From assembly GCA_964454675.1 (NCBI GenBank), contig CAYVUB010000008.1, forward strand, positions 15,250 to 79,249: a stretch of DNA of 64,000 nt, in the 5' to 3' direction. The notes under the pieces were generated by a model that was not told the origin of the DNA, made no database searches, and saw only the letters and a list, made by a program, of their open reading frames with translations. The stretch's first letter is position 1, and each line of letters opens with the position of its first letter. The position numbers and the translations under genes are program-made. This document shows, piece by piece, positions 1 to 64,000 of this stretch. This stretch comes from an uncultured Flavobacteriaceae bacterium. Lineage in GTDB: Bacteria; Bacteroidota; Bacteroidia; Flavobacteriales; Flavobacteriaceae.

Positions 1-646
1 TGGTATAGATACCGCTTTTCTCTACGGATTTCCATTCTACCTTTTCTAAATTGCTAAGGAATAGTATTGGCTGAAACAGATTATCTAATTTTGTTTCTAT
101 TTCATCGTATGCTTCTTCCGGTGTTTTTGAATTGTGGTTAAAAGGGAAATAAAATAGTGTCTCTCCCTTTTTTCTATCCTCACCGTTTGGTGTTAATGCG
201 ATTGGAACAATGTAGTTTTCTAATTTGAAATTGAATTGTTCATCGTAAATGTGTGGTGTGCCACTGTAAGCAAAAACCGCTTTAAAACCAATACCGAATT
301 TCCCAATCTTTTGTTCGTCAATTTTTGTAGAATTACCAATAGAAGTAATGGAATTGATATGCCCTAATTTACCGCCTTCGGAATCTTGTTCTTCATTATC
401 AGGGTCTGAAATAGTAAAACGTACTGAACCATTATGTTTAAACCATAAACCGTCCTCTGTTAAATCAAACTTTACCCAAGTGGCTTTTGCATCATCAGCA
501 TTTTGTAGTAATTCATAAACGAAGTGTGCAGAATCAGAATATTTTTTAATTGCCGTTTCCCAAATACCACGATAGGATTTTTTTAATAAGACTTTTACGT
601 CATTATTTTTTATCTCTTGTAGGGTTGCAAAGTATTGTTGTTCCAT
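1..646 (-). CDS. GHKL (Bergerat-fold) ATPase with sacsin/Hsp90-like N-terminal domain; only the 5' part is present, the ORF continues past the window start
   Basis: Hand translation of the minus strand from ATG (cat at 644-646) gives MEQQYFATLQEIKNND.... It contains the N-box YELLQNADDA and the G-box GKFGIGFKAVF. There is no stop before position 1. It is absent from the ORF track because it is open-ended. Confidence 0.7.
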   Translation of the reverse strand, partial: MEQQYFATLQEIKNNDVKVLLKKSYRGIWETAIKKYSDSAHFVYELLQNADDAKATWVKFDLTEDGLWFKHNGSVRFTISDPDNEEQDSEGGKLGHINSITSIGNSTKIDEQKIGKFGIGFKAVFAYSGTPHIYDEQFNFKLENYIVPIALTPNGEDRKKGETLFYFPFNHNSKTPEEAYDEIETKLDNLFQPILFLSNLEKVEWKSVEKSGIYT

Positions 647-668
647 TGGATTTTTAGATTTGAGATAA

Positions 669-3428
669 TTAGACTTTAAGGTCGCTTACAGAACCCACTA
701 CACGATAATTAACGTCGTCAATTACTGCAAAATGTTTTTCGGCACATTCGATTTTCATTCTTTCGGTATCTCTGAGTAATGTTCTGTCTTTGGCAGCTTT
801 AGGGTCTTTGGTTTCTGCTACGAAATAGATTTTGGTTTCTTCGCCGTCCTCTTTTTTAATCAATGCCCAATCGGGATTATAATTGCCAATAGGTGTTTTG
901 ATTTGAAACTTACCCGGCAGTTTTACATAGAAAATAATATCATCACGGCTATCGCAATCCTCGGCAAATTTCTTTTCAGGACTACTTAGCGAATCAATCA
1001 CTACATAGTTATAAATGGTCTTTGCTTGTTTTTTTACTTCAATCAAATTATCCAAATACTGTTCTATTTCAGCAGCTTCAAACAATTTCATTTCATATAC
1101 CTGCCCTGCGATTTTCTCGTATTCAATACCATTGATTTTTATTCTGTCAAATTCGTGCTTGATTACTCGTACCACGCTATCCATAAACAACTGAGGATTG
1201 TTGAAGATTTCACCTACACGCCCCGACTCTAAAATAATTTTTGTAATAGTGTCTCTTGTAAGTTCTGTTTTGGATTGTATGTACGCTACAAAATCAGGAA
1301 TTTCATAAGCCACTTCTTTAATGGCTTTTACTTTAGAACCTGTTTGTGTACCGCCTATTTCTACTAACCGACCTTCTCTATCTCTTACAAATTTGGTAAT
1401 GTGCTTATCCCTGTAAATTTCAGGCTTCGCAATAGTTTCCATTTTCTTTACAGCATTTGCACAATTTTTTATTAGCTGTTCTGTACTGTAATCTACTTTG
1501 TATTCTGTACGGTATTTTATCTTTTCCCACAACTCTAAGAATAGGGCATCATCTAACCATTTATCTTTTAACTGAACCTGCTTACGCTCTCTTGCGTTTT
1601 TTATTCTGCCTTCAAATTTTACTCCGCAATCTTCTTCAATTTCGCTTTGTAATGCTTTTGAAAAAGCTTCGTAAGATTCATTGGCTATCACTGTAAGGCG
1701 GTTAATTGGTCGGTCTGTATTTCTTGCTCCGCTTTGGTCAACGCATAAACGCAAACCACGCCCAATTTCCTGACGTTTCTTAACATCAGACTTGGTTTCA
1801 TTCAACGTACAAATTTGAAATACATTCGGATTATCCCAACCTTCTCTTAAAGCGGAATGGCTGAATATAAAACGCAATGGTGTATTAATATCCAATAACC
1901 TTTCTTTATCCTGCATTATCAGTTTAAACGTTTCATCATCGGCTTTTGTAGATTTGCCCTCCTTAGAATCCTTAAACTTACCTTTATCCTGACTGAAATA
2001 ACCGTCGTGAACTTGCTCAGGTGTAAAGCTGTATAAACCTCTGTAAGCAGGCATATTTTGCCATTTGGTAAAACTTTCTTCAAACCATTCTGCAAATTTT
2101 CCTTTTACTGCAATACCCTGTTCATCGTAACTTCTATAATTGGCAACACGGTCTATAAAAAATATGGACAATACTTTTATTCCTTTTGCTCTTAATTCTT
2201 TTTCCTTTTTAAAGTGGTTTTCTACAGTAGCATCAACCATTTCTTTTAGTATATGGTCGGTTAAACCGCCTACTGCCTGACCTTTGTACACGATTTGACC
2301 ACTCGAAAATTCTATGTAACCATTATCTGCATCCATTTCATTAATTACATAGCCGTCTTTATAAATATCCCAACCATTGGATAATTTGTATAAATCATCG
2401 CCCACTTTGGCAGATATCTGCTTTTTGTTTACACCGCCTTTTTCGTTTACAAACACCGTAAGCTTTGCGGTAATAGATTGTTTCGCTGTACGAAAACTAT
2501 CTACACTTATAAATGCCCCTGAACTGTCGTTTCTTGATATAACGGAATCTACTTCTATCTGCTTTACTAATCCTAAATCGTATGCTTTAACCGGGTCTAA
2601 CTTGTAAATAAGGTTGTACAGATTTTTATGCGTAGCAGAATAGCGAAGTGTAAATAGTGGATTGAGGTTTGTAATCGCCTTTTTACGAATGTCGGTTTCC
2701 ATATTCTGTGGCTCGTCTATAATTACAATAGGATTAGATTTTTGTATGTACTCAATTGGTTTTACCCCTGTTTCCCTTATCTGATTGATTACATTGGCAT
2801 CCTTTGTAAAACTATCAATATTGATTACCAAAATCTGAATAGCATTACTCTTGGCAAAGTTTCCTAAATCGGTAATTCTGCCTGAATCATATACTTTGAA
2901 TTCAGCAGGTTGGTTTTCGTAGATTTCCTGAAAGTGTTCAAATGTAATTTGAAGACTTTTTAAAACGCCTTCACGAATGGCAACCGAAGGCACTACAATC
3001 ACAAATTTTTTGAAGCCATATACTTTATTCAGTTCGTAAATGCTTCTGAGATAGACATAGGTTTTACCTGTACCTGTTTCCATTTCTACAGAAAAGTTGG
3101 GATAAGGTGCTATAATGGTTTTGCCTTCAACCACACCTTTAATATCTGTATCATCGTTGTACCACAATTTTTCTAATTGTGTGGAAGCATCACCGTTTTT
3201 AAGATTGTTGTTTTCCTGTACTTTGATAAGGTTTGCCGTAATTTCTTCTTCTGTAAGAGTAAGGTTATTGCCTACGCCCGATTCTGTAAATATTAAACTA
3301 CCGCTATTGCTATCGGTAAATGAAAATTCAAAATCTGAATTATTCAAATGCTGCCCTTCCAACAAATCAATTACAGATTGAATGGCTTGTAGTTGGTATT
3401 CTTGATTTTTATCGAATTGTAATTTCAT
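669..3428 (-). CDS. res: Type III restriction enzyme Res subunit (SF2 helicase plus C-terminal PD-(D/E)xK nuclease)
   Basis: 919 aa. Helicase motif I METGTGKTYVY, motif II IIDEPQN, motif III YSATH, motif VI QEIGRGLRL. C-terminal nuclease motif NPDWALI...YFVAETKD. Lies in an operon with a DPPY methyltransferase. Confidence 0.85.
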   Translation of the reverse strand: MKLQFDKNQEYQLQAIQSVIDLLEGQHLNNSDFEFSFTDSNSGSLIFTESGVGNNLTLTEEEITANLIKVQENNNLKNGDASTQLEKLWYNDDTDIKGVVEGKTIIAPYPNFSVEMETGTGKTYVYLRSIYELNKVYGFKKFVIVVPSVAIREGVLKSLQITFEHFQEIYENQPAEFKVYDSGRITDLGNFAKSNAIQILVINIDSFTKDANVINQIRETGVKPIEYIQKSNPIVIIDEPQNMETDIRKKAITNLNPLFTLRYSATHKNLYNLIYKLDPVKAYDLGLVKQIEVDSVISRNDSSGAFISVDSFRTAKQSITAKLTVFVNEKGGVNKKQISAKVGDDLYKLSNGWDIYKDGYVINEMDADNGYIEFSSGQIVYKGQAVGGLTDHILKEMVDATVENHFKKEKELRAKGIKVLSIFFIDRVANYRSYDEQGIAVKGKFAEWFEESFTKWQNMPAYRGLYSFTPEQVHDGYFSQDKGKFKDSKEGKSTKADDETFKLIMQDKERLLDINTPLRFIFSHSALREGWDNPNVFQICTLNETKSDVKKRQEIGRGLRLCVDQSGARNTDRPINRLTVIANESYEAFSKALQSEIEEDCGVKFEGRIKNARERKQVQLKDKWLDDALFLELWEKIKYRTEYKVDYSTEQLIKNCANAVKKMETIAKPEIYRDKHITKFVRDREGRLVEIGGTQTGSKVKAIKEVAYEIPDFVAYIQSKTELTRDTITKIILESGRVGEIFNNPQLFMDSVVRVIKHEFDRIKINGIEYEKIAGQVYEMKLFEAAEIEQYLDNLIEVKKQAKTIYNYVVIDSLSSPEKKFAEDCDSRDDIIFYVKLPGKFQIKTPIGNYNPDWALIKKEDGEETKIYFVAETKDPKAAKDRTLLRDTERMKIECAEKHFAVIDDVNYRVVGSVSDLKV

Positions 3429-4148
3429 TTAACTGCCCTTTTTATATCCAACATTTTCAATTTCTTTAAATATTCCTCTTGCATCAAGTGCTTCTGATAA
3501 TTTAATTACTTTGTAATTACTTTTTACAGCAAATGAATCATCATCATAAGGGGTAAGAGAAGTGTTAATTCCGTATTGTATCATCATATCCCAAGTTGAA
3601 CCGCCTACTAAAGAAAATACTACTTCATCAGCAGTTAATAAGTCTTTTTTTTGAGTATCAAATAAAACACACAAATAGAAGTTCTTTTGTATTTCTCCTG
3701 GCTTTATGGAATTTGAATAAGGACCAATGTTTTTAAAATTTGCATAGTTATTACAGATAGCGAATTTTACCCCTTTGTACGGAAATGAAGAACGCACTTC
3801 AAGTTTTTCGCCGTTACTTAATTGAATGTCTATTTGTATCGAAGCATCAGTAAAGGGGGTAGGCGATGCAATTTCACCAAAAACGGCATTAATAGCTTTT
3901 TCCCAACCATACTCGGCACACAATCCGCCAAAAGAATCTATTATTCTTCTTGAATAATTGCGTTCATATTCACTTTGATTAGCAGCCCCTTTGTTTACAA
4001 TTTTTGCAAGCTGTTCTGCTCTGGAAAGAATGTCTTTGTATTCATCAGAGCCTTTTTTTAACACGCACCGAAGAATATAAAATGAACGCTTTGAATAACT
4101 TTGATTTGGCGGATTTTGGCACTCAATCGTTTCTCTGTTTATTTCCAT
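3429..4148 (-). CDS. Hypothetical 239-aa protein wedged between mod and res; possible PD-(D/E)xK-like fold
   Basis: Intact ORF. Its stop codon directly abuts the res start codon. Segment IQIDIQLSNGEKLEVRSS followed by FYLCVLFD resembles a D...ExK/R nuclease core. I recognise no named family. Confidence 0.6.
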   Translation of the reverse strand: MEINRETIECQNPPNQSYSKRSFYILRCVLKKGSDEYKDILSRAEQLAKIVNKGAANQSEYERNYSRRIIDSFGGLCAEYGWEKAINAVFGEIASPTPFTDASIQIDIQLSNGEKLEVRSSFPYKGVKFAICNNYANFKNIGPYSNSIKPGEIQKNFYLCVLFDTQKKDLLTADEVVFSLVGGSTWDMMIQYGINTSLTPYDDDSFAVKSNYKVIKLSEALDARGIFKEIENVGYKKGS

Positions 4149-4159
4149 AAATAATTAAC

Positions 4160-6040
4160 TTATATTGATTTAAACTCAATGTTATTATCTTGTAGCTTTA
4201 ATTGAATATTGGTTTTTAAGCAATCTTCATTATTAAAAGTACTGTCTAAACAAATGAATTGAGTTGGTTTTAATTCTAATAGCTTCTCTACAACTTTATC
4301 AGAAACTTTTGAAAAGCTGAAACAAAGTTTGTTGTTCATTGTTAAGTACAATAAAGTGGAATCAACTTCTAAAGCAATAACCTTTGAATTAAGAGAAGTG
4401 CCGTTTTTCAACAATAATTCCCATAGTAAATTATATTCTTTACTGTTTTCCTTTTCTGCCTTTTTAAATAAATCTATTTGTAGGTTCAAATTTTCAATAT
4501 CGTCAATGTAAGCCCCTCTCCATATTTTGAAATTTGATGATGATAATTTGAAAAACCTAAAACCTATTGGTTTTTCTTCTTCAAATTTCAACTCTGATGA
4601 ACTGTTTCTTTCTATTGACTTAATTACGTTTGTAAGACGTACTTTAGTAATATCAGAAATAAATTTATACCCATTTTTTGCAGCTATGCTACCTTCTTCA
4701 ACTACTTCTGGCAATTGAACTAAAATGAACTTTAAAGACTTGTTTTCATCTTTATTTAACTCTAAAACCGCTTGTCCTGTTGAACCTGAACCTGCAAAAA
4801 AATCCAAAACATATTCATTGTCGGAATCGCCGATACCTATGTTGATTAGTAGTTTTAAGAGTTCAATTGGTTTTGGATTATTAAAAATGTTGGCAACACC
4901 TAAAATTTGAGTGAGTGCCTGTTTCCCTTGGCTATTCCTTGCCTCATTAAGAAACATTGACCTCGGAACTTTCTTTTTTTCATCTCCATCTTCGGCATTA
5001 AGGTATAGCTTGTATTCAACTGTCCATTTACCTTTAGTATCTTCTCTTATTAAGATTCTATCATCATCTAATGCTTCAAGAAAAGATTTCTCCTCCCATT
5101 TCCATTCGCCAAATAAGTCCGAACCATCAGGCATCTTTATATTATATTGAAGACCTGGTCTTGGGTCATCGGGACGCATTCTGTAAAAAGATTTTGTCTT
5201 ATAAGGACCTAATGTATCATAGTGTTTATCTTTAAATTTGTATTGGGAAATATCAGCTGTATTTAAAGGAAGACGAAGTTTTTGGATAGCGGATAGGTTT
5301 TTTGCATAACACAAAATATACTCGTGATCAACAGCGAAGTATTTAGAATCATTACCGCCTCCTGCGTGTCTTTGCCAAATAATTTCTTGAACATAATTTT
5401 CTTCTCCGAAAATTTCATCCATCAATAATTTAAGATTTGAAATTTCATTCTGGTCAATATTCACGAAAATCAAACCATCATCTTTTAGTAAATTTCTTGC
5501 AAGAAATAAACGGGGCAGCATCATTGATAACCAATTTGAATGAAATTGTCCATTCTCTTTTCTATTAGGTTTAAAAAAACCTTCCTTCATTAAAAATCCT
5601 TCATCGTCTTTTTCGCCTAATCGTTTTAAATATTCTTCTTTGGTTTCAGAAAACTTATCGGGATAAATAAAACTATCAGAACCTGTATTATAGGGCGGAT
5701 CAATACATATAACTTTTATTTTACCATAATAAGATTTTTGAAGCAACTTTAGAACTTCTAAATTTTCACCTTCGATTAAAACATTATCTGAAATATCCCA
5801 ATTTAAAGATTCAGAAACGTTTGGATTTAATGTTGAGGTAGAAGGTGCTTGTAAAACTTTATACGCTTCGTTTTTCCCTGCCCAATTCAATTGGTAGCGT
5901 TCGGTATCGGTATTAATATCTTCACCTAAAAGTTGCTTTAGCTGCTCAATGTTCAGTTTATCTTCGGTAAAAGCACCGGGGATAATTTCTTTCAACTTCG
6001 TAATAAGGTCTTGGGTAATATTGAGTGATTGTCCGTCCAT
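4160..6040 (-). CDS. mod: Type III R-M Mod subunit (beta-class N6-adenine/N4-cytosine DNA methyltransferase)
   Basis: 626 aa. Motif IV ICIDPPYNTG near the N-terminus and motif I VLDFFAGSGSTGQAV about 300 aa later. This is the beta order typical of type III Mod, with a long variable region between the motifs. Confidence 0.85.
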   Translation of the reverse strand: MDGQSLNITQDLITKLKEIIPGAFTEDKLNIEQLKQLLGEDINTDTERYQLNWAGKNEAYKVLQAPSTSTLNPNVSESLNWDISDNVLIEGENLEVLKLLQKSYYGKIKVICIDPPYNTGSDSFIYPDKFSETKEEYLKRLGEKDDEGFLMKEGFFKPNRKENGQFHSNWLSMMLPRLFLARNLLKDDGLIFVNIDQNEISNLKLLMDEIFGEENYVQEIIWQRHAGGGNDSKYFAVDHEYILCYAKNLSAIQKLRLPLNTADISQYKFKDKHYDTLGPYKTKSFYRMRPDDPRPGLQYNIKMPDGSDLFGEWKWEEKSFLEALDDDRILIREDTKGKWTVEYKLYLNAEDGDEKKKVPRSMFLNEARNSQGKQALTQILGVANIFNNPKPIELLKLLINIGIGDSDNEYVLDFFAGSGSTGQAVLELNKDENKSLKFILVQLPEVVEEGSIAAKNGYKFISDITKVRLTNVIKSIERNSSSELKFEEEKPIGFRFFKLSSSNFKIWRGAYIDDIENLNLQIDLFKKAEKENSKEYNLLWELLLKNGTSLNSKVIALEVDSTLLYLTMNNKLCFSFSKVSDKVVEKLLELKPTQFICLDSTFNNEDCLKTNIQLKLQDNNIEFKSI

Positions 6041-6041
6041 A

Positions 6042-6350
6042 TCAGTTTTTTGTTATTCTTTTTTCAGTTTTTTTAAGTGCTTTGTACGCCATAGGTTCTT
6101 CCTCTACAATATTTAGAATTTTATCAGATAGCCATATAATCATCAGTTCTTCTACCGGTACTTCCAATATCGTAGCTATTTTATTCACCTGTTCTTTTTG
6201 TGCCGTTCGCTCTCCACGCTCTATTTTGCTAATGAGTGCCGTGTCTATCTCCAAAGCTGCTGCTACCTGCCGTAGTAACATTCCTTTGGATTCTCTTATC
6301 TGCCGAATGGTTTCGCCAAAAGTTCTGTCGTACATACGCTGACTTGTCAT
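6042..6350 (-). CDS. XRE-family helix-turn-helix regulator, controller (C-protein)-like, first gene of the R-M operon
   Basis: 102 aa. HTH segment LRQVAAALEIDTALISKIERGERTAQKEQVNKIA. Its stop is 1 nt from the mod start. Confidence 0.8.
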   Translation of the reverse strand: MTSQRMYDRTFGETIRQIRESKGMLLRQVAAALEIDTALISKIERGERTAQKEQVNKIATILEVPVEELMIIWLSDKILNIVEEEPMAYKALKKTEKRITKN

Positions 6351-6357
6351 AATCTGT

Positions 6358-6365
6358 CAAATATA
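6358..6365 (-). promoter_or_regulatory. Bacteroidota -7 promoter box TATATTTG only 7 nt upstream of the XRE ATG (near-leaderless transcript predicted)
   Basis: Minus strand reads TATATTTGACAGATTATG, matching the TAnnTTTG consensus. Confidence 0.45.
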
Positions 6366-6452
6366 CTAATAAAAAACAAGAAAAAGATAATGAGGGGCAA
6401 GAAAAGACTAAAATACTCGGAAACGGATTTTAAGGAAACAAAGGAAAGGCAG

Positions 6453-6488
6453 GAAAACAAAAAAGGAAAGCAGCGTACCACTTTCCTT
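6453..6488 (-). terminator. Rho-independent terminator after the DUF3987 gene, insulating the replication genes from the R-M operon
   Basis: Stem AAGGAAAG (6463-6470) pairs with CTTTCCTT (6481-6488), with a 10-nt loop. On the minus strand it is followed by TTTTTGTTTT. Confidence 0.6.
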
Positions 6489-6519
6489 AATATCCTTAGT
6501 TTCCTGAATTTTTGGTATT

Positions 6520-8229
6520 TCAGGTTTTCAGGTATTGGTTTTGTTTGTCCCTATGCAGTACTCCTTTTTTACAAAAATCCGTTATGTAACCTTCTGCTGT
6601 TTTATCGGGAATAGCCAACTGCTTTGCAACTGCCAAATAATCTTGCCTGCCAAAAGTATTTGGTAAGGCTTCGTAGAAGCGTTCTTTTTGGTTCTTCCGT
6701 TTTGGTTTGGGTGTTTCTTCAGGAAGTTCAGAGAATACTTTACCGGAATGGCGTACCAATACTTTTACCATTGCAATAGCAGTTTGGAAATCTCGGTTTT
6801 CACAAATCAGTTTAGGTGAAACTTCGCCGTGTTCCATAATACGCAATGCAGTAAGCACCATACATAAGCGAAAAGCAATCAACCCTAATCTGCGAATGGT
6901 AGCCATATAATCTAAACCCTGCAAGGCAATATGTGTACTATGCAAATGGTCAAAGAATTGATTGAATTGCTGCTGCTGTTCTGCTGAAAAGCAAAATTGT
7001 AATTCCGACCCATTGGATAATGTTTGGTACAAATTGAAAAACTCATTGCCTAAGTTTTGGAAATAATCATCTAACCCATTGCTGCTATCAAATGCAAATA
7101 CGTCTTTCCAATCAAGATTTACATTCATAAAATAGAAAATAAACCGACTGAACAAGCCATTTTCCGCATTGGGAATAAGCGTAGCAATTTGCTTGGGTGT
7201 ACCTGAAAGTACGGTTGATAAACAAGGTGCTTCAATGTCTGCATATTCTCTATCTGTACGGCGGTAATAGGAAATGGTTTCGTGGTGAAATGCTTTACGA
7301 AAACCTTCGCTGTAATTGCCATAATCACTTTTGAATGCTTGTGCTAAAGTATCGCCTTCGGTTTCAAACATTAGTCCTCTACTTTCGTTCTCGCTTAATA
7401 ACTGATACACTCCTGTAGTACTATTATTCGCAGGGATGAACAGCATTTTTTCAGGCGGTTTGTTGGGCTTCTCAATATTCGCATCTTTTCCTTTGGCTTG
7501 GTTGTAATCTAACATTTGCATATCGTATTGCTGCTTCAACATTTTGGCTTGCTCCCTTAAATGAAGATGAACTGGTTTTACCAATTGCTTACAATGTAAC
7601 AATCTGCCTTTACCTGCTGATGCCTGGGCGGTAATGAATAAATACAAATTAGCAAAGACTTTTTTGCCGTCATAAATGCCGTATAGCTTATGCAAACAAG
7701 CACCAAGACTAACAATGCTACCTAATATCAACAAATCTTTTTCTTCATCCGATTTTGCAATATTGATAACTGACTTTAAAAATTCAGGAAGATTATTATA
7801 CACCTGTTGCCCTAAAGTTGGTAAAACTTCACGTTGTACTTCTTCTTTGTACTCGGTTGGTATTAATTTTATCCCTGCCTGCTTTGCGTGAAAGAAGAAT
7901 GTTGCAAGGGTAATGCCTGTTCCATTTGCCTGTAAGCATTTATTGAATTGTGCATCACAATCTGTAGCTGTATAATCAGAATAAAAGCGACTAATCCTAT
8001 GAAAATATTCTCTGCCACTTTCACCAAAAGCATCGGCAAAGGCAAAGCCAATATCCCGCCAATCGGCATAAGCAGAAGCAATATCCAAATTCTTAGCTTC
8101 TATTTCCTGAATTACTTTTTCAAGTTGTTCATTGTCCGGCAATACATTTTTCTGTAACTGTACCGGCTCTACCATATTCTGCTTTGGTTTTTCTAACCAT
8201 TCAGAAGGTATAAATTCTTTCTTTGCCAT
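6520..8229 (-). CDS. PriCT-2 / DUF3987-type P-loop protein (primase-associated helicase-like replication protein of Bacteroidota mobile elements)
   Basis: N-terminal ADWRDIGFAFADAFGESGREYFHRISRFYSDY is PriCT-2-like. P-loop-like ITAQASAGKGRL. Start moved to MAKKEF (ATG at 8229), which sits 1 nt after the upstream stop at 8231-8233. The 8316 start in the track would overlap the upstream gene by 86 nt. Confidence 0.7.
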   Translation of the reverse strand: MAKKEFIPSEWLEKPKQNMVEPVQLQKNVLPDNEQLEKVIQEIEAKNLDIASAYADWRDIGFAFADAFGESGREYFHRISRFYSDYTATDCDAQFNKCLQANGTGITLATFFFHAKQAGIKLIPTEYKEEVQREVLPTLGQQVYNNLPEFLKSVINIAKSDEEKDLLILGSIVSLGACLHKLYGIYDGKKVFANLYLFITAQASAGKGRLLHCKQLVKPVHLHLREQAKMLKQQYDMQMLDYNQAKGKDANIEKPNKPPEKMLFIPANNSTTGVYQLLSENESRGLMFETEGDTLAQAFKSDYGNYSEGFRKAFHHETISYYRRTDREYADIEAPCLSTVLSGTPKQIATLIPNAENGLFSRFIFYFMNVNLDWKDVFAFDSSNGLDDYFQNLGNEFFNLYQTLSNGSELQFCFSAEQQQQFNQFFDHLHSTHIALQGLDYMATIRRLGLIAFRLCMVLTALRIMEHGEVSPKLICENRDFQTAIAMVKVLVRHSGKVFSELPEETPKPKRKNQKERFYEALPNTFGRQDYLAVAKQLAIPDKTAEGYITDFCKKGVLHRDKQNQYLKT

Positions 8230-8230
8230 T

Positions 8231-9154
8231 TTATGAAATGTATTTAGGGTTAATGAATACCTCTGCATCGTGTGCAAGGAAACAAGCTCTTGAAACGTCT
8301 TTACCTGAATGGTCAATTTCCAAACCGTAGGTTTGTTTTATGTAGCTTGCTATTGCCCTGAAATAATCCTGATGCGTGGCTTTTGTAATGTCTATTGGAA
8401 TAATCCATTTGATGCCGTCGCCCGAAGGGGAAACAAATAATAATTCTGTATCAAAATAATCATCGTCCAAAAGTTTTACTCTTAATTCAGGAATGTTACT
8501 AATGTGGTCAAAGTCAATGGTAATAAGCCCTGAATGCTTTATTAACGCACTATCTGTTCTTTTGGAAAATGAACCTGAGAAAGTAACATAATCAAATGCA
8601 GACGCCTTGTACTTTCTTGCTTCCTGCTTATCCGAAATGCTTCTTAGCTTTTCAGTTATTGCCTTATTCCTATCACTTTTAAGTAAATGATATACCTCTA
8701 AAAGTGTAAGCGTATTATTTGGATTTGTGTTGGTAACGGGTGCGGAAAAATAGCTGAACGAAGGACAAGGAATTACTTTGGGTGTAGCAATCGGGATTTC
8801 TGTACCATAATGTTCTTTGATAATAGGCGGTACGATTTTACCCAACTTCAAATTCATTTCTTCGTTGAGAAATTTCAATAGTTCAATACCTTCTAATTGA
8901 TAATGCCGTGCAGCAAAATCAAAAACATTTCCCGAAGGGAAATTTCCTTCTAAATCTTCGTGAACCGCTACATTATCTACAATTTGAATGTGCAATGTTG
9001 GTTTATCATTATCAAACGGATTTTTAGTGGGTTTACAGTCCCTTCCCGAAAGGGAAAGGACTGTTTCGCCCGGATAATAATGGGACAAAATCCGTGAATA
9101 AATCTTTAAACCATAATGGGTTTTCCACAATACAGATTTCTTATTTAGTTCCAT
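8231..9154 (-). CDS. BT4734/VirE_N-like primase domain protein
   Basis: 307 aa. ITIDFDH...LLFVSPSGDGIKWIIPI...SGKDVSRACFLAHD matches the pattern of the Bacteroidota VirE N-terminal/BT4734 family. Paired with the DUF3987 gene. Confidence 0.6.
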   Translation of the reverse strand: MELNKKSVLWKTHYGLKIYSRILSHYYPGETVLSLSGRDCKPTKNPFDNDKPTLHIQIVDNVAVHEDLEGNFPSGNVFDFAARHYQLEGIELLKFLNEEMNLKLGKIVPPIIKEHYGTEIPIATPKVIPCPSFSYFSAPVTNTNPNNTLTLLEVYHLLKSDRNKAITEKLRSISDKQEARKYKASAFDYVTFSGSFSKRTDSALIKHSGLITIDFDHISNIPELRVKLLDDDYFDTELLFVSPSGDGIKWIIPIDITKATHQDYFRAIASYIKQTYGLEIDHSGKDVSRACFLAHDAEVFINPKYIS

Positions 9155-9437
9155 TACTATCAGTTTTAAAAGGTGAGTAATTGGATTCTAAAAGGTTTTC
9201 TATATCTGAAACTTTGTAGTAAAATTTACCACGAATACGGCTATAGGATAGTGTGCCGTCATCTCTAAATGATTGAAGTGTACGACTGCTTATTTTCAAA
9301 GCTTTTGCAACTTCGTTACCGTCTATCCAACTTTCTTTTAAGTGGTCTAATTTCGATTTCTTTAATGCAAATATGTAAGCACTAACGACCTCAAAGTTTT
9401 GGACAAGCTGTTGCAGCATTATTAGTACTTCGTTCAT
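9141..9437 (-). CDS. Helix-turn-helix DNA-binding protein (excisionase/MerR-like HTH_17 type)
   Basis: 98 aa. VAKALKISSRTLQSFRDDGTLSYSRIRGKFYYKVSDIENLL. Overlaps both neighbouring genes by a few nt. Confidence 0.65.
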   Translation of the reverse strand: MNEVLIMLQQLVQNFEVVSAYIFALKKSKLDHLKESWIDGNEVAKALKISSRTLQSFRDDGTLSYSRIRGKFYYKVSDIENLLESNYSPFKTDSNGTK

Positions 9438-9733
9438 AGTCTTGGCTTTTTATTTTTTAATAAATAGTCGGTAGCCAATTTGTCTATTTCATCCGTAGAA
9501 GTAGAACGATTTCGCAATAGCCATTCGTCAAGCTCAATTCGTTTGAAATAAATTTTCTTTCCGTTTGGCTTATAGTGTGGAATACTTCCCGTACTAGTTA
9601 ATTTGTACAAGTGGGATTGTGATAATTCCAAATACTCGCAGGTTTCGTTGAAGTTTAATACTTCTTTACGAACCAAATTTTGTGTTTCAAGCAGCCGTGC
9701 AATTTTTTGAAGCTGCAATAAGACTTCTTCCAT
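9434..9733 (-). CDS. Helix-turn-helix DNA-binding protein (excisionase-like HTH_17)
   Basis: ETCEYLELSQSHLYKLTSTGSIPHYKPNGKKIYFKRIELDEWL. Start placed at MEEVLLQ (ATG at 9733). The longer 9856 start adds a Cys/His-rich low-complexity extension that runs over the repeat region. Confidence 0.65.
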   Translation of the reverse strand: MEEVLLQLQKIARLLETQNLVRKEVLNFNETCEYLELSQSHLYKLTSTGSIPHYKPNGKKIYFKRIELDEWLLRNRSTSTDEIDKLATDYLLKNKKPRL

Positions 9734-9762
9734 CGTATAACGATTTAAAATGTTATGAAATG

Positions 9763-9778
9763 GACTTTGCGCAAAGTC
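9763..9778. promoter_or_regulatory. Perfect 16-bp palindrome GACTTTGCGCAAAGTC, candidate operator 30-45 nt upstream of the HTH gene
   Basis: Read directly from the sequence. Both halves are exact reverse complements. Confidence 0.5.
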
Positions 9779-9821
9779 ATCGCTGTATCTCAACGACAAT
9801 GCAAACTTGCAAATACAATAC

Positions 9822-9955
9822 TGGTAATGGGGAAAATGGTAATTTGAAAACGCCAAAACCCTTACTGGGTAAGGGTTCTAAAAAAAAGTGGTAATTTGAA
9901 TTGGTAAATTGACAGAAAATTACCGCAATTTACCCGACAGGTAAATTGGTAATCC
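9822..9955. repeat. Cluster of about 8 GGTAAWTT motifs in both orientations (iteron-like), including two exact 12-mers TGGTAATTTGAA
   Basis: Exact 12-mers at 9837-9848 and 9889-9900. Further copies near 9822, 9903, 9940 and 9948, and inverted copies near 9916 and 9927. Confidence 0.55.
9857..9877 (-). terminator. Hairpin AACCCTTAC-TGG-GTAAGGGTT downstream of the 343-aa ORF
   Basis: Perfect 9-bp stem. On the minus strand it is followed by TTGGCGTTTTC. Confidence 0.45.
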
Positions 9956-10961
9956 AAAACTGATTGTCTAAGAATTGGGCTAATGCGGTCGCATCATTGC
10001 CCCAAGTTCTGAATTGTTTATCTATAGAAGCGGTGTATCTATGGTCAATGAACTTGCGAATATCAACTTGTTTTAGGGTGGTTCTCTTTTCAAAGTTTCT
10101 TTCGGAAAAGTATTTCTTCGATATGGCTGTATGAATTGCCGCGGCTAAGAGTTGTTTATTTCCGTGTGCATCGATAAAGTTGTAGTCTGCATCAATTATA
10201 TCGTGCTTAAACAATTCTTCTTCAAAAGCGGAAAAACGCTGTTCATTCCTAATGATTTTGTCGTAAGACAAAATACCTTTTTTGGGGTCTCTAAAATCAA
10301 ATGCTTTTCTTTCAAATGGCGTGGCATTCGGGTCTGCCTTAACCTGCGAAGCAGGTGTAGGCAAGTGGATATTATCTGCACTTGTGATAATGCCTGTTTG
10401 AAATACTGGTTCTGTAAAAAACTTTTGGTGTAACTCTTCAGCGGTATAAGCATCATCCTTTAAAAACTGCGGGTACACATTCTGAACTTCTAAGTATAAA
10501 GACAGTAAATGGTACTTTATCAATTGAAAGATATATGCTTCATCAGCTACATTACTATCTGATTTATTGGTTTGTGCAGTCCCCTTGATTTCATCCCATT
10601 GATAGTTTCTTTCTTCAATAAGGGTATTGATTTCTTTTAATTTTTGGGATAAAGGTTTTAAGGCTTGCTGGATAACAATATATTTTTTTTCATTATCGTT
10701 CAACGCCTCATCAATATTTGTTTTGATATGGTTTAGAAAATGTATTGTTCCATTTGTTGCAAGTATAAAATAGTATTTGCGTTTGGCACTTAATGGTTTA
10801 TTAAAAACGATTTTATAAAGTGGTTGATGATTATATACTTCTTGAGTTACTGCCTGAAATAGTTCTTTGTATTTATCCTCACGCAAATCCCTATTCATCC
10901 AAGGGCGAAGCCCTAAGAAGAATATTTCGTGAAAAATTGCAAGTGAATTATCCATACCCAT
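9930..10961 (-). CDS. Hypothetical 343-aa protein of the integrative element (between integrase and HTH genes)
   Basis: Intact ORF with coding-like composition and no recognisable motif. Its position is typical of element-encoded regulators. Confidence 0.55.
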   Translation of the reverse strand: MGMDNSLAIFHEIFFLGLRPWMNRDLREDKYKELFQAVTQEVYNHQPLYKIVFNKPLSAKRKYYFILATNGTIHFLNHIKTNIDEALNDNEKKYIVIQQALKPLSQKLKEINTLIEERNYQWDEIKGTAQTNKSDSNVADEAYIFQLIKYHLLSLYLEVQNVYPQFLKDDAYTAEELHQKFFTEPVFQTGIITSADNIHLPTPASQVKADPNATPFERKAFDFRDPKKGILSYDKIIRNEQRFSAFEEELFKHDIIDADYNFIDAHGNKQLLAAAIHTAISKKYFSERNFEKRTTLKQVDIRKFIDHRYTASIDKQFRTWGNDATALAQFLDNQFWITNLPVG

Positions 10962-10970
10962 AAGTATTAT

Positions 10971-12077
10971 TTACAAACCAATTTTGATTTTATTTGCAGC
11001 AACCGTTTTCTTTTCATCAATTACATTTGCATAAATCTGCGTTGTTTTCAAATGCCTATGACCAAGCAATTTTGATACAGTAAAAATGTCTGTCCCCAAA
11101 GTAAGTTGCAATGTGGCGTATGTATGCCTGGCACAATGGAAGGTAATATGTTTGTCTATTCCGGCTCTTGCAAGCCAACGGTACAAAGTATGATTGCGAC
11201 TATCGGAATAAACCATATTTGGAAATACATTTTCGCTTCCTTCGCCTCTCTCACCTGTTAGTGTAAACGCTTCATCAGATATTGGCAAAGTTTCAGATCC
11301 TTTGGTTTTCTTTTGTATGAAACGGATATAATGTCCAAGTTCTTCTGAGTGTTGCATTTCACTCCATTTTAATTTTTGAATATCACTAAAGCGCAAACCC
11401 GTAAGGCAACTGAAAAGAAACGCTCTTTTCATAAGGTCATTGCCACATTCTGTTTTGGCTAATCTTTTAACTTCATCCAAAGTGAGGAACTCACGGACCG
11501 GTTCGCCTTGTGGCAATCCTTCAACTGTTTCTCCCGGATTACGATTGATGATACCGTCTTTTACAGCTTGCTTTATTGCGGCTCTGAACTTGTTGAAATA
11601 GCTATTTTTTGTATTAGTAGAAATTTGCGCCCCTGTTTTGGTAACAGCTTTCTTTACCAAATATTCTTTAAAGCCTTCGATAAACTGTTTATTTAATTGA
11701 CTGAATTGAATATCACGTGGGCAATACTTTTTCAGATGCTTTATTGTACTATCCCAATTTCCATAATTACCCATACTATCTTTACGCTTTTCTGCAAGAC
11801 TTTCCATATAAGCAATAAAGTAATTTTTCAACTTCTCTTTATCGTGCAAGTCGTATGTATTGGATTGAATTTCTAAATGTCTTTTACTGCGGATAGTTTC
11901 AGCTAAAGCCAATATCTTTTTGTTCTCCTCCTTTTCAGCATTGGAAAGTTTGCCCTTTTCAGGATTTGGTGTTAAGTACAGATTTAGGTATTCGTATTGA
12001 CGTTTACCATCTGCATAGTATTCGAGATAAAGGCTAATCTTATTGCCTTTTTGGCGTTGGCGTAGGGTTACTTTCAT
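10971..12077 (-). CDS. Tyrosine recombinase / site-specific integrase (Bacteroidota phage-integrase family)
   Basis: 368 aa. Catalytic signature TGLRFSD...HCARHTYAT...LLGHRHLKTTQIYANV (R..HxxR..H..Y). N-terminal KISLYLEYY arm/SAM-like region. Confidence 0.9.
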   Translation of the reverse strand: MKVTLRQRQKGNKISLYLEYYADGKRQYEYLNLYLTPNPEKGKLSNAEKEENKKILALAETIRSKRHLEIQSNTYDLHDKEKLKNYFIAYMESLAEKRKDSMGNYGNWDSTIKHLKKYCPRDIQFSQLNKQFIEGFKEYLVKKAVTKTGAQISTNTKNSYFNKFRAAIKQAVKDGIINRNPGETVEGLPQGEPVREFLTLDEVKRLAKTECGNDLMKRAFLFSCLTGLRFSDIQKLKWSEMQHSEELGHYIRFIQKKTKGSETLPISDEAFTLTGERGEGSENVFPNMVYSDSRNHTLYRWLARAGIDKHITFHCARHTYATLQLTLGTDIFTVSKLLGHRHLKTTQIYANVIDEKKTVAANKIKIGL

Positions 12078-12121
12078 TTCTTTCAGTTATAATAGTTACT
12101 AAAAATCCCAAACAAAATATC

Positions 12122-12211
12122 GGGCAACAAATTCTAATCAGGGCAACAAATATTCAATTTGGGCAACACTATGGCAACAAATATAAGAAAATAAGTGCAA
12201 ATGGGCAACAA
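12122..12211 (+). repeat. Five direct copies of GGGCAACA(A) with helically phased spacing, between the integrase start and the mnmE stop
   Basis: Copies at 12122, 12141, 12161, 12173 (GGCAACAA) and 12203. Successive offsets are 19, 20, 11 and 31 nt. Confidence 0.7.
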
Positions 12212-12277
12212 AAAAGGGAAAGAAAATGATAATTAAATTAATGAAAAACAATCATTTAGTAAACAAAAGAAAGTGTT

Positions 12278-13699
12278 TTACTTTCCGATACAAAAATTCG
12301 CAAATATATTCCCCAACAAATCATCATTGGTAATCTCTCCTGTAATTTCCCCAAAATAATACAAAGCCTGACGAATATCAATAGCCATCAAATCAACAGA
12401 CAAACCGCTTTCCAAACCGAAACGCACTTTTTGGATTTCTTCGAGGGCTTTTAAAAGTGAATCATAATGCCTTGTATTGGTAACTATGGTTTCGTTGTTT
12501 CGTAAAGCTCCTGTGTTTACGAAAGATAAAAGCGTGTTTTTAAGTTCTTCGATTCCGATGTTTTGTTTGGCTGAAATTGTTTCAAGTTTCAAGTTCCAAG
12601 TTTCAAGTTTGGATTTAATGGAATTTAATTCACTTTCTGAAAGCAAATCAACTTTGTTGATAATAACTACAAGTGGTTTTTGTGGATATTTGTTTTTGAT
12701 TTTCTCGATTTCAACTTGAAACCTGAAACTTGAAACTCGTAATTCTTTTGCATCGAGCAAAAGAATTACGACCTGTGCCTGTTCAATTTTCTCAAAAGTC
12801 TTTTGGATTCCGATGCTTTCCACTACGTCTTTCGTATCTCTGATTCCTGCTGTATCTATAAAACGAAAACCGATTCCGTCAATAACGAGTTCATCTTCAA
12901 TCGTATCCCGTGTTGTTCCTGCAATATCCGAAACAATCGCTCTTTCTTCGTTCAGCAGTGCATTTAAGAGTGTAGATTTTCCTACGTTGGGTTCTCCGAC
13001 AATAGCAACGGGAATTCCGTTTTTAATGACATTCCCGACAGCAAAGCTGTCAATCAAGCGTTTTAAGACAAATTCGATTCGGTTTAATAGTTCTTTGAAT
13101 TGTGTTCGGTCGGCAAATTCGACATCTTCTTCTGCAAAGTCGAGTTCCAACTCGATGAGTGAAGCGAAATTCAAAAGTTCTTCACGAAGCTTTGCAATTT
13201 CATTGCTAAAACCTCCACGCATTTGTTGCATCGCAATCTGATGTGAGGCTTCGTTATCGGAATTTATCAAATCGGCTACGGCTTCGGCTTGAGACAAATC
13301 CATTTTTCCGTTCAGAAAAGAACGCAGTGTAAACTCTCCCGCTTGTGCCATTCTGCAACCTTTACGAAGTAACAGCTGAATAATCTGCTGTTGGATAAAC
13401 ACCGAACCGTGACACGAAATTTCCACCACATCTTCTCCTGTATAGGAATTCGGGTTTTTGAAAACCGAAACCAATACCTGATCCAACACTTTTTCAGCTT
13501 GCCCTGAGCTTGCCGAAGGGTCAACGATATGTCCCAAATGAATGGTATGGGTTTTTTGTTTGGTCAAATCTTTATTTCTGACAGAACGAAAAACATTATT
13601 GGCTATAGCAACAGCATCACTTCCCGAAATTCGTATAATAGCCACAGCACCCGCTCCCGAAGGAGTAGCCAATGCAACTATGGTATCTTGGTTAAGCAT
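12278..13699 (-). CDS. mnmE: tRNA uridine-5-carboxymethylaminomethyl synthesis GTPase MnmE
   Basis: 473 aa. G1 GEPNVGKSTLLNAL, G3 DTAGIR, G4 NKVD, C-terminal FCIGK. Confidence 0.95.
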   Translation of the reverse strand: MLNQDTIVALATPSGAGAVAIIRISGSDAVAIANNVFRSVRNKDLTKQKTHTIHLGHIVDPSASSGQAEKVLDQVLVSVFKNPNSYTGEDVVEISCHGSVFIQQQIIQLLLRKGCRMAQAGEFTLRSFLNGKMDLSQAEAVADLINSDNEASHQIAMQQMRGGFSNEIAKLREELLNFASLIELELDFAEEDVEFADRTQFKELLNRIEFVLKRLIDSFAVGNVIKNGIPVAIVGEPNVGKSTLLNALLNEERAIVSDIAGTTRDTIEDELVIDGIGFRFIDTAGIRDTKDVVESIGIQKTFEKIEQAQVVILLLDAKELRVSSFRFQVEIEKIKNKYPQKPLVVIINKVDLLSESELNSIKSKLETWNLKLETISAKQNIGIEELKNTLLSFVNTGALRNNETIVTNTRHYDSLLKALEEIQKVRFGLESGLSVDLMAIDIRQALYYFGEITGEITNDDLLGNIFANFCIGK

Positions 13700-13718
13700 T
13701 ACAAATATAGTTTACCCG

Positions 13719-13726
13719 CAAAAATA
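13719..13726 (-). promoter_or_regulatory. -7 box TATTTTTG, 19 nt upstream of the mnmE ATG
   Basis: Matches TAnnTTTG on the minus strand. Confidence 0.4.
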
Positions 13727-13803
13727 GATAAAATTACTGCGTAACCTTGCTTAAACCATATTTCTTTAGTGTGCCTAAGTTTTATGGTTTCGGTACAACT
13801 TAC

Positions 13804-13811
13804 TATATTTG
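13804..13811 (+). promoter_or_regulatory. -7 box TATATTTG, 20 nt upstream of the TlpA-like gene
   Basis: Matches TAnnTTTG. Confidence 0.45.
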
Positions 13812-13831
13812 TGCATCAAAAAAAATGAAAA

Positions 13832-14986
13832 ATGAAAAAAAGTCTGTTAGTTTTAATCATAGCTGCTGCTGTTGTATCATGTAAAAACAGTGAACCGAAA
13901 GTTGACGGTTTTGTTGTAAACGGAAATGCCGCCGGCGTATATAACGGCATAAGAGCATATTTAAAAATTAAAGATGAGCGCGGCAGAGATATGGTTCTGG
14001 ATTCCGCAATTATTTTTGACGAAAAATTTACATTTAAAGGGTTTGCGTATTCCCCGGAAATAAAGTATTTATCTGTTAACAGCATTCCGGGCGATTTGCC
14101 AATAATCATTGAAAATGGCAATATTACCGTTACCATTGATAAAACAAATTTACAGGATTCTAAAATTGAAGGAAGCAAATCAAATGATGCATTAACAGCT
14201 TACAATGCCGCAACCAAAGTTTTAAATACCGAACGTTTTGAGCTAAATAAAACAGCAAGAGAGCTGCGTACCAGCACAGATACTGTTTCTATAAGAAAAA
14301 ACAATCTTCAAATTAAGGAAAACAGTAAAAAAATCACAGAGTATCCTTTTGAATTTATCCCTAACCATCGTGATAATTATTTCTCACTGATACTTTTAGA
14401 AACATTGCTGAAAGATCCAAATACCGATTTTGAAAAAGTTAACACTTTATTTGAATCAATGGATAATGGTTTAAAAATTTCTCCTCTCGGAATCAAAGTA
14501 AGCGCTCAGTTGTTTACTATAAAAAAAGAAAGTGAACGCGAAACCAATCTGAACATCGGTAAAATTGCGCCCCAATTTTCGGCACCGGATGTTAACGGAA
14601 ACATAATTGCACTCAACGATATAAAAGGAAAAGTCACAATCATAGATTTTTGGGCTGCATGGTGCGGTCCGTGCCGAAGAGAAAATCCCAACGTGGTAAA
14701 CGTGTATAACAAATACCATTCAAAAGGATTGGAAATTATGGGTGTTTCTCTTGACGGTTCTCCAACGCAACATGACGCTAAAGCAGCTTGGGCACAAGCT
14801 ATTAAAGATGATAACCTTACGTGGCATAATGTTTCAAACCTCCAGTATTTTAACGACCCTGTTGCTCAATTGTACAATATAAAATCGATTCCGGCAACGT
14901 ACATTCTGGATCGCAACGGAGTGATTGTTGCAAAAAATTTACGCGGAGCAGCCCTTGAAGCTAAAATAGAGGAATTGCTTAAGTAG
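13832..14986 (+). CDS. TlpA-like thiol:disulfide oxidoreductase lipoprotein (thioredoxin fold)
   Basis: 384 aa. Lipobox AAAVVSC. Active site WAAWCGPCRRENP in the C-terminal domain. Confidence 0.85.
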   Translation: MKKSLLVLIIAAAVVSCKNSEPKVDGFVVNGNAAGVYNGIRAYLKIKDERGRDMVLDSAIIFDEKFTFKGFAYSPEIKYLSVNSIPGDLPIIIENGNITVTIDKTNLQDSKIEGSKSNDALTAYNAATKVLNTERFELNKTARELRTSTDTVSIRKNNLQIKENSKKITEYPFEFIPNHRDNYFSLILLETLLKDPNTDFEKVNTLFESMDNGLKISPLGIKVSAQLFTIKKESERETNLNIGKIAPQFSAPDVNGNIIALNDIKGKVTIIDFWAAWCGPCRRENPNVVNVYNKYHSKGLEIMGVSLDGSPTQHDAKAAWAQAIKDDNLTWHNVSNLQYFNDPVAQLYNIKSIPATYILDRNGVIVAKNLRGAALEAKIEELLK

Positions 14987-15028
14987 GCGCTTGGTTAAGA
15001 GTGTTTTAACCTAAAAACCGAATACAAT

Positions 15029-15322
15029 ATGAATTTACGATTGTTTTTTCTGCTGCTATTTATTGAATCACTTTGTGTTGTTGCCGGAACTTTTGGACTT
15101 ATTTTTCTATTCTTTTTCCTTTTCGGTTCTGGTGCCGGTGCAAGTTCAGATAAAGCAATATTAACTGAAAATATTACGTTAGCCATTTTAACGTTATTGC
15201 CATTGATATTTGGAATTTTTAAATACAGAAATACAACAGAAAAAGAAAAAGCAAAAAGTTATCTATACTCAAGTTTGTTTGTAACAATTGTTAGCGGAAT
15301 TTATTTCGGATTAATAATGTAA
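15029..15322 (+). CDS. Small hydrophobic membrane protein, hypothetical
   Basis: 97 aa with three predicted hydrophobic segments. No motif recognised. Confidence 0.4.
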   Translation: MNLRLFFLLLFIESLCVVAGTFGLIFLFFFLFGSGAGASSDKAILTENITLAILTLLPLIFGIFKYRNTTEKEKAKSYLYSSLFVTIVSGIYFGLIM

Positions 15323-15428
15323 TGGCTCTAACCGCTGACAATAAATAGATTCATTTACACAAAATCAAATTAAGCCTGTTTAATTAGCTATAAAGTAAGA
15401 GTAACAACTCAATGAATCAAAAAAAACC

Positions 15429-16070
15429 ATGGCTGTAAAACACATAAAAAAAAATCTACTCATTTTATTTTTCGGAATTTTAATAGCCTCTTGTTCTTCT
15501 TCAAAAACTGAAAAGAAAAAGATAAGATATTTTAATGAAAAGAATGTAGAAATAAGCGAACCTGAATTTACCCGTATTCGCTCAACAAGAAAATTTTTAT
15601 CCATAGCAGGAGACTCTATAAATCATACAAAATTAATTGTTAGAGAAAACCATGGAGACATAACTAATAATAAAGATTTGAGAGATTTACTTGAAAATAC
15701 AACAAATTTAGAACGGAATCCAAATAAGCCAATTGTTATTATTTACTATCCCGGCAAAGATGCTTGTAACAGTAGCGGATTTACTTATAAAGGGAAAAAA
15801 ATGTGGTATGGGGAACTTGAGATAGGTTTAGATCAAATTGCACAAGTAAAGCCAATTTATATTTACAAAGATAATACCGGACTTAAAAAAAATGATGAAA
15901 CACTAATCTGGCACAAAGACCCGGAAGGCATAATTGAAAGATTATTTTTTAAACATCATTACCCTTGCAATAGTTTCGTCGTTATATCAAAAACGGGGAA
16001 TTTTATCAGTTATTTTGGTGAATTTACTAAAGAGTATGTCTGGGAAGCAACCCAGCGTATGAATAAATAA
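15429..16070 (+). CDS. Hypothetical lipoprotein
   Basis: 213 aa. Signal plus lipobox LIASCSSS. No family recognised. Confidence 0.55.
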   Translation: MAVKHIKKNLLILFFGILIASCSSSKTEKKKIRYFNEKNVEISEPEFTRIRSTRKFLSIAGDSINHTKLIVRENHGDITNNKDLRDLLENTTNLERNPNKPIVIIYYPGKDACNSSGFTYKGKKMWYGELEIGLDQIAQVKPIYIYKDNTGLKKNDETLIWHKDPEGIIERLFFKHHYPCNSFVVISKTGNFISYFGEFTKEYVWEATQRMNK

Positions 16071-16142
16071 GTTTCACAACAACATCTATAACCATTATTT
16101 TAGAACTTATTCCATTTTCTCAATACTCAATACTCATCACCT

Positions 16143-16793
16143 TCAAATCTTCCCTGTTTTATAAAGCACAAACAGGATAACGATAGGCAATGCGAGCAAC
16201 ACAACCATTAACGAACTGGTTTGAAACAATGACGGCGCAAGCATAAGCGTTACCACATAACCACCCAAAGCTCCGCCAAAATGTGCATCGTGACCTATAT
16301 TGCCTATGCGGTTTTTCATTCCATAGATAGAATACAGCAAATAACCAATACCAAAAACATAAGCCGGTATGCGTATGGGTATAAAAAACATATACAATTC
16401 CATACCAGGTTTTAACAAAATAGCCGCATACAAAACTCCGGTCACAGCACCACTGGCACCAACGGCACTGTAATGGTATTCGTCTTTATGAAAATAGAGT
16501 GACAACAAACTTCCCATGACCAGACTCGCAATGTATATAATAATAAAGCTGGTGCTGCCTAAATATGAAATGACCACATCGGCAAAAAAGTAAAGGGTAA
16601 ACATGTTAAAAAACAAATGCATCGTATCTACATGCAAAAACCCAGAGCTGAACATACGCACTTGCTCGCCTCGCCTGATGGCACCGACATTAAATTTATA
16701 CCGCTCAAAAAAACCGTAATCGCCAAATCCTTTGTAAGATATCATCACATTTGCCGCAATAATGATAATGGTAATCAAACTTATATCTCCCAT
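16143..16793 (-). CDS. Rhomboid-family intramembrane serine protease
   Basis: GASGAVTG serine motif and HFGGALGG histidine motif, multiple TM segments. Start placed at ATG 16793. The track start at 16802 is a TTG. Confidence 0.85.
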   Translation of the reverse strand: MGDISLITIIIIAANVMISYKGFGDYGFFERYKFNVGAIRRGEQVRMFSSGFLHVDTMHLFFNMFTLYFFADVVISYLGSTSFIIIYIASLVMGSLLSLYFHKDEYHYSAVGASGAVTGVLYAAILLKPGMELYMFFIPIRIPAYVFGIGYLLYSIYGMKNRIGNIGHDAHFGGALGGYVVTLMLAPSLFQTSSLMVVLLALPIVILFVLYKTGKI

Positions 16794-16817
16794 AACCTGC
16801 AATCTTTTAAAATAATT

Positions 16818-16838
16818 TATCTTTGCACTGCAAATCTA
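16818..16838. promoter_or_regulatory. Two -7 boxes arranged as an inverted repeat (TATCTTTG on plus, TAGATTTG on minus) for the divergent rhomboid and acyltransferase genes
   Basis: Sequence TATCTTTGCACTGCAAATCTA. The core TTTGCA-C-TGCAAA is palindromic. Confidence 0.4.
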
Positions 16839-16848
16839 ATATTTTAAA

Positions 16849-17739
16849 ATGCAATTTCTCGCTTACATCTTAATTTATCCTTTTATCTGGCTCATTTCCA
16901 TTCTCCCGTTTAAATTATTGTATGCGTTTTCTGATGGGCTTTACATACTGCTGTATCACATTATCAGATACCGGAGAAAAACTGTTAAAGCCAATTTAAA
17001 TCTGGTATTTCCTGAAAAAACAGACATTGAAATATCAAAAATCACTAAAACATTTTACCATCACTTATGCGATATGATAGTTGAAGCACTAAAATCGTTG
17101 AGCATCTCTGAAAATGAAATGAAAAAGCGTTTCGTATTTTCTAATATTGAAGAAATCCATAAACTCGAAAAAGCCAATAAAAGTATCGTTCTTATGTGCG
17201 CCCATTATGGCAGCTGGGAATGGATATTTATCCTTCAAAAATACATCAACCATAAAGGCTATGCAGTATATAAGCGACTGGCAAACAAATATTTTGATAA
17301 ACTCATAAAACGCATAAGAGCAAAATATGACAGCTACCTTATTACCACAAAAGAAACCATCCCGACCTTGATTGAAGCAAAAAAACGGGGCGAATTGACC
17401 ATTAACGGTTTTGCGTCAGACCAAACACCTCATATCAGAAAAGCTTTTTATTGGACTGATTTTATGGGAATTAAAGTACCTGTACATACCGGTGCCGAAA
17501 TGCTGGCGAAAAAACTGGACATGGCAGTAGTGTTTTTTAGAGTTAAACGTCTTAAACGCGGGCATTATGAAACCACCTTTGAAACCATCACACTACAACC
17601 CAACAACTATAAGGATTATGAAATTACCGACATCTTTTTACGCTTGGTAGAACAGCAAATCCATGAAGCTCCCGAATATTATTTGTGGACGCACAAACGC
17701 TGGAAATATAAAGACCGTGTGCCTGTAGAATTTCAATAA
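16849..17739 (+). CDS. LpxL/HtrB-family lipid A (Kdo2-lipid IVA) late acyltransferase
   Basis: 296 aa. N-terminal TM segment and HX4E motif CAHYGSWEW. Confidence 0.75.
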   Translation: MQFLAYILIYPFIWLISILPFKLLYAFSDGLYILLYHIIRYRRKTVKANLNLVFPEKTDIEISKITKTFYHHLCDMIVEALKSLSISENEMKKRFVFSNIEEIHKLEKANKSIVLMCAHYGSWEWIFILQKYINHKGYAVYKRLANKYFDKLIKRIRAKYDSYLITTKETIPTLIEAKKRGELTINGFASDQTPHIRKAFYWTDFMGIKVPVHTGAEMLAKKLDMAVVFFRVKRLKRGHYETTFETITLQPNNYKDYEITDIFLRLVEQQIHEAPEYYLWTHKRWKYKDRVPVEFQ

Positions 17740-17932
17740 TAATCATTGCTACTTTTCTTTGACTGTTGTACATTGAAAATCCGTTTACAAAAAAACAATG
17801 TTTTTAACCATTAAGAAGTTAAGGTGTTTAAGACTATCATTAAGCATTTCTTAACCCCGAAACTTCAGGGCTTAATGCCTTAATGGTTTTTAAGATAGTT
17901 GAATATTAGAAAGTAATTTTTTTAAGACTATA

Positions 17933-19435
17933 TTATTTGGATAATTCAAACCAGTCGTCAATTGGTGTTTCGGCATCCCGATTTGATTGATGCACAAACT
18001 CATTTGTGGATTTGTTGTACTCGTAATCTTTTGCCCAATCCGGAAAATTTTCAGATAACGCTTTGATGCTTTCACACACATAAGCAATTTCTTTATTGGT
18101 CGTTGTGGGATGAATGGACATACGTATCCAACCCGGTTTTCGGGTCAATTCTCCAAGGGAAATTTCATTGGTCAATTCGTGCGAAGTTTCCATATCCACA
18201 TGCAGCAGAAAATGCCCGTAAGTACCGGCACAACTACAGCCACCACGTGTTTGGATGCCAAATTTATCGTTCAATAATTTCACACCCAAATTGTAATGCA
18301 AATCATCAATATAAAACGAAATAACACCTAACCTGTCTTTATGCTGGCCTGCCAAAATATGCAGATTATCAATACCTCCTAATTGTTCAAAAATAATAGA
18401 GACAATCTCATGCTCGCGTTTTAACATATTGGCAACGCCCATTTGCTCTTTCAGTTTGATAGCCAAAGCGGTTTTGATGGTTTGCAAAAATCCCGGAGTT
18501 CCACCATCTTCTCTATCTTCAATATTGTCAATGTATTTATGCTCGCCCCAAGGATTAGTCCAACTTACGGTGCCACCACCTGGGCAATCGGGAATCATGT
18601 TTTTATATAATTTCTTATTAAAAATCAACACGCCTGAAGTTCCGGGCCCACCTAAAAACTTATGCGGCGAAAAGAAAATAGCATCCAAAGCTTTGCTCTC
18701 ATCTTCAGGATGCATATCGATGTCCACATACGGTGCCGAACACGCAAAATCCACAAAACATACGCCATCGTGTTTGTGCATCAATTGCGCAATTTCGTGA
18801 TACGGTGTTTGAATACCTGTCACGTTTGAACCCGCAATTACAGAAGCAATTTTAAGCGTGCAATCTTTATATTTTAATAAAAGTTGTTCTAAGTTTTTTA
18901 AACTGAACAAACCATCAGCCGCTGGCGGAACAACCTCAACCTTGGCAATGGTTTCCAGCCAAGAAGTTTGATTGGAATGATGTTCCATGTGGGTAATAAA
19001 CACCACTGGACGGATTTCATCGGGAACATTGGTAAACTTCTGAAGGTTTTCAGGAATTTTCAAGCCCAAAATCCGTTGAAATTTATTGATTACGCCTGTC
19101 ATTCCTGTTCCGGTCATAATCAACACATCATCATCATTGCTGTTAACGTGTTCTTTAATAATATGTTTCGCTTTATGATAAGCCTGCGTCATGGCAGTGC
19201 CCGAAACCGTGGTCTCGGTATGGGTATTGGCCACAAAAGGCCCAAAATCGTTACTAAGCTTTTCTTCAATGGGCCGGTACAGCCTCCCTGAAGCCGTCCA
19301 ATCCGTGTAAATGATTTTCTGCTTGCCAAATGCCGACTGAAATTCTTGATCTACACCAATAATATGCTGCCTGAATTGTTGAAAATAGGTTTCCAATTCG
19401 GTCAGCGTCGCTTTTGATGTTTCTGTAGAAATCAT
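17933..19435 (-). CDS. Class V aminotransferase-fold PLP enzyme (cysteine desulfurase/selenocysteine lyase-like)
   Basis: 500 aa. PLP-lysine motif FSPHKFLGGPGTSGVL. Confidence 0.8.
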   Translation of the reverse strand: MISTETSKATLTELETYFQQFRQHIIGVDQEFQSAFGKQKIIYTDWTASGRLYRPIEEKLSNDFGPFVANTHTETTVSGTAMTQAYHKAKHIIKEHVNSNDDDVLIMTGTGMTGVINKFQRILGLKIPENLQKFTNVPDEIRPVVFITHMEHHSNQTSWLETIAKVEVVPPAADGLFSLKNLEQLLLKYKDCTLKIASVIAGSNVTGIQTPYHEIAQLMHKHDGVCFVDFACSAPYVDIDMHPEDESKALDAIFFSPHKFLGGPGTSGVLIFNKKLYKNMIPDCPGGGTVSWTNPWGEHKYIDNIEDREDGGTPGFLQTIKTALAIKLKEQMGVANMLKREHEIVSIIFEQLGGIDNLHILAGQHKDRLGVISFYIDDLHYNLGVKLLNDKFGIQTRGGCSCAGTYGHFLLHVDMETSHELTNEISLGELTRKPGWIRMSIHPTTTNKEIAYVCESIKALSENFPDWAKDYEYNKSTNEFVHQSNRDAETPIDDWFELSK

Positions 19436-19446
19436 AGTACTAAATA

Positions 19447-19660
19447 TGTTTTGGGCGTTACCCTTTTCCGCTAAAGCTACAAAAGGTCGGGCTTTTCGTT
19501 ACAATCTTTTGTTCGTGCCTCACAAAAGGATTTCCACTTCAATCCCTAACGCAGATTCGGATTTGCAAATACAATTCGTTAGTGTCAGTTCGAGTGTTTT
19601 TAGATTTTGACTCAAAGTCAATGGCTAAAAAATGTATCGAGAGCAATCAACCGCAAAGGT
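19447..19660. repeat. REP-like intergenic repeat patch (two related hairpin-forming units plus a second module)
   Basis: Units ACAAAAGGTCGGGCTTTTCGTTACAATC and ACAAAAGGATTTCCACTTCAATCC. CTTTT/AAAAG stems. Downstream module GTCAGTTCGAGTG...TGTATCGAGAG. Confidence 0.5.
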
Positions 19661-19661
19661 A

Positions 19662-21050
19662 CTAAATATTTGCAATGGCTTTAATTTCACTAATGATTTT
19701 ATCTGCCAAAGCATCGGCTTCTTCCTGCGTTGGTGCTTCGGTATAAATACGGATAATAGGCTCTGTATTGCTCTTTCTTAAATGTACCCAACTGTGTGAG
19801 AAGTTAATTTTAACACCATCTATGGTTGATACATCTTCGTTTTGATAACGTTGCGTCATCGCTTTCAAAATAGCATCCACATCTAAAGTTGGCGTCAGCT
19901 CAATTTTCTTTTTGCTCATAAAATAATTAGGGTAGCTCGCTCTCAAAGCACTAACGCTCATTTGCTTTTCAGCCAATAAACTCAGGAACAACGCCACGCC
20001 TACCAAGGCATCACGCCCATAATGCAACTCAGGGTAGATTATGCCGCCGTTGCCTTCGCCACCGATGATGGCTTTATTTTTTTTCATCAATTCAACCACA
20101 TTCACTTCGCCTACCGCACTGGCTTCATACATTCCGCCGTGTTTTTCGGTCACATCGCGCAACGCTCTTGTTGAGCTCATATTGCTTACCGTATTTCCCG
20201 GTGTTTTGCTCAGCACATAATCGGCGCAAGCCACCAATGTATATTCTTCTCCAAACATCTCACCGTTTTCATCCATAAACGCCAGCCTGTCAACATCAGG
20301 GTCCACCACGATGCCTAAATCGGCTTTTTCCTTGACAACGGCTTGTGACAAATCGGTTAAATGTTCTTTTAAAGGCTCAGGATTGTGAGGAAAATGTCCG
20401 TTAGGCTCACAATACAGCTTTACGGTATGCACACCCAAACGCTCTAATAGCAACGGAATAACAATGCCTCCGGTAGAATTCACACCGTCAACCACCACTT
20501 TAAAACGTGCCGCTTCAACAGCTTTTTTGTTTACCAACGGAAGTTTTAGAACCTCATCAATATGTAAATCGATATACGCCTGATTTTTGGTGATTTTCCC
20601 CAAATTGTCAACGTCTGCAAATGTCATGGTATCGGTTTCGGCTATTTCCAGAATCTTAGCACCTTCGGCACCACTTAAAAATTCACCTTTTGCATTTAAG
20701 AGTTTCAAAGCATTCCATTGCTTCGGGTTATGGCTTGCCGTGAGAATAATTCCGCCATCGGCATGTTCCATAGGTACGGCAACTTCCACCGTAGGTGTTG
20801 TGGACAACCCCAAATCAATAACATGGATTCCCAATCCTACCAAAGTATTCATTACCAAATTTTGAATCATCTCTCCGGAAATTCGGGCATCTCTGCCCAC
20901 AACTACCCTGTAAGTGTCTTTTTGACGTTGCTGCTTCAACCACACACCATAGGCTGCGGCAAATTTTACAGCATCCACAGGTGTTAAATTATCACCAACT
21001 GTTCCGCCAATGGTACCGCGAATACCTGATATAGATTTTATAAGTGTCAT
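19662..21050 (-). CDS. glmM: Phosphoglucosamine mutase
   Basis: 462 aa. Phosphoserine loop TASHNPKQWN and Mg site DPDVDR. Confidence 0.9.
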   Translation of the reverse strand: MTLIKSISGIRGTIGGTVGDNLTPVDAVKFAAAYGVWLKQQRQKDTYRVVVGRDARISGEMIQNLVMNTLVGLGIHVIDLGLSTTPTVEVAVPMEHADGGIILTASHNPKQWNALKLLNAKGEFLSGAEGAKILEIAETDTMTFADVDNLGKITKNQAYIDLHIDEVLKLPLVNKKAVEAARFKVVVDGVNSTGGIVIPLLLERLGVHTVKLYCEPNGHFPHNPEPLKEHLTDLSQAVVKEKADLGIVVDPDVDRLAFMDENGEMFGEEYTLVACADYVLSKTPGNTVSNMSSTRALRDVTEKHGGMYEASAVGEVNVVELMKKNKAIIGGEGNGGIIYPELHYGRDALVGVALFLSLLAEKQMSVSALRASYPNYFMSKKKIELTPTLDVDAILKAMTQRYQNEDVSTIDGVKINFSHSWVHLRKSNTEPIIRIYTEAPTQEEADALADKIISEIKAIANI

Positions 21051-21196
21051 AATGTTTTTTTGATTATTACGTCACAAATATACAATTACAAATTGTTTTT
21101 TTGTGAGTTGTTAAGTGCATCATATCTTCCGGATTCAATCAAAAAATCTTGGTTCTTGATTCTTGATACTTGGTTCTTAATTCGTAATTTTCCCAA

Positions 21197-21802
21197 ATGA
21201 ATTTTTTAGCACATATATATCTTTCCGGAAATAATAAATTGGTAACCATCGGTAATTTTATTGCTGACGGCATCAAAGGAAAAGACTATAAAAACTTTCC
21301 CGACGGCATTCAGATTGGCATACTATTGCATCGTGAGATAGACACATTTACCGATGCGCATCCGATAGTAAGGCAAAGCACCAAACGTTTACATAAAAAC
21401 TACGGGCATTACAGCGGTGTTATTGTAGATATCTTGTATGACCATTTTCTGGCAAAAAACTGGAATACCTATTCAGATATTCCACTTGAAACTTATGTAA
21501 ATGAGTTTTACGACCTGCTCGATGCCCATTATGAGATGTTACCTTTACGAACCAAAAAACTGATACCTTTTATGCTTGCCGGTAACTGGCTGCTGAATTA
21601 CGCAAAAATTGAAGGCATACAAAATGTTTTGAACGGTATGAACCAACGAACAAAATTTGTTTCGGGTATGGATAGTGCTACTAATGAACTTAAAGAATAT
21701 TATAACGAATTTGAACAGGAATTTACTGCTTTTTTTGAAGAATTGCGTCAGTTTTCTTCAACTAAATTAAACGAAATTACCTCACAATACACGCACAAAT
21801 GA
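21197..21802 (+). CDS. acpH: Acyl carrier protein phosphodiesterase
   Basis: 201 aa. Characteristic N-terminus MNFLAHIYLSG. Confidence 0.75.
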   Translation: MNFLAHIYLSGNNKLVTIGNFIADGIKGKDYKNFPDGIQIGILLHREIDTFTDAHPIVRQSTKRLHKNYGHYSGVIVDILYDHFLAKNWNTYSDIPLETYVNEFYDLLDAHYEMLPLRTKKLIPFMLAGNWLLNYAKIEGIQNVLNGMNQRTKFVSGMDSATNELKEYYNEFEQEFTAFFEELRQFSSTKLNEITSQYTHK

Positions 21803-21999
21803 AACAAACACCTGTTTTCAGAAACTAAAACAGCATCCCGGCACTAAGCAACAATACACTTAAATAAAAAATAAGACAGGTATTACAACGATGCTATCTT
21901 AAAATTATAAATCACTAATAATCAGCATAAATATAAAATTATTGAATTTTATTAAAATTGAATTATTGTTAACTTAACCATTTCTTAACATTGCACTCG

Positions 22000-22007
22000 T
22001 AATTTTG
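22000..22007 (+). promoter_or_regulatory. -7 box TAATTTTG, 20 nt upstream of the DUF47 gene
   Basis: Matches TAnnTTTG. Confidence 0.45.
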
Positions 22008-22027
22008 CACCTCAATTTATAAGAGAT

Positions 22028-22672
22028 ATGTCACTAAATGCTATTTTTCAATTTTTAGTTCCAAAGGATAAAAAATTCTTTCCGCTTTTTGAACAAGCCA
22101 CTCATAATTTAATTTTACTGGCAGAAGCCGTAAATGAAGTTGTAAATGCTCCTAAGGACAAAAGAGAAGAATATTTCATCAAGATAGAAGAATTAGAAGC
22201 AAAACTTGAAGAAATCACTCATAAAACCCACATTGAGTTAAGTACAAATTTTATCACGCCTTTTGACAGAGAAGATATATACTCTTTGGTAAAAGCAATG
22301 GATAATGTAGCCGATTATATGCATGGTGCCGCCAGCAGAATGAGATTGTATCAGGTAGAAAAAATCACAAAATCTATACGAAAGCTTACTGAGGTTAATC
22401 TTGAAGCATGCCAATTAATAGGCGTTGCCGTAACAGAATTAAAAGGGATGAAAAACCTGAAAGCCGTTACCAATGCCTGTACCAAAATAAGTAAATTGGA
22501 AGCAAAAGCCGATACTATTTTTGACAAAGCGGTTGCCGATATTTTTGAAAACGAAACAGATGCCAAAAACATCATCAAGTACAAAGAAGTGCTTTCTGCA
22601 TTGGAAACAGCATCAGACAAATGTAAAGGCGTTGCCAATGTATTGGAACAAATTTCTGTAAAACATTCATAA
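22028..22672 (+). CDS. DUF47/PhoU-like phosphate transport regulator
   Basis: 214 aa helical protein immediately upstream of a PiT transporter, the usual pairing. Confidence 0.7.
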   Translation: MSLNAIFQFLVPKDKKFFPLFEQATHNLILLAEAVNEVVNAPKDKREEYFIKIEELEAKLEEITHKTHIELSTNFITPFDREDIYSLVKAMDNVADYMHGAASRMRLYQVEKITKSIRKLTEVNLEACQLIGVAVTELKGMKNLKAVTNACTKISKLEAKADTIFDKAVADIFENETDAKNIIKYKEVLSALETASDKCKGVANVLEQISVKHS

Positions 22673-22696
22673 ACATCATATAACTTCATAGCGTTT

Positions 22697-23758
22697 ATGG
22701 ATTTGACTTTACTTATCATAATCATCGTTTTAGCCTTAATTTTTGACTATATCAACGGTTTTCACGATGCTGCAAATTCTATTGCTACCATTGTAGCCAC
22801 AAAAGTTTTAAGCCCTTTTCAAGCCGTACTTTGGGCGGCATTTTTTAACTTCATGGCCTATTTTATCTCCAAATACTGGATTGGAGAATTTAAAATAGGT
22901 AATACGATTGCCAAGACCGTTTCGGAAGATTTCATTACCCTTGAAGTTATTTTTGCCGGACTTATAGCGGCTATTGTGTGGAACTTGTTAACCTGGAAAT
23001 TAGGTATTCCATCATCATCATCACACACACTTATTGGTGGTTTTATGGGTGCTGCCTTAATGCATGCCTATATGATTTCGGGCGATTTGAATATGGTGGT
23101 AAATTACACTAAAGTGCTTCCTATCATCGCTTTTATATTTCTGGCGCCAACCATTGGTATGTTTGTAGCCTATCTTCTCACTGTGGCAATAATGTGGATA
23201 TGCCGGAAAACAAATCCGCACAAAGCCGACAAATGGTTTAGACGTTTACAGCTTGTTTCATCGGCGCTCTTCAGTTTGGGTCATGGTGCCAATGATGCGC
23301 AAAAAGTAATGGGTATTATTGGCGCGGCTGTGATTTTTTATCACATAAATGCCGGACATGCCGATTGGATAAACCACCCCGATCAATTTGGTTATTTTGT
23401 TGACCAATGGGGTTGGGTACCGTTTACTTCCTTCTTGGTTATCGCACTTGGTACTATGAGCGGCGGATGGAAAATCGTAAAAACAATGGGGTCAAAAATC
23501 ACCAAAGTAACCTCTCTGGAAGGTGTAAGTGCAGAAACAGCCGGAGCCATCACGCTTTATGTTTCTGAACATTTTGGTATTCCGGTGTCAACGACACATA
23601 CTATTACGGGAAGTATTATAGGTGTTGGTATTACAAAACGTATATCGGCCGTGCGTTGGGGCGTGACCATAAAACTGCTTTGGGCATGGATACTTACCAT
23701 TCCTGTATCGGCAGTTATTGCAGGATTAACATATCTTTTGATAAAAGCTATTCTGTAG
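22697..23758 (+). CDS. Inorganic phosphate transporter, PiT family
   Basis: 353 aa. Signature NGFHDAANSIAT and a repeated GANDAQK motif. Confidence 0.9.
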   Translation: MDLTLLIIIIVLALIFDYINGFHDAANSIATIVATKVLSPFQAVLWAAFFNFMAYFISKYWIGEFKIGNTIAKTVSEDFITLEVIFAGLIAAIVWNLLTWKLGIPSSSSHTLIGGFMGAALMHAYMISGDLNMVVNYTKVLPIIAFIFLAPTIGMFVAYLLTVAIMWICRKTNPHKADKWFRRLQLVSSALFSLGHGANDAQKVMGIIGAAVIFYHINAGHADWINHPDQFGYFVDQWGWVPFTSFLVIALGTMSGGWKIVKTMGSKITKVTSLEGVSAETAGAITLYVSEHFGIPVSTTHTITGSIIGVGITKRISAVRWGVTIKLLWAWILTIPVSAVIAGLTYLLIKAIL

Positions 23759-23874
23759 TACTACCGTTATTATTCAGTAACTGTTTAAATTTCTGCTCAT
23801 CGTTTTTGCTTTATCGAATCCTATGGCATTAACATACAAAAAGTTTATATATTTACATAACAACAATCTTTGTT

Positions 23875-24576
23875 ATGAATATAAAACGTATTATTAAAAT
23901 AGTTGTCGGCATCATCATTTTTATGACCTTGCCCGGTATGCTGCTGTACGGTTTTTTATATTATAAATACAATGAAGATTTACCTGTAGGCATCAAAGGC
24001 AAAGAAGCAGATGTACTGGCATCAAAAATGCTTAATGCTTTAAACTCTCAGGCATACGACAATACCGGTTTTATTGAATGGACCTTTAAAAGCAGGCGGC
24101 ATTATAAATGGAAAAAAAACGAGTATAAATGCACCATATACTGGGGAGATTTTAAAGTATTTCTCGATTTCAAAAACGCTGCTTCAAACAAGGCTTATAT
24201 CCATAATTTTAAGGTAAACGGAGAGCAGGCTCAGGAATTAATAACTGAGGCAACCGACTATTTTTTTAACGATTCTTTCTGGCTGGCAGCACCTTATAAA
24301 GTATTTGACGAAGGTACAGAACGCCAAGCGGTAACTTTGGATAATGACAATCAAGGTTTGCTGGTTAGCTATAGCGCCGGAGATTCATACTTATGGTTAT
24401 TGGACAATGAATATAAACCCAAAGCCTTCAAAATGTGGAGTTCAAAACTTCCTATTCAAGGATTGGAAGCCTCTTGGGATAATTGGATTGTAACCGAAAG
24501 CAACGCACAATTACCCACAGCTCACAGATTTTTAATTTCCGGCATAGAACTGGATATCATGAGCGGAAAACATTAA
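23875..24576 (+). CDS. Hypothetical membrane-anchored protein
   Basis: 233 aa. N-terminal TM segment. No motif recognised. Confidence 0.55.
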   Translation: MNIKRIIKIVVGIIIFMTLPGMLLYGFLYYKYNEDLPVGIKGKEADVLASKMLNALNSQAYDNTGFIEWTFKSRRHYKWKKNEYKCTIYWGDFKVFLDFKNAASNKAYIHNFKVNGEQAQELITEATDYFFNDSFWLAAPYKVFDEGTERQAVTLDNDNQGLLVSYSAGDSYLWLLDNEYKPKAFKMWSSKLPIQGLEASWDNWIVTESNAQLPTAHRFLISGIELDIMSGKH

Positions 24577-24585
24577 TACTAATTT

Positions 24586-26367
24586 ATGAAAATACTCTGG
24601 AATTACCTTAAACCGCAACGGGCAACCGTTATTTTATCGCTGTTACTGGCAACCCTGGCACAGTTACTTAATTTAATAGACCCGATTATTTTTGGAAAAA
24701 TCATTGATGATTATGCGACAAACACTCATAACTTATCGGAAGACGAACGTGTAAACGGAGCATTATTCTGGCTGGGTATTGCTATTCTTGTTGCGGTTAC
24801 CTCACGATTGGCAAAGGCTTTTCAGGAGTATTTGACAAATAAGGCTGTTTATAAATTCGGGATGCAGATTTTTAACGACGGTATCAAGCAAACCTTACGG
24901 TTATCGTTTCAGGAATTTGAAGAAAGCAGAAGCGGCGAAACATTATCTATACTGCAAAAAGTAAAGCGTGATACAGAACGTTTTGTAAGTGCTTTTATCT
25001 CTATTTTATTTTCATCGGTGGTGGGCATCGGGTTTTTAATCTGGTACAGCATTACCAAAAGCTGGCTGTTAATCCCCGTATTTTTAATTGGCGTAGTAAT
25101 TTTAGGAACACTGACAGGAACGCTTTCAAAAAAAATAAAAACACTGCAACGTTCTATCAACAAAGAAACCAATCAGATTTCCGGAGTTATTACCGAAAGT
25201 CTTCGCAATATCGAATTGGTAAAAAGCCTGGGCTTGACCTTTCCCGAAATACGCCGCATGAACTTACAAACCGAAAGTATTTACAAGCTGGAAATGGCAA
25301 AAGTGGAACGCATGCGGACTTTGTCTTTTTTACAAAGTATCACGCTTAACGTGCTGCAACAATCCATTTTGTTTATTCTGCTGTGGCTCATTTTTAGAAA
25401 TGTGCTTTCTACGGGCGAGCTTATTGCCATGCAATTCATTTCTACCAGTATTTTTGGCCCTTTACAAAATTTAGGCTCTATCATTATACAATACCGCGAA
25501 GTTGACGCATCCCTCAATAATTTTCAAACCTTGATGAATAAGCCCATTGATAAACGCCCCGAAAATCCGGTAGAAATAGATGCTTTGCAAAGCATCCGGT
25601 TTAAAAATGTGACTTTTAAACATAAAAAAGCAGCCTACAATGCCATTGACGGAATATCGTTTGACGTAAAAATTGGGCAGACCATTGCTTTTGTGGGACC
25701 GTCAGGTTCCGGAAAATCGACACTTATCAAACTCTTGGTGGGCTTGTACCAACCTATTGACGGACAAATTATGTTTAATGATGTACCATCTGATAAAATC
25801 CGATACAATCCGCTGCGACGGCAAATGGGCTTTGTAACACAGGACACCCAACTGTTTGCCGGTACCATAAAAGACAATCTGCTGTTTGTAAAAACCGATG
25901 CTACCGATGACGAAATCATGTCGGCTCTGGAAAAAGCATCAGCATCGCAGCTAATTGCAAAAGCCGATAAAGGCATCAATACGGTTTTGGGCGAAAACGG
26001 CATGAAACTTTCCGGCGGCGAAAAGCAGCGTATTTCCATTGCCAGAGCATTACTGCGAAAACCGAGGCTGCTTATTTTTGACGAAGCCACATCGGCATTG
26101 GATTCACTCACAGAAAAAGACATTACTAATACTATCCAGGCTATTTCCAAAAACCAGGAACAAATAAGCATCTTGATTGCCCACAGATTATCGACCATCA
26201 TGCACGCCGATACGATTTACGTTTTAGAAAAAGGCAAAATCGTAGAATCGGGCTCATACAATGACCTGCTGGAACAAAAAGGCTTGTTTTATGCCATGTG
26301 GCGTCAGCAAATGGGCGAACGCCGTGATAGAGAACTTGAGTTAAACCAAATAAGTCTGATACAGTAA
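24586..26367 (+). CDS. ABC exporter, fused permease/ATPase (MsbA-like)
   Basis: 593 aa. Walker A GPSGSGKST, signature LSGGEKQRISIARAL, Walker B LLIFDEATSALD. Confidence 0.9.
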   Translation: MKILWNYLKPQRATVILSLLLATLAQLLNLIDPIIFGKIIDDYATNTHNLSEDERVNGALFWLGIAILVAVTSRLAKAFQEYLTNKAVYKFGMQIFNDGIKQTLRLSFQEFEESRSGETLSILQKVKRDTERFVSAFISILFSSVVGIGFLIWYSITKSWLLIPVFLIGVVILGTLTGTLSKKIKTLQRSINKETNQISGVITESLRNIELVKSLGLTFPEIRRMNLQTESIYKLEMAKVERMRTLSFLQSITLNVLQQSILFILLWLIFRNVLSTGELIAMQFISTSIFGPLQNLGSIIIQYREVDASLNNFQTLMNKPIDKRPENPVEIDALQSIRFKNVTFKHKKAAYNAIDGISFDVKIGQTIAFVGPSGSGKSTLIKLLVGLYQPIDGQIMFNDVPSDKIRYNPLRRQMGFVTQDTQLFAGTIKDNLLFVKTDATDDEIMSALEKASASQLIAKADKGINTVLGENGMKLSGGEKQRISIARALLRKPRLLIFDEATSALDSLTEKDITNTIQAISKNQEQISILIAHRLSTIMHADTIYVLEKGKIVESGSYNDLLEQKGLFYAMWRQQMGERRDRELELNQISLIQ

Positions 26368-26421
26368 CATTTTTAACAAAACTCTCTACAACCTACACTT
26401 CCTTTTTCACTGCTAAATCTG

Positions 26422-26429
26422 TACCTTTG
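26422..26429 (+). promoter_or_regulatory. -7 box TACCTTTG upstream of uvrA
   Basis: Matches TAnnTTTG, 34 nt before ATG 26464. Confidence 0.4.
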
Positions 26430-26463
26430 CAACTTTGCTGTTTTGCAGGCAAATTACTGTGCT

Positions 26464-29295
26464 ATGAATCCATTTGAAGAGTTTATTGAGGTAAAAGGTG
26501 CACGAGTCCACAACCTGAAAAATATAGATGTTTCCATTCCCCGTGAAAAACTGGTGGTTATTACCGGTTTGTCGGGAAGCGGTAAATCGTCATTGGCTTT
26601 TGACACCATTTATGCCGAAGGACAACGGCGTTATATTGAAACATTCTCTGCCTATGCACGTCAGTTTTTGGGCGGATTGGAACGCCCCGATGTAGATAAA
26701 ATTGACGGACTCTCGCCCGTAATTGCCATAGAACAGAAAACCACGAGCAAATCGCCACGCTCAACCGTTGGCACGATCACAGAAATTTACGACTTTTTAC
26801 GTTTATTGTTTGCGCGTGCCGCAGATGCTTACAGCTACAATACCGGTGAAAAAATGGTAAGCTATAATGACGAGCAAATCAAATCGCTCATTATGGAAGC
26901 CTATATTGACAAACGCATCAATATTCTTGCACCGGTAGTACGTGCAAGAAAAGGACATTACCGCGAACTTTTTGAGCATATTGCCAAGCAGGGTTTTGTT
27001 AAAGTACGTGTTGACGGCGAGATTGTCGATTTGATAAAAGGCATGAAACTCGACCGTTATAAAACACACGATATAGAGATTGTCATTGACCGTTTAAAAA
27101 TTGATGATGCGCAAAATGACGATAAACGCATTACCCAAACCATCAATACGGCTATGCATCACGGCGAAAACGTGCTGATGGTTTTAGACCAGGATTCGGG
27201 AGAAGTGCGCTATTTCAGTCGTAATTTGATGTGTCCCGCAACAGGAATTTCCTATCCAAATCCTGAGCCTAACAATTTTTCGTTCAATTCGCCCAAAGGT
27301 GCGTGTCCAAAATGTAACGGCATAGGGCGGTTATATCAGGTTAACGAAAAGAAAATCATTCCTGACCATTCCGTATCCATTAAAAACGGAGCGTTGGCAC
27401 CTCTCGGCACCCAAAAAAACAGCTGGATTTTTAAACAACTGGAAGTCATAGCACAACGCTACAATTTTTCACTATCGGACGCTTACAAGGATATCCCCGA
27501 AGAAGCCAGGCAAATCATCATGTATGGCGGCAATGAAAAATTTACCGTAGAAAGCAAAACACTTGGTGTAAGCAGAGATTACAGTATCGAGTTTGAAGGT
27601 ATTGCCAATTTTATCGAAACGCAGTTTAATAATGCCGAAACAACTTCATTAACACGCTGGGCAAAAGACTATATGGATAAGGTAGATTGCGATGAATGTC
27701 ATGGCACGCGCCTTAGACAAGAATCGCTGTACTTTAAAATCAATAATGAAAATATTGCCGAATTATCCAACAAAGATATCACCGATTTAGCACAGTGGTT
27801 CAACAATTTACCGGCACATTTATCGGACAAGCAATTACAGATTTCCGAAGAAATCATCAAAGAAATCACAACCCGTTTACAGTTTTTGTTAGATGTTGGT
27901 CTTGATTATTTATCGCTCAGCCGAAGCTCAAAATCACTGTCGGGCGGCGAAGCGCAGCGCATAAGGCTTGCCACACAAATAGGCTCGCAGCTGGTAGGCG
28001 TTTTGTACATTCTTGACGAGCCGAGCATAGGACTGCATCAGCGTGATAATGAAAAACTCATCAAATCGCTACTGTCATTGCGTGATATAGGAAATTCGGT
28101 GATTGTCGTTGAGCATGATAAGGATATGATTGAAATGGCAGATTATGTGATTGATATTGGTCCTAAAGCCGGAAAATACGGCGGTGAAATTATCAGTACA
28201 GGAACACCGGCCGAACTTAAAACGCATAACACCTTAACTGCCGAGTATCTTAACGGCACAAAAGCTATTGAAGTACCAAAAAAACGCCGTGAAGGCAACG
28301 GTCATTTTATAGAACTTAACGGCTGTACCGGCAACAATTTAAAGAATGTTTCGGTTAAATTTCCGTTAGGAAAAATGATAGGCATTACAGGTGTTTCGGG
28401 CAGTGGCAAATCGACATTAATCAATGAAACGCTCTACCCTATTTTAAATGCGCATTACTTTAACGGTGTTAAAAAACCCATGCCGTACAAAAGCATCAAA
28501 GGTTTGGAGCATATTGACAAGGTTATAGACATCAACCAATCGCCTATAGGACGTACACCTCGCAGCAATCCGTCAACATACACGGGAACTTTTGGCGAGA
28601 TACGCGATTTATTTGCCAAAATTCCCGAAGCCATGATACGTGGTTATAAACCCGGACGATTTAGTTTTAATGTAGCCGGCGGACGTTGCGAAACCTGCCA
28701 GGGCGGCGGATTGCGTGTTATTGAAATGAATTTCCTTCCGGATGTATATGTAGAATGCGAAACCTGTCAGGGCAAGCGTTTTAACCGTGAAACGTTGGAA
28801 ATTCGCTACAAAGGAAAATCCATAAGCGATGTTCTGGATATGACCATAAGTGATGCCGTAGCGTTTTTTGAACATATCCCGAAAATCCATAAAAAACTTA
28901 AAACCATTGAAGATGTAGGTTTAGGATACATTACATTGGGACAACAAAGCACCACGCTTTCGGGCGGCGAAGCACAACGCATAAAACTCGCCACCGAACT
29001 GAGCAAACGCGATACCGGAAATACCTTTTACATTTTGGACGAACCCACAACCGGACTGCATTTTGAAGACATAAGAGTCTTGATGGGCGTTTTAAACAAA
29101 CTGGCAGATAAAGGCAATACGGTTTTGATTATTGAACACAATATGGATGTCATTAAAATGGTGGATCATATTATTGATATTGGATATGAAGGCGGAAAAG
29201 GCGGCGGACAGATTATTACCCAAGGTACACCCGAACAAGTAGCAAAACACAAAACAAGTTATACGGCAAAGTATTTAAAAAAGGAATTAAATTAG
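26464..29295 (+). CDS. uvrA: Excinuclease ABC subunit A
   Basis: Two ABC modules ([27 protein letters not shown]). Zinc modules CPKCNG and CETCQGGG. Start placed at [18 protein letters not shown]. The track start at 26443 is a TTG. Confidence 0.95.
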
Positions 29296-29300
29296 TATGT

Positions 29301-30029
29301 TTGGCTTATAACAATAAAAAACAGAAAAAACAGATAGGTATGAGAATTGAAAAACACAACAAAGCATGGAGCGAAATAAAAAGTAACGACTCATGGGCGA
29401 TTTTTAAAATCATGGGCGAATTTGTAGGCGGTTATGAAAAATTAAGCAAAATAGGACCTTGTGTATCCATATTCGGTTCGGCACGTACAAAACCCGACCA
29501 TAAACATTACAAACTTGCCGAAGAAATAGCCGTAAAAATAGTAGAAAACGGCTATGGTGTTATTACCGGCGGCGGTCCCGGAATCATGGAAGCCGGAAAC
29601 AAAGGTGCGCATATAGGCGGAGGCACATCGGTAGGATTAAACATCGAGCTACCGTTTGAACAGCACGACAATCCGTATATAGATACCGATAAAAGCCTGG
29701 ATTTTGATTATTTCTTCGTAAGAAAAGTAATGTTTGTAAAATACTCGCAAGGGTTTGTTGTCATGCCCGGCGGTTTTGGAACCCTGGACGAACTGTTTGA
29801 AGCCATCACATTAATCCAAACACATAAAATTGAAAAATTCCCTATCATTCTGGTTGGCAAAGACTTCTGGAAAGGTTTATGGGAATGGGTAAAATCGACA
29901 TTATTAGAAAGCTCAGGAAATATAAGCCCCGAAGATTTAGATCTTGTTCATATTGTAGATACTTCTGATGAAGTTATTAACATACTCAACAATTTCTATA
30001 AAGTTTACGGATTGAGCCCAAATTTTTAA
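29301..30029 (+). CDS. LOG-family / TIGR00730 Rossmann-fold nucleotide-binding protein
   Basis: GGGPGIMEA and PGGFGTLDELFE motifs. The 29301 start is a TTG; an alternative ATG start is at 29340 (MRIEKH). Confidence 0.8.
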   Translation: MAYNNKKQKKQIGMRIEKHNKAWSEIKSNDSWAIFKIMGEFVGGYEKLSKIGPCVSIFGSARTKPDHKHYKLAEEIAVKIVENGYGVITGGGPGIMEAGNKGAHIGGGTSVGLNIELPFEQHDNPYIDTDKSLDFDYFFVRKVMFVKYSQGFVVMPGGFGTLDELFEAITLIQTHKIEKFPIILVGKDFWKGLWEWVKSTLLESSGNISPEDLDLVHIVDTSDEVINILNNFYKVYGLSPNF

Positions 30030-30115
30030 TCAAAAACTATAAACGTCAAAAGCACGTTATATATAAGTAAATTATGTAAGATATTGCTTTACTTAAAGAC
30101 ACCTGTTTTCTTTAT

Positions 30116-32962
30116 ATGAATCACAACCTGTTGAAATCACTGTATCTAACGTTAATATTTATACTTGTTACAGCCATTACGTATGGTCAAAACACAATAG
30201 ATATTTCTGCCCGTTTTGATATGGAACAGAAAATCATTCATATTGAACAAAAAATACGTTATCAAAATACAAGCAATGATACACTAAGCACTGTTTATCT
30301 TAATGACTGGGCAAACAGCTATTCAACCAAAACCACGCCGTTAGCCCATAGATTTACGCAGGAATTCAGTACCAGATTTCATTTTGCAAAAAGTGAAGAC
30401 AGAGGTTATACCAGCATCATATCTATCAAAGATAAAGATGCTAATGAGCTTTCACACACACGCATCAAAGACCGGCAGGATATTATTTCATTACAACCGG
30501 CACAGCCTTTATTGCCCGGCGAATTTTATGACATCACACTGTATTACAATGTAAAAATACCAAGTGATGCTTATACAAGCTACGGCATTACCGCCGATGG
30601 TGAGATGAACCTGCGTTACTGGTATATCACACCGGCAGTTTATGACGGGCAATGGCATTATTACAGCAACAAAAACCTTGACGATCTTTATGTACCAAAA
30701 GCCGATATAAGCTTAAATGTTGAAATACCTCTTAATTTTGCCATTTACACCGAGCTAGACATTAAAAACATCAAGCAAAATGGCAACAGGCAAACGTTTT
30801 CTTTCTACGGAAAAGACAGGGTTGACACCAAGCTGTTTATAGTAAAGTATCCTAAATTTAAATACGTACAAACCGATAATTTCACGGTCATTACCAACAT
30901 TGAAGATAACGGTGTGACCTCTGCCGATAAAGCCATCATAACCGATAAAATCACGGCATTCATCAGTAATCATTTAGGAAACTATCCGCATAACTACCTG
31001 TTGTTGTCCAATACCGAATACAAAAAAGACCCGTTATACGGACTCAACCAACTTCCCGATTTTATCCGGCCGTTTCCCAACACGCTTCAGTATGAATTGA
31101 AATTACTGAAAACCGCTTTAAACAACTATTTAGATAATGTTCTGTTACTCAATCCTCGTAATGATTACTGGCTTAAAGAGGGCATCCAGATTTATTACCT
31201 GATGAAGTATGTTGAAGAAAACTACCCCGATTTAAAACTTTTGGGAACCTTGGCAAATGTTTGGGGTATTCGGTCGTTTCATGCTGCCGAAGTCAATTTC
31301 AATGAACAATATAATCTGTTTTATATGCAGATGGCACGCACCAACCGTGACCAGCCGTTAACTGTGCCCAAAGATTCATTATTGAAGTTTAACGCCAATA
31401 TTGCCAATAAATATAAAGCCGGCATAGGTTTAAAGTATTTGAATGATTATATTAACGGTAATATTCTGGAACAGACGGTCAAAGAATTTCTGGACACAAA
31501 AAAATTGCAGGCAACCTCATCAAAAGATTTTGAAACCTTATTAAAACAACAAACAGATAAAGATATTGACTGGTTTTTTACAGATTACATCAGTACCAGA
31601 AAAAAAATCGATTTCCGCATTAAAAATGTTCGTTCAACCGAAGATTCCATTACACTTACCATCAAAAATAAACGTGATAACAATATGCCTGTATCATTGT
31701 TTACATTACATAATGATTCGGTACTTTCTAAAATATGGATTGAAGACATCAACGATAAAAAGACCATTACCATACCACACGACGGCGCAAACAAACTCGT
31801 CCTTAATTATGATAACAGTGTCCCGGAATTTAACCTGAGAGATAACTGGAAATCGCTCAAAGGCTTTTTCTTCAATAATAAACCGCTGCAAATACGGCTG
31901 TTTCAAGATATTGAAAATCCAAATTACAATCAGGTATTTTTGATGCCGCTTGTAGAGTTCAACAACATTTATGACGGCGTTTCATTAGGATTAAAAGCCT
32001 ATAACAAAACCCTGCTTCGCCGTCGTCTTAATTACCGCTTGGCACCTCAATACGGGACAAAATCAAAAACCCTTACAGGATCATCGGTAGTGACTTACAT
32101 TCAGGATATTGAAAACCACAACCTGCACAGTATCATTTACGGTTTGGGTGCCAGTTACAAATCGTTTGCACCGGATGCTTTTGTAACGGTTGTGACACCA
32201 AGTATTTCATTTAATTTCAGGCAAGACAAGCATTTCAGGTCTAACAAATCGAGTTATTTAAATTTCCGTTATCTGGATATTTTCAGGAATGTCGATAAAA
32301 ATCCGTTGATTCCTCTGGATGAACCTAATTATGGTGTGTTTAATATACGTTATGTAAATTCTGATAACGGCATTGTAAATTTCTCAAAATGGCATTATGA
32401 TTTTCAGGCTGCAAAACGATTCGGAAAGCTTTCAGTAAATTATGAATACCGAAAACTTTATGAAAGCAACCGGCAGTTTCAAATACGGCTTTTTGCAGGA
32501 AGCTTTATTTATAATAAAACTGATCCAAATTCCGATTATTTCAGCTTTGCTCTTGACCGGCCTACAGATTACCTGTTTGATTACAACTATCTGGGACGTT
32601 CTGAAGCCTCGGGAATTTTCAGCCAGCAAATCATTATTGCCGAAGGCGGTTTTAAATCAAAACTCGATACACCTTATGCCAACCAATGGATGACCACGGT
32701 AAATACGAGTACCACCATTTGGCGGTTTATTGAAGCGTATGGCGATGTTGGTCTGGTAAAAAATAAATTTAACAATGCTGCCGTTGTGTATGATTCGGGC
32801 ATACGGCTTAATCTGGTTACCGATTATTTTGAAGTGTTTTTCCCTGTATATTCAAACTTAGGCTGGGAAATAGGCCGGGATAATTATGACCAGAAAATAC
32901 GGTTTATGTTTACCGTTGACCCACAGACGTTATTTGGGTTATTCCGAAGAAAATGGTATTAA
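30116..32962 (+). CDS. Large secreted hypothetical protein; weak M1-peptidase-like region without HExxH; aromatic-rich C-terminal half
   Basis: 948 aa with a signal peptide. WLKEGIQIYY resembles the M1 WLNEGFA segment, but no HExxH occurs anywhere in the protein. Ends in ...RRKWY. Confidence 0.5.
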   Translation: MNHNLLKSLYLTLIFILVTAITYGQNTIDISARFDMEQKIIHIEQKIRYQNTSNDTLSTVYLNDWANSYSTKTTPLAHRFTQEFSTRFHFAKSEDRGYTSIISIKDKDANELSHTRIKDRQDIISLQPAQPLLPGEFYDITLYYNVKIPSDAYTSYGITADGEMNLRYWYITPAVYDGQWHYYSNKNLDDLYVPKADISLNVEIPLNFAIYTELDIKNIKQNGNRQTFSFYGKDRVDTKLFIVKYPKFKYVQTDNFTVITNIEDNGVTSADKAIITDKITAFISNHLGNYPHNYLLLSNTEYKKDPLYGLNQLPDFIRPFPNTLQYELKLLKTALNNYLDNVLLLNPRNDYWLKEGIQIYYLMKYVEENYPDLKLLGTLANVWGIRSFHAAEVNFNEQYNLFYMQMARTNRDQPLTVPKDSLLKFNANIANKYKAGIGLKYLNDYINGNILEQTVKEFLDTKKLQATSSKDFETLLKQQTDKDIDWFFTDYISTRKKIDFRIKNVRSTEDSITLTIKNKRDNNMPVSLFTLHNDSVLSKIWIEDINDKKTITIPHDGANKLVLNYDNSVPEFNLRDNWKSLKGFFFNNKPLQIRLFQDIENPNYNQVFLMPLVEFNNIYDGVSLGLKAYNKTLLRRRLNYRLAPQYGTKSKTLTGSSVVTYIQDIENHNLHSIIYGLGASYKSFAPDAFVTVVTPSISFNFRQDKHFRSNKSSYLNFRYLDIFRNVDKNPLIPLDEPNYGVFNIRYVNSDNGIVNFSKWHYDFQAAKRFGKLSVNYEYRKLYESNRQFQIRLFAGSFIYNKTDPNSDYFSFALDRPTDYLFDYNYLGRSEASGIFSQQIIIAEGGFKSKLDTPYANQWMTTVNTSTTIWRFIEAYGDVGLVKNKFNNAAVVYDSGIRLNLVTDYFEVFFPVYSNLGWEIGRDNYDQKIRFMFTVDPQTLFGLFRRKWY

Positions 32963-33067
32963 TTATTTGAAACATCACTATAAGACTACCTTAAAAACGT
33001 TAATTTAAACCTTTCTGTTTTGAAATTATGACAGTTTAACTATCTTTCTTTAAAATTCAAAAAAACC

Positions 33068-35434
33068 ATGTCAAAAATCTTTTTGTTTATTGCCCTGTTT
33101 CTTAGTATATCTCATTGTATTACAGCCCAACAACCTGCCTTATCTGTCGAAAAAATCATGCAAGACCCTAAATGGATTGGAAATTTCCCTGCAAATGTAA
33201 AATGGGATGAGCATAGTGAATCTGTCTATTTTAATTACGATAAAGACAATCCTCAGGATTCGCTTTACCGCATTCAAGTGTTAAACAAAAAAACTATTGA
33301 GCAGGTAAGCCATACGGCAAAAAGAAACATTGTCTTTGCAGGTGGTAGCTATAACTCTTCAAAAACCCAAAAAGTTTATACAAAAAACAACGCTTTAACG
33401 GTTTACAATATCAGCACCCGAACCGAAAAAACCTTATTAGAATGGTCTGATTACATCCGTAATCCGCAGTTTTTGGCAAATGAAAACCTTATCACTTTTA
33501 ATGCCGGTAATAATGCTTATATAATAAACCAATCCACAGGAAGCATTAAAAAACTCACCAATATCAAATCTGGTGATGCCCCAAAAACCAACGAAAAAGC
33601 CGAAACATCTGATAAATCTTTATGGCTCGAAACCGATAATCTTAAGCTATTAAACGTTGTTAATGAACGTAAACAAAAACGTGAAGCTGCAAAAGCATAT
33701 AACGAACTTGTAAAAGACAAAGAACCTTACACCTATTATTCCGGGAAACAACGCATTACCAATATACAAGTATCACCAACTGCCAATTATGTGACGTTTA
33801 ACATCAATCACTCCAATAATGGTGATGCTACCATAGTTCCCGATTATATTGACGCTTCGGGTTATACAACCAATCTCAATACACGCACAAAAGTTGGCGA
33901 TGAAAAAACCAAAACAGACCTTATGGTTTATAACATTGCAAAAGATACCGTTTACAAAGTAAATACCGAAATGCTTACCGGAATAAGCGATTTACCCGAC
34001 TATGTTAAAGATTACCCTGAAAAAGAATGGGCAACGCAACCAAGAGATGTGGTTGTTTCTAAAGCTTATTTTTCTGCCGATGGTGCACACGCTATTGTAA
34101 ACGTACGCTCCAAAGATAATAAAGACCGATGGATAGCAAAACTCGACCTCAACACAGGAAATTTAACAACCTTAGACCGCCAGCGTGATGAAGCATGGAT
34201 TTCCGGCCCCGAAATTGGCTGGACTATGGAAGGCGGTACGTTGGGCTGGCTGCCGGATAACAGGCACATTTACTTCCAGTCGGAAGCTACGGGATACTCA
34301 CATCTGTACCTGCTTGATGTTACCACAGGAACAAAAAAAGCACTTACTTCGGGCAACTACGAAGTGTTTAGCCCGTTTTTATCAAAAGACGGCAAGCACT
34401 GGTATTTAACAACCTCCGAAGTACATCCGGGCGAGCGTCATTTTTACAAAATGCCGGTTATGGGCGGCAACAAACAGCAGTTAACATCACTTACCGGAAA
34501 TAATGACGTTAAATTATCACCCGATGAAAAGCATCTTGTTATTTTGTACTCATACAGCAACCAGCCCGAAGAACTGTATTATAAACCCAACAACCCAAAA
34601 GCCGAAGCCGTAAAACTTACATCGGGACAATCGGAAGCGTTTAAAAGTTATACTTGGCGCGACCCGCAATTAGTAACTTTTAAAGCCGAAGATGGTGCTA
34701 TGGTTCCTGCCCGGCTGTATGTTCCTGACAGTTCGGTAAAAAATGATGCGGCGGTTATTTTTGTGCACGGTGCAGGCTATTTGCAAAATGTTCATAAATG
34801 GTGGTCATCCTATTTTAGAGAGTATATGTTTCATAACCTGCTTACCGATTTGGGTTATACCGTTATAGACATCGATTACCGGGGAAGCGCAGGATATGGA
34901 CGCGACTGGCGTACAGGCATTTACCGGCACATGGGCGGCAAAGACTTATCAGACCAGGTTGACGGCGCAAAATACCTTGTAGAGCAACACGGCATTAACC
35001 CCGATAAAATAGGAATTTACGGTGGCAGCTACGGCGGTTTCATTACACTTATGGCATTGTTCAACAATCCCGAAACCTTTAAAGCCGGTGCAGCATTGCG
35101 TTCTGTGACAGACTGGGCGCATTATAACCACGGTTATACTTCAAATATCCTGAACGAACCGTTTAACGACCCTATTGCTTACCGCCGCTCATCCCCTATT
35201 TATTTTGCCGAAGGTTTACAGGGACATTTGCTTATTGCGCATGGTATAGTGGACGTAAACGTGCATTTTCAGGATGTGGTACGGCTGGCACAACGCCTTA
35301 TAGAACTGCAAAAAGATAATTGGGAAATGGCGGTATATCCTGCCGAAGACCACGGTTTTGTTGAACCAAGCAGCTGGACAGACGAATACAAACGTATTTT
35401 AAAGTTGTTTAACGAAGTGTTACTGGATAAATAA
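33068..35434 (+). CDS. S9-family serine peptidase (dipeptidyl-peptidase IV / prolyl oligopeptidase-like)
   Basis: 788 aa with a signal peptide, a beta-propeller-like N-terminal half and nucleophile elbow GGSYGGF. Confidence 0.85.
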   Translation: MSKIFLFIALFLSISHCITAQQPALSVEKIMQDPKWIGNFPANVKWDEHSESVYFNYDKDNPQDSLYRIQVLNKKTIEQVSHTAKRNIVFAGGSYNSSKTQKVYTKNNALTVYNISTRTEKTLLEWSDYIRNPQFLANENLITFNAGNNAYIINQSTGSIKKLTNIKSGDAPKTNEKAETSDKSLWLETDNLKLLNVVNERKQKREAAKAYNELVKDKEPYTYYSGKQRITNIQVSPTANYVTFNINHSNNGDATIVPDYIDASGYTTNLNTRTKVGDEKTKTDLMVYNIAKDTVYKVNTEMLTGISDLPDYVKDYPEKEWATQPRDVVVSKAYFSADGAHAIVNVRSKDNKDRWIAKLDLNTGNLTTLDRQRDEAWISGPEIGWTMEGGTLGWLPDNRHIYFQSEATGYSHLYLLDVTTGTKKALTSGNYEVFSPFLSKDGKHWYLTTSEVHPGERHFYKMPVMGGNKQQLTSLTGNNDVKLSPDEKHLVILYSYSNQPEELYYKPNNPKAEAVKLTSGQSEAFKSYTWRDPQLVTFKAEDGAMVPARLYVPDSSVKNDAAVIFVHGAGYLQNVHKWWSSYFREYMFHNLLTDLGYTVIDIDYRGSAGYGRDWRTGIYRHMGGKDLSDQVDGAKYLVEQHGINPDKIGIYGGSYGGFITLMALFNNPETFKAGAALRSVTDWAHYNHGYTSNILNEPFNDPIAYRRSSPIYFAEGLQGHLLIAHGIVDVNVHFQDVVRLAQRLIELQKDNWEMAVYPAEDHGFVEPSSWTDEYKRILKLFNEVLLDK

Positions 35435-35471
35435 CTTTGTAGAAATAATGTGCGCATCAGCCAATAAAAGA

Positions 35472-35555
35472 AGAGGTTGTCCCAAAACTGCCATCTTATG
35501 TTTGCAATTATAGAATGGCAAAAATGCTGATTTCAGCACTTTTGAGACAACCTCT
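35472..35555. terminator. Nested inverted repeat between convergent genes (probable bidirectional terminator)
   Basis: AGAGGTTGTCCCAAAA (35472-35487) pairs with TTTTGAGACAACCTCT (35540-35555), 15/16 complementary. Inner hairpin TGCTGA-TT-TCAGCA at 35525-35538. Confidence 0.5.
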
Positions 35556-35561
35556 CTGTGT

Positions 35562-35942
35562 TTATTTATCAATATGTTCGACATTCAAAATTTCTAATTT
35601 GAGAGTTCCCTTTTTTGCGGGCCACTCAATAATATTACCTGTTTTATAGCCTACCATAGCGATACCTTCATCTGATAAAATCGAAATTTTATTTTTATTT
35701 GGATTAGATTTCCCGGGACCTACAAAAGTTACGGTTTTCTCTTGGTTTGAGGTATGCTCTCTATAAGTAACAATACTGTTTACACAAACAGTATTGGCAG
35801 GAAGTTCTCTTCTTAAAACTTGCGATGCCTTTTTTAATTCGCTTAAAATAATTTTTTCTTCGCCTGGAGTTACTTTTTTTCTTCGTACATGATCTTTAAT
35901 TAAATCATAAGTTCCGGTTGTTAATACAATATTTTGTGTCAT
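35562..35942 (-). CDS. GreA/GreB-family C-terminal domain protein (Rnk-like regulator)
   Basis: 126 aa. ISILSDEGIAMVGYKTGNIIEWP matches the pattern of the GreA C-terminal domain. Confidence 0.65.
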   Translation of the reverse strand: MTQNIVLTTGTYDLIKDHVRRKKVTPGEEKIILSELKKASQVLRRELPANTVCVNSIVTYREHTSNQEKTVTFVGPGKSNPNKNKISILSDEGIAMVGYKTGNIIEWPAKKGTLKLEILNVEHIDK

Positions 35943-36409
35943 TAGTTTTTTAATTTTTTAATTTTTTCAAAAAAGATGAGGTAAGACTCTACATTAAACA
36001 GATGCGTAAGCTCTTTAATGGTTCTTAATTGAAAATAAATTGATTTAAAACTGGTTGATTTCCCTGTCCAGAGTCCTGCCGACAGGGTTTAAGAAATAAA
36101 CTCCTTAGAACTTCTTAAAAAAGTATCGTCATGCAAATACAACAACGACTGTAAAAGCCGAATCAATCGATTATCAGAAAAATAAAAGTTTGATGGTTTC
36201 ATTTTATTGCTAATAACTTTTATAAAGCTACTAAGATACAACATTTTTTTGTCCTTACAGACTTTCATCACAGGTTCTCACAAAACTTTCAAACGCTATC
36301 GTTTGTACTATATTAAAAAAAAATCAAAATCGAGGTTTTTAATCGGACTAACTCTCGTCTATCCTTAATCTATTCCGTATCTTAGCAGCTTTCAAAATTT
36401 AAGAATAAA

Positions 36410-37753
36410 ATGTCCACATCATCGCTCAACGCCATTTCACCGATTGATGGCCGCTACAGAAACAATGTCAATGAACTGGCTGCCTTTTTTTCAGAAGAAG
36501 CCTTAATAAAATACCGTGTACTTGTTGAGATTGAATACTTTATAGCTTTATGCGAATTGCCTTTGCCGCAGCTTACGGGTGTTAACCCTGAACGTTTTGA
36601 CGATTTGAGAGCCATTTATCAAAATTTTTCTACTGAAAATGCTCTGGCTGTCAAAACCATCGAAAAAGTCACCAACCACGATGTAAAAGCTGTTGAATAT
36701 TTTATCAAAGAGCAATTTGATGCTTTAGGACTATCGGCTTACAAAGAGTTTATCCATTTCGGGCTTACTTCGCAAGACATCAACAATACCGCTATACCGC
36801 TGAGTATTAAAGATGCTATGAACGAGGTATATGTTCCGGAATATTTCGGTTTATTAAAAAAACTGAAAGAACTCGCTCAAGAATGGGCACATATCCCAAT
36901 GCTGGCAAGAACACATGGGCAGCCGGCATCGCCTACCCGATTAGGAAAAGAAATCAGCGTGTTTGTGGTAAGGCTCGAAGAGCAGTTTAACCTGCTGAAC
37001 GATGTGCCGAGTGCGGCAAAATTTGGCGGTGCTACAGGAAATTTCAACGCACATAAAGTTGCATATCCTGATATTGACTGGAAAGATTTTGGCGGTCGGT
37101 TTGTTCAGGAAAAGTTAGGATTGCACCACTCGTTTCCTACCACGCAAATTGAACATTACGATCATCTGGCGGCTTTGTTTGACGGCTTAAAACGTATCAA
37201 TACCATACTAATTGATTTGGACAGAGATATCTGGACATACGTATCGATGGATTATTTTAAACAAAAAATAAAAGCCGGCGAAGTAGGCAGCAGCGCTATG
37301 CCGCACAAAGTGAATCCTATTGATTTTGAAAACAGCGAAGGTAATCTGGGACTGGCAAACGCTATATTTGAGCATTTATCGGCAAAACTTCCTGTGTCGA
37401 GATTGCAGCGCGATTTGACCGATAGTACGGTATTGCGAAATGTAGGTGTTCCTTTTGGGCATACATTGATAGGATTTAAATCGGCAGTAAAAGGACTGAA
37501 CAAATTACTGCTTAACGAAGTAAAATTTGCCGAAGATTTGGAAAATAACTGGGCGGTAGTTGCCGAAGCCATACAGACTATTTTGCGTCGTGAAGGCTAT
37601 AAAAATCCTTACGAAGCCTTAAAAGGTTTGACCAGAACCAACGAAGCGATAACCCAAAAATCTATTGCCGGTTTTATTGAAACTCTTGAAGTTTCTGATG
37701 CTGTTAAGACAGAATTGAAACAGATTACACCAAGCAATTATACAGGTATATGA
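36410..37753 (+). CDS. purB: Adenylosuccinate lyase
   Basis: 447 aa. Fumarate-lyase signature SSAMPHKVNP. Confidence 0.95.
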   Translation: MSTSSLNAISPIDGRYRNNVNELAAFFSEEALIKYRVLVEIEYFIALCELPLPQLTGVNPERFDDLRAIYQNFSTENALAVKTIEKVTNHDVKAVEYFIKEQFDALGLSAYKEFIHFGLTSQDINNTAIPLSIKDAMNEVYVPEYFGLLKKLKELAQEWAHIPMLARTHGQPASPTRLGKEISVFVVRLEEQFNLLNDVPSAAKFGGATGNFNAHKVAYPDIDWKDFGGRFVQEKLGLHHSFPTTQIEHYDHLAALFDGLKRINTILIDLDRDIWTYVSMDYFKQKIKAGEVGSSAMPHKVNPIDFENSEGNLGLANAIFEHLSAKLPVSRLQRDLTDSTVLRNVGVPFGHTLIGFKSAVKGLNKLLLNEVKFAEDLENNWAVVAEAIQTILRREGYKNPYEALKGLTRTNEAITQKSIAGFIETLEVSDAVKTELKQITPSNYTGI

Positions 37754-37962
37754 CTTTTAGTAAAAATACCATAGCACTTACCGTTACAGGCATTATTGCC
37801 ATAGGATTTTTTGTTGCCGGCCTTTTTAATGTGCTTGATTATTTTATTGTAAAACTGCTGTTGTTTGCCGGATTTGCTATGCTGATGATATATGTGGTTT
37901 ATATCGTAGTCAAGCAATATAACGAAACTAAAAATCACCCGAACCAAGAAAGCAGCGAGTGA
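37750..37962 (+). CDS. Small two-TM membrane protein, hypothetical
   Basis: 70 aa. ATGA overlap with the purB stop suggests translational coupling. Confidence 0.4.
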   Translation: MTFSKNTIALTVTGIIAIGFFVAGLFNVLDYFIVKLLLFAGFAMLMIYVVYIVVKQYNETKNHPNQESSE

Positions 37963-37990
37963 TTTTATGTATTAGGATTTAGTCCTCTTA

Positions 37991-38539
37991 TTACTTAAAA
38001 AACTTTATAAATTCGTTTACTTTGGCTTCTTCAATATCGGCTTTATCCAATGCCGATACCAGATTCATTATTTTCACAGGATTCATCTCATCACCCAAAA
38101 TTCTTACTACCGCAAAACCTTTATCATCAGAATTTCCGAATAAAATAAACTCATCGATATCATCATCACTATCACCCAAAATTTTGATTACAAATCTGCC
38201 GTCAACATCATTTCCACCACGCATCAGCTCTTCGTACTTTTCTTCTTTGAGGATGGTTTTAACTTTTTCTAACTCTACGTCGTATTCTGCCTTATTTTCA
38301 GGTGATAGTCTGTACGCAAGCATGTTAAGTTTTTTGATAGATTTGTATGCTTCTTTCTGTTCGTCTGTTAATGCATTTTTATCTATGTTTAAAACACTAA
38401 CCGGCATATCTACCGCCAAAAAACCGGGTTTTTCCTGATTATCTACAAAATAGCTCTGCAATGATGCACTCTGATTGCAACTATATACCGTTGCAACCAG
38501 AATGATTAAGTATGCTATATTTTTTACTGCCGTTACCAT
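37991..38539 (-). CDS. DUF4252-like secreted protein
   Basis: 182 aa with a signal peptide. Paralogous to the upstream gene and located in the sigma-factor cluster typical of Bacteroidota. Confidence 0.6.
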   Translation of the reverse strand: MVTAVKNIAYLIILVATVYSCNQSASLQSYFVDNQEKPGFLAVDMPVSVLNIDKNALTDEQKEAYKSIKKLNMLAYRLSPENKAEYDVELEKVKTILKEEKYEELMRGGNDVDGRFVIKILGDSDDDIDEFILFGNSDDKGFAVVRILGDEMNPVKIMNLVSALDKADIEEAKVNEFIKFFK

Positions 38540-38545
38540 AATACC

Positions 38546-39172
38546 TTATTGTTTTTTTCCTTTTCCGGCTTTTTCAAGCTGTTCGCCTCCGGGAATATTC
38601 ATTTTATTGGTAAGTTTTGAGATTTGTCTTAGGTCAATATCACCAACTATAGATACTAATACGGTTTCTATTTCGCGCTTTTCACCGTTCACTTTCACGT
38701 TGGCATTTTTGGTAACTTCTTTCAATCCTGTAATGTGCATCAACAATTCTTTAACGTGGTTTTCATCTTTACCCGATTTTACAAAGAATTTCACGTTTTT
38801 ATCGCCGTCTTTAAACCGCATTAATTCTTCAAGTTTTGAGCTTGCTATGTGTTTTTCTATATCGACCGATAAACTTGATGAAATAGCGTTGTCACCTGTA
38901 GCCAAGAACTTTAGGCTTTCAATCTTTTTTGTCATGTCTAAAATTGCTTGCGCTTCCGGATCATCTGCTTCGACATTCATACTTGCCAGCATATTGAACA
39001 TTTTTTGGTTGACAACACCTGAGGTAACGCCTCTTAAATCTTCATATTTTGAAAAAAAGCTCTGCCCAATTGTAGTTAATGGCACTAAAACAATTGCTGT
39101 TAAAATTATTAGTTTTTTACTCACCGAACTTATTTTGCTTGTGTGTTCGTGAAAATTTTTTGAATTTTTCAT
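38546..39172 (-). CDS. DUF4252-like secreted protein
   Basis: 208 aa with a signal/TM segment. Same architecture as the downstream paralogue. Confidence 0.6.
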   Translation of the reverse strand: MKNSKNFHEHTSKISSVSKKLIILTAIVLVPLTTIGQSFFSKYEDLRGVTSGVVNQKMFNMLASMNVEADDPEAQAILDMTKKIESLKFLATGDNAISSSLSVDIEKHIASSKLEELMRFKDGDKNVKFFVKSGKDENHVKELLMHITGLKEVTKNANVKVNGEKREIETVLVSIVGDIDLRQISKLTNKMNIPGGEQLEKAGKGKKQ

Positions 39173-39250
39173 GATTTCTGTTTGTTTATTATTTATTGTT
39201 TGTTGTTTATTATTTGTAGGTTATAGTTACTCACTCATAACTCTTAACTC

Positions 39251-39739
39251 TTAATTCTTAATTATTTTCTCGGTTGTTTTTGAAAATTCATTGATGTATT
39301 TTACATTTCCGGCGCCTTCGTTTAAATTTTCGGATACCAGATTTAAAACGTCCATGGTTTCTCTTCCTTTATTTAAGTGTGTTGATACCATACTTAATAC
39401 ATCCATGGTTTGGTTATAAGCCATTAGCTCTTCTTCGTTTAAATCATCAATGCTACGTTTTTTGTCAAACTGTGTATATAATCCTGTCATTACAAGTATT
39501 GCGGCAGCCACAGACAGCCATTTGTACAATGTGTATGATTTTTTTACGGGTACGATAACTGCTTTGTCAAACTGCTCCTGCTTGGTTTGCGCAAAGTATT
39601 GAAACATGCTTTTGTAAACTTCCAGATGCGGCGCCACATTATCCTGAGCAAAATAAGCTTTTAGTTGCTGCTCTTCATGAAGCGTGGTTTGGGCATTTTC
39701 ATACTTTTCCAGCAGTTGTTCTATATTATCTGGTGCCAT
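39251..39739 (-). CDS. Putative anti-sigma factor (single-pass membrane protein)
   Basis: 162 aa. Overlaps the sigma gene by 14 nt. Central TM segment WLSVAAAILVMTGLY. Confidence 0.5.
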   Translation of the reverse strand: MAPDNIEQLLEKYENAQTTLHEEQQLKAYFAQDNVAPHLEVYKSMFQYFAQTKQEQFDKAVIVPVKKSYTLYKWLSVAAAILVMTGLYTQFDKKRSIDDLNEEELMAYNQTMDVLSMVSTHLNKGRETMDVLNLVSENLNEGAGNVKYINEFSKTTEKIIKN

Positions 39740-40232
39740 AGTTATGTGTTTGCGTTAATTGTTCTCTTAATGTTTTTCTGGCTCTTGATAAAGCTACCCT
39801 TATGGCTGTTTCATTCATATCGAGCATTTGGGCTATTTCTTCAAATTCGTATTGTTCAATATCTCTGAGCTGTATGATTATTTTTTGCTGTTCGGGCAAT
39901 TGCTCTATCATTTTTGAAAGCCATTGCATACTGTCGTTCAATTCTGTTTGCTTTTGTACCGATGTGCTATCTTGATAATTGCTGTGAACGATTTTCAAAT
40001 TCTGTGCCTGTTTTGATTTTAACCTGTCCAGACTGTAATTTTTGGTCATCGTCATCGCAAAAGCTTCTACATTTTTGTACCCGGCAATTTGCTGTTTGTT
40101 ATTCCATAATTTCAATAAAACCTCCTGCGTGGCATCTTCGGCTTCTTCATTGGAAACCAGAAGGCGTTTTGCAAGCCGATAGACTTTATCCTTAAAAGGC
40201 ATCACCAATTTTACAAAATCAGTTTGTGTCAT
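39726..40232 (-). CDS. ECF-type RNA polymerase sigma-70 family factor
   Basis: 168 aa. Region 2 EDATQEVLLKLW and region 4 HTH IAQMLDMNETAIRVALSRARKTLR. Confidence 0.9.
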   Translation of the reverse strand: MTQTDFVKLVMPFKDKVYRLAKRLLVSNEEAEDATQEVLLKLWNNKQQIAGYKNVEAFAMTMTKNYSLDRLKSKQAQNLKIVHSNYQDSTSVQKQTELNDSMQWLSKMIEQLPEQQKIIIQLRDIEQYEFEEIAQMLDMNETAIRVALSRARKTLREQLTQTHNYGTR

Positions 40233-40283
40233 TATGATTGGTTTTGTTTTAAAAACAGCTTTGTTATCCCTGTTTGCTATTAC

Positions 40284-40309
40284 GACGAAGCTGTTTCAAT
40301 TTTGTTACA
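40284..40309 (-). promoter_or_regulatory. Candidate ECF-dependent autoregulated promoter GTAAC-N16-CGTC
   Basis: Minus strand reads TGTAACAAAATTGAAACAGCTTCGTCG, about 50 nt upstream of the sigma ATG. Confidence 0.4.
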
Positions 40310-40391
40310 AAAAATTTTTAGTTTACAATATTCTGAGTAAATTTAGTGTTTATATAGCGACTTCCTTTTGCTAAAACGAAAAAGAAAAATT

Positions 40392-41828
40392 ATGAATAAA
40401 ATAAGACTCACTCTGTTAACCGTGCTTGTTTTGGGCTTAAACACCTCATGCTTTGAAGACATGGATGACAACGCCATTGCAACGGTTGCTATTAATGATT
40501 TTGTATGGAAAGCCATGAATGCGGTGTATTTGTACAAAGCCGAAATACCCGATTTGGCAAACGACCGTTTTCTTTCAAATGAAGATTACAACTCATATCT
40601 TAATAGTTTTTCAACTCCCGAAGAGTTGTTTGAAAGTGTTATTTATAACAGGGACGTTGTGGATAGATTCAGCAGAATTAGAAGTAATTACTATGAACTT
40701 GAACAACAATTGAATGGCGTTTTCACAACCAATGGTTTAGAAATTAATTTGTATTATGTTCCTAATAGTAATACCAATATCTTTGGCGCTATAAGATTGG
40801 TGCTAAACGATAGTCCTGCAAGTAATCTTGGTTTACAACGCGGGCAGTTTTTTAATGCTGTTAATGGCACTACTTTAACGGTTGATAATTATGAGAATTT
40901 ATTGACTCAGGATAGCTACACGCTTCATTTTGCTACATATAATGATAATGGCACACCGGATGATACATCTGATGACAGTATAAATTCTACATCAGACACA
41001 GCGTCATTAACCAAAGTGGCTTACACCGAAAATCCTGTATATATGACCAAAATCATTGAAGTTGACGGGCAAAATGTAGGCTACTTAATGTATAATAGCT
41101 TTAATAGTAACTACCATACGCAGCTCAATAATGCTTTTGCAACCTTTCAAGCCAATAATGTACAGCATTTGGTATTAGACCTGCGTTATAACGGTGGTGG
41201 AACAATTAGTACCGCTGTATTTTTAGGAAGTATGATTACCGGTCAGTTTAACGGACAAATATTTTCAAAAACGATTTACAATGAAGATTTACAAGAGCTA
41301 AACACCAATTATAATTTTACAAACAGCTTAGGAAGCGGCGGTTCTTCCATTAACAGCTTATTTTTAAATAAAGTTTATGTTTTAACAACCGGAAACTCTG
41401 CATCGGCGAGTGAATTGGTCATCAACAGCCTTAAAGAGTATATTGATGTGGTTCAGGTAGGCGATTTTACAACGGGAAAAACGCAAGCCTCACGGATTGT
41501 TTACGATTCGCCCAATTTAGGACCAAACAATAAGAACCCTAATCATACGTATGCTTTATTGCCTCTAATAGCAAACTCCATCAATGTTAATGATGAAGAA
41601 GTACCCGCAAATGGGCTGGCACCGCAAATCACTGTTGTAGAACAAGGCAGAAATTTAGGGACATTAGGTGAAGTTACCGAACCGCTGCTTGCGGCTGCTT
41701 TGGCAAATATTCAAGGTGGAGGAAGATTTGCTCAACCTGTTGATGAAAAATCAAAACCAATTAAAAACAATATCGATAAAACAATTATTGATGGATTGAT
41801 GTTTATTACTGATGATGATATTCAGTAA
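40392..41828 (+). CDS. S41-family (C-terminal processing) peptidase lipoprotein
   Basis: DLRYNGGG and TGNSASASE motifs. Lipobox LNTSC. Start placed at ATG 40392 (MNKIRLTLL). Confidence 0.8.
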   Translation: MNKIRLTLLTVLVLGLNTSCFEDMDDNAIATVAINDFVWKAMNAVYLYKAEIPDLANDRFLSNEDYNSYLNSFSTPEELFESVIYNRDVVDRFSRIRSNYYELEQQLNGVFTTNGLEINLYYVPNSNTNIFGAIRLVLNDSPASNLGLQRGQFFNAVNGTTLTVDNYENLLTQDSYTLHFATYNDNGTPDDTSDDSINSTSDTASLTKVAYTENPVYMTKIIEVDGQNVGYLMYNSFNSNYHTQLNNAFATFQANNVQHLVLDLRYNGGGTISTAVFLGSMITGQFNGQIFSKTIYNEDLQELNTNYNFTNSLGSGGSSINSLFLNKVYVLTTGNSASASELVINSLKEYIDVVQVGDFTTGKTQASRIVYDSPNLGPNNKNPNHTYALLPLIANSINVNDEEVPANGLAPQITVVEQGRNLGTLGEVTEPLLAAALANIQGGGRFAQPVDEKSKPIKNNIDKTIIDGLMFITDDDIQ

Positions 41829-41853
41829 TTTATCTTAACATCTTAATCAAAAA

Positions 41854-41891
41854 CCGCCGTTACATTTATTTTTGTAACAGCGGCTTTTTTT
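41854..41891. terminator. Bidirectional Rho-independent terminator between convergent genes
   Basis: Hairpin CCGCCGTTACA...TGTAACAGCGGC flanked by an A-run and a T-run. Confidence 0.6.
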
Positions 41892-41919
41892 GTAGATTAA
41901 GATATGGTTACTATATTCC

Positions 41920-42987
41920 TTAATTAAAATACACTTTTGATGCAGCCTGTGGTGCTTCAAATGTTGCTATTTCAGAATTTGAACTCAAACTATATACATA
42001 CAGCGTGCTCAAACTTGAAAAACTTGCATCACAAACAAACAACCTGTTATCCTTTACCGACAATCCGTAAGCGAATGAAGCCGTTAATGTAATAATTGGT
42101 GTTGACGGCAATGTAGTGGCATTGTCTGCCATTGCATAAACCGCATTGTTATTAACATAATATAGTTTACCTCCATCATAAGCCATTAACCCAACATAAG
42201 AACCTTCAAGACTTATTGATGAAATAACAGCATTTGTTGAGGTATTAATTTTGGTAATCGCTCCGGGTGTAGTTCCTATAAAATTCCATTCATCGTCATA
42301 CAAGGTAGCACCTTCAGACAAAACCACCAATTGACCTAAACTATTGATAAGCATTTCATTAGGATTATCGGCAACTTCAATAGTTGTGACATTTTGAGTA
42401 GCAATATCAATCACAGATATAATATTGTTTGATGAATAACCGCCTTTATGAGAAACAAATACTTTACCATCCTCAACCAAAACCTGCTCCGGACCTTCTC
42501 CAACAGAAATTGTGCTTTCTACTGTGTTGGTTGCTAAATTTACAACAGCAATAAAATCATCTGATGCATCAAAAGGATCGCCCCAATTGCTCACGTAACC
42601 TTTACCATTTTCAAAATCAATATATCTCGGAAGTGCCAAACCTGATGCTATAGTTGCCTTTTTTTCAAACGTATATCTGTTAACAACCGTTATCGTATTG
42701 GTATTATCCACAACGATATAAGCGTTATTGTCTTCAAACCCTATAGATTGTAAATAGTTGCCAAGCTGTTCTCCATTTACATTGAAATAAATATCGCTTT
42801 CAGAAGTGCTCAAATCATTTGAAATATATGATACAGAACCCGGTAATCCCGAACCTTCGCCTGTTATCAAAATACCATTTTCATAATCACCCAAAGGCAC
42901 ATCATTAAAATCATCGTCATCGCTACATGACGTTACAAACAATCCTGCTAACAGGAATACACTTAAAAATCTCAATAGGTTTTTCAT
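41920..42987 (-). CDS. Surface beta-propeller lipoprotein (YncE/DUF5074-like; BtuG-like candidate)
   Basis: 355 aa. Lipobox VTSC followed by the acidic run SDDDDF. Repeated propeller-like blades. Immediately downstream of a riboswitch-controlled TonB receptor. Confidence 0.55.
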   Translation of the reverse strand: MKNLLRFLSVFLLAGLFVTSCSDDDDFNDVPLGDYENGILITGEGSGLPGSVSYISNDLSTSESDIYFNVNGEQLGNYLQSIGFEDNNAYIVVDNTNTITVVNRYTFEKKATIASGLALPRYIDFENGKGYVSNWGDPFDASDDFIAVVNLATNTVESTISVGEGPEQVLVEDGKVFVSHKGGYSSNNIISVIDIATQNVTTIEVADNPNEMLINSLGQLVVLSEGATLYDDEWNFIGTTPGAITKINTSTNAVISSISLEGSYVGLMAYDGGKLYYVNNNAVYAMADNATTLPSTPIITLTASFAYGLSVKDNRLFVCDASFSSLSTLYVYSLSSNSEIATFEAPQAASKVYFN

Positions 42988-42990
42988 AGT

Positions 42991-44817
42991 CTAAAAATTA
43001 AAGTTGATATAAAAATTATAGTTAATACCGGGCATGTAGCGGTTATCTACACTCTGGTAATTTTCGTTTAAAATATTGCGTATCTGCGTACCGATTGTAA
43101 GCGGTTTCAAATAATATTCGACACCTATATTATTTACAAAGTAAGCATCCAAAACATATCTCGGGTTGTTGTCCGACAGCAAAAAAACCTCGCCGGCAAA
43201 CACACTTTGCCAATACACAGACAACTGATTATACGCATACTGCAACGTTCCCGAAGCTTTATGATACGGTACATAGATAAGCTGTTTTTTGGTGTCTTGG
43301 TTTTCTGAAACCGTGTAGGCATAATTACCGTTTATTTCCAATTGATGTTTTCCAAATGTAGTTTTGTATGCCGCACGGGTTTCCAGTCCGTAAGTTTTAA
43401 CTTTATCGGTATTTACAGGCCGCCATACCGAACCACCCGGAAGCCAGCGTATCATATCGGTAATATCATTATAAAACCCAATCACCGATAGCGACATCTC
43501 TTTAAATTGTACAGAATTCCCAAGTTCTATCTGATAAGACGATTCTGGTTTTAAATCAAGATTACCGCTGCCTGCCCAATATAAATCGTTATAGGTAGGA
43601 ATCCTGAAATTTCCCGAACCGTTAATATGTAAAATGTAGTTTGGGCTTACCGCATATTGAAACCCGAAGCTGAATAACAACGGACTTTCATAAGTATTGG
43701 TAATTTCTTTGCGTGCGGTAGCTTCGTACAATACATTTTTAAACCGGTGTTTAAACAAGGCACTAAAACCGGTAATGGTTCTGTCACTTTTGCCTATGCC
43801 CGACCCTTCGCCTGTGGTATGGTTAATATCGGCAACGGCTTCAAGATATGCACCTTCAAAAACCCTGTATCCCAACTGATATTTACCCACAAATGTCTGC
43901 GCTTCGCCATAAGTAAAATGTTCACTGTTGATATTTGAAAAATACTTATAACGTTCGGTAATATAAGCCACTTTTAAAGTTGACAGATACTTGCCGTACA
44001 AACCGTTCCATTCCAGCAATTGCCGTGTATTAAAATCTTGATATTTGGTTTTTGTTTCCGAAGGTAAAATCAACGAAAAATGCCGCTCGCCATCATAAAC
44101 ATTGCTGTAATAGTTAATCACATTTTTTGCGTTAATCTTATAACCCGCATTGATGGATGTGCCCACATTATAAAACTGCCCGTTACTGTTTTTCCTGTCG
44201 CTGTCCACATAATCATAATCATTATCTGAAAACACATAACCTGCCGATACATTTACGCTCAACTTTTTGTTTGAATAGTGCCCGTTATAACTCAAATCGC
44301 CGGTATTAAAACTTCCGTACCTTGCTAAAACCTGATTTTCAAAACCTTGGTTAAACTCTGTACGGTTATCCAGATGAATCGTTCCGCCAATGGCACCACT
44401 GCCGTAAAGCACACTTCCACCACCACTTCTTACAGATATTTCATTAAAATTCCGGGTGTTAATCGTATTAAAATCTGTCTGGCCGTTAAACTGCGAATTA
44501 ACATTAATACCATTCCATATTACTGCGGTTTGCTGTGCCGTTGTACCTCTGAATGCAGGCGACGACACCATGCCAAGACCGTTTTCTTTGAAATAAATAA
44601 GCGAATTAAAATTAAGCAGCTCTGTAAGAGACGAGGCATTGCGGCGTAGTGTACTATCTTTCAACACCGATACATGCTGCGTATTTGAAAAAATTTTCAA
44701 ACTGCGGTCGGCTTTTACCACAATCTCTTCCAATTGCTGCACAGAATCGACAAGCGTTTGTGCAAAAACAACGCTGCTACATATCAAAAAAGTTAAAACG
44801 ACAAAAACTTGCTTCAT
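42991..44817 (-). CDS. btuB: TonB-dependent outer-membrane receptor, cobalamin-regulated (BtuB-like)
   Basis: Signal peptide MKQVFVVLTFLICSSVVFAQ, plug plus barrel, terminal aromatic ...INFNF. Preceded by a cobalamin riboswitch. Start placed at ATG 44817. Confidence 0.8.
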   Translation of the reverse strand: MKQVFVVLTFLICSSVVFAQTLVDSVQQLEEIVVKADRSLKIFSNTQHVSVLKDSTLRRNASSLTELLNFNSLIYFKENGLGMVSSPAFRGTTAQQTAVIWNGINVNSQFNGQTDFNTINTRNFNEISVRSGGGSVLYGSGAIGGTIHLDNRTEFNQGFENQVLARYGSFNTGDLSYNGHYSNKKLSVNVSAGYVFSDNDYDYVDSDRKNSNGQFYNVGTSINAGYKINAKNVINYYSNVYDGERHFSLILPSETKTKYQDFNTRQLLEWNGLYGKYLSTLKVAYITERYKYFSNINSEHFTYGEAQTFVGKYQLGYRVFEGAYLEAVADINHTTGEGSGIGKSDRTITGFSALFKHRFKNVLYEATARKEITNTYESPLLFSFGFQYAVSPNYILHINGSGNFRIPTYNDLYWAGSGNLDLKPESSYQIELGNSVQFKEMSLSVIGFYNDITDMIRWLPGGSVWRPVNTDKVKTYGLETRAAYKTTFGKHQLEINGNYAYTVSENQDTKKQLIYVPYHKASGTLQYAYNQLSVYWQSVFAGEVFLLSDNNPRYVLDAYFVNNIGVEYYLKPLTIGTQIRNILNENYQSVDNRYMPGINYNFYINFNF

Positions 44818-44829
44818 AGTCAAAAAAGC

Positions 44830-45100
44830 CTTTTACCCGAAAGCTTTAAGTATTAATTATGAAATCTGGCAGGTCTCCTGACTTGTTTTACGTTATCTGC
44901 CTTCCCATCAAAATAATGACAGTGGCATAAAGTCAATAACATCTCTATTGCAGAGATACCCAATCAAGTTGGGTATAAACTTACAGTTGCGGGAACAGTT
45001 CAAGATTTGATGATTTACGAAGTACGGTTTACGATTTTTGATTTGTAAATCGTAATTCTAAAATCGTACATCAACGCACTTGATTCCCTTTTAATCCTGT
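44830..45100 (-). promoter_or_regulatory. Cobalamin (B12) riboswitch in the btuB leader
   Basis: The minus strand contains AAAAGGGAAUCAAGUG, CUGUUCCCGCAACUGUAAG, AUGCCACUG, GGGAAGGC and the B12 box AAGUCAGGAGACCUGCC, in the canonical order. Boundaries are approximate. Confidence 0.8.
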
Positions 45101-45185
45101 TGATAATATTTATCAACACAGAACCAAAATTCGAGTGTAAAGGTAAACATTTTGCTTCTACTTTCATTAAAAGTTTAAATAATAG

Positions 45186-45193
45186 TATTTTTG
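45186..45193 (+). promoter_or_regulatory. -7 box TATTTTTG, 20 nt upstream of the proposed TTG start of the binding-protein gene
   Basis: Matches TAnnTTTG. Confidence 0.35.
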
Positions 45194-45213
45194 AAAAATT
45201 AAACACCTCTATT

Positions 45214-46341
45214 TTGAAACATTTACTACTCTCATTTTTGTTCATAAGCTTTTTAGGCTGTAAACACGATTCAAAACCTGTTGTGACCCAAACAAAAAAC
45301 TTTACGTTTGCCCAAGGTTTTTCAATTACACAAGCCGAAAATTACAGCATTCTTACCATAAAAAATCCGTGGCCAAAATCTGAAAAAACCTATAATTATG
45401 CATTGGTTGATAAGAACATTTTGCCTTCAATAACATTAAATGCTGACGAATTTGACGGTATCATCCCTATTCCTGTCGAAAAAATAGTTGTAACCTCAAC
45501 AACGCACATACCGGCACTGGAACTTCTGGGAGTTGAGCAAACACTGGTAGGATTCCCTGGAACAGATTATGTATCATCATCAAAAACACGCAAACGTATC
45601 GACAACGGAAATATTCGTGAACTTGGCAAAAATGAAGGTATCAATACCGAAGTGTTGCTCGAATTACAACCGGAAGCCGTCGTAGCATTTGGCATAGACG
45701 GCAACAACCGCACACTTGAGCTTATTAAAAAAGCCGGAATTCCTGTATTATACAATGGTGATTGGGTCGAAACTTCGCCGCTTGCCAAAGCCGAATGGAT
45801 TAAGTTTTTCGGATTGCTTTTTAATAAAGAAGCACAAGCAGATTCTATCTTTAACAACATAAAAACCGATTATCTTGAAGCAAAAAAACTGGCGTTGCAG
45901 GTAACACACAAACCAACCGTTTTAAGCGGTGCTTTGGAAAAAGATGTATGGTATTTACCAAGCGGTACAAGTCCCGAAGCGCAATTGCTCAAAGATGCCA
46001 ATGTGACTTATTTATGGCAGGATGAAACGAGTGCCGGCAGTCTGGCATTGAGCTTTGAAACGGTATTTGCTAAAGCAAAACATGCCGAATTATGGATAAG
46101 CCCGTCGTATCATAAATCATTAGAATCGCTTGCAAAAACCAATGAGCATTATACACAATTTGATGCCTACAAAAACAAAAAGGTATTTTCGTTTGTAAAT
46201 ACCGGAGGTAAAAAAGGAGGCGTTACTTATTATGAAGAAGGATTTGCCCGTCCGGATTTGGTCTTGAAAGATTTGATAAAAATATGTCATCCCGAATTAT
46301 TGGAAGACTATCAGCCTTATTTCTTTAAACCTTTGGAATAA
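45214..46341 (+). CDS. ABC transporter substrate-binding lipoprotein (BtuF/siderophore-type periplasmic binding protein)
   Basis: Cluster A type II binding-protein pattern, adjacent to a FecCD permease. No in-frame ATG lies upstream. TTG at 45214 gives the lipoprotein signal MKHLLLSFLFISFLGC. Confidence 0.7.
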   Translation: MKHLLLSFLFISFLGCKHDSKPVVTQTKNFTFAQGFSITQAENYSILTIKNPWPKSEKTYNYALVDKNILPSITLNADEFDGIIPIPVEKIVVTSTTHIPALELLGVEQTLVGFPGTDYVSSSKTRKRIDNGNIRELGKNEGINTEVLLELQPEAVVAFGIDGNNRTLELIKKAGIPVLYNGDWVETSPLAKAEWIKFFGLLFNKEAQADSIFNNIKTDYLEAKKLALQVTHKPTVLSGALEKDVWYLPSGTSPEAQLLKDANVTYLWQDETSAGSLALSFETVFAKAKHAELWISPSYHKSLESLAKTNEHYTQFDAYKNKKVFSFVNTGGKKGGVTYYEEGFARPDLVLKDLIKICHPELLEDYQPYFFKPLE

Positions 46342-46343
46342 CG

Positions 46344-47372
46344 ATGGCATATCAAAAAACATACAAACGTCCGTTTTTTGCACTAAGCATTATCCTGGTG
46401 GTATGTTTTTTTGTGAACATAAGTTTTGGCTCGGTAGCGATACCGGCAAAAGAAATTTTCAAGAGTTTATTTGGCACAATTGATAACACATCGTGGCAAT
46501 ACATCATTCATCATTACAGATTGCCTAAGGCTTTTACGGCAATTCTTGCAGGTTCGGGATTGGGAATTTCAGGATTATTAATGCAAACGCTTTTCCGTAA
46601 TCCATTAGCAGGACCTTATGTTTTGGGCATCAGTTCGGGAGCAAGCCTGGGAGTTGCCATCGTTATTCTGGGTGCAGGCATTTCGGGAAGTATTCTATCT
46701 GCTTTGCTTATTTCAAAATGGAGTTTGGTAATTGCCGCATGCCTTGGAAGCTTTATGGTGTTACTGGCGGTGTTGGCAATTTCCAATAAAGTGAGAGATA
46801 CCATGGCAATACTCATCATCGGGTTGATGTTTGGCAGTATTACCACAGCCATAGTAAGTGTGTTGTCGTATTTTAGCACGGCACAAAAATTACAACAGTA
46901 TATTTTTTGGGGATTTGGCAGTTTGGGCAATTTATCATGGTACGAGCTGCTCATTTTTACGTTGGTCTATGGTTTGGGATTGCTGCTGAGCATTGCTTCC
47001 ATCAAGAGTTTGAATACCTTGTTGCTTGGCGAAAATTACGCCCGAAGTTTAGGCTTAAACATCAAAAAGAGCAGAATGATTGTCATTCTGGCTACCAGCT
47101 TATTGGCAGGAACCATTACCGCTTTTGCCGGACCAATTGCGTTTATCGGGTTGGCTATTCCGCATTTAACACGGCAGATTTTTACCACATCCAACCATAA
47201 ACTATTACTTCCTGCCGTATTGTTATTTGGCGCTATCATTATGCTTATTTGCGATACCATTGCCCAATTACCGGGAAGCGATTACACATTGCCTGTCAAT
47301 GCCATAACATCACTCGTAGGCGCACCGGTGGTGATTTGGTTACTGGTACGAAAACGTAAAATGGTGTTTTAG
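46344..47372 (+). CDS. FecCD-family ABC permease (BtuC-like)
   Basis: 342 aa, polytopic. GLLMQTLFRNPLAGPYVLGISSGASLG. Confidence 0.85.
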   Translation: MAYQKTYKRPFFALSIILVVCFFVNISFGSVAIPAKEIFKSLFGTIDNTSWQYIIHHYRLPKAFTAILAGSGLGISGLLMQTLFRNPLAGPYVLGISSGASLGVAIVILGAGISGSILSALLISKWSLVIAACLGSFMVLLAVLAISNKVRDTMAILIIGLMFGSITTAIVSVLSYFSTAQKLQQYIFWGFGSLGNLSWYELLIFTLVYGLGLLLSIASIKSLNTLLLGENYARSLGLNIKKSRMIVILATSLLAGTITAFAGPIAFIGLAIPHLTRQIFTTSNHKLLLPAVLLFGAIIMLICDTIAQLPGSDYTLPVNAITSLVGAPVVIWLLVRKRKMVF

Positions 47373-47502
47373 ATTTGATGAATAGTATTTAGTAATTAGT
47401 ATTGAGTATAATTTGATAAAATTGACACTCTTGACACATATCGGTACAAGCCGGAATGCACCCAAAACCTGAAGCCTGAAACAACAGAAACAACAACCTA
47501 TA

Positions 47503-48297
47503 ATGAACAAAAGCGAAGAGCATATTACCCTTAAAACTGAAAATCTCTCAATAGGATATTCGTCCAAAAAGCATACAACAGTTGTTGCTTCGGGGATTTC
47601 TTTTGAATTGTATAAAGGGCAACTCGTGGGGCTTGCAGGTGCAAACGGCATCGGGAAATCTACCTTGCTGCGCACGCTTACCAAAGTACAGAATGCGTTG
47701 CAGGGTGATGTGTTTATCAACCAAAAAAATAGCAAAACCATAACAGCTATTGACATGGCAAAATCCCTGAGTCTGGTACTTACAGAACCTGTAGCTTCAA
47801 AAAATATGTCGGTTTTTGAGCTTGTAAGTCTGGGCAGACAGCCTTATACCGATTGGATTGGCAATATGACTACCGATGATATTGTGAGTATTGAAAACGC
47901 TATTGAACTTACCGGAATACAAGCCATAAAAACCAAAAAATGCTACGAACTGAGCGACGGACAATTACAAAAAGTGATGATTGCCCGCGCACTGGCGCAA
48001 GATACCGATATTATTATTCTTGATGAACCTACAACACATCTTGACCTGTACCACAAAGCTTATATTTTAAAACTGCTGCAAAAACTGGCAACAGAGACAC
48101 AAAAAACCATATTATTTTCGTCGCACGAAATTGATTTAGCCATCCAATTATGTGACAGAATGCTTGTAATGACCGATGATACCGTGATTATCGGTGAACC
48201 TCAGGAATTGATTACAAAAGGTGTTTTCAATAAATTATTCCCCGAAAATCTGATTGAATTTGACAACCAAACACATCGGTTTAAAATCAAAAATTAA
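47503..48297 (+). CDS. ABC transporter ATP-binding protein (BtuD/FepC-like)
   Basis: Walker A GANGIGKST, signature LSDGQLQKVMIARAL, Walker B IIILDEPTTHLD. Confidence 0.85.
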   Translation: MNKSEEHITLKTENLSIGYSSKKHTTVVASGISFELYKGQLVGLAGANGIGKSTLLRTLTKVQNALQGDVFINQKNSKTITAIDMAKSLSLVLTEPVASKNMSVFELVSLGRQPYTDWIGNMTTDDIVSIENAIELTGIQAIKTKKCYELSDGQLQKVMIARALAQDTDIIILDEPTTHLDLYHKAYILKLLQKLATETQKTILFSSHEIDLAIQLCDRMLVMTDDTVIIGEPQELITKGVFNKLFPENLIEFDNQTHRFKIKN

Positions 48298-48320
48298 ATA
48301 TCTTTACCCAAAACAACATC

Positions 48321-49643
48321 ATGCCGGAAATTCTCATTTATAGTATCATCATCGTTATTGGCTTAATCGGCGGCGGCTGGATAGGCTTTACCTTTAGTAG
48401 CCTTAAATCAAAATCCCGCGAAAGTGCTTTGGAAGAACGTGTACGGCTGGCTCTGGAAAATGAAACTAAAATCAATGAGCGCATTGCCATAGCCGAAAAC
48501 GAGAAAGAAAACATCCGCAGAGAAAAAGAAGAACTGGCAATTGCCTTCACACAAAAAAATGCCGATTTTGAAAATTTACACCTGCGTAATGAAGAGCAAA
48601 AAGCCGAAGTAGAAAAACTGCAGGAAAAATTTCAGAAAGAATTTGAAAACCTCGCCAATAAGATTTTTGAAGAAAAATCGGAAAAATTTACGGCAAAAAA
48701 CAAAGAGAATATAGATGACATCCTCAAACCGTTACAGGAAAAAATCCAACATTTTGAAAAACGTGTAGAAGAAACCAATAAAGAAAACATTGACAGAAGT
48801 GCACAGCTGCGCCAGCAAATCATAGGCCTTAAAGAACTCAACGAAAAAATAACCAAAGAAGCCAATAACCTTACCAAAGCGTTGAAAGGTGACACCAAAA
48901 TGCAGGGAAACTGGGGCGAAATGGTACTGGAACGCGTGCTCGAACGCAGCGGGCTCAACAAAGACAGCGAGTATTTTGTACAGCAAAGTTTTAATACCGA
49001 AGACGGCAGGCGTGTTATGCCCGATGTGATTATCCATCTGCCAGGAAACAAAAAAATGATTATCGACTCAAAAGTTTCGCTGGTTGCCTACGAGCGTTAT
49101 GTAAATGAAGTTGACGAAACCGAAAAACCGGTTCATCTCAAAAACCATTTAATTTCCATTCGTACCAGAGTAAAAGAATTGGGCGAAAAAAATTACCAGA
49201 CACTTTATGATGAAAGCCCCGATTTTGTATTGTTATTCATCCCGATAGAATCGGCTTTTGCCATTGCCTCTATGGAATATCCTCATCTTTACGGCGATGC
49301 GTTTGAAAAAAACATCATCATCGTGACACCTACAACATTGCTTGCGGTTCTTAAAACCATTGACAGCATGTGGCAAAACGAAAAACAAAAAGCCAACGCT
49401 GTAGAAATAGCCACACAAGCCGGTGCATTATACGACTCGTTTGTAAACCTGACCGACGAACTCATAAAAGTTGGAAACCAGATAGGCACGGTTCAAAAAA
49501 GTTATGAAGGCGCCATGAAAAAGCTTACCGGAAAAGGTAATCTGGTATCACGTGTGGAAAAACTCAAAAAATTAGGTGTAAAAGCCGGCAAGCAAATGAA
49601 TGAAAACCTTTTAAAACGTGCCGAAGAAGATAGCGACATGTAA
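48321..49643 (+). CDS. rmuC: DNA recombination protein RmuC
   Basis: 440 aa. N-terminal TM segment, long coiled coil, C-terminal RmuC nuclease-like domain (VIIHLPGNKKMIIDSKVSL). Confidence 0.8.
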   Translation: MPEILIYSIIIVIGLIGGGWIGFTFSSLKSKSRESALEERVRLALENETKINERIAIAENEKENIRREKEELAIAFTQKNADFENLHLRNEEQKAEVEKLQEKFQKEFENLANKIFEEKSEKFTAKNKENIDDILKPLQEKIQHFEKRVEETNKENIDRSAQLRQQIIGLKELNEKITKEANNLTKALKGDTKMQGNWGEMVLERVLERSGLNKDSEYFVQQSFNTEDGRRVMPDVIIHLPGNKKMIIDSKVSLVAYERYVNEVDETEKPVHLKNHLISIRTRVKELGEKNYQTLYDESPDFVLLFIPIESAFAIASMEYPHLYGDAFEKNIIIVTPTTLLAVLKTIDSMWQNEKQKANAVEIATQAGALYDSFVNLTDELIKVGNQIGTVQKSYEGAMKKLTGKGNLVSRVEKLKKLGVKAGKQMNENLLKRAEEDSDM

Positions 49644-49682
49644 TACTTTGCTTCTAACTTTACCCACATCAATATTTTGGTA

Positions 49683-50075
49683 ATGAAACACATTCAGCTT
49701 ATACAAACAATTCTTTATGTCAGCGACCAGCAGGCGAGTACAGATTTTTACACAAAATTATTCCGTAAAAATCCGGATTTAAATGTTCCCGGAATGACAG
49801 AATTTAAACTTGCCGAAAACTGTAAACTGGGATTAATGCCAAATAACGGAATTGCAAAGATTCTTTCTAATAAAACACCACATCCTAACCAAGGAAACGG
49901 AATACCAAGATGCGAACTTTATTTTTATGTTGAAAATATCAAACTTGAATTTGAAAATGCAACAAAAATTGGAGCAAAACTTATAAGTCCTATAAAAAAC
50001 CGTGATTGGGGTGACAAGGTTTGCTATTTTGCCGATATTGACGGACACATCATTGCTTTTGCCGAAAAATTCTGA
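49683..50075 (+). CDS. VOC/glyoxalase-family protein
   Basis: About 130 aa with the beta-alpha-beta-beta-beta pattern, ending in DIDGHIIAF. Confidence 0.6.
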   Translation: MKHIQLIQTILYVSDQQASTDFYTKLFRKNPDLNVPGMTEFKLAENCKLGLMPNNGIAKILSNKTPHPNQGNGIPRCELYFYVENIKLEFENATKIGAKLISPIKNRDWGDKVCYFADIDGHIIAFAEKF

Positions 50076-50120
50076 AAGCAAATCAAATTTATAAAATATT
50101 ATTCAGAAGCAAGCCCAAAT

Positions 50121-50158
50121 AAAAAACTTCCACCGGATAGCATCTGACGGAAGTTTTT
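50121..50158. terminator. Bidirectional terminator between the VOC gene and acs
   Basis: Stem AACTTCC / GGAAGTT flanked by A6 and T5. Confidence 0.55.
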
Positions 50159-50179
50159 ATCTTTCTAAAAACAACAAAT

Positions 50180-52090
50180 TTACTCTATTCTGTTGTTTTT
50201 TATTTCATCAACAATTTCGGGGTTTAACAATGTAGAAGTATCCCCGAAGCTGGAGAAATCACCTTCGGCTATTTTTCTTAAAATACGGCGCATGATTTTG
50301 CCTGAGCGTGTTTTGGGCAATCCCGATACAAACTGCATTTTGTCTAATTTTGCAATAGGCCCTATTTGATCGGCAACCAATTGGTTGATTTCTTTTCTTA
50401 AATTATTCTGGTCTCTGCTTTCGCCTCGTTCTTTAAGAATAATGAATCCGTAAAGGGCATTTCCTTTAATATCATGAGGGTATCCTACAATCGCGCTTTC
50501 GGCAACAGCAGGATGCTCATTGATAGAATCTTCAATAGGTGCCGTACCAAGATTATGTCCGGATACAATGACCACATCATCCATACGTCCTGTAATACGG
50601 TAGTAGCCTACTTCGTCACGCAATGCCCCGTCACCGGTAAAATATTTACCCGGGAAAGCCGTAAAATAGGTTTCTTTATAACGTTGATGATCACCCCATA
50701 TAGTACGTGCAATTCCCGGCCATGCAAATTTAATACACAGACTGCCGACAACCTGGTTACCTTCTATTTCGTTACGTTTCTCATCCATCAATACAGGCTG
50801 GATTCCCGGTAACGGCAATGATGCATAGGTGGGTTTTGTAGGTGTAATGAATGGTAATGGCGAGATCATAATACCGCCGGTTTCTGTTTGCCACCATGTA
50901 TCAACCAGCGGACTCGTTTTTCTTCCTACATGGTCGTTGTACCAGTGCCATGCTTCTTCATTGATAGGTTCGCCCACAGAACCGATGACTTTTAATGATG
51001 ATAAATTGTATTTGTCCACCCAATCCAGATTTTCTTTTGCTAATGCTCTGATAGCCGTAGGTGCTGTATAAAACTGTGTTACTTTGTGCTTGTCTATCAC
51101 GTCCCAAAAGCGTCCAAAATCGGGATAAGAAGGAATTCCTTCAAACAATACGGTAGTTGCCCCGTTTAACAACGGACCATAAACAATATAAGAATGTCCC
51201 GTAATCCAACCTATATCTGCCGTACACCAGTAAATATCATTTTCTTCGTAATTAAATACATTTTTAAACGTGTAACCTGTGTAAACCATATAACCTGCCG
51301 TGGTATGCAGCATTCCTTTTGGTTTTCCTGTAGAACCCGAAGTGTAAAGAATGAACAGCGGGTCTTCGGCATCCATAATTTCTGCAACGTGGTCTGGTGC
51401 TGCTTTATCCAGTAGCGGTTGTATAAAAGCATCTCTGCCGTCCTGCATGTTTACTTCGGTATTTGTACGTTTTACCACCAATACTTTTTGTACACCCGAC
51501 GTAGATTTTAATGCCTCATCAACAATGGATTTTAAAGCCACTGTTTTGTTACCTCTGTAGCCTCCATCGGCAGTTATAACCAATTTGCAATCGCAATCAT
51601 TAATACGGGTTTCGACTGCTTTTGCCGAAAATCCGGCAAATATTACCGAGTGTACGGCACCTATTCTGGCGCAAGCCAAAACAGCTACGGCAAGCTCGGG
51701 AATCATGGGCAGATAAATGCATACCCTGTCGCCTTTGTTAATTCCTTGTTCTTTGAGCACATTTGCCATTTTGCAAACTCTTTCGTAAAGTTCGTTGTAT
51801 GTGATATGCAAAGCTGCTTCATCCGGGTTATTGGGTTCAAAAATAATGGCTGTTTTAGTACCTCGTTTTGCCAAATGCCTGTCAACACAATTTTTCACGA
51901 TGTTCACTTTTGCATTTACAAACCATTTGAATCTGGCTTCTTTCATATCTATGTCAAAAACTTTATCCCATTTTTGATACCAGGTAAAATTTTCGCCGGC
52001 TACTCTATCCCAGAATTTTCTGGGTTCTCTAACCGATTTGTTGTACATCTTAAAATAGTGTTCTAAGCTTTTAACCTTGTAGTAACTCAT
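50180..52090 (-). CDS. acs: Acetyl-CoA synthetase
   Basis: 636 aa. AMP-binding motif YTSGSTGKPKG and C-terminal PKTRSGKIMRR. Confidence 0.95.
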   Translation of the reverse strand: MSYYKVKSLEHYFKMYNKSVREPRKFWDRVAGENFTWYQKWDKVFDIDMKEARFKWFVNAKVNIVKNCVDRHLAKRGTKTAIIFEPNNPDEAALHITYNELYERVCKMANVLKEQGINKGDRVCIYLPMIPELAVAVLACARIGAVHSVIFAGFSAKAVETRINDCDCKLVITADGGYRGNKTVALKSIVDEALKSTSGVQKVLVVKRTNTEVNMQDGRDAFIQPLLDKAAPDHVAEIMDAEDPLFILYTSGSTGKPKGMLHTTAGYMVYTGYTFKNVFNYEENDIYWCTADIGWITGHSYIVYGPLLNGATTVLFEGIPSYPDFGRFWDVIDKHKVTQFYTAPTAIRALAKENLDWVDKYNLSSLKVIGSVGEPINEEAWHWYNDHVGRKTSPLVDTWWQTETGGIMISPLPFITPTKPTYASLPLPGIQPVLMDEKRNEIEGNQVVGSLCIKFAWPGIARTIWGDHQRYKETYFTAFPGKYFTGDGALRDEVGYYRITGRMDDVVIVSGHNLGTAPIEDSINEHPAVAESAIVGYPHDIKGNALYGFIILKERGESRDQNNLRKEINQLVADQIGPIAKLDKMQFVSGLPKTRSGKIMRRILRKIAEGDFSSFGDTSTLLNPEIVDEIKNNRIE

Positions 52091-52148
52091 AATCGTTTTA
52101 TTATAATGAACTAATTTAGCAAATAATATGTTATATCCTAATCAAAAT

Positions 52149-52200
52149 AATATCGTATTAATAGCCGATATATTAAATTATCGTTTAATTTTACGATATT
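52149..52200. promoter_or_regulatory. Array of four half-sites forming two tandem palindromes A(A/T)TATCG-N10-CGATAT(A/T) between acs and the SatD-like gene
   Basis: AATATCG 52149-52155, CGATATA 52066+100 (52166-52172), ATTATCG 52177-52183, CGATATT 52194-52200. The last half-site overlaps a near -7 box GATATTTG. Confidence 0.55.
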
Positions 52201-52219
52201 TGAATAAATTTTTTAACAG

Positions 52220-52837
52220 ATGACAAGTATAATTACCGGAGATATTATAAAATCAGGGGATTTAAAACACCCGAATATATGGCTGGATGCATTGAAAACT
52301 TCTTTGTCTTATTTAAACAAAGACAATAGCTATTGGGAATTGTACAGAGGTGATGGTTTTCAAATAGAAATTAAAGATATACGCAAAAGTTTTGAAGCTG
52401 TTATTTACATAAAAGCTTCGTTAAAATGCAACAAACATCTGGATGCGCGTATATCTGTAGGTATTGGCAAAAAGTCGTTTACAGGAGAAACCATTGCAGA
52501 ATCCAACGGGGAAGTTTTTCAGTTTTCGGGAGAAACTCTGGAACAATTAAAAAAAGAAAAAGTCAATTTGAAAATCAAAACCAAAAACCCTGAACTGGAT
52601 AAAGAGCTTAACCTGTACTTCAAACTTGCTTTGGTCATTATGGATAACTGGTCTTCAAAAACTGCCGAAATAGTAAAACTGTATTTGGAAAACCCCGATG
52701 CCAAACAAGAAGATTTGGGAAAAATGACAGGTATCACACAAAATACTGTAAGCGAACGGCAAAAACGTGCCTATCTCAACGAAATTTTAGAATTGAATAC
52801 CATCTATAAAGAAAAAATAAGTACATTACTGTCATGA
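52220..52837 (+). CDS. SatD-like protein: nucleotide-cyclase/palm-like N-terminal domain plus C-terminal HTH
   Basis: 205 aa. ITGDIIKS, YRGDGFQI and ARISVGIG resemble a class III cyclase-type fold. C-terminal EDLGKMTGITQNTVSERQKRA is an HTH. Family assignment is from memory of the SatD/DUF3307 pairing. Confidence 0.5.
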   Translation: MTSIITGDIIKSGDLKHPNIWLDALKTSLSYLNKDNSYWELYRGDGFQIEIKDIRKSFEAVIYIKASLKCNKHLDARISVGIGKKSFTGETIAESNGEVFQFSGETLEQLKKEKVNLKIKTKNPELDKELNLYFKLALVIMDNWSSKTAEIVKLYLENPDAKQEDLGKMTGITQNTVSERQKRAYLNEILELNTIYKEKISTLLS

Positions 52838-53550
52838 TATTACTCACAAAACTCATACTGGCACACCTTATCGGCGATTTTTTCCTCCAACCGCAATCGT
52901 GGGTTGAAGATAAGGAAGTGCAAAAATTAAAATCACCAAAACTATACATTCATATAGCTATACATATTGCGCTGTTATTTATTTTGATTTGGGATATGTC
53001 GCTTTGGGGTATGATTTTAACCATTGGAATATCACATTACATCATTGATGCTTTAAAACTTGTATTTCAAAACAAGAAAAACAGGCGGCTTTTATTTTTT
53101 ATTGACCAGCTATTACATTTTGCCATGATTTTTACAGCTTACTCTTGCTTTACAGATTCCCGGTTTTCAATAGATGCTTTTGTAACGCAGCAAAGTATGT
53201 TGCTATTGGTTTGCCTGTTATTTTTAACGCTACCGGTGTCTGTTGTCATGAAAGTAATCTTCTTAAAATGGGATGTTTCAAAAATTACTAACGGTAAAAA
53301 ATCGCTTAAAGATGCCGGAAATTACATAGGAATCTTAGAGCGATTGTTAGTATTTGTTTTTGTGATTTTAGGCAGATGGGAAGCCGTCGGGTTTTTAATC
53401 ACGGCAAAGTCTGTATTCAGATTCGGAGATTTGACTGCTTCCAAACGACGAAAACTTACCGAGTATGTCTTGATAGGCACATTAATCAGTTTTGGAATCG
53501 CCATTTTAACAGGGTTGATTTATTTGGCGGTTGCTCAAAATTTGGCATAA
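52834..53550 (+). CDS. DUF3307-like polytopic membrane protein
   Basis: 238 aa. N-terminal AHLIGDFFLQPQ motif. 4-nt overlap with the upstream gene. Confidence 0.55.
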   Translation: MILLTKLILAHLIGDFFLQPQSWVEDKEVQKLKSPKLYIHIAIHIALLFILIWDMSLWGMILTIGISHYIIDALKLVFQNKKNRRLLFFIDQLLHFAMIFTAYSCFTDSRFSIDAFVTQQSMLLLVCLLFLTLPVSVVMKVIFLKWDVSKITNGKKSLKDAGNYIGILERLLVFVFVILGRWEAVGFLITAKSVFRFGDLTASKRRKLTEYVLIGTLISFGIAILTGLIYLAVAQNLA

Positions 53551-53552
53551 AA

Positions 53553-53579
53553 AAGAGGTTACTGATATAGTAACCTCTT
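53553..53579. terminator. Bidirectional terminator hairpin AAGAGGTTAC-N7-GTAACCTCTT
   Basis: Perfect 10-bp stem flanked by A/T runs. Confidence 0.65.
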
Positions 53580-53601
53580 ATATGTTTTTATAAAAACAAA
53601 T

Positions 53602-54414
53602 TTATTGCTTCACAAAACGTTTGGTTTGTGTTCCACTGTCTGACGATACACGCATCAAATACACGCCGGTATTCCATTTTGAAACATCAAAGGTTGAGCT
53701 TATCGAACTTAGGCTTTTGGTCATTATTTTCTTTCCTAACACATCAAACACATCCAGTTTCACATTTGCAGCACCATTAGGTAAACTGATGGTTATTTTT
53801 GATTTTGAAGGATTTGGAGAGATTTTGAAATCGTTTAAAGCAATATCTTGATTGCTTAATGTTAATGCTTGCGCGGTTGCTCCTTTATTGCTATAACCAT
53901 GGTAATCTAATTCAAATGAATCAAACTGACCTTTTGCCCAAATCAAAATTAAAGCCGAAGCTTCTGAAGAAAACACATAATCATTAGGGTTTCCTGTATT
54001 GGGAAGCCTTGTTGCAACCAATGTTCTTACATTACCGGAAACTTCATTGGTTACAACAGTCCAATCTTGAATAGCATCTAAAGAAGGAACATACCCCCAA
54101 GCGATATCTCCCGGACTATGAAAGTCTGTTCCATAATATCTATCTGTAAGTGTGGTGCCATCAAAAATAACCACATCATCACCGGCTGTCATATAAAAAG
54201 GCTGTGTTGTTGAGCGGAAGCTCAAGCCCAACCAGCGGTCTGCCGGACCAACCATTGTTAAGGTCACTAAAGTTGATGTGACATCAACTCTGGCAGAATA
54301 TTCTAAGTCTTCTGCATCGGACAACAACACCATTCCCGTAGAATAGGTTTGGGAAAATATTGATGTTGATAGAGTCATAAAAAAACCAAATAAAGCAAGT
54401 GTAATTTTTTTCAT
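53602..54414 (-). CDS. Secreted DOMON-like domain protein with T9SS type A C-terminal sorting domain
   Basis: 270 aa with a signal peptide. DOMON-like WLGLSF...DVVIFDG...IWAKG. C-terminal KLDVFDVLGKKI...GVYLMRVSSDSGTQTKRFVKQ. Confidence 0.75.
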   Translation of the reverse strand: MKKITLALFGFFMTLSTSIFSQTYSTGMVLLSDAEDLEYSARVDVTSTLVTLTMVGPADRWLGLSFRSTTQPFYMTAGDDVVIFDGTTLTDRYYGTDFHSPGDIAWGYVPSLDAIQDWTVVTNEVSGNVRTLVATRLPNTGNPNDYVFSSEASALILIWAKGQFDSFELDYHGYSNKGATAQALTLSNQDIALNDFKISPNPSKSKITISLPNGAANVKLDVFDVLGKKIMTKSLSSISSTFDVSKWNTGVYLMRVSSDSGTQTKRFVKQ

Positions 54415-54419
54415 GTGTA

Positions 54420-54944
54420 TTAATTTTTATTCAAAAGTAATATTATATCTTCATTTTTTGTCATTTCAGCATAATCCATTGCTGTTTTTTCTCTGTAATC
54501 TTTGGCAGTTGTATCTGCATTGGCGTTTACCAGCAGCCTTACAGTCTCTGCGTCATTCATCATCACGGCATAATGTAACGGTGTTGTGCCGTTTGTATCT
54601 GCTATATCCGGGTTTGCTCCTGCTTTTAATAATACCCGGACAATTTCTTTTCTGCCTTTAAAAACCGCTGCTGTCAACGGTGTACCGTATTTGCTGTTTC
54701 CATTAATACTGTTAACCTTATCTATTAAAAAAAGAGCAACATCAATATTACCATTATAAGCTGCCAAAGTCAGAGGCTTATAACCATGCTCGTTAACGGC
54801 ATTGATGGTATCAGCATTGATACTCATTAATGCTTTGAGTTCTTCAACACTGCCTGAGCGTGCCACATCAAAAATGTTTTTTTGAGAAAACATCATCAAC
54901 GGCATCAACAAATATCCTGATAGAAAGAGATACTTTAGGTTCAT
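54420..54944 (-). CDS. Ankyrin-repeat protein with signal peptide
   Basis: 174 aa. Repeats GYKPLTLAAYNGNIDVALFLI, GTPLTAAVFKGRKEIVRVLLKAGANPD and GTTPLHYAVMMNDAETVRLLV. Confidence 0.85.
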   Translation of the reverse strand: MNLKYLFLSGYLLMPLMMFSQKNIFDVARSGSVEELKALMSINADTINAVNEHGYKPLTLAAYNGNIDVALFLIDKVNSINGNSKYGTPLTAAVFKGRKEIVRVLLKAGANPDIADTNGTTPLHYAVMMNDAETVRLLVNANADTTAKDYREKTAMDYAEMTKNEDIILLLNKN

Positions 54945-55021
54945 TAGATAGATTTGACTTTCAACATGGCTAAAGTAATACTAATTAACCACATACGGTT
55001 GCAGTTCATCGAATAAATGTG

Positions 55022-55123
55022 TTATTTACTCAAATACATCTTGCGACGGGAATAAAGCTCGTAAAACTCATCGTCTTTTAAACTGTCGATAACCAAAATG
55101 CTTTCGCCTGTACTTTTCATTTC
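55022..55123 (-). pseudogene. Displaced 3'-terminal fragment of a carB allele (encodes ...EMKSTGESILVIDSLKDDEFYELYSRRKMYLSK*)
   Basis: By hand alignment, about 88% nucleotide identity (about 12 mismatches in 102, no indels) to the genuine carB 3' end at 55751-55852. The differences are mostly synonymous. Confidence 0.8.
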
Positions 55124-55171
55124 GGTATCTCTTTGTGTTTTATGCTTTTATTTTTTTATTACATTTGTAAT

Positions 55172-55399
55172 ATGAGTACAGTAGAATTAAAAAATAAAAT
55201 TCAAGGTTTTTTAGAACAGGCAGATGAACGTATCCTGAATATTGTAAACAGTGTTTTTGAAAACTACTACCAACAAGAGCAAGTCGCCTTTCATCCTGAC
55301 GGAACTCCTATGTCCAGAAAGGAATATAAAGATGCTCTTGATATTGCAGAAAAGCAGATTAAAGAAGGAGATTATATTTCTGTAGAAGATTTTGAATAA
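55172..55399 (+). CDS. Putative antitoxin of a type II TA pair
   Basis: 75 aa, acidic, immediately upstream (12-nt gap) of a RelE/ParE-like toxin. Start placed at ATG 55172. Confidence 0.6.
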   Translation: MSTVELKNKIQGFLEQADERILNIVNSVFENYYQQEQVAFHPDGTPMSRKEYKDALDIAEKQIKEGDYISVEDFE

Positions 55400-55411
55400 T
55401 TCGGAACTGCA

Positions 55412-55693
55412 ATGCCTGAAAAAGTTCGTAAAGTTGTTTGGACACGTCAAGCCAGAGAATCTCTGACAGCTATTTTAGAATACCGATATGCCGAAATCCC
55501 TTCTGCATATAAAATTGTGCGGACTGATATTATTCAGGCATCCAAAAATATTGTGTTTTCTCAACAATTTCAAAAAGATGATATTTTCCCCGAATACAGA
55601 AGGGTTATTGTGAGGGACTATAAAATTTTGTACAAAGAGGTAGATGCTGTTGTTTATGTTTTAAATGTTGTTTGCACAAAGGCCGGCAGTTAG
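55412..55693 (+). CDS. RelE/ParE-family type II toxin
   Basis: 93 aa. Pattern ...YRRVIVRDYKILYKEVDAVVYVLNV is typical of ParE/RelE plasmid-stabilisation toxins. Confidence 0.7.
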   Translation: MPEKVRKVVWTRQARESLTAILEYRYAEIPSAYKIVRTDIIQASKNIVFSQQFQKDDIFPEYRRVIVRDYKILYKEVDAVVYVLNVVCTKAGS

Positions 55694-55750
55694 GTACTCT
55701 ACAAAAGATTCTCCTGCTATTCTGACACTTCGGGGATTTAACTTCGCAAC

Positions 55751-58603
55751 TTACTTACTCAAATACATCTTTCTACGCGAATAAAGATTGTAAAACTCAT
55801 CGTCTTTTAAACTATCAATAAACAAGATGCTTTCGCCTGTAGATTTCATTTCCGGACCTAATTTTTTATTCACATTAGGGAATTTATTGAACGAAAATAC
55901 CGGTTGCTTGATTGCGTAGCCGTCTAATTGCGGTTTGAAATTAAAATCGGTAAGTTTATTTTCGCCCAACATGATTTTTGTAGCATAATTCACATACGGC
56001 TCTTTATAGGCTTTTGAGATAAAAGGAACCGTTCTTGAAGCTCTCGGATTGGCTTCTATGATGTAAACAATATCATCTTTTATGGCAAACTGAATATTGA
56101 TTAACCCTACAGTATTTAATGCCAGTGCTATTTTTTTTGTATGATCTTTGATTTGCTGCATAACAAATTCGCCCAAATTGAACGGTGGCAACGTCGCATT
56201 ACTATCGCCCGAATGAATACCACATGGCTCAATATGTTCCATAATTCCTATGATATACACATTTTCACCGTCGCAAATAGCATCGGCTTCAGCCTCAATG
56301 GCGCCATCGAGATAATGATCCAAAAGCAATTTGTTATCAGGCATCTGACGTAATAAATCCACAACATGCTCTTCCAGTTCTTTTTTATTGATAACGATTT
56401 TCATGCCCTGACCACCTAAAACATACGATGGTCTTACCAAAATCGGGAAATCCAAAACGTCTGCAATGGCAAGAGCTTCGTCAGCATTTGTAGCCACATC
56501 AAACTCAGGATACGGAATGTTGTTTTCCTTCAATAAGGTTGAAAAACTGCCGCGATCTTCGGCTAAATCTAAAGATTTATAAGTAGTTCCGATGATTTTG
56601 ATGCCGTATCTGTCTAATTTTTCAGCCAGTTTTAAGGCGGTTTGACCACCGAGCTGCACAATAACGCCTTCGGGTTTTTCATGGCGGATGATGTCGTAAA
56701 TATGTTCCCAGAATACGGGTTCAAAATAGAGTTTATCAGAAATATCAAAATCTGTGGAAACAGTTTCAGGATTACAATTGATCATAATGGTTTCGTAACC
56801 ACATTCTGCAGCAGCGAGAACACCATGAACACAACAGTAGTCAAACTCAATACCTTGCCCGATACGGTTTGGCCCCGAACCAAGAACGATGATTTTCTTT
56901 TTATCGGATACCACACTTTCATTGGCTGATTCTCGCTTTCCATCAGCGGTTTCCACTTCATTTTCAAACGTTGAATAATAATATGGTGTTTGTGCTTTAA
57001 ACTCTGCCGCACAGGTATCTACCAGTTTATAAACACGTTTGATGCTGTATTCGTCTCGTTTTTTATACACCTGGCTTTCTAAACAGCCTAACATGTGCGC
57101 TATTTGTCTATCGCCATAACCTTTTTGCTTGGCTTCTAACAATAAATCGCGTTCAATGGTATTGATATTGAATCGGGAAATTTCTTTTTCAAGATGATAC
57201 AATTCTTCATATTGTTTGAGGAACCACATATCTATTTTTGTGATTTCGTGAATACGGCTCAATGGAATTCCCATTTGAATGGCGTCATAAATCACAAATA
57301 CTCTGTCCCAACTGGCATGGGTTAATTTATCGATAATCTGGTCATAATCTTTATAGCCTTTTCCGTCTGCTCCAAGTCCGTTGCGTTTTATTTCAAGTGA
57401 TTGTGTTGCTTTATGAAGTGCTTCTTGGAATGAGCGTCCTATTGCCATCACCTCGCCTACCGCTTTCATTTGCAAACCTAAAGTTCTATCTGAACCTTCA
57501 AATTTGTCAAAGTTCCAACGCGGAATTTTCACTACCACATAATCTAAAGTTGGTTCAAATAATGCCGATGTTGATTTGGTAATTTGGTTACTTAATTCAT
57601 CTAAATTGTAACCAATGGCCAATTTTGCAGCAATCTTCGCAATTGGATAACCCGTAGCTTTACTCGCCAATGCTGACGAACGCGATACACGCGGATTGAT
57701 TTCTATGGCAATGATATCTTCATTTTCATCGGGGCTCACGGCAAATTGCACATTACAACCGCCAGCAAAATCGCCAATGCTACGCATCATGTGAATGGCC
57801 ATATCACGCATACGCTGAAACGTTCTGTCAGACAAAGTCATAGCCGGTGCCACTGTGATAGAATCACCTGTGTGAATGCCCATTGGGTCAAAATTTTCAA
57901 TGGTACATATAATGACAACGTTGTCATTTCTATCTCTCAATAATTCCAATTCGTATTCTTTCCAACCTATCAAGGCTTTGTCAATCATTACTTCGTGAAT
58001 TGGCGATACTTCCAAACCGCGTGTCAACAATTCGTCAAATTGTGATTCGTTGTGAACAAACGACGCGCCTTCTCCACCAAGTGTGTATGATGCCCTGATT
58101 ACCAATGGGAAACCAAATTCCTGAGCGATTTCTTTTCCTTTTAAATAGGATGTTGCCGTGGCTTGCGGTGCCATTGGGATACCAATTTTCAGCATCAATT
58201 CCCTGAATTTTTCACGGTCTTCGGTAATATTAATCGCATCAATATCAACACCTATGATATTGACATTAAAATCATTCCAAATACCTTTTTCGCCGGCTTC
58301 AATACATAAATTTAAGGCTGTTTGTCCACCCATAGTTGGCAGAACGGCATCAATTTGTGGGTGTTCTTTTAATATTTTTATAAGTGATTTTGTGGTAAGT
58401 GGCAATAAATACACATGATCTGCCATGGTTGGATCGGTCATGATGGTTGCCGGATTGGAATTGATAAGAATGGTTTCAATACCATCTTCTCTTAGTGAGC
58501 GTAAGGCCTGAGTTCCGGAGTAATCAAATTCGCAGGCTTGGCCAATAATGATTGGTCCAGAACCGATAATAAGTACAGAATTGATGTTGTTGTTTTTTGG
58601 CAT
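55751..58603 (-). CDS. carB: Carbamoyl-phosphate synthase large subunit
   Basis: Two ATP-grasp halves. N-terminus MPKNNNINSVLIIGSGPIIIGQACEFDYSG. Start placed at ATG 58603 rather than the upstream track start. Confidence 0.95.
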   Translation of the reverse strand: MPKNNNINSVLIIGSGPIIIGQACEFDYSGTQALRSLREDGIETILINSNPATIMTDPTMADHVYLLPLTTKSLIKILKEHPQIDAVLPTMGGQTALNLCIEAGEKGIWNDFNVNIIGVDIDAINITEDREKFRELMLKIGIPMAPQATATSYLKGKEIAQEFGFPLVIRASYTLGGEGASFVHNESQFDELLTRGLEVSPIHEVMIDKALIGWKEYELELLRDRNDNVVIICTIENFDPMGIHTGDSITVAPAMTLSDRTFQRMRDMAIHMMRSIGDFAGGCNVQFAVSPDENEDIIAIEINPRVSRSSALASKATGYPIAKIAAKLAIGYNLDELSNQITKSTSALFEPTLDYVVVKIPRWNFDKFEGSDRTLGLQMKAVGEVMAIGRSFQEALHKATQSLEIKRNGLGADGKGYKDYDQIIDKLTHASWDRVFVIYDAIQMGIPLSRIHEITKIDMWFLKQYEELYHLEKEISRFNINTIERDLLLEAKQKGYGDRQIAHMLGCLESQVYKKRDEYSIKRVYKLVDTCAAEFKAQTPYYYSTFENEVETADGKRESANESVVSDKKKIIVLGSGPNRIGQGIEFDYCCVHGVLAAAECGYETIMINCNPETVSTDFDISDKLYFEPVFWEHIYDIIRHEKPEGVIVQLGGQTALKLAEKLDRYGIKIIGTTYKSLDLAEDRGSFSTLLKENNIPYPEFDVATNADEALAIADVLDFPILVRPSYVLGGQGMKIVINKKELEEHVVDLLRQMPDNKLLLDHYLDGAIEAEADAICDGENVYIIGIMEHIEPCGIHSGDSNATLPPFNLGEFVMQQIKDHTKKIALALNTVGLINIQFAIKDDIVYIIEANPRASRTVPFISKAYKEPYVNYATKIMLGENKLTDFNFKPQLDGYAIKQPVFSFNKFPNVNKKLGPEMKSTGESILFIDSLKDDEFYNLYSRRKMYLSK

Positions 58604-58622
58604 TGTGCTGATTTTGGTGTTG

Positions 58623-58630
58623 CAAAAATA
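58623..58630 (-). promoter_or_regulatory. -7 box TATTTTTG, 19 nt upstream of the carB ATG
   Basis: Matches TAnnTTTG on the minus strand. Confidence 0.4.
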
Positions 58631-58645
58631 GATATGATATAGGTA

Positions 58646-58678
58646 CAAAAAAAGGCGTTACACCTAAGTAACACCTTT
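58646..58678 (-). terminator. Rho-independent terminator of rpmH
   Basis: Stem AAAGGCGTTAC / GTAACACCTTT with a 6-nt loop, followed on the minus strand by T7. Confidence 0.6.
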
Positions 58679-58700
58679 AAATATCAACAATTGTTAATCA

Positions 58701-58862
58701 TTATTTTTTATGTCTTGATTCAGAAGATACTGTTAATTTCTTTCTTCCTTTTGCTCTTCTACGCGCAAGGACTTTTCTTCCATTGGCAGAAGCCATTCTT
58801 TCTCTAAAACCGTGTTTGTTTCTTCTTTTTCTTTTTGATGGTTGAAACGTTCTTTTGCTCAT
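58701..58862 (-). CDS. rpmH: 50S ribosomal protein L34
   Basis: Hand translation gives [53 protein letters not shown] (53 aa). It is below the 60-aa cut-off of the ORF track. Confidence 0.9.
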
Positions 58863-58935
58863 TGTCGTGTATCTTTAAAATCGTCGTTGTATTAACTAAA
58901 AATATATATTATGTGGCTCTTTCAAAAACCGCGTG

Positions 58936-58943
58936 CAAATATA
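58936..58943 (-). promoter_or_regulatory. -7 box TATATTTG upstream of rpmH
   Basis: Matches TAnnTTTG on the minus strand, about 73 nt before the ATG. Confidence 0.35.
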
Positions 58944-59113
58944 CAAAGACTTTTTACTCTGGCAAACCTAATTTGAAAAAAATATTTTTTACTCTGGCAC
59001 AAGTGTCCTTTTTATTTCAAAAAAGCATAATAAATACTACAATAGTTGTAATAGTTCTCTTTTGTTTCTTAAAAAATTAGTTTCTTTGTCTTTCCAAAAA
59101 AAAGAAAAAAATC

Positions 59114-59989
59114 ATGAAAAAAATCATTATGGTATGCGTATTTATGACCGCTTTGCAAGTATCTGCACAGCAATTATTACAATACAATCTTACCGTTGGC
59201 ACAAAATTTAATGTAGAGCAAGAAGCCAAACAACATATCACACAAGACCTGCAAGGTGTTAATCAGGTTATTGACAATACGCTTACAAGCACGATGCAGT
59301 TTGAGGTTATGGAAATAAATGACAACACGATTACCCTGCAAATGACGTTTCAAACCATGAAAATGCTTATGAGCTCGCCATCATTAGGCGTACTCATGGA
59401 AGCCGATACTTCAAAAAAGGACGACCTTGATATGACTTCAAACATGTTTAAAGGTTCATTGAATATTCCCGTAACCGTAATAATGGAAAAAACAGGAAAA
59501 ATAAATTCGGTAACCGGTGGCGACAAACTTATAGAATCTATGTTTAAAGCTGCCAATATTACAGATCCTGCTGTTATGGAAAGTTCAAAAGGGCAATTTG
59601 AAAAACAGTTTGGCAGTGATGCATTATCACAAAGTTTTGAGCAAATGACCTATTATCTTCCTGCGAAAAAGGTAGCCGTAAATGATACCTGGTCAACGGT
59701 TTTTAGCGGGAATCTGGAAGCAAAAAACACCTGGACTTTAAAAGAATATTCCGGGACAACCTCAACCATTACCGGCACAGCCACAACCGTAATGTCCAAT
59801 ATTGATGAAAATGTAATCATGGTTTTAAACGGTACACAAAGTTCAACCATAACCATAGATTCCAAAACAGGGTTGTTTCAAAAAATTACGGTAACGAGTG
59901 AAAATAACGGAGATACACAAATTGCTGCGGCAAATATGTCGGTTCCAACAAGCATAAAATCAACAATTACCTATAAAATAGTTCCATAA
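59114..59989 (+). CDS. Hypothetical secreted protein
   Basis: 291 aa. Signal peptide MKKIIMVCVFMTALQVSAQ. Thr/Ser-rich, no motif recognised. Confidence 0.55.
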   Translation: MKKIIMVCVFMTALQVSAQQLLQYNLTVGTKFNVEQEAKQHITQDLQGVNQVIDNTLTSTMQFEVMEINDNTITLQMTFQTMKMLMSSPSLGVLMEADTSKKDDLDMTSNMFKGSLNIPVTVIMEKTGKINSVTGGDKLIESMFKAANITDPAVMESSKGQFEKQFGSDALSQSFEQMTYYLPAKKVAVNDTWSTVFSGNLEAKNTWTLKEYSGTTSTITGTATTVMSNIDENVIMVLNGTQSSTITIDSKTGLFQKITVTSENNGDTQIAAANMSVPTSIKSTITYKIVP

Positions 59990-59992
59990 TTT

Positions 59993-60559
59993 ATGTATAA
60001 CAAGAATATAAAATTAGTTATTGCAGCACTTATCATCGGGTATGCCATATATCAATTTACCGAAGGTTTTATTGGAAATGGCATCATGTTTATTCTTCTT
60101 TCTTTAATTTTTGTTTTTTTATATTTTAAAAACGAAATGATTCTTTTGGCGTTTTTAAGATTACGGAAACAAGATTTTGCCGGAGCAAAAAAATGGCTGG
60201 ATAAAATCAAGAATCCGTCAACGGCTTTGGTAAAAAAACAACAAGGCTATTACAATTACCTCAATGGTATTATGGTATCGCAAACCAATGTAAACGAAGC
60301 TGAAAAATTTTTCAAAAAAGCCGTGACTTTCGGGCTGTCAATGGATCACGATATGGCTATGGCAAAATTAAATCTGGCAGGAATTGCCTTTAGCAAACGT
60401 CGTCCGCAGGAAGCAAAAATTTTACTTGCCGAAGCCCAAAAACTTGACAAACGCAATATGCTTGCCGAGCAAATAAAAATGATGAAAGACAGCATGAAAA
60501 AAGCCCAAATGCCCAACCAGCATTTTGGCGGTCACAGACAACAGGTAAGACGACGATAA
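59993..60559 (+). CDS. Hypothetical membrane protein with TPR-like C-terminal region
   Basis: 188 aa. Two N-terminal TM segments, then a helical repeat-like region. Confidence 0.5.
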   Translation: MYNKNIKLVIAALIIGYAIYQFTEGFIGNGIMFILLSLIFVFLYFKNEMILLAFLRLRKQDFAGAKKWLDKIKNPSTALVKKQQGYYNYLNGIMVSQTNVNEAEKFFKKAVTFGLSMDHDMAMAKLNLAGIAFSKRRPQEAKILLAEAQKLDKRNMLAEQIKMMKDSMKKAQMPNQHFGGHRQQVRRR

Positions 60560-60580
60560 CTTTTTACAAAACGCATAAGA

Positions 60581-60617
60581 AAATAGTACTAAATCAATTT
60601 AGTGCTATTTTTTTGTT
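60581..60617 (+). terminator. Rho-independent terminator
   Basis: Stem AAATAGTACTAAA / TTTAGTGCTATTT (one G-U pair) followed by TTTTGTTTT. Confidence 0.6.
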
Positions 60618-60626
60618 TTACTTCCA

Positions 60627-61562
60627 TCACGGTGTGGTTGAATAATATCCCTTTTTTGGTATTTCAATATGATAGGTTTTGCGTGATGTGTTATTCAACT
60701 TATTTTCACGTAACCACGGATTGTGGATTTTTAAAACTTTATAGTTGATGCCATGTTCCCGGGCAAATTTTGTCAAATCGGGAATAGCGGTATCAACCTT
60801 AATTTTTTCAGTAGGTACGGCATTATACAAATCTTTTTCGGTAAAGTTAAACCCGTATTTTTTAGGGTTTTTCATGATTTCTTTTAAAGCAACAATCCTG
60901 AATATATAACGGCTTGTTTCTTCGCCTAACAATAAATCATAATAACTATTGACATTTTGGTCTTTCAACCTGTTGGAAATTCCTGCATTGCCGGCATTAT
61001 AAGCAGCAGCAGCAAGCGTCCATGAGCCCAGTCTGTTTTTTGACTGTTGCAAATATTTACATGCCAGTTCGGTCGATTTTTCTAAGTGGTAACGTTCATC
61101 AACATTATCATTGACTTCCAGTCCGTTTTCTCTGCCGGTTGCAGGCATAATCTGCCAAACGCCTCTGGCACCTGCCGGCGATACGGCATTGGTCAAACCG
61201 CTTTCAATGACTGCCAGATACTTAAAATCGTCCGGGATGCCGTTTTTTTTAAGGATAGGCTCAATCACCGGAAAATACTTTTGCGCACGCTTAAACATCA
61301 GCAAACCATTGGATTGCCAATAGGTATTAACCAAAAGCTCTCTATCCATTCGTTCATAAACATCCACGTCGTTAACCGGCATATCTTCGCCTGCAAAATT
61401 CAATTCTTCCGGTAAGGGCAACGCATACACATTATAATCGTTTACAAAAGTGGTCTCTTTCAACGATTCTAAATCCGCAACTTTATTTTGACTTGCAAAA
61501 ATGAATACCCCCGAAATAGCAATTAATCCTATACCTGCTAATATATTTTTGATGATTGTCAT
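60627..61562 (-). CDS. Lytic transglycosylase (SLT domain, MltD-like)
   Basis: 311 aa. Catalytic region AVIESGLTNAVSPAGARGVWQIMPATG and AYNAG. Confidence 0.85.
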   Translation of the reverse strand: MTIIKNILAGIGLIAISGVFIFASQNKVADLESLKETTFVNDYNVYALPLPEELNFAGEDMPVNDVDVYERMDRELLVNTYWQSNGLLMFKRAQKYFPVIEPILKKNGIPDDFKYLAVIESGLTNAVSPAGARGVWQIMPATGRENGLEVNDNVDERYHLEKSTELACKYLQQSKNRLGSWTLAAAAYNAGNAGISNRLKDQNVNSYYDLLLGEETSRYIFRIVALKEIMKNPKKYGFNFTEKDLYNAVPTEKIKVDTAIPDLTKFAREHGINYKVLKIHNPWLRENKLNNTSRKTYHIEIPKKGYYSTTP

Positions 61563-61605
61563 AACCTTATATTTTCTTTAAATTTAAAAAATTATTCTGA
61601 TGTTT

Positions 61606-62280
61606 CTATGATTCTTCCAATATAAGTTTTGGCAAATTTTCATTAAACCACTTATATTTTGTAATCACCATAATATGTGTGCCTCCTTCCAAAACAATAC
61701 AGTTGCCACTACACGAATGTGTAAAAACAGCATCTTGATTGCCATGAATATAAATAGCATCAGGGTGTGGCTCTTTTTGATTCCAGTTGATAATTTGCTC
61801 AATAGACCAATCTAAATAATACGCATCATTGACCGACAGATATTTCTTGTAAAGTTCCACACGTTTGGTCAGTGTTTCGCCAAAAGCATATTTAGCTAAA
61901 ACGTCCATATTACTAAATAATTGCGTAGGCAGCAGCTTGTATAGTTTTGTAAATCTTGCAAATTTCATCCGCCTTGGAAGTTCGTGCTTACTCTTCATAC
62001 TCGACACAACAATCAATTTTCTAACCTTGATAAATTTACTCATTTCCTGCACCAAAACACCGCCAAAAGACACGCCCAAAAGCACAATATTATCATGCTC
62101 AATTCTTAAAATCATTCGCTTGGCATAGCCTTCTAAAGTCTCGTTATTATTGGGAATCAGCCATTCCAACCAGTAAATTTTAAACCTGTCTTCGGGCAAT
62201 TTAATGTATTCAAAAATAGCCGGGCTTGCCGCCATTCCGGGCATTAAATAAACAGGTATGATTTCTTGACTCGTAGGCAT
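61606..62280 (-). CDS. Alpha/beta-hydrolase fold protein
   Basis: 224 aa. Nucleophile elbow LLGVSFGG and late HG/GGTH motifs. Confidence 0.65.
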   Translation of the reverse strand: MPTSQEIIPVYLMPGMAASPAIFEYIKLPEDRFKIYWLEWLIPNNNETLEGYAKRMILRIEHDNIVLLGVSFGGVLVQEMSKFIKVRKLIVVSSMKSKHELPRRMKFARFTKLYKLLPTQLFSNMDVLAKYAFGETLTKRVELYKKYLSVNDAYYLDWSIEQIINWNQKEPHPDAIYIHGNQDAVFTHSCSGNCIVLEGGTHIMVITKYKWFNENLPKLILEES

Positions 62281-62318
62281 TTGTCAAAAATGTAGCTGTG
62301 TGGTTTGCATTTTTTTTG

Positions 62319-62326
62319 TAAATTTG
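62319..62326 (+). promoter_or_regulatory. -7 box TAAATTTG upstream of the small acetyltransferase-like gene
   Basis: Matches TAnnTTTG, 66 nt before the ATG. Confidence 0.3.
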
Positions 62327-62392
62327 CACTACAAAGCTATACAAAATTATAGTCTTTTGATTCACTTACCATTGAATTAAAACAAATTTATT

Positions 62393-62689
62393 ATGACTGA
62401 TGATGCAGTACTTACTGATAATGACTTTTTACGTCAATTTGAACTTAAAGTAGATGACGAACTTGCAAAGATTGAGTATTCACTTCAAGACAGGAAGATT
62501 TTTTTAACCAAACTCATCATTCCCGAATGTATCCATTGCGAAGCTTTTGAAGAAGACTTCTTAACGCTGGTTTTTGACAACATCTCAGAACGCAACATAA
62601 GTGTAGTACCTACAAGCCCGCAGATTGCTAAGTTTATGCGCAAAAACCGTAAGTATAAAAGTATGCTTCCCGTAGGCATCAGGATTTAA
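62393..62689 (+). CDS. Small GNAT-like (YjdJ-type) N-acetyltransferase domain protein
   Basis: 98 aa. Size and the C-terminal ...VVPTSPQIAKFMRKN pattern resemble single-domain GCN5-related CG proteins. Confidence 0.45.
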   Translation: MTDDAVLTDNDFLRQFELKVDDELAKIEYSLQDRKIFLTKLIIPECIHCEAFEEDFLTLVFDNISERNISVVPTSPQIAKFMRKNRKYKSMLPVGIRI

Positions 62690-62720
62690 AAATAACCTTG
62701 ATAAACATCAACAACAACAA

Positions 62721-62756
62721 AAATCTGAAGTATAATAACTTCGGATTTTTTGTTTT
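62721..62756 (+). terminator. Rho-independent terminator
   Basis: Stem AAATCTGAAGT / ACTTCGGATTT followed by TTTTGTTTTT. Confidence 0.6.
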
Positions 62757-64000
62757 TATATAACTAAGGCATTGACAAAATCAAACCGCACCAAGCCATC
62801 CTCATCAATTTTGGTAAGTGTCACTTTGTGTAAGGTATTGACCAATTCGGGATTCCACGGTGCTTTTACTTTAACGTAATTTTCAGTAAATCCGTGAATA
62901 TAACCTTCTTTGTTTTCGCTTTCAAATAATACGGTTCTTGTAGTGCTAATCTGGCTTTCATAAAATGCACGACGCTTTTTGACCGATAATCCTCTGAGCA
63001 TCTTACTGCGTTTGGCTCTGACGTTTTTTGGCACAACGCCATCCATTTCGGCAGCTTCGGTATTGTCTCTTTCAGAATAGGTAAAGACGTGTAAATACGA
63101 AATATCCAACACATTTAAAAAGTTGTAGGTTTCCAAAAAATGTGCATCGGTTTCACCCGGAAAACCAACAATAACATCCACGCCTATACATGCATGCGGC
63201 ATGACTTCGCGTATTTTTGACACTCTGTCCACATACAATTCACGCATATAGCGGCGTTTCATTTTTTTCAAAATATCATTACTGCCGCTTTGCAACGGTA
63301 TATGAAAATGCGGTACAAAAGCCCGGGATTTTGACACCAATTCAATGGTTTCATTTTTCAAAAGATTGGGCTCAATGGATGAAATACGCAAACGCTCAAT
63401 ACCTTCTACCTTGTCCAATTCTTTTACCAAATCCAAAAAGGTATGTTCGTGTTTTTTATTGCCAAATTCGCCTTTACCATAATCACCAATATTAACACCT
63501 GTAAGTACAATTTCTTTAATGTTTTGAGCCGAAATTTCTCTGGCATTTCTGATAACACTTTCCATGGTATCGCTACGTGAAATGCCACGTGCCAAAGGAA
63601 TCGTACAATACGTACATTTGTAGTCACAACCATCCTGAACTTTCAAAAATGCACGGGTGCGGTCGCCAATGGAATAACTGCCTACATAAAAATCGGCATC
63701 TTCAATTTCACAGGAATGGACTTGTCCATAGTTGTTTTTAGACAAATCGTTGATATAATCGGTAATTTTAAATTTTTCGGTAGCACCAAGTACCAAGTCA
63801 ACACCATCTACAGCTGCCAGCTCTTCGGGTTTTAACTGCGCATAACAACCTACCGCAGCTACAAATGCATCGGGATTGTTTTTTTGGGATTTTTTGACAA
63901 TCTGCTTGAATTGCTTATCGGCATTTTCTGTGACCGAACAGGTATTAATCACATAAATATCGGCAACTTCGTCAAATTCCACACGGTCAAAACCTTCATC
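62756..64000 (-). CDS. mtaB: Radical-SAM methylthiotransferase, MtaB-type (partial; N-terminus beyond the window end)
   Basis: VINTCSVTE, radical-SAM cluster CDYKCTYCTIP and a TRAM-like C-terminus. The reading frame stays open to position 64000. Confidence 0.8.
   Translation of the reverse strand, partial: DEGFDRVEFDEVADIYVINTCSVTENADKQFKQIVKKSQKNNPDAFVAAVGCYAQLKPEELAAVDGVDLVLGATEKFKITDYINDLSKNNYGQVHSCEIEDADFYVGSYSIGDRTRAFLKVQDGCDYKCTYCTIPLARGISRSDTMESVIRNAREISAQNIKEIVLTGVNIGDYGKGEFGNKKHEHTFLDLVKELDKVEGIERLRISSIEPNLLKNETIELVSKSRAFVPHFHIPLQSGSNDILKKMKRRYMRELYVDRVSKIREVMPHACIGVDVIVGFPGETDAHFLETYNFLNVLDISYLHVFTYSERDNTEAAEMDGVVPKNVRAKRSKMLRGLSVKKRRAFYESQISTTRTVLFESENKEGYIHGFTENYVKVKAPWNPELVNTLHKVTLTKIDEDGLVRFDFVNALVI

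Follow-up and report, generated by a model that had tools for sequence, protein, structure and literature searches.

[quoted passage not shown] The initial annotation had described five co-directional genes on the minus strand, and both the ORF list and our reading of the sequence confirm them: an XRE gene (6042-6350, 102 aa), mod (4160-6040, 626 aa), ORF239 (3429-4148, 239 aa), res (669-3428, 919 aa) and the 5' part of a GHKL ATPase gene (1-646, 215 codons inside the window), which leaves the window at its start. The four intergenic gaps, given as 1, 11, 0 and 22 nt, are exact, and the domain identities proposed for the XRE, Mod, Res and sacsin-like GHKL proteins agree with their Pfam, NCBIfam and PADLOC matches (see below). 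The 'five-gene operon', however, is a three-gene R-M system with its controller, beside a separate defence gene. The block had also been taken for mobile-element cargo, and primase/PrimPol genes at 6520-9154, together with a tyrosine integrase gene (10971-12077) adjoining mnmE, speak for an island; the block is best regarded as cargo of an integrative element. The hairpin and T-tract reported upstream of the block, at 6453-6488, which follow the upstream primase-like gene, were recovered in a terminator scan (6463-6488, minus strand; an 11-pair stem, a 4-nt loop and a TTTTTGTTTT tail), but since terminator-like sites in the window are at chance level (four found, 4.0 expected), the hairpin counts as positional evidence only.

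Judged by their domains and motifs, Mod and Res together form an intact type III pair. Mod, which matches Pfam N6_N4_Mtase (E = 3.5e-36) and, over residues 3-622, PADLOC MTase_III (E = 3.7e-170), and in whose translation DPPY and FAGSGS motifs are visible, has the signature of a type III, beta-class N6-adenine DNA methyltransferase. Its residues ~215-400 form a variable target-recognition domain (TRD), here of type 1; in block-wise identity the N-terminus is conserved and the TRD and C-terminus are swappable. Res has the signature of a type III SF2 helicase-like ATPase with a C-terminal PD-(D/E)xK endonuclease domain (Pfam ResIII, E = 3.4e-15, and RE_endonuc, E = 4e-35, at residues 803-911; PADLOC REase_III, E = 8e-279; NCBIfam type III endonuclease, E = 4e-97), with GTGKT, DEPQ and PD...ETK motifs in the translation. 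These features, including the central TRD and the placing of mod before res, are shared with the classical type III systems EcoP15I and EcoP1I.

The XRE protein matches Pfam HTH_31/HTH_3 (E = 5e-11) and PADLOC HTH_VI (E = 2e-13) and Control_protein (E = 1.3e-8). Its promoter and operator region (6340-6365, minus strand) comprises a Bacteroidota-type -7 box, TATATTTG, at 6358-6365, followed downstream by TTGACAG and then by the palindrome TGACAAGTCA at 6340-6349, which overlaps the first ATG of the ORF and is found once in the 64 kb window. The TAnnTTTG box ascribed to the block is therefore present, although it counts by position alone, the motif not being enriched in the window (99 matches, 97.9 expected). 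Translation may start at 6335, with the second ATG, given that the operator contains the first one and that the homologues are 95-97 aa long. Directly upstream of mod, a small HTH gene homologous to XRE stands in loci L002, L018, L038, L039, L049, L054, L074, L077 and L085, and the palindrome recurs in its position immediately before the XRE gene in L002, L038, L039/40, L049, L074 and L085. This conservation upholds the earlier suggestion of a controller-like XRE, which is likely, on its sequence, to be the controller (C) protein of the R-M operon. It would act as a C-like repressor/activator at the palindromic operator of its own promoter, and would delay nuclease expression once the mobile element enters a new host. 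A small XRE/HTH gene heading the operon, with such an operator at its own promoter, is a trait shared with type II C-M-R units.

No match to ORF239 was found in Pfam, NCBIfam, PADLOC, PHROG or PDB-sequence searches. It has 81 close homologues and is a member of a family, hereafter X, of ~285 clusters at 50% identity, and is therefore not a stray ORF; single X members give weak Pfam matches to the SfsA, DpnII-MboI and DUF234 nuclease families. An AlphaFold2 model of ORF239 (pLDDT 86, pTM 0.87), compared with BFVD by Foldseek, matched phage proteins of ~154-200 aa (E down to 6e-7, TM 0.5-0.7), two of which carry the name 'restriction endonuclease'. Residues E79, D107, E117, R119, K149, E152 and K155 hardly vary among 119 representatives and do not vary at all in the loci scored (35 of 36; L017 and L036 yielded no ORF), and E79, D107 and E117-x-R119 make up a catalytic-type pattern. 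On the strength of the model, ORF239 is confidently predicted to be a small protein with a restriction-endonuclease-like (PD-(D/E)xK-like) fold and a conserved acidic triad; from this we infer nuclease activity and sequence specificity. Among PDB structures there was no significant fold match, the best being to the methyl-dependent restriction endonuclease NhoI (E = 0.11).

The mod-res slot was surveyed in metagenome loci sampled without bias, by Res. In the Res clade of this window a slot gene, or two, was present in 25 of 25 metagenomic loci as well as in the genomic ones, whereas in a more distant Res clade (46-47% identity) mod was followed directly by res in all six loci. Nine Mod TRD types map one-to-one onto slot families that are mostly mutually unrelated, and whose members are mostly small proteins with a D...(D/E)xK-type motif; read by eye, the occupants in L067 (an IS200/RAYT-like protein) and L082 (a Fic-motif protein) are not nuclease-like. 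X identity is correlated with Mod TRD identity (Mantel rho 0.44, p = 0.0005), but not with the identity of Res (rho 0.05) or of the Mod N-terminus (rho 0.14). On one conserved scaffold (Res and the Mod N-terminus each ~80% identical) we found four cassettes: TRD1 is paired with X-A and TRD4 with X-B, while TRD3 and TRD5 are each accompanied by an unrelated protein, of 254 and 305 aa respectively. That Mod and the slot gene behave as a module is also shown by tandem loci, of the forms Mod-X-Mod-Y-Res and Mod-Res-Mod-Y. Counting against the coupling, X-A is kept with unrelated TRDs in L008 and L010; and as the swapped tract (TRD, Mod C-terminus and slot) is contiguous, the co-variation is explainable by physical linkage alone. 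At the level of these comparisons, the loci show that the slot occupant switches together with the TRD and the C-terminal half of Mod, as one cassette, and that ORF239 is integral to the architecture and no mere insertion.

The genomic contexts of ORF239 homologues were counted in 36 species-level genome loci. X adjoins an N6-adenine methyltransferase in 31 of these, and in 22 of the 31 the enzyme is of type III (15 loci with the order Mod-X-Res, five with X beside type III genes in other orders or orientations, and two with Mod-X only), which marks ORF239 as a conserved partner of mod and res. The coupling is tight, with gaps of 0-11 nt here and overlapping stop and start codons in relatives. 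Dam-type methyltransferases accompany X in nine loci, five of which also have an AlwI-family restriction endonuclease, the other four being M(-M)-X units with housekeeping or unrelated genes on either side. The remaining five loci are orphans with intact motifs and no nearby methyltransferase. X relatives in two-gene units are found with N6-adenine methyltransferases of three classes; a conjugative plasmid of Campylobacter coli carries a pair formed by an EcoRI-family methyltransferase and X, and one X family member is an X-EcoRI-like-methyltransferase fusion. In the metagenomic protein P0103, X reads straight into Res. Finally, a McrB-McrC-X operon, in which X is often split, is very abundant in gut metagenomes.

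Under the reading that we favour, ORF239 would be a second DNA endonuclease, with a target that corresponds to the specificity of Mod, and Mod methylation would shield host DNA from it; one methylase would therefore serve two nucleases. The first would be the Mod2Res machine, driven by ATP and requiring a head-to-head pair of unmethylated sites; the second would be small and ATP-independent, possibly a nickase or a two-site enzyme, and could attack DNA beyond the reach of the type III enzyme. Type II C-M-R units likewise have a small PD-(D/E)xK-like protein beside a presumed cognate methylase, and their endonucleases of different specificities are mutually unrelated; here, in contrast, Mod is of type III, presumably modifying one strand, a full res gene follows, and ORF239 matches no known restriction endonuclease family in Pfam or PADLOC. 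Against a second nuclease stand the third catalytic position of ORF239, which is Arg and not Lys, and the occurrence of X with no methyltransferase nearby, in McrBC-X operons and in the five orphans. Furthermore, type III Mods methylate one strand only, so that host DNA just after replication should be open to cleavage by an ordinary single-site restriction endonuclease for which Mod is the only protection. The model therefore has to assume in addition that the second nuclease is a nickase, requires two sites or depends on the Mod/Res complex.

Two other readings seem to us improbable, though each has evidence behind it. PrrC and RloC are ATPase-anticodon nucleases encoded in type I hsd loci, and prrC in EcoprrI and the rlo genes in Campylobacter jejuni are 'restriction-linked ORFs', that is, extra genes of unrelated families that lie between canonical R-M genes and vary among conserved loci. 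The slot protein could similarly be a guarded backup toxin, a latent toxic nuclease silenced by binding to Mod or Res and freed, with abortive infection as the outcome, once the R-M complex is put out of action by an anti-restriction factor of a phage. A slot that is always filled, by unrelated families, is the pattern of swappable effectors and that of the type I loci; the Fic toxin motif in L082, the position of X behind McrBC with no methylase, and the inclusion in the cassette of the Mod C-terminal half, a possible binding partner, also fit. Specific silencing, however, sits poorly with MTase-X units of three unrelated methyltransferase folds and with the X-MTase fusion, as do orphan copies with intact motifs with a toxin. 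X also has no ATPase or sensor domain: unlike PrrC and RloC, ORF239 is a small predicted DNase-fold protein with no NTPase domain, in a type III locus.

We consider it equally doubtful that X is an auxiliary catalytic subunit which, having no DNA specificity of its own, docks on type III Mod2Res, on an AlwI-type nickase-like enzyme or on McrBC and adds a second strand-cleavage site to the restriction complex. The small subunits of the heterodimeric type IIS enzymes BspD6I, BtsI and BsrDI supply just such a site, and these type IIS/IIT systems likewise place a small nuclease-fold protein beside a larger restriction protein and act on asymmetric sites. The tight coupling of X between mod and res, the P0103 fusion, the McrBC-X operon and the harmlessness expected of orphan copies all agree with this, as do the five loci in which X adjoins AlwI-family enzymes, relatives of the BspD6I large subunit whose catalytic domain aligns to both R.BspD6I subunits. 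Type III holoenzymes, moreover, contain one Res and hence a single nuclease site (PMC3333885, PMC4005696). Nevertheless, the BspD6I small subunit (2P14) gave no sequence or fold match to ORF239, nor is homology to it detectable for X; X precedes the AlwI-like gene instead of following it; and clean MTase-X pairs among unrelated genes, one of them on a plasmid, have no partner nuclease. Res has an intact nuclease domain of its own, and a subunit with no specificity should be as conserved as Res, whereas X gives way to unrelated proteins whenever the TRD changes.

There is a small chance that X is an independent hitch-hiker, for example a modification-dependent, type IV-like nuclease that gathers in restriction loci and is functionally untied to Mod. 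The non-significant fold match to NhoI points that way, and neither the McrBC-X operon nor the orphans need a methylase; but the slot is filled throughout one Res clade and empty in its sister, X is directly beside an m6A methylase in 31 of the 36 loci, and an m6A-dependent nuclease in that position would be self-destructive.

The GHKL protein, 1614 aa at full length on the same contig in the public assembly (L001), had been proposed as an accessory to the R-M system; this did not hold. Its window part matches Pfam SACS (E = 1.4e-13), NCBIfam P_loop_sacsin (E = 1e-21) and PADLOC TmtA (E = 2e-29), and in the full-length protein residues 36-822 match TmtA (E = 7e-54) and residues 1266-1533 match Mokosh-type SF1 helicase models. 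By its domains, the protein joins a sacsin-type GHKL ATPase to an SF1 helicase, and its gene ranks as a Tiamat-like defence gene that is self-contained and separate from the R-M system. The likeness to Tiamat (TmtA), a separate family in PADLOC that stands alone in defence islands, lies in the N-terminal sacsin-type GHKL ATPase and the following ~800-aa region; it is confined to residues 36-822 of the 1614, and the C-terminal third is an SF1 helicase (AAA_11/AAA_12) whose matches are to Mokosh MkoA models instead. The gene often travels with the mod-slot-res scaffold in Bacteroidota islands: in nine distinct loci (L001, L002, L003, L023, L038, L039, L044, L054 and L074) from several genera it follows res on the same strand after ~20-30 nt. 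It is very unlikely that the GHKL-helicase works jointly with XRE, Mod, ORF239 and Res, as sensor or effector, in spite of this linkage and its retention across four different TRD/slot cassettes, since the GHKL gene is distributed independently: most mod-slot-res loci lack it (L004-L006, L030, L049, L058-L062 and others), homologues of 42-62% identity stand alone, away from R-M genes, in L041, L045 and L046, a 75-aa remnant beside a retained R-M system in L052/L053 shows that it can be deleted, the family has more than 2500 members, Firmicutes among them, and the N-terminal ~800 aa match TmtA, a stand-alone entry in defence-system libraries.

Type III R-M has been described as consisting of two-gene systems (PMC12707154). 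The locus was rightly said not to be a canonical two-gene unit, since a third gene is conserved between mod and res. It differs from EcoP15I and EcoP1I in this third, tightly coupled gene, in the controller-type HTH gene with a conserved operator upstream, and in the exchange of TRD, Mod C-terminus and slot gene as one cassette. A whole branch of type III systems thus has a gene in the mod-res slot that changes with the DNA-recognition part of Mod, a previously unrecognised third gene inside type III R-M.

[quoted passage not shown] The initial annotation described five tightly packed, co-directional genes on the minus strand, and a six-frame ORF list together with reads of the sequence gave the same arrangement and the same four gaps: an XRE gene (6042-6350), mod (4160-6040), ORF239 (3429-4148), res (669-3428) and a GHKL ORF that starts at 646 and runs out of the window, separated, in that order, by 1, 11, 0 and 22 nt. 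Mod matched the PADLOC MTase_III model over its full length (E 3.7e-170) as well as Pfam N6_N4_Mtase (E 3.5e-36), and DPPY and AdoMet motifs and a central target-recognition domain (TRD) are visible in its translation, as in type III methyltransferases. Res is a full-length restriction subunit with an endonuclease domain of its own (ResIII, E 3.4e-15; RE_endonuc, E 4e-35; REase_III, E 8e-279), combining an SF2 helicase-like ATPase with a C-terminal PD-(D/E)xK endonuclease, as type III restriction subunits do; its match to NCBIfam PRK15483 (E 4e-97) falls below the equivalog cut-off of that model. The 239-aa gene product is encoded between the two, and mod is likewise separated from res in all loci of the window's Res clade. 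The proposal that this is not a canonical two-gene type III system therefore stands.

ORF239 belongs to the R-M system, and the layout with three genes marks out a type III clade. To avoid bias, metagenome contigs were searched with Res. At 63% Res identity or more, one or two genes lie between mod and res (a position hereafter called the slot) in all 25 loci in which the upstream region was visible; in a Res clade at 46-47% identity, res directly follows mod in six of six loci. The slot gene has been exchanged together with the specificity half of Mod. Block-wise, Res and the N-terminus of Mod form a conserved scaffold, each about 80% identical, on which the TRD, the C-terminal half of Mod and the next gene vary together. 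TRD type 1 occurs with subfamily X-A of the ORF239 family (hereafter X) in the window and in the related loci L002-L006; TRD type 4 with X-B, which is about 33% identical to X-A (L023 and L030); and unrelated proteins of 254 aa and 305 aa accompany TRD type 3 (L038 and L044) and TRD type 5 (L039), respectively. By clustering, nine TRD types correspond one-to-one to slot families, namely X-A, X-B, the 254-aa and 305-aa families, a 137/142-aa family present as one copy or as two paralogues, and proteins of 197, 226, 209 (IS200/RAYT-like) and 423 aa, the last of which carries a Fic motif and comes from a more distant locus; loci L008 and L010 break this rule. In the 21 X-containing type III systems (the window and 20 genome loci), X identity correlated with TRD identity (Mantel rho 0.44, p 0.0005), and in the same systems it was uncorrelated with Res or with the Mod N-terminus. 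Since the exchanged tract is contiguous, linkage alone could explain this co-variation, and we no longer take it as proof of matched specificity.

The 254-aa and 305-aa slot proteins, which had no library match, carry D..E-x-K motifs (DIDLW...FELK and DIDTI...VEFK, respectively). The 254-aa protein was modelled with a pLDDT of 91 but its PDB matches were meaningless (TM about 0.16), so that a nuclease fold is suggested here by the D..ELK motif; PDB sequence searches with four other slot proteins gave no match. BLAST single-linkage clustering had joined the 137/142-aa proteins to X through one 57-aa hit (E 3e-4); the X profile does not bear this out, and they are treated as a separate family. 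Two slot occupants, both read by eye, are not nuclease-like: the 423-aa protein of L082 (1944-3215), with the Fic motif HPFDDGNGRTVR, and the 209-aa IS200/RAYT-like protein of L067 (3815-4444), with an HVHGILIL motif. Modules are also found stacked, as Mod-X-Mod-Y-Res in L052/L053 (67-7263) and as Mod-260aa-Mod-X-Res in L012 (3357-11628), and in L050 (289-7789) a Mod plus slot module stands beside a complete Mod-Res pair (Mod-Res-Mod-Y). Other genes precede mod in L008 (2081-6066), L048 (1575-5620), L080, L081 and L084; several type III loci, one of them on an archaeal plasmid, have genes for a DUF4391 protein and a roughly 1070-aa helicase-related protein there, and the Res clade with an empty slot has a gene of 250-280 aa upstream of mod instead. 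These preceding genes may represent another multi-gene variant of type III systems.

ORF239 is a member of a real, conserved family, with 81 close homologues across Bacteroidota, Marinimicrobia, Chloroflexota and Proteobacteria and, in an exhaustive profile search, 285 clusters at 50% identity. To place X in its genomic contexts, 36 species-level genome loci were scored with the window's proteins and Pfam. Mod-X-Res was the order in 15 of them; X lay next to type III genes in another order or orientation in five, and Mod-X stood alone in two. Nine loci combine X with Dam-type N6-adenine methylases, five of them also with an AlwI-family REase and the other four as M(-M)-X units between housekeeping or unrelated genes. 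Thus, an m6A methyltransferase is adjacent to X in 31 of the 36 loci, and the remaining five are orphans with no R-M gene near X. On a conjugative plasmid of Campylobacter coli, a pair formed by an EcoRI-family methylase and X is found between a VapC toxin gene and trb genes, and an archaeal plasmid has the order helicase-DUF4391-X-Mod-Res. Three single metagenomic proteins show, respectively, a fusion of X to an EcoRI-like methylase, X reading into Res, and a C-terminal S24 peptidase domain. The most abundant X members in gut metagenomes belong to McrB-McrC-X operons, in which no methylase is nearby and X is often split. Such operons, whose McrB has an EVE/DUF8426 N-terminus (L093, 519-4059; L094-L096, 3018-6558), are very abundant in public metagenome assemblies, the intact copy belonging to a cluster of 3447 sequences and a split copy occurring in 582 index blocks. 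X is thus not always accompanied by a cognate methyltransferase, as a type II REase would be.

ORF239 had no match in Pfam, NCBIfam, PADLOC, PHROGs or PDB sequences, whether searched as a single sequence or as profiles of 29 and 119 sequences, and no relative was found in the phage collection. Its AlphaFold2 model (pLDDT 86, pTM 0.87) has a core of helix, three strands, helix and strand; the first helix carries E79, and the second and third strands carry D107 and E117-x-R119, respectively. The predicted layout is that of PD-(D/E)xK nucleases, with Arg replacing Lys at the third position. E79, D107, E117, R119, K149, E152 and K155 are near-invariant in 119 X representatives, and the motif residues, including K149, E152 and K155, show no variation in the 35 scorable genome loci. 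A Foldseek search of the model against the PDB returned nothing significant, the top match being the methyl-dependent REase NhoI (E 0.11); against BFVD it returned 14 phage proteins, mostly of about 160-185 aa (E 6e-7 to 5.5e-4, TM up to 0.69), two of which carry the name 'restriction endonuclease'. Single X members also gave weak matches to the SfsA, DpnII-MboI and DUF234 nuclease families.

How might such a protein act? Classical type III enzymes have a weakness in that they need two head-to-head sites, and the host is protected by methylation of one strand only. Our tentatively favoured reading, with somewhat less than an even chance, makes ORF239 a second endonuclease that is matched to Mod methylation and restrained by it. 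A small ATP-independent nuclease sharing Mod could attack DNA that is out of reach of the classical enzyme, for example DNA with sites in one orientation only. The type II-like behaviour of X on which this builds is suggested by its pairing with N6-adenine methylases of three unrelated classes, in some cases as clean two-gene units, by the nuclease-methylase fusion in the family, by the restriction-endonuclease-like predicted fold, and by the slot families of different TRDs being mutually unrelated. Against it, methylation of one strand would expose replicated host DNA to a simple single-site enzyme, so that ORF239 would have to be a nickase or to need two sites; the McrB-McrC-X operons, which a Mod-protected nuclease leaves unexplained, and the orphan copies have no methylase nearby; linkage alone may give the co-variation of TRD and slot, to which L008 and L010 are exceptions; and the Fic-motif and RAYT-like slot occupants are not nuclease-like.

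Two rivals are serious, though each has a low probability. One is a guarded toxin of the PrrC/Rlo kind. Here, too, an embedded ORF varies between the R-M genes of conserved loci, a pattern reminiscent of the prrC and rlo genes of type I loci; ORF239 lacks the NTPase and anticodon-nuclease domains of those proteins, having no NTPase domain and no Pfam hit, and its predicted fold is DNase-like. The other, similarly improbable, is that ORF239 is an auxiliary catalytic subunit; its predicted nuclease layout sits beside a Res with its own endonuclease domain, and it has no homology to the R.BspD6I small subunit (ss.BspD6I). Such homology was rejected, as neither the X sequence nor the X profiles nor the X model found chain 2p14, which the AlwI-like neighbour of X does find. 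A type IV-like nuclease that merely hitch-hikes with the R-M genes, a reading that fits the McrB-McrC-X operons and the orphan copies, is improbable beside a slot that is filled throughout the clade.

The initial annotation had also raised the possibility of a composite defence system that includes the downstream GHKL gene, and this part did not hold. The full protein, completed from an identical contig in a public assembly (L001), has 1614 aa; residues 36-822 match TmtA of Tiamat (model positions 38-808 of 1302, E 7e-54), and residues 1150-1550, approximately, form an SF1 helicase that matches the MkoA models of Mokosh, so that the protein resembles Tiamat in its N-terminal half only. More than 2500 proteins of about 1600 aa, from Bacteroidota and Firmicutes, make up its family. 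Nine distinct loci (L001, L002, L003, L023, L038, L039, L044, L054 and L074) have the gene after res; most mod-slot-res loci are without it, and homologues of 42-62% identity stand alone among unrelated genes in L041, L045 and L046, so that in its genomic distribution the family is autonomous, like a single-gene system of the Tiamat kind. Because its distribution is independent, which the initial annotation had itself named as grounds for refutation, the GHKL gene is a neighbour and not a component, and a five-gene composite system is the least probable of the explanations considered.

In L052/L053, the first 75 codons of the GHKL gene remain after res (7295-7519), which indicates, from the sequence, that an ancestor had the Res-GHKL arrangement and lost the gene by deletion. 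In L001, beyond window position 1, the GHKL-helicase gene is directly followed by genes for a long prokaryotic Argonaute (13274-15358; 694 aa; PADLOC pAgo, E 2e-231) and then a UvrD helicase, and the Mucilaginibacter locus L039 has a SIR2-APAZ and short pAgo pair in the same position (13859-16994). Two different Argonaute systems behind the same GHKL gene may reflect a hotspot or a functional link; GHKL-Argonaute fusions have reportedly been described in a 2026 preprint.

At the head of the operon, the small XRE protein (HTH_3/HTH_31; PADLOC Control_protein, E 1.3e-8) is placed as a controller would be. The palindrome TGACAAGTCA lies at 6340-6349, directly after the -7 box, and occurs once in the 64-kb window; comparison of upstream DNA showed that it is kept just upstream of the homologous HTH gene in seven relatives (L002, L038, L039/40, L049, L074 and L085), as a C-box at a controller's own promoter. 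To judge from the sequence, the XRE gene and TGACAAGTCA are built like a controller gene and its operator, an arrangement equal to that of C-regulated type II systems. In the stretch 6335-6350, the first ATG of the XRE ORF falls within the palindrome; as XRE homologues also have 95-97 aa, translation probably begins at the ATG at 6335, on a transcript that may be nearly leaderless. A TAnnTTTG box (6358-6365) and a hairpin with T-tract (6463-6488), both on the minus strand, belong to classes no commoner in the window than in shuffled sequence, so that only their positions count. The view of the block as island cargo was supported by primase-like and PrimPol-like genes (6520-9154) and by a tyrosine integrase gene (Arm-DNA-bind_5, SAM_5 and Phage_integrase; 10971-12077) next to the housekeeping gene mnmE (region 10971-13699). 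The edge of the island is probably at about 12.1-12.3 kb; there is no tRNA gene within the 64-kb window. In L039, SMODS and S_4TM (CBASS-like) genes and a T4SS coupling-protein gene (133-2806) lie just upstream of the XRE-Mod-slot-Res-GHKL block, and the scaffold is there the cargo of a conjugative element.

The main interest of these findings is that the slot pattern is clade-wide and unannotated. Full-text literature searches and a 2025 review of R-M biology turned up no account of a third gene in type III operons, although an earlier annotation in REBASE is possible. The broader reading, to which we give a chance only just short of even, is that this type III clade is obligatorily three-component, with a hypervariable slot protein, here of an unclassified nuclease family, that is swapped with the recognition domain of Mod and provides a second mode of attack or a fail-safe. 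The second mode of attack could be the cutting of DNA whose sites all point the same way, which classical enzymes of type III leave unrestricted, and the fail-safe could be the killing of the cell upon inhibition of the complex. If so, the clade would amount to a type III R-M subtype not yet described, with the X, Y, Z and S families as new nucleases associated with restriction. The analysis defines unannotated families, X (about 285 clusters), the 254-aa family (at least 137 clusters), the 305-aa family and the 137/142-aa family, as candidate new sequence-specific nucleases or nickases, and shows the movement of specificity cassettes within a conserved scaffold on mobile elements of Bacteroidota. 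That a third, nuclease-like gene is always present in the clade and changes in parallel with specificity implies that type III biology has a layer so far unrecognised. It could be a second restriction activity on one shared methylase, an additional catalytic subunit or a guard of the PrrC kind.
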